Positions 1-41,629 of a stretch of DNA of 41,629 bases are shown here, in pieces. This stretch comes from Candidatus Hermodarchaeota archaeon. Lineage in GTDB: Archaea; Asgardarchaeota; Lokiarchaeia; Sigyniarchaeales; SOKP01. A model generated the notes under the pieces. It was given only the letters and a program-made list of their open reading frames with translations, searched no databases and had not been told where the DNA came from. Numbering within the stretch: the first letter of the stretch is position 1; every line of letters starts with the position of its first letter. Location: assembly GCA_048885535.1 (NCBI GenBank), contig JBHLLO010000024.1:1-41629 (forward strand), read 5' to 3'. The position numbers and the translations under genes are program-made.

Positions 1-1428
1 AATTCATTATTCCATGCTTTCAAATCTGTCAAATATATGGCACCTCCAACTGATACAGCCATACCTGTAGGTGAACAAGTTTTAGAAAATACATTAATTA
101 AAGAGATTGGCCTACAAGTATCAGAAAATATTGATGATTTTGAAGATCCAATAGAAACTGTTGATCAAATATCTAATGAGATTTTAAATGTTAAGAAAAA
201 AGCTTTACTTAAAGAGGATTCTTCTATAACTGATAAAATGCTTAGTAATATTAAAGTTAATGGTGAAGAATTGATTGATCTTAATTTACGGATTCTTGCA
301 AGCATACCTGTTCAAAATTCTTTTGAATCAGAGAGATTCCTTGAAAATTTTATCTTGGATACAAAAGAATATGCAGACACGAATTATCAAGACGTATTCG
401 AGTATTTCATTGATAATTATACCAAAGATGATGATTTTGTTTCCGCTGAAACAAGATCTCCCACAAGCGGAAAAGGTTTAGCATATGTTGTTGAAGCAGG
501 ATTAGCTTACTGTAATGATCCAAATAAACTTGAAACTCCTAAGAGATCTAGAGATGTACTTTCTAGATTTGTAAATAGAACCCCAAAATTAAGAGATAGT
601 GCAGATTGCGCAATAACAAAAGCAGTTCAATCGGTAAACTGGAAAAATTATAAACTAGACACTTATGATAATAATCTTCCAAAGGGACCTATTAAACTAT
701 TAATTAACGTTTCTGGGCCTTATGTTCATTTAATGTTTAAATCTCAATCAAAAAATGCCTTAGCAGACGATGAGGATTTAATTAAAGAAATAAAGTATTG
801 TCTTGAGGCTATAGGAAGGAGATTAAGAGTATATCTTAATAGAAGGCACGCTATCCATAAAAAGGAAAAAAGAGCTGATTTAATCAAGAAATATATTCCA
901 CAATTTGTTGAAAGCATTTATAATATTAGTTCTAAGGGAGAAAGCAAATTTCAAAATCAATTGAGTAAAGATAATTTAATAGAATTAATGGAGAACGCAA
1001 TTGGAGTGAAACCAAAATTAATGACGCCCACCAAAATGCTAAGAACAGTTAATGAGATTAGTAAATCAGAAGATCAAGAAGAACTGGTAAAAACAGAAAC
1101 CTTTCAAGTTGAAAGTCCAAAAATGGTGGAAATTGAAGAAGAAAAAGAAATTAAAATTGAACCTCCATCAGTAACAGTTAAACCTCAGAAAGTAGCTAAA
1201 AAACCTGTAAAGAAACAAAAATTGGAATTACCAATTATTACAACTGAGAAGATATTGTCCACACTTACTAATGAGGATTGGCAACCAATTACTCATCTAA
1301 TTTTTAAACTAAAAATTCAAGATATGATGGATGCCCGTTTTTTACAACTTAAAATGAAAGAATTATTAAGAAAAGGATTAGTCGAAGAAAAAATTATTAA
1401 AACCAAAAAACATTGGAAATTAAAGTGA
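1..1428 (+). CDS. top6B: DNA topoisomerase VI subunit B, C-terminal part (5'-truncated by window edge)
   Basis: Frame is open from base 1 (NSLFHAFKSVKYMAPP...). Transducer-domain motifs: APPT..IPVGE, FVSAETRSP, VVEAGLAY, RFVNRTP...CAITKAVQSVNWKNY, PKGP, SQSKNALAD. Lies 7 nt upstream of top6A. Confidence 0.9.
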   Translation, partial: NSLFHAFKSVKYMAPPTDTAIPVGEQVLENTLIKEIGLQVSENIDDFEDPIETVDQISNEILNVKKKALLKEDSSITDKMLSNIKVNGEELIDLNLRILASIPVQNSFESERFLENFILDTKEYADTNYQDVFEYFIDNYTKDDDFVSAETRSPTSGKGLAYVVEAGLAYCNDPNKLETPKRSRDVLSRFVNRTPKLRDSADCAITKAVQSVNWKNYKLDTYDNNLPKGPIKLLINVSGPYVHLMFKSQSKNALADDEDLIKEIKYCLEAIGRRLRVYLNRRHAIHKKEKRADLIKKYIPQFVESIYNISSKGESKFQNQLSKDNLIELMENAIGVKPKLMTPTKMLRTVNEISKSEDQEELVKTETFQVESPKMVEIEEEKEIKIEPPSVTVKPQKVAKKPVKKQKLELPIITTEKILSTLTNEDWQPITHLIFKLKIQDMMDARFLQLKMKELLRKGLVEEKIIKTKKHWKLK

Positions 1429-1435
1429 TTATAAA

Positions 1436-2620
1436 ATGGCAAAAAAGATAAAAAAAGATTATGATTTAAAGGCTACTAAGCAGCTATATTTTGATTATTT
1501 AGAGATGGGAAAACAGAATAAAGAATTTAAGCAACCAGCCGATACAATTAAAATTGAAGATCTCAGTAGAAATAAAATACTGAACAGAATATATACACTA
1601 ACAGATAATATTATTGAACAAATTTATAATTCTGGTAGACCATCTATTGAATTACCTTCTAGATCGTCGTCAAATATCATTTGGGATGAGGATAATGATT
1701 TATTATTGCTTGGTAAACAGATTATGGAAAAACAGTTTCATTCACTCACTAGCGTTGCAGATATAACTCGCTTAATGAGGGTTTTAGAAGTTGTAAGCGA
1801 ATTATTGGACGAAGATCTTCATGCTACAAAAAGAGAAGTATTTTACACAGATGTTAATTTATTTGGTGATCAAAAAAATAGTGATAAAAGCATTGAAGAT
1901 GTATCAACCATGTTATACACTTCCAGAAATTCTACACATATTGTTGCTGCCCCTCGAGGTTCGTGTGTAGGTCGATTAAGAATTAGAGACAGAATGGATA
2001 TAATAGATCTTGAAGCACAAGGAAGTGGAGGATGGACAATATCCCCATTCCTTGATCAAATTGAAATTATTGAATCTGATGCTGAATTTATTCTAGTAAT
2101 TGAGAAAAATGCCGCTATGATGAGACTTGCGGAAGATAGATTTTGGCGAAAATATCCCTGCATTTTACTTACTGCTCAAGGTGTAGGAAACGTAGCAACT
2201 CGTATGTTCTTAAAGAGATTAAATAAAGAATTGAATTTACCAACCTTTACTTTAGTTGATAGTGATCCTTATGGTCATTACATTCACTCTGTCTATTTAA
2301 GAGGTTCGAAAAGATTAAGCTATGAATCACCCTTTCTTGCAACCCCAAATATAAAATTATTAGGCGTTTTAACACGAGATTTAGATAAATACCAAATTCC
2401 TAAAGCTGCCAGGATTAAAATGAATAAGCAAGACGAAAAACGTACAAAAGATTTGCTAAACGAGGATTTCGTTAAAAAGAACAAGGCTTGGGAAACTGAT
2501 TTGAAACTTGCACTTAAATTAAAAGATAAGGCGGAAATCCAAGCATTTGCTACTCATGGTTTTAAATTTCTAACAGATGAATATTTGCCAGAAAAATTAA
2601 CTACAGGTGATTGGATATAA
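1436..2620 (+). CDS. top6A: DNA topoisomerase VI subunit A (Spo11 family)
   Basis: Catalytic-Tyr motif TKREVFY; TOPRIM motifs ILVIEK and VDSDPYG; C-terminal KAEIQA; adjacent to top6B. Confidence 0.96.
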   Translation: MAKKIKKDYDLKATKQLYFDYLEMGKQNKEFKQPADTIKIEDLSRNKILNRIYTLTDNIIEQIYNSGRPSIELPSRSSSNIIWDEDNDLLLLGKQIMEKQFHSLTSVADITRLMRVLEVVSELLDEDLHATKREVFYTDVNLFGDQKNSDKSIEDVSTMLYTSRNSTHIVAAPRGSCVGRLRIRDRMDIIDLEAQGSGGWTISPFLDQIEIIESDAEFILVIEKNAAMMRLAEDRFWRKYPCILLTAQGVGNVATRMFLKRLNKELNLPTFTLVDSDPYGHYIHSVYLRGSKRLSYESPFLATPNIKLLGVLTRDLDKYQIPKAARIKMNKQDEKRTKDLLNEDFVKKNKAWETDLKLALKLKDKAEIQAFATHGFKFLTDEYLPEKLTTGDWI

Positions 2621-3135
2621 AACTATTTCAGAAAAAAGATGGTGGAGTAATCCAGTTAATTGATAAGGAAAAAATGAATGATTGGCCTGTAGAATTACCT
2701 CTTATATTTATAGAATATATCAGAGACAAAAAATTAAATACATATGAGGATAAGGTTGTTAGGAAAGAGGTGGAGGACTATCTTAATGATATTATGAAGG
2801 ATATTGCAATTCCAAGATTAATCAATGTATTAAAGAGCGAAGATACAGAGGAAATAATCCTTTCTCTTACTCGAATAGAAGATATTGGAAAAAAGAATAT
2901 TGAAATGATTAAACCTATCCAAAACTATCTTACCGATCTTCAAGAAAATAAAAATAAAAAAGTAGTGGAATTAACACAAAAAATTTCAGAAATGTTTATT
3001 AAAGCTGAAAGAAGAAAGGAATTATTAAAAAAGAGAACAATTATGCAACAAAAAGAAAAAGAATTTTTAGCAGGTAAAATTACAGGAGAAGAATACTCGA
3101 AATTTAGAAAAGAATATCTACTCTTAAAAGAATAA
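2617..3135 (+). CDS. Hypothetical helical protein (possible single HEAT-like unit plus C-terminal coiled coil/SHOCT-like end)
   Basis: ORF overlaps the top6A stop and ends 1 nt before pyrE. ORF track start is TTG 2611; ATA 2617 fits the SD spacing better. Contains IPRLINVLKSED (HEAT-like) and FLAGKITGEEYSK (SHOCT-like). Confidence 0.7.
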   Translation: MKLFQKKDGGVIQLIDKEKMNDWPVELPLIFIEYIRDKKLNTYEDKVVRKEVEDYLNDIMKDIAIPRLINVLKSEDTEEIILSLTRIEDIGKKNIEMIKPIQNYLTDLQENKNKKVVELTQKISEMFIKAERRKELLKKRTIMQQKEKEFLAGKITGEEYSKFRKEYLLLKE

Positions 3136-3136
3136 A

Positions 3137-3805
3137 ATGAATTGGGAAATCGAAAAAGAATCTTTCTATGATTTTATTATAAGGAATAATGTAATCGGAT
3201 TTTATAAGAAACCAGTAAAATTAAAATCTGGGAGACTATCTCCATTTTATATTAATTGGAGAAAAATATCTGAGGATGTCTATTTAATCGATATTTTAAC
3301 AGATTATATACTATTATTTATAGAATATTTAAAACTAACTCCAGATTGTTTTTTTGGTGTACCCGAAGGTGCTACTAAATTAGGAATTATCATACAATTT
3401 AAATGGGCTAAAAAAAATCCAGCTTTTGGACCAGAGAAATTTCCATTACCAATGGGAAGAGGAAAAGTAAAAGATCATGGAGAATTGAAGGATAGAATTT
3501 ACTTAGGAATGCCTAAAGGTAAAGTGGTTGTTCTAGAAGATGTTACGACAACTGGAGATTCATTAGTTCAATGTATTAGCAGATTGCAAGATAATAATAT
3601 AAATGTAATTGCTGCTGTTAGTTTAACAAACAGAAATGAAATACGAGATGATGGAAAAACAGTTGAAGAGGTTATTAAAGAAAAAGGAGTTGACTATTTC
3701 TCTATGAGTGTCTTTACTAAGCTTATCCCCAAGTTAGCTCTTACGAAGGAATTGTCTATCTCTGTAGAAAGTTATTTTAAAAAGTATGGTGTTAATAATC
3801 TATAA
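3137..3805 (+). CDS. pyrE: Orotate phosphoribosyltransferase
   Basis: LKSGRLSPFYIN N-terminal motif, KDHG loop, PRPP-binding motif VVVLEDVTTTGDS. Confidence 0.88.
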   Translation: MNWEIEKESFYDFIIRNNVIGFYKKPVKLKSGRLSPFYINWRKISEDVYLIDILTDYILLFIEYLKLTPDCFFGVPEGATKLGIIIQFKWAKKNPAFGPEKFPLPMGRGKVKDHGELKDRIYLGMPKGKVVVLEDVTTTGDSLVQCISRLQDNNINVIAAVSLTNRNEIRDDGKTVEEVIKEKGVDYFSMSVFTKLIPKLALTKELSISVESYFKKYGVNNL

Positions 3806-4369
3806 ACTAAAAAGAAAAAAATCCCTCCAAACTTTAATAACTGTATATAATTCTTTATATAATATCTTCTCTGATAATGTAAGGCGTTTCTCATCATCTA
3901 AAGATAATTCCGCTTTCGATAATCTCAACAACTTCAATAACCTACTATCGATGACATTACTACTATATGAGTTATATCTGTCTAAATCTACTTTTGGTTT
4001 TTGATTATTTTCTACTTCATATTCCATAACTGATTTAAATTCTTTAATCCTATTTAAAAAATAAGGCTTGCTTTGATTAGTTAACTTTTCATTATCACGT
4101 TCACTTATAGCATATCTTTGAACGTCTACATTATCACATTTTTCATCAGAAATAGGTTTTAAAATTTCTTTTTGAATAAAAGGTAATGCTATGAAAAATT
4201 TTAGCTTATACTTTTGTCCCTTCTCAAATGGTCCATAATTTTCTCCAAATAAAATAAATGCCTTATGATTCTTTACACATTCACTCATTATTTCTTCATT
4301 TTTAAATATGAAATTGACTCGTTTTAAATTTAAAGGTAAAGTTTCTTCGAATCTTTCCATTATTACCAT
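3800..4369 (-). CDS. gins23: GINS complex subunit, Gins23 (Psf2/Psf3-like, B-A domain order)
   Basis: N-terminal beta B-domain (FGENYGPFEKG..YKLKFFIA) followed by helical A-domain (SRLLKLLRLS...LTLSEKILY...WR). Size ~190 aa; near mcm, as is typical for gins23. Confidence 0.75.
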   Translation of the reverse strand: MVIMERFEETLPLNLKRVNFIFKNEEIMSECVKNHKAFILFGENYGPFEKGQKYKLKFFIALPFIQKEILKPISDEKCDNVDVQRYAISERDNEKLTNQSKPYFLNRIKEFKSVMEYEVENNQKPKVDLDRYNSYSSNVIDSRLLKLLRLSKAELSLDDEKRLTLSEKILYKELYTVIKVWRDFFLFSL

Positions 4370-4463
4370 ACTATAATTTAAAAATTAAAATAATTTTATA
4401 TACTAATTAATGAACTACTATTGAAATTAAACATTATTTTTTGATAAATAAAAAGATAAATCT

Positions 4464-7400
4464 GTGGATAATTTGATTATTGAAATTATATTATTTGTGG
4501 TTTTTGTATTACTCTTTTTCTTTGGTTTTTATATCATACATAGACAGATTGCTTTAGTTAAAAGGGGAGAATTTAAAGTAAAAGATCGTCTTCAATGTAT
4601 TATTTACGGAATTCTTTTCAGTTTAGCAACAATGATAGTTATTTCAATGGGAGCTACTTTTACAATTGAAACCGTGAATCCTCTTTTCTTGCTAATTCCT
4701 TTCATTATATGTTTAAGCTATATGACGATCTACCCATTAATTGACTTTCTTTTCATTGCTTTGAGTAGAGAATCAGATGAAGGTTTAACACCTTTTCATA
4801 AATTTATCAGTAAAAATATAATTAATAGGTCAAAAAATAAAAAAGTTTCATTTTTTATGGCTGTATTATTATATTCTTTATTTATTACCCCAATACTTTT
4901 ATTAACCTTAGCAGGATTACCTTTTTTGTTGATATGGATTTCCTCAATGTTAATTTACCCCTTATTAAATCTTATTCTTTATGGAACTAAAGGTTATATT
5001 GCTGGGATTTCAAATGAATATTATCACATTCCAGAAATAAAAAGATCCATTTTTTTAAATTTTGAAGATAGTAAACGAGGCATGAAACAGTTTATATCTT
5101 CTCCTAGACCATATATTATTTTAGGCTTCATGATCTTTGTATTTTTATGGGCTTGGATTTCATTATTTCAGACCATGGGATTCTTCTTCACGGGATCGTT
5201 TGCCATTTCCACGATGTCATCTTATTTTGCTTATGTAACCTTATTTTTTGGGATCATTGGATATTTTACACGATTTTGGGGGCGTAAAATCAAATACAGA
5301 GCAATTGACATCTACTTTGCGGCATATTTAATGGCAGCTATTGGGATAAATGTATTTATCAATTTTATATTAGTTAATATCAATGTTTTATCAAGTTCGT
5401 TGAATTTCTGGATATTAACTCAAGAAATTGAACTAAAGTACATATTATATTCATGGCCATCGGCTATTGAAGAAATAATCCTCATAATATTTACAAGTTA
5501 TTATTTGATTTCAAAGAAAAATGAATTTAAATTTAATATTAAATATTCTAAGATTACTCAATGTGGTCAAACATTTGATCCTATTCCTCTATTTAATTTT
5601 ATAAAAAATCCAAATCCAGAATTAAGAGTTCATGCAGAAAATACAATTCTTCTTATGTTTGAAAGAATTCCATTAAAAAGCGAAGTAAATCCAAACGAAT
5701 GGAAATTCAAAGATATGTTGATTGATGGTTTATGTGACCCCAATCTCAATTCTAGACGCACATGTTATAAAATTTTGAAGCAGTTGGAAAATACTATTCC
5801 AGAATCTATTCTTCCTTGGATTATCGATGGCTTACAAGCCCCTAATTATGATAAAGTATATCCTTTTGCGAGATCTTTGTTAGATGCAGATATGGATTTA
5901 TTGCAGAAAGTACCAAAAAAATTAATTTTGAACTTAATTAATGATTCTGAATGGCGATTAAAAGTAGTTGGATTAAAATTGATCTCTAAACTAATAAAGC
6001 ACGATAAACAAATGTATTTAAGTTTAAATATTGAAAAACTAATAAACAATCCAAATAATCAAATAAAGATTGAAGCTTTTAAAATTATAGAGATGTATGG
6101 CTTCTCTGTGCCAATTAATGATATATTAAGCAAATTTAATCATCCAAATAGAAAAGTTAGAGCTGCTGCAATTAGGTCTCTGAAAAATGTGTCCATAGAA
6201 AGAATTAATTCAAAGTTAGTATCTCAAATTATTCCTTATATGGCTGATCCAACAGGAACTGTTAGATCCTCTGTTTTTGAAGCTTTTGCTAAGATAGGAA
6301 ATTTTAAGAAATTTTCAATACCAGTTGAACCAATTTTTGATGGCTTAGCTGATTCTGATGAGGTTGTAAGAAGATCAGCTGTTATGGCACTTAAAACATA
6401 TTTTAATGAAAATCCTAAAACTTTAAATATAGATACTATTGTAAATAGAATTGATCCAACTAATACTAACATTTTGAAAAGCGTTTTAAATCTTCTTGGG
6501 GATTTATGGGAAAAAGATCCTGAAAAGATTTTAACAATATTCTTAATCTTCATAAAATTTGAGGATGATGAATTGAAAAAAGAGATTTCGAGAGTTCTTA
6601 TAAAAAAATATCCAATATCTCCAAATTTAATCTTTGATAATTTAATTAAAATCAAGGATGAATCAAAATTTATAACAAAAGGAATTATTTCAAGCACTAT
6701 AATTGAATTTGCTAGGTCAAATCCTGATATCACTTTCCCAAAATTATTAAGAAGCTTTGAAAGTGATAATGATGACGTTGTATTAAATTCAATTGCATCT
6801 TTTGAGGGCTTAATTGAGGATCACCTTGATAAGATGCAATTAGAGACAATACTTTCAATATTTAAAAAAACCCATGATATTAAGATAAGGAAAGAAGGTT
6901 CTCAATTAATTTCAAGTATAGCTAAAATAAATCCACTCTTTCTAAAACCCGTCATAAATGAATTACTACAATTACAAAAAAGCTTGGATACATCAGTTCG
7001 AATAATTTTAACTAAAGCAATTCTAGAAATAGTCAAAAATGAACCTGAATTAATACCTGTACCTAATATAGTAGATTTCCTTTCTGATAATGATGCTTTC
7101 GTCCGAGAAATTGCTGTCAAAGCGCTAGGCTTCCTTGGTCATACACGTCCTTTGGAAATAATTGATATTTTATTGAATAAAGCGCTGCTAGATGATGAAT
7201 GGATAGTACGAGAAGCAGCAGTTTCAAGCTTAGCTATTCTCATCTCAGAAGTTGATGATAAACGAGAAATACTGCTGAAATTGGTCTCTTTGATGGGGGA
7301 TAATAATGTTTGGGTTCGCAACTCTGCTATGAATTTAATTGCATCAATTGAGGACGTAACTCCATCAATTATTCCATTTGACAAATTATCGGATAATTTA

Positions 7401-7781
7401 ATTCATAGTAATCCAAAAGTTCGTCAAGCAGCTGCTAATTTACTGAAAATCTATGATTTTAATATTATTAATGATAATTTTGATAAGATTACTATCTTAT
7501 TAGGGGATGAGTCTGAAGAAGTAAGAAGGTCCATAATAAATACTATGACTGAAGTAATAAACAATGTGGGTTTATCTAAAATGTTGTCGAGACTCCTAAA
7601 AAACTTAAGTGATTCTGGTTCATTAACCACTCAACAATCTATTGCTAGAATTTTAGGTAGAACTGCTAAATACGAAGAAGAAATGATTAAAAAGAGGGTA
7701 ATTGCATTACTAAAAGTAAGATGTGAGATGTCGCAAGACCCTATAATATGTGAAGTATTAACAAAATTGAAGGAGAATTAA
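4464..7781 (+). CDS. Polytopic membrane protein (~9 TM helices) fused to long HEAT-repeat alpha-solenoid
   Basis: aa ~1-350 carry about nine hydrophobic segments. aa ~370-1105 carry repeated HEAT signatures (e.g. LADSDEVVRRSAVMAL, LSDNDAFVREIAVKALG, LLDDEWIVREAAVSSL, GDNNVWVRNSA, HSNPKVRQAAA). Confidence 0.85.
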   Translation: MDNLIIEIILFVVFVLLFFFGFYIIHRQIALVKRGEFKVKDRLQCIIYGILFSLATMIVISMGATFTIETVNPLFLLIPFIICLSYMTIYPLIDFLFIALSRESDEGLTPFHKFISKNIINRSKNKKVSFFMAVLLYSLFITPILLLTLAGLPFLLIWISSMLIYPLLNLILYGTKGYIAGISNEYYHIPEIKRSIFLNFEDSKRGMKQFISSPRPYIILGFMIFVFLWAWISLFQTMGFFFTGSFAISTMSSYFAYVTLFFGIIGYFTRFWGRKIKYRAIDIYFAAYLMAAIGINVFINFILVNINVLSSSLNFWILTQEIELKYILYSWPSAIEEIILIIFTSYYLISKKNEFKFNIKYSKITQCGQTFDPIPLFNFIKNPNPELRVHAENTILLMFERIPLKSEVNPNEWKFKDMLIDGLCDPNLNSRRTCYKILKQLENTIPESILPWIIDGLQAPNYDKVYPFARSLLDADMDLLQKVPKKLILNLINDSEWRLKVVGLKLISKLIKHDKQMYLSLNIEKLINNPNNQIKIEAFKIIEMYGFSVPINDILSKFNHPNRKVRAAAIRSLKNVSIERINSKLVSQIIPYMADPTGTVRSSVFEAFAKIGNFKKFSIPVEPIFDGLADSDEVVRRSAVMALKTYFNENPKTLNIDTIVNRIDPTNTNILKSVLNLLGDLWEKDPEKILTIFLIFIKFEDDELKKEISRVLIKKYPISPNLIFDNLIKIKDESKFITKGIISSTIIEFARSNPDITFPKLLRSFESDNDDVVLNSIASFEGLIEDHLDKMQLETILSIFKKTHDIKIRKEGSQLISSIAKINPLFLKPVINELLQLQKSLDTSVRIILTKAILEIVKNEPELIPVPNIVDFLSDNDAFVREIAVKALGFLGHTRPLEIIDILLNKALLDDEWIVREAAVSSLAILISEVDDKREILLKLVSLMGDNNVWVRNSAMNLIASIEDVTPSIIPFDKLSDNLIHSNPKVRQAAANLLKIYDFNIINDNFDKITILLGDESEEVRRSIINTMTEVINNVGLSKMLSRLLKNLSDSGSLTTQQSIARILGRTAKYEEEMIKKRVIALLKVRCEMSQDPIICEVLTKLKEN

Positions 7782-7785
7782 TTAG

Positions 7786-7798
7786 TTTCTTTTTTTTT
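7786..7798 (+). terminator. Putative archaeal oligo-T terminator after HEAT-repeat gene
   Basis: TTTCTTTTTTTTT just after the stop codon, followed by a further pyrimidine-rich tract. Confidence 0.35.
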
Positions 7799-7948
7799 CC
7801 CTTATATTAAAGATTTTATCACTAAATCTTATCTCTCTCTTTCCTTTTTTCCTTTTAAAATTTATTTACTGTTTAATAAGCTTAAATCGTTAATATAGCA
7901 GATTAAAAAATCATTAAAAATAAATGGGGTATATAGAAAATTTCTTTA

Positions 7949-7955
7949 AGGTGAT
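7949..7955 (+). promoter_or_regulatory. Shine-Dalgarno motif AGGTGAT upstream of mcm TTG start
   Basis: AGGTGA ends 6 nt before TTG 7961; complementary to the usual archaeal 16S 3' end (AUCACCU). Confidence 0.6.
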
Positions 7956-7960
7956 TTTTA

Positions 7961-10087
7961 TTGGCAGCCCCTGTATCTAGCCCCAGTATTCCTATTCATC
8001 AGGTTCAACGGTTTGAGGATTTTCTAAGATTATTTGAAGATAGACCGGGTATTTATAAGTATCAGGACCAAATTAATGATATAATTTCAAAAGGTGGAAA
8101 CACTCTCATTATTTTATATGAAGATTTATTAGCATTTGATTCCCAAATCGCTGAAATGTTAAAAACAGATCCTGAATCTATAATAAAAGATGCTGTTGAA
8201 GCTTTCAAAAATGTATTGAAATTTCAAGGAGGAAAAACGAAAGATCAAGAAATTTTTGTTAGAATCGCAACAAAGGATGAAAGAAGCCCTCTTGTGGTGC
8301 CACTAAGAGGATTAAGAGCAAAACATATTGATACATTAGTAGGTTTTAAAGGTATCGTAGTAAGAAGCTCAACAATAAGACCTAAGTTAGTTAAAGCAAC
8401 ATTTGAATGTACGATGTGTAATCTTCAATTTGAAGTAATTCAGTTATCAACAAAAATAAAATGGCCAAAATTTTGCATAAACAAAAGATGCAAGGCTAAA
8501 GCTCAAACTGATTTTAGACTGATATCTAAGAGCTCAACTTTTCTTGATTGGCAATCAATTATGATTCAAGAAATTCCTGAAGACTTACCTCCTGGCAGAA
8601 TTCCTAGATCAATCCAATCTATTTTAATACAAGATTTAGTTGATTTTGTAAAACCAGGAGATAGAGTTAAAATTATTGGTATTTTTAAGTCCACAATAGC
8701 ACAATCAATTAAAAATATTAATAGTACTTTATTTAAAACGTTTATTGAAGTAAATCTTATTGATCCCGAAGATAAATCAGAAGATATCGTTGAATTATCA
8801 AAAGAGGATTTACAGGAAATTAAAAAGTTATCAAAAGAGCCCTTGATCCAGAAGAAAATTGCTAGATCTATAGCACCGTCGATCTATGGAAGAGATGACC
8901 TTAAAATGGCATGTGCTCTAACGCTTTTTGCGGGAACTAGAAAGCCAAAACCTGACGGGAGTTACAAAAGAGGAGATATACATGTTTTGTTTGTTGGAGA
9001 TCCTGGAACCGGGAAATCTGAAATCCTCAAGAGTGCCATTGAAATTTCACCGCGTGGACTCTATACATCAGGTAAAGGATCAACAGCCGTAGGCTTAACT
9101 GCGGCTGTGATTAAAGATTCCGACACAGGTCAAATGAACTTAGAAGCAGGTGCTGTGGTATTAGCTAATGGAGGTGTTGCTGCAATTGATGAATTTGATA
9201 AGATGAATCCCGCTGATAGGTCCGCTTTACATGAGGCGATGGAGCAACAAACTGTGAGTATAGCGAAAGCAGGAATTGTAGCAACTCTTAAAGCGCAAAC
9301 TGCGATAATAGCGGCAGCTAATCCAAGATCAGGAAGATATGATCGATACAAAACTCCTACACAAAATATAAATCTACCACCTTCTCTATTATCCAGATTT
9401 GATCTTATATTTGTAGTTATTGATAAACCAGATCCCACAGAAGATGCTCAAATGGCTGAATTTATTTTGCAGAATTCAATGCTAGAATCAGATGAACTGA
9501 ATAAAATCCAAAATAAAAGTATTTCTCCGATTTCTGGTGATTTGTTAAGAAAATATATCAAACATGCTAGAAAGACATGTCATCCATCTTTAACTGAAGA
9601 GGCTAAGGAGTACATAAAAAACTTTTATTTAGATTTAAGAGGACAATACAGTAGTGAAGATGCTGTTGTATCAATCTTAGCGAGGAATCTAGATGCTTTA
9701 GTTAGATTAAGCGAAGCTTATGCCAGAATGGCACTTAGAAATAAGGTCTCAAAGGATGATGTAGATGAAATAATAAAACTATTTAAGAGATATCTAAAAG
9801 ATACGGGTTATGATGAGACAACAGGAAAAATAGATATGGATAGAATTTTAGTTGGGCAATCTAGAAGTTCAATTAATAAACTAGATAAATTATTAAATAG
9901 ATTAAAGGAAATTTTTGAAGAAAATAATTGGAAAGCTATGGAGAAAAGAATTATCATACAAATTCTTGATCTAGATGAAGATTTAGATGAAAAATGGATT
10001 AACGATGCTCTTAAAGAATTGATAAAAGAGGGAACTCTTTATGAGCCGAAAACAAATTTTATAAAATTTACAAATAGGGAAGATTAA
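7961..10087 (+). CDS. mcm: Replicative helicase MCM
   Basis: Zn finger CTMC...CINKRC, Walker A GDPGTGKS, Walker B IDEFDKM, AAANP, arginine finger SRFD, C-terminal winged helix; no intein-sized insertion. Confidence 0.98.
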   Translation: MAAPVSSPSIPIHQVQRFEDFLRLFEDRPGIYKYQDQINDIISKGGNTLIILYEDLLAFDSQIAEMLKTDPESIIKDAVEAFKNVLKFQGGKTKDQEIFVRIATKDERSPLVVPLRGLRAKHIDTLVGFKGIVVRSSTIRPKLVKATFECTMCNLQFEVIQLSTKIKWPKFCINKRCKAKAQTDFRLISKSSTFLDWQSIMIQEIPEDLPPGRIPRSIQSILIQDLVDFVKPGDRVKIIGIFKSTIAQSIKNINSTLFKTFIEVNLIDPEDKSEDIVELSKEDLQEIKKLSKEPLIQKKIARSIAPSIYGRDDLKMACALTLFAGTRKPKPDGSYKRGDIHVLFVGDPGTGKSEILKSAIEISPRGLYTSGKGSTAVGLTAAVIKDSDTGQMNLEAGAVVLANGGVAAIDEFDKMNPADRSALHEAMEQQTVSIAKAGIVATLKAQTAIIAAANPRSGRYDRYKTPTQNINLPPSLLSRFDLIFVVIDKPDPTEDAQMAEFILQNSMLESDELNKIQNKSISPISGDLLRKYIKHARKTCHPSLTEEAKEYIKNFYLDLRGQYSSEDAVVSILARNLDALVRLSEAYARMALRNKVSKDDVDEIIKLFKRYLKDTGYDETTGKIDMDRILVGQSRSSINKLDKLLNRLKEIFEENNWKAMEKRIIIQILDLDEDLDEKWINDALKELIKEGTLYEPKTNFIKFTNRED

Positions 10088-10152
10088 GCTTATAAATATT
10101 CTATTTTAATGTTTGACTATTTAAAAAAATAACAGAAATAATTGAAACTTCT

Positions 10153-10659
10153 TTAAATTTTTAAAACTAATTTTGATATTAATTGGAATGAATCGTCCAC
10201 GTTTTCTCCATTTTTTGCAGAAGTATAAAATATAGAATTAGCTTTTACTCTCTCTCCAATTTCTTCAATTTCTCTTTTTGAAAAGTCTGATTTAAGATCA
10301 TTTTTATTGGCAAGCAAAATAAACGGAATATTACCACAATTTTTTTTAAGATCTGGTACCCAAAACATAATTATTTGTTCAAATGTTTTTTTTCTGGTAA
10401 GGTCTCCAACAACTAATGCTCCATTGGTACCCTTATAGTATAAATCTCTCATTCTTACCCATCTTTCCTGTCCTGCTATGTCCCATAATTGAAGTGAAAT
10501 CTCTTTAGTAGAATTTAAATTAATCTTTTTAATGAATATATTTGTACCTATTGAGGCTTTATAATCTTTAGAGAAATGCCCTGATACGAACTTTTTTACT
10601 AAACTCGTTTTTCCTACTCCAGAATCTCCAATGATTATGATCTTTAAATTGTAAACCAT
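10153..10659 (-). CDS. Rab-like small GTPase (Ras superfamily)
   Basis: G1 GDSGVGKTS, G2 SIGT, G3 WDIAGQE, G4 NKND, G5 SAK; no C-terminal Cys prenylation tail. Confidence 0.95.
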   Translation of the reverse strand: MVYNLKIIIIGDSGVGKTSLVKKFVSGHFSKDYKASIGTNIFIKKINLNSTKEISLQLWDIAGQERWVRMRDLYYKGTNGALVVGDLTRKKTFEQIIMFWVPDLKKNCGNIPFILLANKNDLKSDFSKREIEEIGERVKANSIFYTSAKNGENVDDSFQLISKLVLKI

Positions 10660-10787
10660 TATAATTATCGAATTTTCTTTATTATTAATATTACATAATA
10701 GATTTAAAATAAAAATATGTAAATATTAAATAAATTAAAATCTAAAATTAAACAAAAAGAAGATTATTAAACTTAAAAGAGGAAATA

Positions 10788-11882
10788 TTGATGACGACTG
10801 GAATTGTGTATGATGATATTTATCTACAACATAGAATAGGCACACACGTAGAGAGCCATGAAAGACTGATTGCAATAATGGACTTTTTAAAAGAAAAAAA
10901 AGTGTTAGGAGAATCAGGTTTTAAGTTAATAAAACCAAGGAAAGCAACTTTAGAACAGATAAAATATGTGCATACAGAAAGTTTAATCAAAGAAATACAA
11001 ACTGTTTGTGAATTGGCTGAAAAAACTAATCGTATCCAACATATTGATATGGATACAGACGCATCAGCAATGACCTATGAAGCTTCATTATATTCTGTGG
11101 GAGGAAATTTACAAGCTGCTGATGAAATTCTGAACGGAAATTGTAAAAATGCATTTGCATTAGTAAGACCTCCCGGTCATCATTCTAATTCATATAAGTT
11201 TTCAGGATTTTGCATATTCAATAATATTGCAGTTACAGCAGAGTATCTCTTTAGGGAAAAAAACATTAAAAGAATAGTTATTATTGATTGGGACTGTCAC
11301 CATGGTAATGGGACTCAAGATATATTTTTTGAAGGATCAAAATCTAACGGGGAGTTAATAATTTTCAACTCTCATCAAGATGGTAGAACACTATATCCTG
11401 GAAGTGGGTTTATTGGTGAAATAGGTTCAGGAAAGGGGGTAGGTAAAATTATTAATTACCCAATGCCTCCTAAAGCTGCTGATGATGTGCTTTCTTCCTA
11501 TTTCGAGGAAATAATTGCGCCTATTTGTAACGAATTTAAGCCTGAATTCATTCTTATATCAGCAGGCTTCGATACACATTGGACAGACGAGTTAACACTG
11601 ATGGGATGGACTTACCAAGCACCAGCAAATTACTTGAAAAAAATCAAGTCTATTGCTAAAAATTTTGCCAAGGATCGTATTTTAATTACATTAGAGGGAG
11701 GTTATGAAGTACATAAACAAGCGATTGCAGTTTATAATTGTTTACAAGTTCTTAATGATAAGTACGATCAATTGATTGAGGAGAAACCTAGAAAATCAAG
11801 TAAAGAATTATTAGATTATATGAACAATAAACTAATACCAAAATTGAAAGAGATATTAAGTCCTTATTGGAATTGTTTCTAA
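10788..11882 (+). CDS. Zn-dependent histone deacetylase-family protein (class II/AcuC-like lysine deacetylase)
   Basis: RPPGHH, GFCIFNN, DWDCHHGNGTQ, YPGSG, SAGFDTH, LEGGY motifs all intact. Confidence 0.95.
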   Translation: MMTTGIVYDDIYLQHRIGTHVESHERLIAIMDFLKEKKVLGESGFKLIKPRKATLEQIKYVHTESLIKEIQTVCELAEKTNRIQHIDMDTDASAMTYEASLYSVGGNLQAADEILNGNCKNAFALVRPPGHHSNSYKFSGFCIFNNIAVTAEYLFREKNIKRIVIIDWDCHHGNGTQDIFFEGSKSNGELIIFNSHQDGRTLYPGSGFIGEIGSGKGVGKIINYPMPPKAADDVLSSYFEEIIAPICNEFKPEFILISAGFDTHWTDELTLMGWTYQAPANYLKKIKSIAKNFAKDRILITLEGGYEVHKQAIAVYNCLQVLNDKYDQLIEEKPRKSSKELLDYMNNKLIPKLKEILSPYWNCF

Positions 11883-12001
11883 TTTATTTCGTTATAAACC
11901 CTTGTTGTTCTAACTTTGTGCGATAATTTATAAAGTTAGTTCACTATTAAAGTTACAAATTAGATCATTTTTTGTATATAATATAATAATTAATTATCAA
12001 G

Positions 12002-12865
12002 GTGAATATTATTTCATACGAATATGAAAGAGATGATGAGGAAGAACCAAAAAAACCTACACCTCCGCCAATAAGACCCCCTTCAATGCCTCCACCTTCA
12101 GGACCACCTCCATCTATACCACCACCGCAACCCCCACTACCTCAACAACAACAATCTTATCCAACATATGAACCTGAGCCTTCAATACCAAGTGGCCCCT
12201 CACAAGTAGAATATAATGCAGCGATAAGTCAAATCCAAGAAAGTGAGTCAAGAATAACCCAATTACAAAGACAAGTTCAAGAGCTCAGTGCTCAACTTTC
12301 CAACTTAAACGCCCAACTTTTGGATAGGGATAACCAAGTAAATCAACTCACCTCTAAAATTCAAAATCTTCAAGCTACAATAGAAACTTATCAAAATCAG
12401 ATTACTCAGTTAAATAATGAGAAAGCTCAAATGCAAGCTCAAATACCACAATTACAAGGTCAGCTCCAGCGTGTTCAACAGGAAAACATGAACTTACAGC
12501 AACAAATAGGACCTCTTCAATCCCAAATTAATAAGTTACAAGAAGAATTGTCCTATAAAGAAAAAAGAATTCAGGAATTAAAAGAACCCAAACCAGTTAT
12601 GCCATCGAGTTTAGCCCAAGGAATAACCTCTCAAACGTCTACATATGGAAGTGGCACCTCTTTTGGGACATCTCAAACATCTAAACCTGCACCATCATCA
12701 GATGTGGGAGCTGGACTTGGCGGAACAAGAAGAATGTGTCCAAATTGTGGAGCTTCAGGTTTTGCAATTAAGGAAGTTGAGGATAAGACAAAAATAATTA
12801 GTTATATCCCAAAACCTCAATATGCGAAGAAAAACATTTGTACAAAATGTGGATTTGAATTTTAA
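12002..12865 (+). CDS. Proline-rich / Gln-rich coiled-coil / C-terminal C4 zinc-ribbon protein
   Basis: Polyproline N-terminus, ~120-aa heptad coiled coil, S/T/G-rich linker, CPNCG...CTKCG at C-terminus. True start may be ATT 12011. Confidence 0.8.
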   Translation: MNIISYEYERDDEEEPKKPTPPPIRPPSMPPPSGPPPSIPPPQPPLPQQQQSYPTYEPEPSIPSGPSQVEYNAAISQIQESESRITQLQRQVQELSAQLSNLNAQLLDRDNQVNQLTSKIQNLQATIETYQNQITQLNNEKAQMQAQIPQLQGQLQRVQQENMNLQQQIGPLQSQINKLQEELSYKEKRIQELKEPKPVMPSSLAQGITSQTSTYGSGTSFGTSQTSKPAPSSDVGAGLGGTRRMCPNCGASGFAIKEVEDKTKIISYIPKPQYAKKNICTKCGFEF

Positions 12866-13053
12866 TAAATTTCTATTTTCTAAACTTTTATTAATATAGC
12901 AAAACCTAGCTTAGGCTTTTTTAAAAGAAGTTTAAAAACTCATTTATAGATATTACATATCATAATAATTCCTAGAGAAAATTATTTATATAATAATTTT
13001 AATTAGTATTGCAAATTTGATTTGGTAATAGTTAAGGGAATATTTGATTTTTT

Positions 13054-16000
13054 ATGTCAGAATTTCGTGAAGATTTATTAATAACACCAATTAATAAGAA
13101 AAGAATAATTGGAATATTTCTTGTTACTATGTTATTAATTTCCTTATTTGCTTTCTCCGTATTGTTTTATAGTTTCCTTTTCGAGAGTCAAAGACCATAT
13201 CCGAGCGACAAACTTTCAGAAGCTGAATGGGAAGATGCTGATTTGACCTTGCCACCCTCTCCTTATAATTTTTCTATAGATGATTTTAGTGATTTAAATT
13301 TAACTTTAGACCAGCTTCAAGATATAATTGATACAATCCAAAATATGTTGGATGGAGATATTGATGATTTCGATCAAGCAAATTTCTCACTAGCTCAATT
13401 AGCTTTTCTTGCTTCTGAAGCTGAAGTATTTAGAGTTTATGAATATGATTTTTTTGATGACATGACAGAAAAATTATGGAAATATGAATGTTTTGATGAA
13501 TATACTGGCGATGGATGGCACTCTACAGCAGCCACACTCTTATCTAATTTTTATCCTTATAGTAATTATACAGCATATCATTGGGATAAAGATTTATTCA
13601 GAATAAAATTGCCTTTATCCCCTAATAATACAGGAGTTAATTCTTTTGTAATTCCCTCTCTTTTTCCAAGACCGCTTATTATAGAAGGTGGAATTTATTC
13701 AGTACCTCCTAATATAAATTTTGATTCAGAGATTTTATATATTGATGATTTAAATTGCTCTATATTAGAAGTAGATTTTAATAATGCGGAGGATACAAAT
13801 CTATCTTATTATTTATTTGGTTTAGACTTACCAGATAATAATCAAATTAATAATACAGCAGTACAAGCGCAATATACTCCTCTTTCTATTCAAAGTAGGT
13901 ATTTACAGCTCCCACCATCTATAAATGTATATTTAGCCAATAACCCTTATGTTTATAATCACTTTACAATCTTAAATAATACTATAAATGAAGATGACAA
14001 TGCATTTGTAGTAGCTAATAAAATAAGAAATTATTTTCAAACATATTTTACATTCCCTCTTGATCCAGACGATTATGTTCCTGCCCCTAGTGGAAGGGAT
14101 GTAGTAGATTGGTTTTGTGAAACACAACAAGGAGCTTGGGCAGACTTTGCTTCCGCTTTTTGTGTATTTACGAGATTTTTTGGAATTGCAAGTAGATTTG
14201 TTGATGGATTTAATAGTTTTGGCATTGAAGAAGTTTGGGATCCAGTAGAATTGTTAAATACCTTTGCTGTTAAATATAGGAATCTTTACAATTGGGCGGA
14301 AGTATTTATCCCTACTGATACTCTAGGAAATGGACAATGGGTACAAATGGACATTTTATTTGATAGTTTTGGAGTCGGGGGGAACCCAATAATAGGAGGT
14401 AACTATAGTGTCTCTGTCACCTCTAATAACTTAATATATAATAGACCAGATGTAGCAAATTTAACAGCCTATCTAAGTTCCAGCACCGAACCCATAGATA
14501 ATAAAAGAATTACATTCAGAGACGTAACTAGTGGAGAAATCCTTGGTTCTAGCTTCACAGACCTAAGTGGGAGAGCTTCTATTTTAACCAATATTGATAA
14601 TTCGAAAATAGTAGGTCCTCATGTGATTGAAGCAAGATTTGACTTCTTTATTGCTAATTATAGTTTCTTTATCATTGAGGGGGATATCCAAGTAAGACTG
14701 ACAAATGTCAATCCAACCAAAGTAAATCGTTCCGATAGCATCCCAGATGTCACAAATATACAAGGATATTTATATGATCCTATAAAAGGTGAAAATGTTA
14801 AGAATAGCGAAATAAATTTTGTGTTACTTCAATATGGCACAAATAATCCTATTTTTAATGCTTTTATACCTTCATCTCAATTCACTGACCTTAATGGGAA
14901 TTTTAATGATGTTCTAAATATCAATCCTGGTGTTTCATCTGGTCAATATGAAATAAGAGCTGATTTTAATGGAACTTTTTATTTACCAATTTTCTATATA
15001 CCTTTCACTTATGGTCCAATTGCAAATTCTAGTCAAAAAGTTGGATTTAATATAACTAAAGCATTGTCTATTTTATTTTATATTAATAACTTACCAGCTC
15101 AAGATGCAAATAACCCTGTAATTTATAGATACGATACTTTAAATCTTACTGCAAGAGTTATCCTTGAAAATGTTGGACCCATTCAAGGGCGCACAGTCTA
15201 TTTTTATGATGATACTCGAGGTGGTTTTGAAATAGGAAATGATGTAACAGATGTAAATGGTATAGCATCAATTAATTATTTTATAGGAGATAATAGTTTG
15301 ACTGGTCCAAATCTATTATATGCAAGGCATAATTTACAAGAAAATTATTCTTATTTCATTTTAAATGAAGAACCTTGGATAAATATTATATCTGGACCAA
15401 ATCCAAGAGAAATTAATCGAACAGCAACAGGAGCTACAAATACACAATTCTTTATTGAAGGAGAAATCTTAGACAGTATAAATTTTAATCGAATATACAA
15501 TTGCGAATTAACCCTAAAGTTGTTAAGGTTTGGGTTAGATTACTCCTCTTATTTAATTCCTAGTGAATATATTTGGACTTCTGATGGATATTTTTATTTG
15601 CCATTTGAAGTTGCTCCAAATACTCCAACTGGAAATTATACGTTAAGACTAGATTTTAACGGAACTCTTGAGCGTTTTTGGGATCCTATTAATCAAATGT
15701 GGCAACCCTATTATTTTCTTCTTCCAATATTGAATACGTCCTCAGCTTTTACGAATGAATTGCTAATTTCGACCCCTACAAAATTATCCTTTAATTTCTG
15801 GATAAATGGAACTACATCTGATAATTATAATCAACCTATAATTAATCGAAATGGAGATCTTGACCTTTCGGTGTACTTAACTTATGGAGGAACTCCAATA
15901 GCAAATGGAGAAATCATATATTTTTATGATGTTACTCAAGGAATCCCAATTGGAACAGCGTCAACTACTTTAGGATTTGCTCAAATTTTGTATTCTACGA

Positions 16001-17508
16001 GTATTTCGACCGTAGCAGGACCACATCTGCTGAGAGCAAGGTGGGGTTCTAATTATAATTATTCTTACTTCATTCTGGATGAACCAATTAGTGTAGATAT
16101 TGAAAGCGGACCTATACCACGAGAAATTAATAGAGGTCAAACAAGTTTTAATTTACGTGGATATGTGAATGACTCATTAAATCGCCTTCCTATCAAATTT
16201 GTAAGAATATCAGTTTATATGGTAGATGGAGGAACTGATTATACTTCTTATCTTAGGCTAATTGGTGGATCCTATCAACTGGGTATTAATGGTGAATTTG
16301 ATCTCACTTTTTCAGTATTAAGTTCTACACCTGCTAAAAATTATACTTTACAAATTGAATTTGATGGTATTTTTTCATATTCTCGCCCTCGAAATTACAA
16401 TAATGAGAACGACTTTTATTTGGGTTTCCCTAACTTTTACGATATAATAAGCAGTCCTCATGAATTAAAAGTGATTGATCCTGAAAAACTTAATATCAAT
16501 TTGGCTATTGAGGGAAATCCAACCTTACCATTCTATGACAATATAAATCCTCCTGAAACTTATTATTTTGGAGAGATAGCGCACATTCAAGTCCAAGTTA
16601 ATCATTCTTTACCAAAAACAGGAAATACTGTATATCTTTATGATGATTTTACTAACAATCTAATCTCTTCTTATACTTTTCCAGACGATTCTGGATTCAC
16701 ACAATTTGATATTCCTACTAACATGTTACACGCGGGATTAATAAGACTGCGAGTAAATTATCATACTTATAGTACATTTAATACAACTTACATAGTAATT
16801 AATGAGACTATCAATATTTCAATAAATCCAGATTACAATTTTGAAGTCCAAAGAAACATCCAACAATTTACTGTTAATGGCATTCTTCAGCAAAACGGAA
16901 CCAATCTAGATGGTTTAGTTATTGGGATGTTTCTTTTAAACGATCTATTTGCAGATGCCTCAACTTATGTAAATTTCAATGGACCTCAATTTAGAGTAGT
17001 TTCTAATGGTAATTATTTTTATACTGATAATTCAATATTTATTAACTGCCCTTCCGGCAATTATTACTTATTAGTTTACTTCACTGGAAGTATTAGTGAA
17101 TCTGGAATTACATTAGCAAATTACATGACTACTTCAATAAGTATGCTTGTTCCAATAAATATAACAGCTGGTACCTATATAAATGGGAATTTTGAGACGA
17201 GAGTTGTCAAAGACCAATTCTATGAAGGGGACGATCTTTACGTATATGGCTATTTAAGATGGGATAATGGAAGTGCTATAGCTAATAAACAAGTTAATGT
17301 AACTATAAGAGACAGTCTAGGAAATATAATTACAAGCGCGGTAAATTTTACGGATTCTAGTGGGTTTTTTAATATAACGATAACTGTAGGAGCAGGTTGG
17401 CCAGACGATGCTGAAATATGGGTTACTTTTTACCCTAAAGATAATTTTAATGCTCCATATCATTTCTTTGTTAAAGGAATCGAACAACAATTATTTAGAC
17501 CACCGTAA
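13054..17508 (+). CDS. Large membrane-anchored surface protein: N-terminal TM, TgpA-like transglutaminase-fold domain (catalytic residues substituted), tandem Ig-like repeats
   Basis: TM at aa ~18-42; WKYECFDEYTGDGW (TgpA N-region-like); DVVDWF..QQGAWADFASAF..FTRFFGIASRFVDGF, YNWAEVF and WVQMD match the transglutaminase-like core; beta-rich repeats with many N-x-S/T sequons. Confidence 0.8.
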   Translation: MSEFREDLLITPINKKRIIGIFLVTMLLISLFAFSVLFYSFLFESQRPYPSDKLSEAEWEDADLTLPPSPYNFSIDDFSDLNLTLDQLQDIIDTIQNMLDGDIDDFDQANFSLAQLAFLASEAEVFRVYEYDFFDDMTEKLWKYECFDEYTGDGWHSTAATLLSNFYPYSNYTAYHWDKDLFRIKLPLSPNNTGVNSFVIPSLFPRPLIIEGGIYSVPPNINFDSEILYIDDLNCSILEVDFNNAEDTNLSYYLFGLDLPDNNQINNTAVQAQYTPLSIQSRYLQLPPSINVYLANNPYVYNHFTILNNTINEDDNAFVVANKIRNYFQTYFTFPLDPDDYVPAPSGRDVVDWFCETQQGAWADFASAFCVFTRFFGIASRFVDGFNSFGIEEVWDPVELLNTFAVKYRNLYNWAEVFIPTDTLGNGQWVQMDILFDSFGVGGNPIIGGNYSVSVTSNNLIYNRPDVANLTAYLSSSTEPIDNKRITFRDVTSGEILGSSFTDLSGRASILTNIDNSKIVGPHVIEARFDFFIANYSFFIIEGDIQVRLTNVNPTKVNRSDSIPDVTNIQGYLYDPIKGENVKNSEINFVLLQYGTNNPIFNAFIPSSQFTDLNGNFNDVLNINPGVSSGQYEIRADFNGTFYLPIFYIPFTYGPIANSSQKVGFNITKALSILFYINNLPAQDANNPVIYRYDTLNLTARVILENVGPIQGRTVYFYDDTRGGFEIGNDVTDVNGIASINYFIGDNSLTGPNLLYARHNLQENYSYFILNEEPWINIISGPNPREINRTATGATNTQFFIEGEILDSINFNRIYNCELTLKLLRFGLDYSSYLIPSEYIWTSDGYFYLPFEVAPNTPTGNYTLRLDFNGTLERFWDPINQMWQPYYFLLPILNTSSAFTNELLISTPTKLSFNFWINGTTSDNYNQPIINRNGDLDLSVYLTYGGTPIANGEIIYFYDVTQGIPIGTASTTLGFAQILYSTSISTVAGPHLLRARWGSNYNYSYFILDEPISVDIESGPIPREINRGQTSFNLRGYVNDSLNRLPIKFVRISVYMVDGGTDYTSYLRLIGGSYQLGINGEFDLTFSVLSSTPAKNYTLQIEFDGIFSYSRPRNYNNENDFYLGFPNFYDIISSPHELKVIDPEKLNINLAIEGNPTLPFYDNINPPETYYFGEIAHIQVQVNHSLPKTGNTVYLYDDFTNNLISSYTFPDDSGFTQFDIPTNMLHAGLIRLRVNYHTYSTFNTTYIVINETINISINPDYNFEVQRNIQQFTVNGILQQNGTNLDGLVIGMFLLNDLFADASTYVNFNGPQFRVVSNGNYFYTDNSIFINCPSGNYYLLVYFTGSISESGITLANYMTTSISMLVPINITAGTYINGNFETRVVKDQFYEGDDLYVYGYLRWDNGSAIANKQVNVTIRDSLGNIITSAVNFTDSSGFFNITITVGAGWPDDAEIWVTFYPKDNFNAPYHFFVKGIEQQLFRPP
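14400..17160 (+). repeat. About four degenerate tandem ~230-aa paired Ig-like units within the 1484-aa protein (boundaries approximate)
   Basis: Recurring motifs: (I/V)xFxDxTxG..IG...T..G.A.I, (V/T/A)GP(H/N)xxxAR..NYS(F/Y)FI, PxxINR, GxYxxRxDFNG. Conserved at protein level, degenerate at DNA level. Confidence 0.7.
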
Positions 17509-17529
17509 TTAAAAAAAATAAATATTACA

Positions 17530-19101
17530 ATGAGAAATACCTCAATCAAAAGCAATAATAATGGAAAACTACATAAGAATAATTTCAAATTAGTATTAGG
17601 TCTAATATTGTCAATTATTTTTTTATATGGTATAAATTGTAATCCTAATAAAATGTTGACCCTTGTTGAGCATAAGAACTTCAAGACTTCAGGTATTTGG
17701 GCAACATTAGATTTGATTGATATGTTTGGAGTTAATAATTCTCGACATCCTCATAACTCTACAATCCAAATCTATGGAAGATTATATAATAGAATAACAG
17801 ATGAGGGAAAAGTAGGATTTACTGTTGCTCTAAAGATTAATAGTATACTATATTCAAGTATTAATGATGACACAGATATTAATGGATATTTCTTAATTAA
17901 TTATAATGTAGATCCTTCTCTTGATGTTTATTCAAGCCATGTAATAGAAGCAGAAGTCATTGATGCAACCCCAGATAATGTCGAATATCGCACTCATTTA
18001 TTGATATTCGTAAATACTACTTCTTATTTTACTGTTCAAGACCCTCCATCTGCATCCTTACATGGCGAATTTTTTAATTTTGAAGGATATTTGAACTTTC
18101 AGAACGGTATTGGAATTCCTAATAGACTTATCAACTATTATTGGTATGATGGTCCAAATATTGTAGATTCCAACTTTCTTTTTACAGATAGTTCCGGTAA
18201 AATACCTTATAATTATATAATCATTCCTTTTGTTCCACAAGATGATTTAGTTTTAAAATTAAACTTTTCTGATTATCCGAATGTCGCGTATTCGGAAACC
18301 TTAATTAGTAATACGAAAATTTTTTCAGATATATCATGTATTTGGAATTTGCCTTCGACTATTAGGGAAAATAATGATTTAAATATCGCTGGAACCTTAG
18401 TATCAAGTACAGATTCAAATCTTAAAATTAGCAATAGAGATGTAGAAATATATTATAACTCAACTTTCATAGGGATGGATACCACAGATAATAATGGAGT
18501 TTTTTCATTTGTATATAGACTTCCAGTTGGAGTTGGAGTTAGTAGTATAAGGATTGTTTTAGGTGGGACTGGAGTAGATACAATTCGATATATTGATGTA
18601 GAAGCAGAAGTACCAAGTACACCAGCACCTCCAGGTGGAACACCTTATTTGATGTTTTTAGCAATATTTTTACCAATCTTAGGCAGTATCATTCTTGGAC
18701 TTGCAATCTTTGGCTATCGTTATTATAAAAAACAAGATAAACTTTCAAGGGTTGTAAGTTTACCTCTTGAAAGTAAAATAAAAAATCTAAAAATTCTTAA
18801 AGATTCTGGGAGGTTAGAGGAATCTTTATCGTACCTTTTTAATGCAATTTATATGGATCTGGTAAATGCTAAATATGGGAGATCAAGACTAATAAATGAA
18901 ACTATCAGGGATTTTGCAATAGTTAGTGTAAAAGATCTAAAGCTAAACCCTACAAGTATTTACCCCTTTATTCAAAAAATTGAAGAAATAATATATGCTA
19001 AACCATTTCAGATAAGTGAAAATGACTTTTATAAAACAGTGGAGCTATTTTCTCCAATTTACTTACAATTAACGGGATATAATTTTATTTTAAATTTTTA
19101 A
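17530..19101 (+). CDS. Single-pass membrane protein: signal/TM, Ig-like ectodomain, Pro-rich linker, TM, cytoplasmic DUF4129-like domain
   Basis: N-terminal hydrophobic segment; TDxNGxF-type beta repeats; PSTPAPPGGTP linker; TM followed by RYYKK; C-terminal ETIRDFA...IEEIIYA resembles DUF4129 (ETxREF...FEEARY). Confidence 0.75.
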   Translation: MRNTSIKSNNNGKLHKNNFKLVLGLILSIIFLYGINCNPNKMLTLVEHKNFKTSGIWATLDLIDMFGVNNSRHPHNSTIQIYGRLYNRITDEGKVGFTVALKINSILYSSINDDTDINGYFLINYNVDPSLDVYSSHVIEAEVIDATPDNVEYRTHLLIFVNTTSYFTVQDPPSASLHGEFFNFEGYLNFQNGIGIPNRLINYYWYDGPNIVDSNFLFTDSSGKIPYNYIIIPFVPQDDLVLKLNFSDYPNVAYSETLISNTKIFSDISCIWNLPSTIRENNDLNIAGTLVSSTDSNLKISNRDVEIYYNSTFIGMDTTDNNGVFSFVYRLPVGVGVSSIRIVLGGTGVDTIRYIDVEAEVPSTPAPPGGTPYLMFLAIFLPILGSIILGLAIFGYRYYKKQDKLSRVVSLPLESKIKNLKILKDSGRLEESLSYLFNAIYMDLVNAKYGRSRLINETIRDFAIVSVKDLKLNPTSIYPFIQKIEEIIYAKPFQISENDFYKTVELFSPIYLQLTGYNFILNF

Positions 19102-19206
19102 ATAGATATTAAAAAAATAATGAAAATTGATTAAAAATAATTAGAAAAAAATAAAAACTCGTAAAAAATAATTTATTAAAAAAAGAAATAAGGAAAGGGT
19201 ATTAGT

Positions 19207-19587
19207 ATGGTAAAAGTAAAGAAAAAGAAAAAACAACAAGAACCAGAGTTGGATGTATCACAAAGTTTTGAAAATGTAAAGGTATTGGTCCAATCAGAAA
19301 GATCTAAAGAGGCTATAGCGTATATCTATCTTGTTTATAATGATCTAGTTAGAAAGAAATATAAGAAAGCTAGATTAGCTCACCAAACAATTCGGGAATA
19401 TGCGATTACATGTGTTAATGAATTAGGTCAAAAACCTGAATCTGTGTATCCATTTATAAGAAAGATCGAAGATATAATATATGGAGGAGTGGAACCAACA
19501 AATAAAGAATTGAACTTCACAATAGATCTATTTTCAAATCTTTACAACGAGATTACCGGAAAGAAATTACATGCAGTAAGTTTTTAG
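19207..19587 (+). CDS. Stand-alone DUF4129-like protein
   Basis: EAIAYIY...QTIREYA...IEDIIYG; visibly paralogous to the C-terminal domain of the upstream gene. Confidence 0.75.
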   Translation: MVKVKKKKKQQEPELDVSQSFENVKVLVQSERSKEAIAYIYLVYNDLVRKKYKKARLAHQTIREYAITCVNELGQKPESVYPFIRKIEDIIYGGVEPTNKELNFTIDLFSNLYNEITGKKLHAVSF

Positions 19588-19634
19588 TTCTTTTAAAAGC
19601 TAAGAAAATACACTCTATAATAAGTTTATAAAAA

Positions 19635-21398
19635 ATGGTTGTTAGTGGAAAAAGTAAAGGAAAAAATGTAAATTTATCAAAGGGAATATTATTTGTATTC
19701 TTTACCATATTTCTAGTTTTTTATGGTATATTTATTTCAGATTTTATAGACATCTTTAATGAAAATCATCCTGGAGAGACACTTCCATCTTACTTAAGCT
19801 ATGTTCCTTTTGTCTGTTATGTTGGAGCAGTCTTTTTAGGTGTAGGTTTTATTATTTTTCTTAGGAATATAACTGCTCAAAAATCAAGAGAAATCCTTTC
19901 CCGTAAAAAAGTGCAAACAGGTTCTATATATAAAGAAGCTTTATTACTAACAATCTTTATTTTTGCTTTTATCCCTTTAATTGGACCTATTTTCGATCGA
20001 GGAGAGAATGATCACAATTTTTCAATATATAATGATGATTGGAATGGTGCTTCAGATTTTAGATACACCCTTGAGAATGAAGGTTATGATGTAATGGCAA
20101 TACAAACTAGCTTAAGCGCAACTGAACGCCTTAATAAACTAAATAAGTCAATATTACTTATATTATTGGGTACGAATCAGTTTTATAACCCCCTTAATGA
20201 AATTCCATACTTTATAAATTTCTTTAGAAGTAATGTAACAAATTCTCTTTTTATATGCCATGATCACGGCAGTACAAGTACTTTACTATGGGAAATATTC
20301 ATTGCTAGTGCTCTAGATCCAGATATTCAAGGTGCTCTTCCTGTTACAATATTTCCAAAAGGTATCTTAAGAGATAATGGATCATATGAGTTACGACCTG
20401 ATTTTCCAGTAATCGAATCTTTTCCAGGACACCCAACTACTGCAGGTTTAAATCCACCAACTTCAAATATTAATAGAATAATTCTTTCTGAAGCCTCCGC
20501 TGTTGTTGGAGGTCCATTTGTAAGCTATTTTGGATGGGATATAGTCGGTTCTACTACCGATTACTCATATGTTGATGTAAATGGAGATCATATGTATAAA
20601 GAGGAGGATGATTATGTGGATTTGAGTATGGTATCTGCTGTAATACCTGTTTTTCCTGATCGATTGGGATTAAGTAGAGCACAAACAGTGTTTGTGGCAA
20701 AAGACACTGGTATCGGACGAATCTTTTTATCGGCAGATGCCAGTTTATTCAATAATGAATTAATAAATCAACCAGGTTTTGATAACCGTCAATTTGGGAT
20801 TAATATCATTAATTGGCTGACATATAATCTTCCCAAAGAAGATTGGGTCATCGCTTTTGATGAGGCCCATATTCGACCAGAATATTCTAGAGATCTTACT
20901 TCTGCAGGAATATTTGGCTTTATTATACAATATATAATACACCTTTCAACAAATCCAATAACAGCATGGATATATCCTCTTCTAGCAGTTTATAGCCTAA
21001 AGAAATATTTACCCAAAAAAGATGAGAAATCTCAAAAAAAGAAAGCTAAAAAACAAGAACAAAAGGAAGAACGAGAAAGATTTAGAACTTCTTCCTATTT
21101 TGCTCAAAAAATAGAGTGGTTCAGGAATAAGAGTGAATACAGTAAAGCCTTAAAATTACTTTACAGAAGGTTAGAACGTAAATTAAATGCTCAATTGCAA
21201 GGTCAAGTAATTTCAACTAAAAATGTTGTCGATTTAGCTATAGCTAAAGAACCACTTATATCAAAAGTAAAAATAAAAAGAATTTCAAAATTCATAGATA
21301 GAATGTTATCTGTTAAAGAAGGAAAATCTAAAGTGAAAAATGAACAAGATTTTGAAAACCTATTCTTCGAGATGGAATGGGTTGTTAATAATATATAA
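19635..21398 (+). CDS. DUF4350 (GIFT/GldG-like) domain membrane protein
   Basis: Three N-terminal TMs; FSIYNDDWNGASDF, GRIFLSADASLFNNELI, DNRQF..N.INWL and FDEAH motifs typical of DUF4350; further TM and charged helical tail. Confidence 0.75.
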   Translation: MVVSGKSKGKNVNLSKGILFVFFTIFLVFYGIFISDFIDIFNENHPGETLPSYLSYVPFVCYVGAVFLGVGFIIFLRNITAQKSREILSRKKVQTGSIYKEALLLTIFIFAFIPLIGPIFDRGENDHNFSIYNDDWNGASDFRYTLENEGYDVMAIQTSLSATERLNKLNKSILLILLGTNQFYNPLNEIPYFINFFRSNVTNSLFICHDHGSTSTLLWEIFIASALDPDIQGALPVTIFPKGILRDNGSYELRPDFPVIESFPGHPTTAGLNPPTSNINRIILSEASAVVGGPFVSYFGWDIVGSTTDYSYVDVNGDHMYKEEDDYVDLSMVSAVIPVFPDRLGLSRAQTVFVAKDTGIGRIFLSADASLFNNELINQPGFDNRQFGINIINWLTYNLPKEDWVIAFDEAHIRPEYSRDLTSAGIFGFIIQYIIHLSTNPITAWIYPLLAVYSLKKYLPKKDEKSQKKKAKKQEQKEERERFRTSSYFAQKIEWFRNKSEYSKALKLLYRRLERKLNAQLQGQVISTKNVVDLAIAKEPLISKVKIKRISKFIDRMLSVKEGKSKVKNEQDFENLFFEMEWVVNNI

Positions 21399-21449
21399 CT
21401 TAAATAAGTTATCATGATAACCAATTAAATTAATAAAAAAATCAAAAAT

Positions 21450-22451
21450 GTGAAAAAAATGGAAGTCCCAGAAAAAGGCCCAGATAAAGCAAAATATTAT
21501 GAGAGAGAGGAACTCGATGTAACTCCTATCCGCGAGATGGCTCAAGAAGTTCTAAGCGAAGTCTCTCGTGTAATTGTGGGTTATGGAGAAATATTACAAC
21601 AACTCTTTATAGCACTTCTTGTAAATGGCCATGTACTCTTAGAAGGGGTACCCGGTCTTGGGAAAACAGTAATGGCAAAAACATTCGCTAAGACATTAGG
21701 AATCTCATTTAGACGAGTACAATTTACTCCCGATCTTCTTCCAGCGGACATTACAGGTACAAAAATATTTTCTCAAGAAGAAGGAAGTTTTGTGCTTCAA
21801 AAAGGTCCAATTTTCGCTAATGTTGTACTTGCAGATGAAATAAATAGAAGTGCACCAAAAACTCAAGCTGCTCTATTAGAAGCTATGGCAGAACGACAAG
21901 TAACAATAGAAGGTCAGACCTTACTATTAGATACACCATTTATTGTCCTTGCTACTGAGAACCCTATAGAAATGGAAGGAACTTACCCACTCCCTGAAGC
22001 TCAATTAGATAGATTTCTGATGAAATTATGGCTTGATTATCCAGAAGAGGATGGAGAAGTAGAAATAATGAGAAGACAAATTTCTGGAGAATCCCCTTCA
22101 GTTGAACAGATTACTAGTGCACAAGAAATACTTGCTGCTCAAAAACTGATGAATTTAGTTTATATTGATGATAGAATATTAAAATATATCAGAGATATAA
22201 TATTAAAAACACGCAATCACCCACAATTAAGTATGGGCGCTGGTCCAAGAGCAAGTTTAGTATTAATGAAATGTGCTAAAGCACGAGCATCAATTTTAGG
22301 ACGTCAATATGTTACTCCTGATGATGTAAGAGCTTTGGTGTTCCCTGCATTGAATCATCGAATACTATTAAAACCTGAAGCGGAATTAGAAGGTCTAGAT
22401 GTTAAATCGGTCATCAAAAATATTATAGAGGAAATACCAATTCCAATCTAA
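21450..22451 (+). CDS. moxR: MoxR-family AAA+ ATPase (MoxR proper subfamily)
   Basis: GHVLLEGVPGLGKT, RVQFTPDLLPADITG, LADEINR, ATENPIEMEGTYPLPEAQLDRF, GAGPRA. Confidence 0.97.
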   Translation: MKKMEVPEKGPDKAKYYEREELDVTPIREMAQEVLSEVSRVIVGYGEILQQLFIALLVNGHVLLEGVPGLGKTVMAKTFAKTLGISFRRVQFTPDLLPADITGTKIFSQEEGSFVLQKGPIFANVVLADEINRSAPKTQAALLEAMAERQVTIEGQTLLLDTPFIVLATENPIEMEGTYPLPEAQLDRFLMKLWLDYPEEDGEVEIMRRQISGESPSVEQITSAQEILAAQKLMNLVYIDDRILKYIRDIILKTRNHPQLSMGAGPRASLVLMKCAKARASILGRQYVTPDDVRALVFPALNHRILLKPEAELEGLDVKSVIKNIIEEIPIPI

Positions 22452-22527
22452 AAAAGCCTCTCTATGAATAAAACAATTATAAAAAATTTTGTATAAGAAA
22501 AATAACTAAAAGGATGGTGAAATAACA

Positions 22528-23856
22528 ATTTTTGGAGGAAAAGGAAGAACTCTGATTCTATTTTCAGTTTTTTTTCTTACAGCAGGATTTGCATTTGTAA
22601 ATTATTTCTTAGTGTATTTTGCCATACTTTTATTATTTAGTACTATAATTAGTCTTCCTGCTTTTTATTGGAAGATGAATGTGGAGGAATTACGTGTATA
22701 TCGTGAATTAGAAAAGGAAAAAGTTTTCAAAGATGACTTTGTACATATAAAAGTAGTTGTTGAAAACACAGGAAAAAATAGCTTTGATTTTATTGAAATT
22801 CGAGATTATTTTAGTCCAGAACTCTTTCGGCTAGTATTAGGTGAAAATTTTATTTCTACCCGCATTGGTCCAAAAGGTTTAATCAAGTTCTCTTATGTTT
22901 TAGAACCAAAAGTAAGAGGGGAGTATCCTCTTGGGCCTCTCTCAATCATAATAAAAGATAGGCTTGGTTTTAATTCAGAAGAGAGAATAGTTCCTAATAG
23001 CGTTTCAGACATTTTAGTTTATCCCCCTTACGAAGATATCAAAAAGATTGAAATTTTAGGTTCAAAGAGATCTCTTCAAATCAATTATGGGTTGGAAAGA
23101 TCTAAGCAAAAAGGATTAGGTTCAGAATTCTATGGTATGAGGAAATACGTATTTGGAGATCAATTCAGGTTGATAGATTGGAAGGCAAGTGCTCGTTCTC
23201 AACAATTGATAGTAAAGGAATTTGAGAGCGAAAGAGACATTACAGTAATGGTTATTGTTGACTCCTCAAATTCTATGGCGGGTGGTGCTATTGAAAACAC
23301 AAAGTTTGAATATGCCATACGAGCTTGTATGCTTTTAACAAAAGTTGCATTAACACGTCGAGATAGCATTGGTATATTTACTTTTTCAGATAAAAAGAAT
23401 ATGAACTTTTTAAAGCCAGGAAAAGGAGAGGATCATTTTTATCAAGTCTTAGATTTTGTTGCTAAAATTAAACCTCAAGGAAAAAGTCGAATGGTTGAAG
23501 CTATGGACTTTTTTATAAGAAGATTTCAAAAGCGAAGTTTAGTCTTTTTTATATCAGATTTAGAATCAGATGTTAAAGAAATTGGTCAAGCATTGAGGAA
23601 GCTAATTCCTTTTAATCATACAGTAATAGTTGTTAATCCTTTTAGTCCTTGGTTCGAAATTCATGAAATTGATTTATCTTCTACTGATAAAGCTCTAGCA
23701 GAAGCCATAAGTGAGGAGATGATGGAGCACATTCTTAAGGTAAAACAAGATCTTCGAAACCTTGGAATTAATCTTATAACAGTAGGTCCTGATGATATGA
23801 TGAATCAAGTATTAGGTAATTATATGGAGGCAAAGAAAAAAGGGAAGGCGTTTTAA
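22528..23856 (+). CDS. DUF58 / VWA-domain protein with N-terminal TM hairpin
   Basis: EFYGMRKYVFGDQFRLIDWKASAR, VKEFE, MIDAS-like DSSNS, ISD. Frame is open upstream of the ORF-track GTG 22612 back to stop 22507-22509; start placed at ATT 22528. Confidence 0.9.
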   Translation: MFGGKGRTLILFSVFFLTAGFAFVNYFLVYFAILLLFSTIISLPAFYWKMNVEELRVYRELEKEKVFKDDFVHIKVVVENTGKNSFDFIEIRDYFSPELFRLVLGENFISTRIGPKGLIKFSYVLEPKVRGEYPLGPLSIIIKDRLGFNSEERIVPNSVSDILVYPPYEDIKKIEILGSKRSLQINYGLERSKQKGLGSEFYGMRKYVFGDQFRLIDWKASARSQQLIVKEFESERDITVMVIVDSSNSMAGGAIENTKFEYAIRACMLLTKVALTRRDSIGIFTFSDKKNMNFLKPGKGEDHFYQVLDFVAKIKPQGKSRMVEAMDFFIRRFQKRSLVFFISDLESDVKEIGQALRKLIPFNHTVIVVNPFSPWFEIHEIDLSSTDKALAEAISEEMMEHILKVKQDLRNLGINLITVGPDDMMNQVLGNYMEAKKKGKAF

Positions 23857-23858
23857 TT

Positions 23859-25301
23859 ATGGCAAGATCCTATTTATTAGCATTAAAGATAATTAATGTT
23901 CTACTATATGTGTGGTTATTGTTCGTTTTCCTTTCAATTTTTCAATTTAATGAAGTACTTTTTACTCCTGATGGAGAATTTGCTTTACTAGCATTTTTGG
24001 ATAGTTTAAAAAATATTTTTACATTTTTCATTTTTGGTGTTGCTTATTTCATTGCAATAGGATGTGCCTTTTTTGCCTCATCTATTTTCTTTGTGAATCG
24101 TAATTTCATGTTTGCCTTCATTAATGAGTTTTTTAAGAACTTTTTAAGTCTTTGGTTCACATTCCCTACTGGAACTCCACCAAGTATCGATCAAATCCCA
24201 AATTTAATTCTAAATGAAATTTCAATATTTCTTGGAGATTTTTATTTAATTTCATTTCAATTATTATTTATAATATCAATTATATATGCAATTAGGACGT
24301 TCTTTAAAACAAACCCGAAACATGATTTATTAGCTGTAGGTGCACTAGTGCTAATGATTGTAGTACCACTTATTTTAACTGGCTACAAAAATATGTTGGA
24401 TTTATTCCATGTCTCAAGTAGTTATTTAGAAGACTTGCCAATACCATTAACCGATTCTCTTAGCAATATTCCATTAGAGAATTTCTTTCTTTTTCTAGCA
24501 AGTCCTGTTATACTACTCGCAATTATTTCTTACATGTATATAGAATTAGCTTTTCAAATTAACTATACTGAAACAGTAACTAAGCCTTCTTTAGAAAGGA
24601 GCAGTAGATTGGAAACTCAACTAAATATACTTCAAAGTGAATCACATTTTATTATAGCTAATGTTGATAAAATCAAAGAAGAAGCTAAAAAAAGAATAGA
24701 AGAAATAGAAATGGGAGAAAAAACAACGCTCAGTAAGTTTTTTGCTAAAACAAGTGAAAAGTTTTCTTACGTCAAAGAAATGATTGAAAAGAAAAAGTTA
24801 GAAGAAGAAGAGAAAAAGTTAATATCTGCTGCATCAAAAACAAGACGATTAGGAAGATATGTGGAAAGACTGTTTCGTGAAGATTCTGAAGCACAAGACA
24901 CTTTAACAGCTAGATCATCGGCCCCAAAGCCAAAGAGTTTAGCAATATCCACTTTTATAAATGTCATTATTCGTCTTGTGGTACTTATTATAATCAGTTT
25001 TATCATTATTCATCCACGATGGTTCTTGGAAGATGTTTTCAGTTTACCACCAGCTATCACAGAGAGTGTAGCTATATATTCTCCAGAAGTTATTATTATT
25101 TTATTATTGCCAATCATGTTAATTTTTCCAATAATTTCTAAGGTTGTATCATATATAAAACATAGAAATTTGATTATTAAGCTGCAACAAGAAGGAAGAA
25201 TCAAAGAAATTTTAACATCTGTTGGTGATTATGTCAAAAAGGAAGAAATTAAAGATGAAAAACTTAAAGAAGACATAAAAGTAGAAGGAGCGGTAACTTA
25301 A
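23859..25301 (+). CDS. Polytopic membrane protein with central charged coiled-coil region; last gene of MoxR operon
   Basis: Starts 2 nt after DUF58 stop; ~5 N-terminal TMs, ~125-aa E/K-rich helical loop, 2 C-terminal TMs. Confidence 0.75.
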   Translation: MARSYLLALKIINVLLYVWLLFVFLSIFQFNEVLFTPDGEFALLAFLDSLKNIFTFFIFGVAYFIAIGCAFFASSIFFVNRNFMFAFINEFFKNFLSLWFTFPTGTPPSIDQIPNLILNEISIFLGDFYLISFQLLFIISIIYAIRTFFKTNPKHDLLAVGALVLMIVVPLILTGYKNMLDLFHVSSSYLEDLPIPLTDSLSNIPLENFFLFLASPVILLAIISYMYIELAFQINYTETVTKPSLERSSRLETQLNILQSESHFIIANVDKIKEEAKKRIEEIEMGEKTTLSKFFAKTSEKFSYVKEMIEKKKLEEEEKKLISAASKTRRLGRYVERLFREDSEAQDTLTARSSAPKPKSLAISTFINVIIRLVVLIIISFIIIHPRWFLEDVFSLPPAITESVAIYSPEVIIILLLPIMLIFPIISKVVSYIKHRNLIIKLQQEGRIKEILTSVGDYVKKEEIKDEKLKEDIKVEGAVT

Positions 25302-26233
25302 CAACTTAAACTGATGACGAATTTAGCTAGTTTCTTTTTTTTTTCCAAATTCTCCATTATTGTATCAAAACAATAAGTTTGTATGCCTAAATCTACAATT
25401 TTTCTTTTTAATTTATAATCCTTATTATCAATTATAAAGTGTCCTATAAAATCTCTGTAATATTTTGCTACTCCCACGCATGAAACTTCTAAACCTAGGT
25501 AATTCATTAATTTATCTGCTGGACCTTTAATGGTTGCCCCTTCTATAATAGGAGATATAGCGAATATCTTATCTTTTTCTTTTCTTAATGCATCTCTCAT
25601 TCCTTTAACTTGAAGAATTGTCCCAATTGATACTATGGGATTTGATGGGCAGATAATTATTTTTTCTGCTTTCTTAATATATTTTAATACTTCTTCTATT
25701 GGTTTTGCTTTTTCAATTCCTTTGAATATTATCCCTGTAATTTTGGGTTCGCAATTATACTTTATATAATATTCCTCAAAATGCATTGAACTAGTTCCTG
25801 AAACAATAATTGTTTGAACGTCTTCATTACACATAGGGAATAACTGAGCTTTGACATTTAATTTCTTACATATAATCGAGGTAATTTCTGTCTTATTAAA
25901 TCCTTGCTTAAATAAATCTGTTCGAAATATATGAGTAGCTAAATCCTTATCTCCAAGGTTAAACCATTTACTATGATAATATTTTTTTAAAATATCTAAA
26001 CAGGTAAAAGTTTCACCTTTGAAGCCCCATCCTTTTTCTTTATCTACTATATCTGCTAAAGTATAAGTAATAATGTCTATATCTGGACTAATATTCAAAC
26101 CAAACAATTTGATATCATCAGCAGTATTTATGACAATTTTAAGTTTTTCCTGATCTATAACATGTGCTAATCCATCAACAAATTTTGCTGCTCCAACTCC
26201 ACCAGCTAATATTAAATAATTATCATCTGTCAT
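25298..26233 (-). CDS. cofD: 2-phospho-L-lactate/phosphoenolpyruvate transferase (F420 biosynthesis, CofD/FbiA)
   Basis: GGVGAAKF, NTADD, ISPDID, WFNLGDKDLATH, HFEEY, PSNPIVSI, KGPADK. Confidence 0.95.
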   Translation of the reverse strand: MTDDNYLILAGGVGAAKFVDGLAHVIDQEKLKIVINTADDIKLFGLNISPDIDIITYTLADIVDKEKGWGFKGETFTCLDILKKYYHSKWFNLGDKDLATHIFRTDLFKQGFNKTEITSIICKKLNVKAQLFPMCNEDVQTIIVSGTSSMHFEEYYIKYNCEPKITGIIFKGIEKAKPIEEVLKYIKKAEKIIICPSNPIVSIGTILQVKGMRDALRKEKDKIFAISPIIEGATIKGPADKLMNYLGLEVSCVGVAKYYRDFIGHFIIDNKDYKLKRKIVDLGIQTYCFDTIMENLEKKKKLAKFVISLSC

Positions 26234-26244
26234 ATTTAGAGAAT

Positions 26245-27657
26245 TTATTCAATTTCTACCTTATATATTATTTCATCTAAAGGTTTCCTTTCGGGCATAG
26301 GAATTTTTTTAGTGGGGTAACCAACAGCAAAGAATGCAAGAGGGTGATATGAATTTGGTAAATTTAAAATTTTCCTTACGATATGACCAGTAAATAAAGG
26401 TGCACAATACCAACAAGCAGCTAAATTATTTGATTCAAGACAAAGTAAGAAATAAATTGCCGAGGCGCTTACGCTCTGAATCCCCATAATGAATTCATTT
26501 TGATTACGTTCTTCATCAGAATATTTTTCTAAATTACTTCTGTCAAGACATAATAAAATCAAATAGGGAGCTTCTAAGAAATTATCTTTGGTTTTTTCAA
26601 TCTTTTTAGCTATATATGATTCAGTTTTCCCATCGTTTATTAAATCTGATTCAAGTTTCTTATTCATTTCGTTAATCAAATTTTCTCGAAGTTTTCCTCT
26701 TTCTAGAATAACATAACGCCAATATTGTCCATTATGAGCACTTGGTGCCCACCGGGCTGTATTAATGCAGTCCTCAATAATCTTTCTATCAACTAGTCTA
26801 GAACTAAATTTTAACTTATAACTTCTTCTCGACTTTAAAATATTAGTGAAATAATTGTCAAAATATTCTACTCTGAATAAATCAAAACTTTTATCTCTTA
26901 ATATCTCTGAGATAGATGTTTTATCAACTAATTCAAACTTGTAACCCCTAATTATTACAACAGGTAAACCTTCATCAGCTTCTCCCATAATTAATTGTGC
27001 TGCTGAGGCTAAACTATCAACTTGGCCTATAATTGTACTCTGCAGTTCATACCCAAATAAATCATAAGTCCCTCGTTTATCAAGAATAGGGGTGATTCCT
27101 GAAATGCCTATAGCTACTCCAACAGCACCCACCCTAAATGGACGACCAAAAGAGTCAGAAATGATTATTGCAACATCCTTTCCAGTCAAATATTTAAGAG
27201 CTTTGCGAATTTTATTAGCTTCTTCATCTGGATCTTCAGGTAATAAAGTTAAACTTGTTTCACCTTCAACATTAGATTTATCAATTCCAGCATTCGCACA
27301 AATGAAACCATGTTTTGTTTCAGCTATCAAGACATGTTCAGTCCTTAAGAATTCCTTTGATTCATCTAATATCGCTTGAATAAGTTCAGGTTCTTTAGTT
27401 GGGATATGAAATTTCTTTTCTTTTGGAAGAATTATCTCATAAATCTCAAGTGCTTTCTTACTTGGTTTTATTTTTTTTAAATCTCTGACTCTACCAATAC
27501 TTTTTGATATAATTGATTGCGCTATAACAAGGATATCTTCATTCTGTAAGGAAATGTTGTTGGCGATTAACTTTTCCACAATTATTTTAGCAATATCATC
27601 CCCTTCTTTTATAAGAGGGATATCCTTTAAGCCTATTAATTCAATTTTATTACTCAT
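26245..27657 (-). CDS. cofE: Coenzyme F420-0:gamma-glutamyl ligase fused to C-terminal nitroreductase domain (FbiB-type)
   Basis: CofE motifs IPLIKEGDD, ANAGIDKSN, SDSFGRPFR, GEADEGLP, DLFR; then nitroreductase motifs SRRS, WAPSAHNGQYW, AVGYP. Start set at ATG 27657, which overlaps the lipS1 stop. Confidence 0.93.
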   Translation of the reverse strand: MSNKIELIGLKDIPLIKEGDDIAKIIVEKLIANNISLQNEDILVIAQSIISKSIGRVRDLKKIKPSKKALEIYEIILPKEKKFHIPTKEPELIQAILDESKEFLRTEHVLIAETKHGFICANAGIDKSNVEGETSLTLLPEDPDEEANKIRKALKYLTGKDVAIIISDSFGRPFRVGAVGVAIGISGITPILDKRGTYDLFGYELQSTIIGQVDSLASAAQLIMGEADEGLPVVIIRGYKFELVDKTSISEILRDKSFDLFRVEYFDNYFTNILKSRRSYKLKFSSRLVDRKIIEDCINTARWAPSAHNGQYWRYVILERGKLRENLINEMNKKLESDLINDGKTESYIAKKIEKTKDNFLEAPYLILLCLDRSNLEKYSDEERNQNEFIMGIQSVSASAIYFLLCLESNNLAACWYCAPLFTGHIVRKILNLPNSYHPLAFFAVGYPTKKIPMPERKPLDEIIYKVEIE

Positions 27658-28720
27658 AATTAGAAATAAACTCATTATATTTTTTCAAATCAGATTTTTC
27701 ACTTTTCGCATATATTTCAAACTCTTCAGGAATAGCACAGCATGCAGAAAAGAATTTATACCTAATATCTGGAGATCTTTGTTTTAACCATCTCAAAGTC
27801 TGAACTGAAGGAATTTCGATTCGATTCACTCCAGCTAAAATTGCATACTTTTCTATTCGAAATTTGTCCTTTCCTCTTGGTCTCATACAACCAAGTGAAA
27901 TTTCTGTATTAGGAAATACAAATCTGATTATAGTAATTATCTTAGCAATATCAATCGGGTTTGGATTTAAAAATTTTCCTTCTAAATTCTTAGGAGGAAT
28001 TAATGCAATTAACACAATTAATGATGGATTTAATCCCGATTCTTTAATAAACTGTATTGCTTCTAATTCTTTATGCAATCTTCCATAGAATAATCCAACA
28101 CAAATATGAGGGACAATATTTAAATTACTATTCTTTAAATATTCGACTGATTTTTTATAATCTTCGGGATTTTTGTTTAAATGGTATATATCTCTAATAA
28201 CTTCCTTATCCATGTTTATATCAAATGAAATGATATCTACATTTGATTCTGCTAACTTCTTAGCAGTTATTTCGCTTAATAATCCTGTATGAGTATTTAT
28301 TATCAAATTTGTTTTATCTTTAATTAACTTAATTGTATCTAGAAACTCTAATAATGGGACCGAACCATCTGGCTCACATCCTCCGGAAATTAAAACTCCA
28401 ATACCACCACTTTTGGAAAAATTAAATAAAAATTTTTCAAGGTCTTCTTTACTAAGTATTCCTTTCATTCCACTCAAATACTTTTTATTACAGTGCTCAC
28501 ATTGTAAAGCACATTCAGACCCAGTGATACTGATTGCAGGAAATTTTTTATTAGGGATGTATACTTTTATATCGAATCCAAAATTCTTTATTTTCAATTT
28601 ATAGGCTGCTTCGAGAAAGGAATCAAAATCTTCTGGTTTTAATCGGATAATATTTGAGTAGTCTAACCAAGAACATTTTCCATATATCAATTTTTCTAGT
28701 AATTGTTTCTGATTATTCAT
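27650..28720 (-). CDS. lipS1: Radical SAM lipoyl synthase subunit LipS1
   Basis: CALQCEHC (CX3CX2C), ISGGC, LGCMRP and SACC, matching the GC(M/A)R and CC motifs described for Thermococcus LipS1; next to a lipoate ligase. Start set at ATG 28720. Confidence 0.85.
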   Translation of the reverse strand: MNNQKQLLEKLIYGKCSWLDYSNIIRLKPEDFDSFLEAAYKLKIKNFGFDIKVYIPNKKFPAISITGSECALQCEHCNKKYLSGMKGILSKEDLEKFLFNFSKSGGIGVLISGGCEPDGSVPLLEFLDTIKLIKDKTNLIINTHTGLLSEITAKKLAESNVDIISFDINMDKEVIRDIYHLNKNPEDYKKSVEYLKNSNLNIVPHICVGLFYGRLHKELEAIQFIKESGLNPSLIVLIALIPPKNLEGKFLNPNPIDIAKIITIIRFVFPNTEISLGCMRPRGKDKFRIEKYAILAGVNRIEIPSVQTLRWLKQRSPDIRYKFFSACCAIPEEFEIYAKSEKSDLKKYNEFISNYE

Positions 28721-29492
28721 ACTTATTAGTCCATTTTTCATTTGAATATTTATCAATCACCAAACTGTTTGCTATTTCCTTTTCAAATTTATAAAAATCA
28801 ATTTCTTCCAATTTGATATTTAAAGTTGTCTCAAAACCTCTTTTTAGTGAATGTAAAAAATCATTTTCATTATAGTTAGTAAGTTCCTCCCTAATACCTA
28901 TGCACTTGGAATAAACAGATTTAACCATTTTTGACTTTGATACATTGTGTGGTGCTTTTAATACAGAATACATTAGTTCAGGATCAATTTCTAATAATAT
29001 TGTACCATGCTGAAGTAAATAACCTTTCTTTCTAATTTGAGCATTTCCAGAAAATTTTTTGCCATTTAAAAATATTGCTGGACAATGGATAATACCTTTT
29101 TCTGGTTTTAAACCATAATTAGCTAAACCTTCTATAATACAATTTTCAATTAATTCAAACTGCTCAATTACTTTTTTAGCATTAAACTTTTCTAGAAATT
29201 TAAGAGAACACACGATTGAATAAGTTATTTCCCCATTTTCATCGTGAAATACAGCTCCTCCCCCAGAAATTCTTCTTACTACACTAAAACCTTTTATTTT
29301 CGCCATCTTTAAATTTACCTCTCCTGAAAGACTTTGATTTCTACCTATTGATATTGTTGACGGTTTCCATTTATAGAATCTAATCGTAAAAGGAGATTTT
29401 CGATTTATAACTGATCTTAAAATAGCCTCATCTAGAGCCATGTTACAATAACCATTGTTTACTTTTAGCGGTATAAATCGCCACTCTTTCAT
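28713..29492 (-). CDS. Lipoate/octanoate-protein ligase catalytic domain (LplA/LipM family)
   Basis: NMALDEA, SIGRNQ, VRRISGGGAVFHD, KKFSGNAQ, LQHGT. Confidence 0.92.
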   Translation of the reverse strand: MKEWRFIPLKVNNGYCNMALDEAILRSVINRKSPFTIRFYKWKPSTISIGRNQSLSGEVNLKMAKIKGFSVVRRISGGGAVFHDENGEITYSIVCSLKFLEKFNAKKVIEQFELIENCIIEGLANYGLKPEKGIIHCPAIFLNGKKFSGNAQIRKKGYLLQHGTILLEIDPELMYSVLKAPHNVSKSKMVKSVYSKCIGIREELTNYNENDFLHSLKRGFETTLNIKLEEIDFYKFEKEIANSLVIDKYSNEKWTNKYE

Positions 29493-29508
29493 GATATTTC
29501 ACACATTA

Positions 29509-30507
29509 TTATAAAAATTTTAAAAGAGAGTAATAAATTTCATTTTGTTCTTCTGCTGTCAATTTCCTAGGAAAATTGTACACTGGTCCAGAGGGTTTAG
29601 AAGTATAGTAAGGACGATTACAACCAGGACATCCAGATGTCATGAAAGCATCAGAAGTTTCAATAATATTTCTTAATTCATGTTGATTCAGATTAAATTT
29701 TATTATATTCCCTTTCATACTATATGTAAAATCATTAAAATTTTTAATCTCATTAAGTATTAAATACCTTCCAAGTTGAATTTTCCTGAATTCAATAAGA
29801 TCTGGTCTTAAATTATTTTGAAGTTTTGTTCCCTTTATTGGCATAAATGCGAATAAGCTCACATTAATTTTCATGTCATGCAGATTCTGAATTAGTTCTA
29901 GAATTTCTCTCTGGGTTTCCCCTAAACCAACTATCAGATGGGTGGTAACAGAACCTTCTGAAAAAATTTCTAAAGCATTTTTTAAGCTTTTTAAATGTAA
30001 ATTCCAATTATAAGGACCATTTACCTCCTTTCCTTTCACCCTTTCAAAAATCTCTTCAGTCGAACCATCTAAAGCAATTCCAATTCTATCAACACCAATT
30101 AATTTCAATTCTCTCAATTTACTCTTTATCAATGGAGGAACTGCTATAGAAATGGGTATATTCGAGTTTTTCCTGATTTGAGTTATAATCTCGATTAAAT
30201 CGTTATAATTTTGAGAATAGTTTAACGTCTGTATACAAATTCTTTTAAACTTCTTAGCTGATGGCATGTAATTTAACTTTGTTAAAAAATCTTTAACTTC
30301 GAAGACTGGCCAAGTAATTCGAGATAAAAAATCCCTGGATCCTTCAGAATCTTTAGCTTGAGGGCAAAAGCCACAGTTTGCAATGCACTGCCCTTCTATA
30401 TATGTCATACAATAGCATGTTGTTGGAATTTCTTTAAAATTTTTATTCTGAATTAATCCTAATACTACAGCACTTCCGATTGAAACTCTAATCTTTTCAA
30501 TAACCAT
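29509..30507 (-). CDS. lipS2: Radical SAM lipoyl synthase subunit LipS2
   Basis: CIANCGFC (CX3CX2C), LSRITWP, HLIVGLGE, and TSGCPGCNRP matching the LipS2 TXGCPXC(N/D)RP motif. Confidence 0.87.
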   Translation of the reverse strand: MVIEKIRVSIGSAVVLGLIQNKNFKEIPTTCYCMTYIEGQCIANCGFCPQAKDSEGSRDFLSRITWPVFEVKDFLTKLNYMPSAKKFKRICIQTLNYSQNYNDLIEIITQIRKNSNIPISIAVPPLIKSKLRELKLIGVDRIGIALDGSTEEIFERVKGKEVNGPYNWNLHLKSLKNALEIFSEGSVTTHLIVGLGETQREILELIQNLHDMKINVSLFAFMPIKGTKLQNNLRPDLIEFRKIQLGRYLILNEIKNFNDFTYSMKGNIIKFNLNQHELRNIIETSDAFMTSGCPGCNRPYYTSKPSGPVYNFPRKLTAEEQNEIYYSLLKFL

Positions 30508-30642
30508 AATTCTTTCTTATAATTTTTATTTTATCACCTTTTTCACAATAAATTTAATATCCTTTTCAAAAAAAATTTAATGAATAAATTATTCAAAATA
30601 GTATTCAGTTGAGTAATTTTAAAATAATTGGGTCTTTCTCTT

Positions 30643-33429
30643 ATGGTTAAATACGATCCTCATAAAATTGAGAAAAAATGGCAACAGAAATGGGAAAAAA
30701 GTAAAATATTTGAAGTTAGGGAAAAACTAAAAAATAATCAATCCAAATATTACGTCCTTGAAATGTATCCTTATCCTTCCTCAGATTTACATATGGGTCA
30801 TTTGCGAAACTATTCTATTGGAGATGCTTTTGCACGATATAAAAGAATGCGTGGTTTCAATGTATTATATCCTATGGGCTATGATTCTTTTGGTTTACCT
30901 GCTGAAAATGCTGCGATAGATGAAGGTTTTAATCCTAAAGAATGGACTGACTCGAATATTAGAGCTATTCAAGAACAGCAAAAACGTATTGGCCTTTCAT
31001 ATGATTGGACAAGACTGATATATAGCCATGATCCTAACTATTACAAATGGGATCAATGGTTTTTTTTGAAAATGTTTGAACAGGGATTAGCATATAGAGA
31101 AAATTCATATGTAAATTGGTGTCCAAATTGTGCTACAGTACTTGCGAACGAGCAAGTTCAAGCAAATAAATGCTGGAGATGTAATAATGAAGTCGAGCAA
31201 AAATTTTTAACTCAATGGTTTTTAAAGATAAGAGCATATGCTGAAGAACTTCTTGAGGGTCTAAAAATTGTTGATTGGCCAGAAAAAGTAAAAATGATGC
31301 AATATAATTGGATTGGCAGATCAGAAGGGACAATAATAAAATTTAAAATTGAAGGAGAAAATCGTACTATTGATATCTTTACGACAAGAGCAGACACTTT
31401 ATATGGAGTTACTTTTATGGTTTTTGCTCCTGAGCATCCCTGGGTTAGAGAATGGGTAAGAAATTCTCAATATGAAAAACAATTTGAGATTTTTTTTTCA
31501 GATGTAATGAAACAAAACAGATTTGAAAGGACTAATGTAGAAATTGAAAAAAAAGGACTTTTTATCGGAAAATATGCGATCAATCCAATAAATAATGAAA
31601 AAATTCCTATTTACATAGGAAATTTTGTTATTTATGAATATGGTGCTGGGGCTGTAATGGCAGTTCCTGCGCATGATCAACGAGATTTTGAATTTGCCAA
31701 AGAATATAACATCCCAATTAAAGTAGTTATAAAGCCATACAACTATGAATTAAACCCTGAAAAGATGACTAGAGCTTATGTAAATGACGGGATTTCAATT
31801 AATTCAGGGGAGTTTAATGGATTAGAAAATAAAAATACTATTAGATTAATCACTGAAAAATTAGAGGAGATAGGGATGGGATATAGGACTGTTAATTATA
31901 AATTACGAAATTGGCTTATCTCACGTCAGAGATATTGGGGGTGTCCTATTCCAATTATTTATTGTCATGATTGTGGAACTCTTCCCGTACCTTATGAAGA
32001 TTTACCAGTAGAGTTACCAACTGATGTAGAATTTACTGGTAAAGGAAATCCGTTAGAAACTAGTAAAAATTTTGTAATAGTTTCTTGTCCAGAATGCGGA
32101 AAAGATGCCAGACGAGAAACAGATACAATGGACACATTTGTAGATAGCTCATGGTATTTTTTTAGATATTGTGATCCTAAATCTAATAGTTTACCTTATA
32201 GAAAAGAACTAGTAGATTTCTGGGGGAATATTGATCAGTATATAGGTGGGATTGAACATGCAATTATGCACTTACTTTATGCAAGATTTTTTACTAAAGT
32301 TGCTCGAGATTTAAGTTTGCACTCTCACGATGAACCTTTTCAAAGATTATTAACACAAGGCATGATAAATAAAGCCCATCCATACTGTCCAACATGTGAA
32401 ACGATTGCAATGAAATCCGAAATAAATAATAAAAAATGCAGACGTTGTGGTACAAAATATATATTAAAAAGCGTGAAAATGAGTAAAAGCCTTGGGAATA
32501 CAGTAGATCCAATCAATATAATAAATAAATATGGTGCGGATGCCGCAAGATTCTTTATCTTATTTGGTGCAAGTCCAAAATCGGGTTTAGACTGGTCTGA
32601 TGAAGGAGTAGAGTTTGCCTTTAAATTTATTAAGAATCTTTTTACATTAATGTGTAATAATAATAAAAAACTTACTAAGGAAAAAACCATAAAGGATAAT
32701 CTAATCGAATTTTATTTAAACAAGACTATTAAAAACGTTACTGAAAGTTTTGAAAAAATAGCTATAAGAAAGACCCTAAATGAGATTATCGAGTTTACAT
32801 CCGAATTAACTAAATATGAAAATGAAGGGATAAACGAAGAAATTTATTATAATTGTAAGAAAATCCTAATCCAATTATTACATCCAATTATACCTCATGT
32901 AACTGAAGAGATATGGGAGTTTTTGGGAAATAATGAATTTTTAAGCCTTAGTACATGGCCCATGTACAATAGGAAAATTTTAACTATTGAAAATGAATAT
33001 AAATGGAAGCTTTTAGATAATACTATCAAATCCATAAATCATATTTTACAAATTATTAAAGAAAAGGATTTTAAAAACATAATAATAATCATTGCTGCAG
33101 ATTGGAAATACAATTTTATTTCAAAATCATTAGAATTGATTGAAAATATCGATGACTCTAAAATTATAATTAAAGAACTTATGAAAAAAGAGAAATATCA
33201 ACATCATGGAAAATTTATCTCTCAAATAGTAGGAAAAATACAGAAAAATCGTGGCAAATATGTAAAATCCCCTTTATCTGCTGAGGAAGAATATGATTTT
33301 TTTATCAATTTAAAACAGACCCTCGAAACAAAATTCTCATGCAGGGTTTTAGTTACATTTGAATCGGATTCGACTGAACAAAAAGCAATTCAAGCTTTAC
33401 CTGGAAGACCTGCTATTATACTTAAATGA
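30643..33429 (+). CDS. leuS: Leucyl-tRNA synthetase (bacterial-type core, archaeal-type C-terminal domain)
   Basis: MYPYPS..LHMGH, FTTRADT editing domain, [45 protein letters not shown]. Start set at ATG 30643. Confidence 0.97.
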
Positions 33430-33593
33430 GAATTAAAAAAAATCTAAAATATAAAAAAAATCTATTAATTGTTTTTTATCACCTAAATAATAACTCAATT
33501 AATTTAAATATTCTAAGTTAAATCATTATTATAAATCATTATTAATTGATATACAAAAAATTTGATTAAATTTTACCGTTAAAAGTAAAAGAC

Positions 33594-34451
33594 ATGACTT
33601 TCTACGAACTTTCAATTATAACTAATACTGGATTTCCATATTTTCACTTAAAAATAAGAGACCCTCCAAAAAATGCGAGATTGTTTCTGAGATTTTACGA
33701 TTTCTCAGAAAATAAGCGCAGTAAAAATCTCGATTTTGACCCTGTAAGTTCTTTTGAACTGAATGCTGGTTTAGTTTCCGCATTATTTGAATTTGCAAGA
33801 AATTTAAATAAAAAAATTGAAATTCTCGAATTCAATTCGGAAGAGATTCAAGAGGATGCAGAAGAAAGAGCAAATTATAAGGGCGATGTATTAATAACAA
33901 CGCAAACAGAACCATATTTATTACATAAATCAGTTTATCAGAAAATAAAATTGATTTATAATTCGATTATATTAGAAAAGATTCCTCTTGATTCAGCTCT
34001 AGAGATTTTACAAAACGAGGAAGATCAAATAATAGACATTTTACTAGATAGAAAAGCTAAAAATCATATTCAAAAAAATGAAGATGAAATTAATAAATTA
34101 GGAAATAATTTTCTCAATGAAATGAAGAATTACGGTCTTAATGGTATATGTATTACCTCATTTGATTTATCTCCTCTAATTGTGTTTGGAAAGGATTATA
34201 CTCTAAATCATATTAACACAATTCTTAGACATATCGGAATTTTACCAGAGATATCACCTATAGAATGGATTTATAGACAGTCCTATATCTCTGAGGAACA
34301 GATTTGGGTTTACATTATTAACTCAGGTATAGGTCCAACGGTTAACGGTTTGTTTGAATCTTATTATTACCTTTTATTTGCTGAACCACAATCCTATTTG
34401 GGAGAATTTCCAGGAAAGTTAGCATTAAAATTTAATCAAATTCTTGGTTAG
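33594..34451 (+). CDS. Hypothetical protein, probable longin-like N-terminal domain plus second profilin-fold (roadblock/longin-like) domain
   Basis: ELSIITNTGFPYF...LNAGLVSALFEFARNL..KIEILEF resembles the longin beta-beta-alpha-beta pattern; second domain has helix then GICITSFDLSPL. Confidence 0.5.
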   Translation: MTFYELSIITNTGFPYFHLKIRDPPKNARLFLRFYDFSENKRSKNLDFDPVSSFELNAGLVSALFEFARNLNKKIEILEFNSEEIQEDAEERANYKGDVLITTQTEPYLLHKSVYQKIKLIYNSIILEKIPLDSALEILQNEEDQIIDILLDRKAKNHIQKNEDEINKLGNNFLNEMKNYGLNGICITSFDLSPLIVFGKDYTLNHINTILRHIGILPEISPIEWIYRQSYISEEQIWVYIINSGIGPTVNGLFESYYYLLFAEPQSYLGEFPGKLALKFNQILG

Positions 34452-34465
34452 CTTTTGATCCATCT

Positions 34466-35248
34466 TTACATAGACATAAATTCTGCTGCTTTTATTATTT
34501 TAAAAAGGGAGTCCGCTTCTAATGATGCTCCTCCAACTAATCCTCCATCAATATTTTTTTTGTTGAATAATGCTTCTGCATTATCTGGTTTAATTGAACC
34601 ACCATATTGAATTCTTACTTTTTGAGCTGTATTTATATCATATGCTTTTTCTAAAATTTCACGAATATAAATATGTATCTCTTCAGCCTGTTCAGGTGTA
34701 GCTGTTTTACCGGTTCCTATTGCCCATATGGGTTCATAGGCTATAACTGTTCTAATTATATCTTCTTTAGTAAGATCTTTAAATGTACTAAAAAATTGGT
34801 TAAGAATGAAATCTTTTGTTTTGCCCATCTCTCTTTCATCGATATGTTCTCCTATGCAAACTATTGGATTTAAACCTATACTTAATGCCTTTCTTAACTT
34901 TTTATTTATTAATTCGTTTGTTTCATGGAAAATATCTCGTCTCTCACTATGACCTATTATAACATATTGACACCCGATCTCTTTTAAAAAATAAGGAGAA
35001 ATTTCCCCTGTAAAAGCACCTTTCTCTTCAAAATACATATTCTGAGCCCCAATTTTTATTATGGTCTCTTTGACGGCATCGATTAAAGTATTTAGTGAGG
35101 TATATGGCGGAAATATAACAATATCGACGTTTTTAATATCTTTAATCAAAGATTTAAACTCCTGAATCATTTCTAATGCTTCTTTAGGTATTCCGCGATT
35201 CATTTTCCAATTTGCTCCAATAATATGTTTTCTAATGCCTAACACCAT
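34466..35248 (-). CDS. tpiA: Triosephosphate isomerase (bacterial/eukaryotic long type)
   Basis: ANWKMN, AQN, GAFTGE, GHSERR, AYEPIWAIGTG, YGGSIK, LVGGASL. Confidence 0.98.
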   Translation of the reverse strand: MVLGIRKHIIGANWKMNRGIPKEALEMIQEFKSLIKDIKNVDIVIFPPYTSLNTLIDAVKETIIKIGAQNMYFEEKGAFTGEISPYFLKEIGCQYVIIGHSERRDIFHETNELINKKLRKALSIGLNPIVCIGEHIDEREMGKTKDFILNQFFSTFKDLTKEDIIRTVIAYEPIWAIGTGKTATPEQAEEIHIYIREILEKAYDINTAQKVRIQYGGSIKPDNAEALFNKKNIDGGLVGGASLEADSLFKIIKAAEFMSM

Positions 35249-35296
35249 TAATTATTTGTAATTGAATTTCAATCAAGAATATGATTAAAGTAAACT

Positions 35297-35329
35297 AAAA
35301 ATAAAAAAACCTTCAACCTTGAAAAAAGG
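35297..35329 (-). terminator. Putative terminator downstream of hdrC
   Basis: Minus strand reads CCTTTTTTCAAGGTTGAAGGTTTTTTTATTTTT: short inverted repeat with several T tracts right after the stop. Confidence 0.35.
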
Positions 35330-35331
35330 CT

Positions 35332-35835
35332 TTAATCGCCTTTCTTAATTTTTTCAGCTAAACCTGCCGTTTCTAGAAGCTTCTTAACTTCATCTACATT
35401 TGGAGCTATAACCTTTGGTAATCCAAGTTGATCTCTTCTTCTTTCTATAGCTGGTTGCATTGGGATAGCTTTTCCATTTTCTAAAATAGTTGATGCTTGT
35501 GTAGTATAGTAATCTGGAGCTTCTCCTCTAATTACACTCATGTTTTTTAAAATTGTAAAAATTTCAGTTAATTCGACTTTTTGCGGACAAACTTCATCGC
35601 AAGTGTCACATACAGTGCATCCCCAGATATTAAATACATTTTCTTTCCCAAAAATCTTTTCTTTCAATCCAAGGAGGGCATCTAAAATTAATCTTCTCGG
35701 ATTATAACGCCCGTTAGTAACTTGTGCTACTGGACAAGCCCCACTACAAGTGGCACACTGATAACAATAAGCAAGCGTGTTTCCGATGTCAGATTGAATA
35801 ATCTGATTTCTAAAATCAAAATCTATAGTTGCCAT
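35332..35835 (-). CDS. hdrC: Heterodisulfide reductase subunit C-like 2x[4Fe-4S] protein
   Basis: CYQCATCSGACP, YNPRRLI, IWGCTVCDTCDEVCPQ, C-terminal RRDQLGLP typical of HdrC. Confidence 0.88.
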   Translation of the reverse strand: MATIDFDFRNQIIQSDIGNTLAYCYQCATCSGACPVAQVTNGRYNPRRLILDALLGLKEKIFGKENVFNIWGCTVCDTCDEVCPQKVELTEIFTILKNMSVIRGEAPDYYTTQASTILENGKAIPMQPAIERRRDQLGLPKVIAPNVDEVKKLLETAGLAEKIKKGD

Positions 35836-35944
35836 TTTTCTTCTTCTTGACTTTCTTAGCCTTATGTATTAATAAAGGTTATTTTATTTTAAAATTAATT
35901 CTTTTATTCTTCAAACCACCTTTAATGAGAATTTTAACGCTATC

Positions 35945-35994
35945 TAATGAATCAAAATTAACCAGTTTTCATTCAAGATCTGGTTGATTCATTA
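35945..35994. repeat. Intergenic inverted repeat / hairpin between thioredoxin and hdrC
   Basis: TAATGAATCAA (35945-35955) and TTGATTCATTA (35984-35994) are a perfect 11-bp inverted repeat; inner AACCAG/CTGGTT can extend the stem. Confidence 0.7.
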
Positions 35995-36041
35995 TACAAA
36001 TTTAAAATAAAAAGGTTGAGTTATTAAATTGAAACTAAAAT

Positions 36042-36407
36042 TTAATTATCTTTTACTTTGGAAATTATTTCTCTAATATCAGGTTCTCCAGGGGCACCTA
36101 CCATTATTCCGTCTTTCACTAAGGGTTGCCCGCGAATATCAATAATACCATCCACCATTTCACCATTTTTGAAAAATAATAGTGTTGGGATAGCAGTTAC
36201 ACCGAATCTCTCTCCTAATGGTCTATTTTGTTCTAAATCTACTTTTATTAGCTTTATTAATCCCTCTTCTTTAAGTTTCTCTAAGATGGGACTTAAAAAT
36301 TTACAGGGTGCACACCAAACGGTATAAATATCACAAATTAATACTCCTTGTTTCATATCTTCAGTGATTTCGATTCCAAACTTCTTTAAATCCTCGATAT
36401 TTGTCAT
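36042..36407 (-). CDS. trxA: Thioredoxin
   Basis: WCAPC active site, cis-Pro motif AIPTLLFFKNG. Confidence 0.9.
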   Translation of the reverse strand: MTNIEDLKKFGIEITEDMKQGVLICDIYTVWCAPCKFLSPILEKLKEEGLIKLIKVDLEQNRPLGERFGVTAIPTLLFFKNGEMVDGIIDIRGQPLVKDGIMVGAPGEPDIREIISKVKDN

Positions 36408-36702
36408 GTAATCTCAGCTTTTAATATTTAGAATTTTTAACAAACTTGGTTTTAATAATATAAGAATTAATAAATTATTTTTGTATATAATGATGGCATT
36501 TATGAAAATACGTTTATAATGTTTTCACTTATAAAAAATGTAAATGTTATGAAGGATAGTCATTAAAATCTATTCATAACTAATTTCACACAATTATTTA
36601 TAATCTCATCTGTATAAAACTCGAATTCGTATCATAAATGTTAAATTAGATTGTCTTTTTTCAAATATTATTCAAATTTTGATTTTTCTAAGTGAAATAG
36701 TC

Positions 36703-37212
36703 TTGAGTCATACGAGAAAAGATTTAGTGCAATCAGATGCTACTATGAATCAGATGCGTAATGCAATTTATCACCTACAACGTTTCATGAAAAATAATAA
36801 TATTTCTGAAATTAGACGAAGGTTTCATAGAATGGGACAAAATATTGCTCATACCTATATAAAGAGCTGGAAACCTATTGAAAAAGTAGACATCACAAAT
36901 GTAAAGAATCTAATTGCTACAATTTACAAAACTGTCTTAAATAGCTCAGTTTCAATAGAAATTAATGATAGTGATAAAATTATTAAAGTTAAAGATAATG
37001 ACTGTGCTCTCTGCAAGTATCACTTTGAGGATATCCAAATTGCTGGATGTGAAATTATTGCTGCAATGGTATCTGAATTTATCCAAATGATAAATAAACA
37101 AAATCCTGGTGAAGTACCATTTTCTATTCATCCTATGGAAATTAAAGAATCACGAACATTCGGTAATAAGTCATGTATTCAACAATTTATTTATACTAAT
37201 GAGGGAAATTAA
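36703..37212 (+). CDS. V4R / Bet3(TRAPP)-fold-like protein
   Basis: RMGQNIA helix, KVKDNDCALC, GCEIIAAMVSE, EIKESRTFGNKSC..F follow the V4R/H-NOX/Bet3 fold pattern. Start set at TTG 36703 (ORF track 36679). Confidence 0.6.
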   Translation: MSHTRKDLVQSDATMNQMRNAIYHLQRFMKNNNISEIRRRFHRMGQNIAHTYIKSWKPIEKVDITNVKNLIATIYKTVLNSSVSIEINDSDKIIKVKDNDCALCKYHFEDIQIAGCEIIAAMVSEFIQMINKQNPGEVPFSIHPMEIKESRTFGNKSCIQQFIYTNEGN

Positions 37213-37213
37213 G

Positions 37214-38689
37214 ATGGGTATTGTTCAATGGTTGTTAAAAAAGATTTCAAAAGCTTTTGGTCAAAATACTAGTTCTCTTTTTTATATACTTCTTAATCGG
37301 GAGGTACTCAAAGAGATTAATGAAATTACTGAAAATGAAGAAGATAGTTTAATAGTTTTAAGAGAAATTGGCAAAAAAGCAGCAGTAGAATCATGTGAAC
37401 GCCATTCTAGCGTATTTAAATGGATGCCAGGGAGCCCTAAAAAAGTTCTTGAATATTTTGAATTATTATGGATTGTTGTATTTGGAAAAGAGTTAGAAGA
37501 GGGCGATTTAACATATGAGGAAATACCAAAAGAAGATTCAAAATATAATGATTATGTCGTTAGTATTAGAAATTGCCCAATTTGTGTTGATTATGGAAGG
37601 GATGAAATGGATACTTTCGATTTTCAAAAACTAAAAAATAAAAAAACAGAAGGATTAGCTTGTGGGTTATGTGGCATGCTTGAAAGCGTAGCTAATTTTA
37701 TATTAAAAGTTAAAAAAAATGATTATCGAATTAATATAGTAGAGCAGCAGTGTAAGGCAAAAGGAGGACAAACTCTTCAGTTTATATGCAAGATTCATGA
37801 TCTTGCTGAATGGAAAGAACTTTCTGCAAAAAGAATTCAAGATCAATTAAAATCTGGAGTAATCATTGAGGAAGGAATGGAAGAAGACATCATTCAAGAC
37901 ACAAAATTAGATATTATAGATAAATTGCAAGATGCCCTTTCTTTAGATAAAATTGAAGAATTACTCGATGAGCCCTTAGAGGGGATAAAAGATAAGGTTG
38001 CAGAGTTTATTCAAGATAAACTAAATATGGAACCAGAGCATTTTTTTGATTACTTCAAGAATTACGAAGATGATATGATTAGAATAATCGGGTTCTTAGC
38101 AGTGCATATTTTTAATGAATACGGAGGATTAGTGGAAAAAGTGTTAGCTAATGAAACATTCGCCAAAGTAGCAGGATATCTATTTAAACAATTAAGAGAA
38201 TTTGTTCTACTCTTTGTTCCCATTGATGTGATAAATGATTATCATAAACTTTTGATCAGTTTTCTAAATGGGCTCGCTCCTGTTGATATGGTTGAAAATG
38301 TGAAGAAATTTTCCGGAAAAGACGATTTGAAATTTTTATTTGAAGGTGCGGAGCTAGCATTGGAAAATTTAGGGATTAATTTCTCAGAATTAAAGGATAA
38401 TGTTTGGGAAGAATTAAGAAAAGAAAGAGAAGATGGGCTCGTTCCATCAGATCAAACTGTAATTGAAAAAACAGAAGAAAAGTTCCCAAAAATAATCAGA
38501 ATTATTCAAGAAATTTTTATGCTTTTCAATGAAATACTGACTTTGCCTATACGAGTTATAGTCTCCGAAAGTCACTATGGATTGAAAACAGCCATTAATT
38601 CAGTTGTTTCAGAAGAAGAAGGATTATTTGGCAGTATTAAAGGACGATTTGATACTATTTTTGACTATTTACAAGAATTAAGAAAATAA
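37214..38689 (+). CDS. V4R-domain protein with large acidic all-helical C-terminal region
   Basis: LREIGKKAA, IRNCPIC, CGLCGMLES, EQQCKAKGG..LQF. Start set at ATG 37214, 1 nt after the upstream stop. Confidence 0.65.
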   Translation: MGIVQWLLKKISKAFGQNTSSLFYILLNREVLKEINEITENEEDSLIVLREIGKKAAVESCERHSSVFKWMPGSPKKVLEYFELLWIVVFGKELEEGDLTYEEIPKEDSKYNDYVVSIRNCPICVDYGRDEMDTFDFQKLKNKKTEGLACGLCGMLESVANFILKVKKNDYRINIVEQQCKAKGGQTLQFICKIHDLAEWKELSAKRIQDQLKSGVIIEEGMEEDIIQDTKLDIIDKLQDALSLDKIEELLDEPLEGIKDKVAEFIQDKLNMEPEHFFDYFKNYEDDMIRIIGFLAVHIFNEYGGLVEKVLANETFAKVAGYLFKQLREFVLLFVPIDVINDYHKLLISFLNGLAPVDMVENVKKFSGKDDLKFLFEGAELALENLGINFSELKDNVWEELRKEREDGLVPSDQTVIEKTEEKFPKIIRIIQEIFMLFNEILTLPIRVIVSESHYGLKTAINSVVSEEEGLFGSIKGRFDTIFDYLQELRK

Positions 38690-38798
38690 ACTGCTTTGAA
38701 GAGAAATTTGTTTAAGTTAAATTACCTAGAAAAGAAATAAGAATTTAGACTTCCACAAATAAAAGAAGAAAAATAATAAAAAAAATTATAAATAAAAT

Positions 38799-39539
38799 TT
38801 AGGTTTTTATTCCAAGATATATCAAAATACTACTTATAATAATTCCAAATCTAACAATGAATACCGCAATCATAGGAGGAACAACTGAGTCAAAAGCTAC
38901 AATAATTGCAAAGACAATAAAGCCAGAGGCTAGATATAGAAATTTCTTTCTTAAAATCCCTGTTGCTTGCTTAGCTTTCACTAAGAACCCAATACCGTTA
39001 AAAATTAAAATAGACAGTATAAAAACGATTAAAAAGTAGGCAGTGGGATACCCATAATTACTAGAAGTATCAATTATATTTGAACCATCGCCTATAAGAC
39101 CAGTGGGGTCTTCCACTTCACCTACACCTGGTATAGTAAAATTAAAAGAATTTATTGGACTTGAAAAGAGAAAGTATTCATAGGCAATACTTATAATGAT
39201 GAAAATACCCACTAATATCCATTTCTTTTTTGGTATCAATAATTCTCCACCAATATACATCCCCAGCGTTATACCCGGAGCCGCCCACATATAACTCAGT
39301 AATGGATAAAGATATGGGGTGATATTAGCGTCATTTATAAGAATATTGATAAAATCTGTAGTTGGACCTAACCATAAAAATGCAATAGAAATAATCGTCA
39401 ATGCAGTAACAGTAAGAAGCTTAGCTTTCTTTCCTGCTTTATATAAACCATAAATACCTATTATTATATTGATAGAAAGTACACCCAAAGCAGAAATCCC
39501 GTTTAGCCATCCTTCGATGTCAGTAAACAACAACAACAA
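38799..39539 (-). CDS. Integral membrane protein, ~6-7 TM (resembles stand-alone 7TM sensor domains)
   Basis: Six to seven hydrophobic segments; AGGTGA upstream of TTG start; no cytoplasmic output domain. Confidence 0.7.
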   Translation of the reverse strand: MLLLFTDIEGWLNGISALGVLSINIIIGIYGLYKAGKKAKLLTVTALTIISIAFLWLGPTTDFINILINDANITPYLYPLLSYMWAAPGITLGMYIGGELLIPKKKWILVGIFIIISIAYEYFLFSSPINSFNFTIPGVGEVEDPTGLIGDGSNIIDTSSNYGYPTAYFLIVFILSILIFNGIGFLVKAKQATGILRKKFLYLASGFIVFAIIVAFDSVVPPMIAVFIVRFGIIISSILIYLGIKT

Positions 39540-39704
39540 TTTTATGATTCACCTTTTTATCTTTTAAAATATTAACTTTTAATGTGTTTAATATTATAGA
39601 ATCATTTTTGTTTAAAAGATATAATAATATACGTATATACAGTATTTATAATTACTCTTAATTTCAATAAGATGGTTTTAAAGAGGAATTTATAGCTAAT
39701 TTTA

Positions 39705-40988
39705 TTATAGATTAATATTAGATTTTTTTTCTAAATATAACTGATAAAACCAATCAACAATATATTGAAGAAAAAGGCGTTCTTTTAGCACATCATAATT
39801 TGATTTTTCTTTTAAGCTAGTCAATTTTGCTATATCTTCTGATCTTAGTTTATTCTCAGCAATTAAATCCATTCGAAGCTTAAATTGGTCAATCATCTTA
39901 ATTGGGCGTAAAATTTTGGTGATAGATTTCGAAATCTCAGGCATTAATTTCTGAATGTTATTTTTTGTCTCCATTGAATTAATATTAAAATCAAAAAAAT
40001 GATTTATTCTTTGAGTAATAAAATCTTTTTTATAATAATTAATGTGCTTCTTAGATTTTAATAGTTCTAAAAGGTATATACTTAATTCACTAATAATTGA
40101 ATCTGATATTTTAAGGGCTAATAAGTCCTTCTTTAATTTGAATAGGAATTGCTCTGTAAGAAATTGTTTATACTTTATTACTATAGCTTCATTTTGTTTT
40201 ACATCGGAACAAATTTCTATAACTTCACCTTTAGGGGTTGAGAAAGTAAATCCATATCCTTGAGGACCAATTCCATAAAGAGTAACCATTGATAAACTAT
40301 AAAAGTTATATTCTTTTTGAGAAAGTATTTTTTGATAACTATTTAGTAGAATTCTAGGTGAAGCCAAATGATTTTTGTTTGCAAATTTGAATTCAATGAA
40401 TTTCTCATGGTGATTTATTACTTCTTTTTTGAATAAATTAAAAAATTCCTCCAAATTACCTAAAGACTTAACATTTAATCCATAAATATTATAATCATTT
40501 AAATAATTTAAAATTAAATTGATATCGTAACCATCATTAGAATAAGATGAATATTCATTGAAGTAATTATTATAATAATGTAATAAGTTAAATGGCATTA
40601 CCTCCCTAATAAATAAGATGAAAGGATTAGAAATATTTCCAAATAAGTCTATTAAATTAGCAATAAGTAAACTATCTTTCTTAATATTATTGATAATTCC
40701 CAACTCTGAATCATTTAAATCTTTATCAACTAAATTAAGTTTATTGACAAATCTTAAAATATTAAAAATCTCACCCAAATTAAGGGTTTGTATACAATCA
40801 AGTAATAAATTCGAGATTATTTGAAACCTATTTGGTATTTTTCTAGGATCAATAAAAAAATCCAAATCTAATGAATCATCAATTAATTCTTCTATTTCTT
40901 TAAACTGTCCTTTTTCTAAAAAGTGAGATAGCTTCAAATAATACTTTTTTTTAAAATCCCTTCCTTTTAATCCATTTTGTTTTATCAA
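39705..40988 (-). CDS. Hypothetical protein
   Basis: 427-aa ORF filling the gap; Gly-rich core YGIGPQGYGFTFSTPKGEVIEICSD; no family recognised. Confidence 0.7.
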   Translation of the reverse strand: MIKQNGLKGRDFKKKYYLKLSHFLEKGQFKEIEELIDDSLDLDFFIDPRKIPNRFQIISNLLLDCIQTLNLGEIFNILRFVNKLNLVDKDLNDSELGIINNIKKDSLLIANLIDLFGNISNPFILFIREVMPFNLLHYYNNYFNEYSSYSNDGYDINLILNYLNDYNIYGLNVKSLGNLEEFFNLFKKEVINHHEKFIEFKFANKNHLASPRILLNSYQKILSQKEYNFYSLSMVTLYGIGPQGYGFTFSTPKGEVIEICSDVKQNEAIVIKYKQFLTEQFLFKLKKDLLALKISDSIISELSIYLLELLKSKKHINYYKKDFITQRINHFFDFNINSMETKNNIQKLMPEISKSITKILRPIKMIDQFKLRMDLIAENKLRSEDIAKLTSLKEKSNYDVLKERLFLQYIVDWFYQLYLEKKSNINL

Positions 40989-41092
40989 TATGAATTCAGC
41001 TAAAAATTTTCTAAAAATTGATAGTGCTATTTATTCTTATTTTTAAGAAAAGAAAATCCACGCAACTTATTTTTATTGCGATTATATTGGAA

Positions 41093-41464
41093 TTAATCTA
41101 ATAACGCAGCAATTCTATTAGCAACACTTTGAATATTGAGGAAAACCATGCCTAAACTTGCATTAGCATGACATAAAGTGCAGAGTATTGCATTTTCACC
41201 AGCTTTAGAGAGAATAATGATACCATTTACCCCTTCAATAAGAATCCTTTTTAGGTCACCTCTATCGAGTTCCTCTACCGCACGTTCAGAAACACTTTGA
41301 ATAGCAGCGCTCATGGCGCTGACGATTCCATCGTTTACGTCACGACTTAAGACCGAACAAATTGGAAGTCCCTGTACACTAACAATCGCAGAACCTTCTA
41401 TATCAGAATTGACAGCGGATAATTTTCTTAGGAGATCTGTAAGTTCACTGATATTTTCTGACAA
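41093..41464 (-). CDS. Roadblock/LC7 (MglB-like) domain protein
   Basis: DIEGSAIVSVQGLPI.S, VSAMSAAI.SVSER..EEL..GDL.RILIEG.NG, LGMVF; GGAGG SD upstream of TTG start. Confidence 0.93.
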   Translation of the reverse strand: MSENISELTDLLRKLSAVNSDIEGSAIVSVQGLPICSVLSRDVNDGIVSAMSAAIQSVSERAVEELDRGDLKRILIEGVNGIIILSKAGENAILCTLCHANASLGMVFLNIQSVANRIAALLD

Positions 41465-41629
41465 TATTTATTTCCTCCATATCATTAAATGTGGTAGAAT
41501 TAAACTCCTTAATTTTATCCTCAACTATAAATCAAATTAAATGAGTGATAAAAAATCATTATATGATCTATTAAAATTAACTTTATTTAATTATTAATAT
41601 TTACTTTATTTATTTTTATTTATCTTCTT

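Follow-up and report, generated by a model that had tools for sequence, protein, structure and literature searches.

Introduction

MoxR-class ATPases partner vWA/MIDAS adaptors, as in RavA-ViaA, CbbQ-CbbO, NorQ-NorD and midasin (Rea1). In these systems, the vWA/MIDAS module holds the client by an acidic residue for remodelling by the AAA+ ring. The clients of RavA-ViaA-type systems are soluble or respiratory enzymes or pre-ribosomes, whereas the presumed clients of the Asgard cluster described here are membrane-spanning surface proteins. The working principle that we assume for the cluster is taken from these systems.

Closer in gene content are two parent modules, set out in the available texts of Zhang and Aravind 2012 (PMC3495828) and Makarova 2015 (PMC5898192). 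In the MoxR-DUF58(vWA)-TgpA/YebA operon (Zhang and Aravind 2012; Milani et al. 2012), as in the Asgard cluster, MoxR, DUF58/vWA and a membrane-anchored transglutaminase-like protein with an extracytoplasmic domain adjoin. The Pseudomonas aeruginosa genes PA2875-PA2874-tgpA are co-transcribed and tgpA is essential, according to the available text of PMC3507681. The archaeal arCOG01314 complex (Makarova, Galperin, Koonin 2015, PMC5898192) shares with our cluster a DUF4350/GldG-like ectodomain protein, MoxR, an Ig-vWA protein of the DUF58 type, and Ig-like surface and polytopic proteins. Its role, in secretion or membrane remodelling, is a prediction, as it is for the Asgard cluster. The available description names no transglutaminase-like or DUF4129 component (zero occurrences of "transglutaminase" in that text of PMC5898192).

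Two bacterial systems have a similar general make-up. The Esr pathway of Schaalia odontolytica (bioRxiv 10.64898/2026.09.08.750141, 2026) has, like the cluster, an Ig-repeat surface filament, a transglutaminase-like protein, MoxR and vWA, and, judging from its available text, no other system of this kind that we found in the literature has been probed experimentally. Esr as described there further comprises a beta-propeller sensor head, kinases for Ser/Thr, a phosphatase, FHA proteins and an Esx secretion link, none of which is in the Asgard cluster, and its transglutaminase is taken as active and filament-anchoring. The PFNA cluster of Bifidobacterium (pkb2-fn3-MoxR-duf58-tgm; PMC8430577) shares a surface beta-sandwich (FN3) protein, MoxR, DUF58 and a membrane transglutaminase-like protein in fixed order. 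Unlike the Asgard cluster it encodes a kinase, joined in some species by a phosphatase and an FHA protein, lacks DUF4350 and the polytopic protein g7 described below, and is genus-specific and host-associated.

Results

A seven-gene cluster related to the TgpA operon

We analysed a contig of 41,629 nucleotides (the window) from a Candidatus Hermodarchaeota archaeon assigned to the Sigyniarchaeales (JBHLLO010000024.1). The ORF coordinates agree with the original prediction of seven plus-strand genes with short gaps at 13054-25301 (Table 1). From g1 to g7, the gaps between canonical-start ORFs are 21, 105, 47, 51, 160 and 2 nt, and the intergenic gaps hold no run of five or more T. The earlier domain calls all hold, those of DUF4129 and DUF4350 only by way of Pfam matches of orthologues; a Pfam scan of the window proteins gave zero matches for g2, g3 and g7. 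The Pfam cut-offs were 23 bits for Transglut_core, 30.4 for DUF4350 (PF14258), 23.4 for DUF58, 24.8 for DUF4129 (PF13559), and 27 each for AAA_3, VWA_2 and bpMoxR.

Table 1 Features of the cluster in window coordinates.
Feature	Position	Strand	Description and basis
g1	13054-17508	+	ORF, 1484 aa; N-terminally anchored giant surface protein (predicted)
g1 transglutaminase-like core	13987-14352 (residues 312-433)	+	Pfam Transglut_core, 39.8 bits
g1 stalk	14374-17505 (residues 441-1484)	+	Tandem beta-sandwich (Ig/macroglobulin-like) domains; AF2 model and Foldseek
g2	17530-19101	+	ORF, 523 aa; bitopic protein (predicted)
g3	19207-19587	+	ORF, 126 aa; free soluble DUF4129-like protein
g4	19635-21398	+	ORF, 587 aa; DUF4350 (GldG/GIFT-like) ectodomain protein
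g5	21450-22451	+	ORF, 333 aa; MoxR-family AAA+ ATPase, cytoplasmic (predicted)
g6	22528-23856 (revised ATT start; canonical-start ORF 22612-23856)	+	DUF58/vWA protein
g7	23859-25301	+	ORF, 480 aa; Asgard-specific polytopic membrane protein (predicted)

The locus belongs, as had been proposed, to the known MoxR-DUF58-transglutaminase-DUF4129-DUF4350 context, as far as the available texts of PMC3495828 and PMC5898192 describe it. All component classes associated with arCOG01314 are present (Pfam, AF2, Foldseek). Compared with the TgpA operon, the order is reversed, with the transglutaminase-like gene first, and DUF4350 and g7 are extra partners. The catalytic Cys and His are missing, g1 has one N-terminal TM helix where TgpA has the polytopic TgpA_N, a beta-sandwich stalk of about 1000 residues is added, and the DUF4129 tail lies on separate genes.

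A dead transglutaminase head on a beta-sandwich stalk

A single TM-like segment (residues 18-36) precedes the transglutaminase-like head of g1. The best solved match of this head is TgpA (6g49), which the g1 orthologue profile matched at E 3.9e-6. Alignment to 6g49 and factor XIII places Trp at the Cys position and Tyr at the His position, with Asp retained, which confirms the suggestion that the domain is catalytically dead. By this alignment, g1 is a homologue of TgpA-type transglutaminases and not a working member. Pfam and TM prediction found no TgpA_N match, no C-terminal TM helix and no C-terminal DUF4129 in g1. Across Asgard archaea, the alignment columns retain the full Cys-His-Asp triad in two families and His with Ser at the Cys position in three, while the sister family f4 has Pro at the Cys position and Tyr at the His position. 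On these columns, the dead triad is a lineage-specific trait and not an Asgard-wide one.

The predicted Ig repeats are supported by an AF2 model of residues 441-1484, which is all-beta with about 70 strands (pLDDT 70.2, pTM 0.36). Its top Foldseek matches, at E 1e-20, were bacterial alpha-2-macroglobulin and other tandem beta-sandwich chains. Big_1 and MG2 matched residues 1392-1446 below the Pfam cut-off. The modelled stalk may comprise roughly 10 domains, a count estimated from its length. g1 carries 36 N-X-S/T sequons against 20.1 +/- 3.9 in shuffles (an excess of 4 SD), by which it is probably N-glycosylated. In the single glycoproteome from Asgard archaea, as far as the available text reports it, N-glycosylation was found mainly on a solute-binding protein (PMC11284389).

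Other membrane proteins and the DUF4129-like domains

g2 begins with a signal or TM segment, followed by an ectodomain whose Ig-like fold is putative, a TM segment (residues 376-394) and a DUF4129-like tail, which the predicted topology places in the cytoplasm. Residues 186-223 are 46% identical to g1 residues 1399-1437, and the g2 ectodomain as a whole matched the g1 stalk weakly in hhalign (E 0.008, probability 4.9%). No TM segment was predicted in g3.

Neither the window g3 nor whole g2 matched DUF4129 (PF13559), even at E<=10. The two are linked to it by intermediates. In phmmer, window g3 matched orthologues that are positive in Pfam (1e-7 to 4e-9), and g3 orthologues scored 17.7-42.6 bits on PF13559, with several homologous domains above the cut-off. 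Among 18 aligned domains from g3, g2 tails and the tails of giant proteins, 16 matched PF13559 at E<=0.01, the window g3 being among the misses, and one Glu is invariant in all 18. Our assignment of DUF4129 to g3 and the g2 tail is accordingly one by transitive homology only. The claim of duplicated adaptor domains stands as far as the DUF4129 duplication goes (g3 against the g2 tail, E 4e-26). The duplication arises from the replacement of one ancestral giant protein by g1, g2 and g3 (see below).

The window g4 scored 25.6 bits on DUF4350, below the cut-off, and orthologues linked to it by phmmer scored 76.3 and 68.1 bits, above it. These orthologues also match ABC_transp_aux (GldG-like). Hydrophobic TM-like segments lie N-terminally at residues 17-35, 57-75 and 102-120, and a conserved hydrophobic stretch in the alignment, ahead of the tail, is likely a further TM segment. 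g4 is therefore predicted to have the DUF4350/arCOG01314 layout, a large ectodomain between N-terminal and C-terminal TM segments. Its basic tail is conserved across Asgard archaea and would be cytoplasmic. A single hhalign result relates this tail to the DUF4129-like domains (probability 82%, E 1.1e-5), while PF13559 matched 0 of 18 g4 tails.

Prediction of TM segments and an AF2 model (pLDDT 88.7, pTM 0.75) both support the earlier description of g7 as polytopic with a long helical (coiled-coil) hairpin. The protein has 6-8 TM helices, a charged helical hairpin of about 100 residues and conserved motifs, and it had no match in Pfam, NCBIfam or PADLOC. Foldseek with the model returned nothing at E<=0.001, and the best VIA result (Z 8.5) came from generic helical matches. 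The model suggests that g7 folds confidently, yet without a match to any solved fold. Its relatives form 125 representative clusters, and those with names are all from Asgard archaea.

The MoxR ATPase and its vWA partner

g5 matched AAA_3 (217.1 bits) and AAA_lid_2 (78.1 bits). What we take to be its Walker A (GVPGLGKT) and Walker B (DEINR) motifs are intact in the translation. g6 matched DUF58 (119.8 bits) with an embedded VWA_2 (45.3 bits), and carries, with DSSNS, a MIDAS motif (DxSxS ... T ... D). Across 26 orthologues, Asp245, Asp344 and Glu346 of this site do not vary, and at least 90% retain Ser247. One DUF58 gene was found, so the system is single-copy here.

The start of g6 is most likely ATT at 22528 (442 aa) and not GTG at 22612, judging from the reading frame and its relatives. 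The frame is open from 22510, and the upstream part encodes another TM helix. An SD-like GGTGA lies 6 nt upstream of the ATT, the equivalent codon is ATG or GTG in 8 of 8 genus relatives, and the alignments of all 80 related loci begin within query residues 1-21, before the GTG codon at residue 29. With this start, the MoxR-DUF58 gap shrinks from 160 to 76 nt, and g6 would have a hairpin of two helices and its vWA domain in the cytoplasm. The resulting architecture is a basic N-terminus followed by two TM helices that form a membrane hairpin, a beta-sandwich and the vWA domain with its MIDAS. In some families, the TM1-TM2 loop contains an insert with sequons.

Conservation across Asgard archaea

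Mapping across Asgard archaea confirmed the cluster as real and showed that its genes are co-conserved. All seven genes were present in 40 of the 42 related loci having enough flank, and gene order was identical in 8 of 8 genus loci. We also marked 20 distant Asgard loci, with cluster-gene profiles only. DUF4350-MoxR-DUF58-g7 was contiguous in 16 of them, and a TgpA-like giant lay directly upstream in 11. g5 is the most conserved cluster gene (median identity 86.1%) and g1 the fastest-evolving (46.7% over 52 loci), with g2 at 49.8% across related loci.

Of 201 Asgard genomes, 86 of them high-quality, 190 yielded the DUF58 subfamily (85 of the high-quality set) and 171 yielded g7 (83 of that set). 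Families missed in the first g7 search have a g7-like protein after DUF58 in 5 of 5 loci, and no family in this sample has g7 without the DUF58 subfamily. g7 had been regarded as an extra membrane subunit of this version of the system; instead, it forms a phylum-wide Asgard trio with MoxR and DUF58. In the DUF58 tree, each of the seven families with more than one member is monophyletic, and the number of label changes (6) is the lowest possible. By this tree, DUF58 follows taxonomy and the module is probably vertically inherited.

Orthologous giants in other Asgard families contain a partial TgpA_N (32.4 and 35.2 bits), Transglut_core and a C-terminal DUF4129 (32-38 bits), all above cut-off. 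These comparisons point to a five-gene Asgard core of a TgpA-like giant ending in DUF4129, DUF4350, MoxR, DUF58/vWA and the polytopic protein. On gene content, the cluster is the Loki-type form of this core, and in this order one ancestral TgpA-like giant has been replaced by g1, g2 and g3.

Discussion

The proposed topology, with ectodomains outside and MoxR, vWA and DUF4129 inside, fits the sequon counts and the K+R content, which is 5-6% in the ectodomain parts (5.9% in g4) and 11-24% in the cytoplasmic parts. A contrary topology was predicted by Makarova 2015, where the available text has the Ig-vWA protein secreted (PMC5898192); the two-helix hairpin and composition of g6 point to the cytoplasm.

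Our preferred reading, to which we give a probability of about 0.5, is that an intracellular unit of MoxR and vWA assembles or remodels a complex at the surface, the module being an Asgard variant of the MoxR-DUF58(vWA)-TgpA operon merged with the DUF4350 (arCOG01314) neighbourhood. A tentative alternative, which we consider distinctly less probable, is an outside-in sensor, in which fast-evolving Ig-rod proteins detect a partner cell, a virus or a surface and signal via DUF4129 to MoxR-vWA. Both the Esr pathway of oral Actinobacteria and the MoxR-vWA ternary conflict systems have been credited with similar roles, and Esr clusters use the Ig-repeat filament EsrA, the transglutaminase EsrD that keeps this filament on the cell, MoxR and vWA in threat sensing, according to the available text (bioRxiv 10.64898/2026.09.08.750141). 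The ectodomain genes do evolve fastest (46.7% and 49.8% identity for g1 and g2 against 86.1% for g5), and g5 passes the bpMoxR cut-off (36.3 against 27 bits), but that score is far below its own AAA_3 score (217 bits). Among the genes of the cluster (window and a few relatives), Pfam detected no kinase, FHA, beta-propeller or effector, and it found no beta-propeller conflict or Esr hallmark gene in the window or the scanned loci. The 20 distant loci, when scanned with cluster-gene profiles, showed no further match between the cluster genes, and PADLOC gave only generic P-loop matches. The system is also single-copy, near-universal and tracks taxonomy, unlike sporadic, mobile conflict systems. 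Secretion or translocation is unlikely, and less probable than sensing. In this view, g1 and g2 would be exported or displayed through a conduit built from g7 and the GldG-like g4, with MoxR as its motor or gate. Such a role has been predicted in print for neighbourhoods that combine DUF4350, MoxR and vWA with Ig-like and polytopic membrane proteins (PMC5898192, available text). The ABC_transp_aux matches of g4 orthologues and the 6-8 TM helices of g7, with no known fold, would suit it, but the g7 model matched no transporter better than E 0.45 and TM 0.14. g1 and g2 have ordinary N-terminal hydrophobic segments and could use Sec, and no separate cargo genes are conserved beside the cluster in related or distant loci. 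We also know of no MoxR ATPase that acts as a translocation motor.

Two further explanations seem very improbable to us. Zhang and Aravind proposed for the three-gene MoxR-vWA-YebA/TgpA operon (PMC3495828, available text) a route of protein degradation close to the membrane, with vWA as recruiter of the substrate, MoxR as its unfoldase and the transglutaminase-like domain as the protease. The two Asgard families with a full triad, and the three with His and Ser, would be compatible with such degradation, but this genus has Cys->Trp and His->Tyr and its sister family has Pro and Tyr. Moreover, the g1 head lies behind one N-terminal TM segment and before a sequon-rich stalk, which places it outside the cell, while MoxR lacks a signal peptide; for TgpA, the available text of PMC3507681 reports a periplasmic transglutaminase domain with transglutaminase activity in vitro. 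It is about as doubtful that the genes are merely adjacent and form no functional unit, some being independent. Such independence would agree with the unrelated TPR, LRR and DEAD helicase genes found between MoxR and DUF58 in three relatives of the order, and with the TATA-like words present in AT-rich gaps of the cluster, which make internal promoters possible. Against it, order and orientation are kept across the phylum, the g6-g7 gap is 2 nt, and g7 is confined, in this sample, to families with the DUF58 subfamily.

For the assembly or remodelling of a surface complex, we envisage the following arrangement. Outside the cell would be g1, N-terminally anchored, with its pseudo-transglutaminase head and Ig-like stalk, together with the g2 ectodomain and the GldG-like g4 ectodomain. 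The dead head would serve as a binding module and not as an enzyme. As had been suggested, such a complex might contribute to the densities that cryo-ET shows at the cell surface (PMC9834061). Inside would be the MoxR hexamer, DUF58 tethered via its two-helix hairpin, the DUF4129 tail of g2, possibly the g4 tail, free g3 and the coiled-coil hairpin of g7. DUF58 would dock MoxR at the membrane, and its MIDAS site may grip an acidic residue of a cytoplasmic handle, for which the invariant DUF4129 Glu is a candidate; that DUF4129 serves as this handle is conjecture. MoxR systems also insert metals or activate enzymes, and surface-complex remodelling is one option among several. In the cells that carry this cluster, ATP hydrolysis by MoxR would then lead to a surface complex being assembled, matured or conformationally switched.

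Gene cluster and genomic surroundings

The window is an entire 41.6-kb contig from a genome bin of 3.09 Mb with ~30% G+C. The original prediction placed seven co-oriented genes in it. All seven are plus-strand open reading frames with precisely the predicted boundaries, and the cluster is real, strongly conserved and was correctly described. The intergenic gaps from g1 to g7 are, in order, 21, 105, 47, 51, 160 and 2 nt, and a convergent cofD overlaps the end of g7.

Genes of the cluster and upstream genes discussed in the text
Feature	Position	Strand	Description
g1	13054-17508	+	ORF, 1484 aa; giant pseudo-transglutaminase with beta-sandwich stalk
g2	17530-19101	+	ORF, 523 aa; ectodomain, TM helix, DUF4129-like tail
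g3	19207-19587	+	ORF, 126 aa; free DUF4129-like protein
g4	19635-21398	+	ORF, 587 aa; DUF4350-like (GldG/GIFT-like)
g5	21450-22451	+	ORF, 333 aa; MoxR AAA+
g6	22612-23856	+	ORF from GTG, 414 aa; DUF58/vWA
g7	23859-25301	+	ORF, 480 aa; polytopic membrane protein
HEAT-repeat protein	4464-7781	+	1105 aa; Adaptin_N, 65.9 bits
Small GTPase	10153-10659	-	Ras family, 139.8 bits
Coiled-coil protein	12002-12865	+	287 aa; generic coiled-coil only (Pfam)

Pfam matches identify Topo VI, MCM, a Ras-like GTPase and HDAC in the upstream flank and CofD, CofE, LeuRS and TIM downstream. Because these flanks consist of housekeeping genes and the DUF58 tree tracks taxonomy, a mobile or defence island was rejected. 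PADLOC returned only P-loop noise on the cluster. A scan for sigma-70 promoters and intrinsic terminators, which uses bacterial models and gave site counts below those of shuffles, was left out of the analysis.

The genes for the HEAT-repeat protein and the small GTPase, a few kb upstream of the cluster, have a eukaryote-like look. The coiled-coil gene lies 188 nt upstream of g1, with a T6 run and TATA-like words in between. It turned up in 35 of 80 family loci, all 35 being among the 42 whose flank is long enough, was not found in other families, and may be a lineage-specific neighbour outside the cluster.

Conservation across Asgard archaea

The DUF58 protein was detected in 40 of 41 genomes sampled from the host's order. 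The seven genes occur in identical order in 8/8 loci of the genus and are present in 40 of the 42 family loci with enough flank. Median identity is highest for g5 (86%) and g6 (83%), followed by g3 (75%), g7 (61%), g4 (59%), g2 (50%) and g1 (47%). Mapping the cluster over Asgard archaea revealed the co-conservation that the original prediction implied, both in the family and as a phylum-wide core. Of the 201 genomes in the phylum sample, 190 gave a match to the DUF58 subfamily (85 of the 86 high-quality ones) and 171 a match to g7 (83/86 high-quality); no DUF58-subfamily match came from families f12, f15 and f18. Five loci from families initially missed for g7 encode a divergent polytopic g7-like protein directly after DUF58 (E 2e-23 to 2e-7).

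DUF4350-MoxR-DUF58-g7 is contiguous in 16 of 20 distant loci, and DUF58-MoxR-g7 in two more. A single TgpA-like giant of 1168-1843 aa, named for the Pseudomonas transglutaminase-like protein, precedes DUF4350 in 11 of the 20, and in one locus it is split in two. Where scanned, the giant carries Transglut_core in its front part, followed by beta-sandwich repeats and, C-terminally, by DUF4129. The Asgard core therefore comprises five genes (giant, DUF4350, MoxR, DUF58 and g7). In the host's order, the giant is replaced by g1, which has no C-terminal anchor, by g2 and by g3.

Some loci are arranged differently. Three from another family of the same order (L007, L008 and L009) have unrelated TPR, LRR and DEAD-box helicase genes between MoxR and DUF58, giving two blocks. 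Two from family f16 (L029 and L038) have the order DUF58-MoxR-g7, with no DUF4350 or giant gene within ~6-7.5 kb upstream; this may be a reduced or rearranged system.

In the DUF58 tree, 7/7 multi-member families are monophyletic and the host's order forms a supported clade, as would be expected under vertical descent. The related-locus search with the DUF58 alignment covered close Promethearchaeota relatives only (74-95% identity) and is not informative on non-Asgard contexts. One locus, L083 (DATKTW010000073.1), carries a DUF58 gene that belongs to this Asgard family (82% identical) although the contig's title assigns it to a Nanopelagicaceae (actinobacterial) bin; the public record has probably been misbinned.

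Domain assignments

Pfam analysis of the window proteins matched g1 to Transglut_core (39.8 bits, residues 312-433), g5 to AAA_3 (217 bits) with its lid, and g6 to DUF58 (119.8 bits) and VWA_2. The ATPase motifs of g5 are intact, as is the g6 MIDAS, in which Asp245, Asp344 and Glu346 are invariant. The DUF4350 match of g4 (25.6 bits) is under the 30.4 cut-off, while g2, g3 and g7 have no Pfam match, with DUF4129 absent even at E<=10. NCBIfam gave nothing specific for g1-g4 or g7. The DUF4129 and DUF4350 calls of the original prediction are therefore not readable from the window's own proteins, but they hold through orthologues. Those of g4 in other Asgard families match DUF4350 with 76.3 and 68.1 bits, and 16 of 18 aligned g3-type domains match DUF4129 at E<=0.01, the window's g3 being among the two misses. 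This g3 matches the Pfam-positive orthologues in phmmer (1e-7 to 4e-9) and the g2 tail at 4e-26. A single Glu is kept without exception in all 18 DUF4129-like domains.

Profile searches of the host genome with PF14258 and PF13559 did not recover the window's own genes. A weak PF14258 match on another contig (G000:C4:31389-31931, 21.8 bits) may represent a second GldG-like protein.

The basic, predicted cytoplasmic tail of g4 is conserved throughout Asgard archaea. It aligned with a DUF4129-like profile over 95 columns (hhalign probability 82%, E 1.1e-5). Since 0/18 g4 tails match Pfam DUF4129, we treat a possible DUF4129-like tail on g4 as a lead from hhalign and not as a finding.

Two DUF4129 domains from other Asgard families, both on the minus strand (L019:14834-15274 and L023:14938-18663), have an additional Pfam match to NICE-3, the family of eukaryotic C1orf43; one match is above the cut-off (24.7 vs 22.7 bits). 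Among the 18 aligned domains, 2 match NICE-3 at E<=0.01. A link between DUF4129 and this eukaryotic membrane protein family is possible.

The transglutaminase-like head and stalk of g1

Residues 1-500 of g1, searched by themselves against PDB sequences, gave 0 matches. The orthologue profile of the head then matched a single solved protein, Pseudomonas aeruginosa TgpA (6g49, E 3.9e-6). In an alignment with TgpA and factor XIII, the catalytic Cys of g1 is replaced by Trp and the catalytic His by an invariant Tyr, which bears out the predicted catalytically dead domain. Judged from the aligned residues across families, the pseudo-enzyme state is real yet lineage-specific.

Residues at the catalytic columns of the transglutaminase-like head
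Group	Cys column	His column	Asp column
This genus	Trp	Tyr	Asp
Sister family f4	Pro	Tyr	Glu
Families f23, f17, f8	Ser	His	Asp
Family f28	Asp	His	Glu
Family f14	Gly	His	Asp
Families f10, f21	Cys	His	Asp

Mean pairwise identity within the genus is 63% for the head versus 52-58% for the stalk. A head conserved no less than the stalk would fit its retention for a predicted binding role. Residues 441-1484 form ~70 strands in the model, with helix nearly absent (pLDDT 70.2, pTM 0.36, the latter as expected for beads on a string). The stalk matches tandem beta-sandwich proteins, the best being a bacterial alpha-2-macroglobulin (E 1e-20). g1 carries 36 N-X-S/T sequons, all candidate sites, compared with 20.1 +/- 3.9 in composition-preserving shuffles; the one Asgard glycoproteome reports N-glycans mainly on a solute-binding protein (PMC11284389). 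A short stretch is shared by g1 and g2 (46% identity over 39 residues). The g2 ectodomain aligned with the g1 stalk at E 0.008 and 4.9% probability (hhalign), a weak link.

Topology and the start of g6

We infer a topology in which g1, g2 residues 38-375 and g4 residues 121-440 are outside the cell, and the g2 tail, g3, the g4 tail, g5, g6 and the g7 hairpin are inside. The predicted ecto parts contain 5-6% Lys+Arg and 8-10% Asn; the predicted cytoplasmic parts contain 11-24% Lys+Arg.

The g6 frame is open from 22510, and an extra hydrophobic helix is encoded 5' of the GTG at 22612. In 80/80 related loci the g6 match begins at query residues 1-21, ahead of the GTG codon (residue 29). Genus relatives start g6 with ATG (7/8) or GTG (1/8), where the window has ATT 22528, with an SD-like GGTGA 6 nt upstream. 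A start at this ATT, giving 442 aa, is most likely, and the codon would be a non-canonical start unless the bin's consensus sequence is wrong there. No ATG, GTG or TTG occurs within 22510-22612 at the relatives' start position, and a tiny out-of-frame ATG-GTG-AAA-TAA lies nearby at 22514-22525.

The revised g6 would open with a basic N-terminus and continue into a two-helix hairpin, and its beta-sandwich and vWA domain are for this reason predicted to be cytoplasmic. In some families the inter-helix loop has a long insert with N-X-S/T words, which would fit an outside location. Makarova et al. called Ig-vWA arCOGs 'likely secreted' (PMC5898192, Table 2), whereas g6 is predicted here to be cytoplasmic.

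A membrane protein family with only Asgard archaea among its named relatives

No Pfam, NCBIfam or PADLOC family covers g7. Its AF2 model is confident and all-helical (pLDDT 88.7, pTM 0.75); between membrane segments, helices 216-294 and 301-341 pair into a long hairpin rich in charges. Foldseek returned no match at E<=0.001 (best E 0.45), and the best VIA-align hits (Z 8.5) were generic helical bundles; lack of a match does not imply a new fold. A search of the ESM Atlas returned members of the g7 family alone. The family is small (125 clusters of 1.84 billion representatives at E<=0.001). Twenty distant clusters were looked up, and the six named by organism were all Asgard (Prometheo-, Hel-, Odin-, Hod- and Thorarchaeota). 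By its named relatives, g7 defines a family of membrane proteins confined to Asgard archaea, for which the model is confident and no solved structure corresponds.

Discussion

The parent MoxR-DUF58-TgpA module is already known, and the cluster is its Asgard variant. Zhang and Aravind described the MoxR-vWA-YebA/TgpA operon and connected it with how dynein, midasin and ciliary transglutaminase-like proteins arose (PMC3495828). Milani et al. placed the TgpA domain in the periplasm and showed its activity in vitro; they also found co-transcription of the three genes and established tgpA as an essential gene of P. aeruginosa (PMC3507681). The PFNA cluster of bifidobacteria is another relative (PMC8430577), and a 2026 preprint presents the first functional role for a related actinobacterial set, Esr (10.64898/2026.09.08.750141). 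Full-text literature searches found no functional study of the Asgard or archaeal cluster. The present analysis adds a five-gene core shared across the phylum and its seven-gene replacement in the host's order, a catalytic triad lost by degrees between Asgard families, a predicted ATT start for DUF58 together with its hairpin topology, a confident model of g7 that has no solved match, and the possible DUF4129-like g4 tail.

We favour, at a probability of about one half, a class of explanation in which a MoxR/vWA unit inside the cell assembles, matures or switches a surface complex. g6 would tether MoxR at the membrane beside g7, and its MIDAS site would engage a cytoplasmic handle of the surface subunits, for which the DUF4129-like domain is a candidate. 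ATP hydrolysis by MoxR would then assemble, mature or switch the outer complex.

Outside-in sensing would recall Esr, in which the transglutaminase retains an Ig-filament sensor and signalling runs via MoxR-vWA and kinases (10.64898/2026.09.08.750141). This reading is unlikely for the Asgard cluster and is weakened because no kinase, FHA or effector genes were seen in the Pfam-scanned loci, and because the system is single-copy in this genome, near-universal in Asgard archaea and tracks taxonomy. Makarova et al. predicted a secretion or membrane-remodelling complex around archaeal DUF4350, MoxR and Ig-vWA (PMC5898192); we rate a secretion conduit as less probable still. The membrane-proximal proteolysis proposed for the MoxR-vWA-YebA/TgpA operon (PMC3495828) and mere co-location of the genes are both very improbable.

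One bolder version of the MoxR/vWA explanation is a long shot. Across the Asgard phylum, MoxR, the membrane-tethered vWA/MIDAS protein, g7 and the DUF4129-tailed surface proteins would together be a device powered by ATP and working from the inside out, which exerts a pull on giant adhesion rods or switches them. If true, this device would be functionally integrin-like and a tool for Asgard partner contacts. Zhang and Aravind credited lateral transfer for the links from MoxR to midasin/dynein and from transglutaminase-like proteins to ciliary TGL (PMC3495828); the module could be a vertically inherited source of both. The weak NICE-3 (C1orf43) signal hints at a eukaryotic descendant of the handle.

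The transglutaminase heads within this one conserved system form a natural series (active-looking, Ser-substituted and dead) that could reveal the role of the MoxR-DUF58-TgpA module in bacteria. Asgard archaea have no ordered S-layer, and cryo-ET shows 'complex surface proteins' on them (PMC9834061). Their surfaces are presumed to bring about the contacts between cells that bear on eukaryogenesis. The cluster is among the few surface-protein gene sets in nearly all sampled Asgard genomes, and it is predicted to couple surface proteins to a cytoplasmic AAA+ motor, which makes it a concrete candidate for tests in cultured strains.
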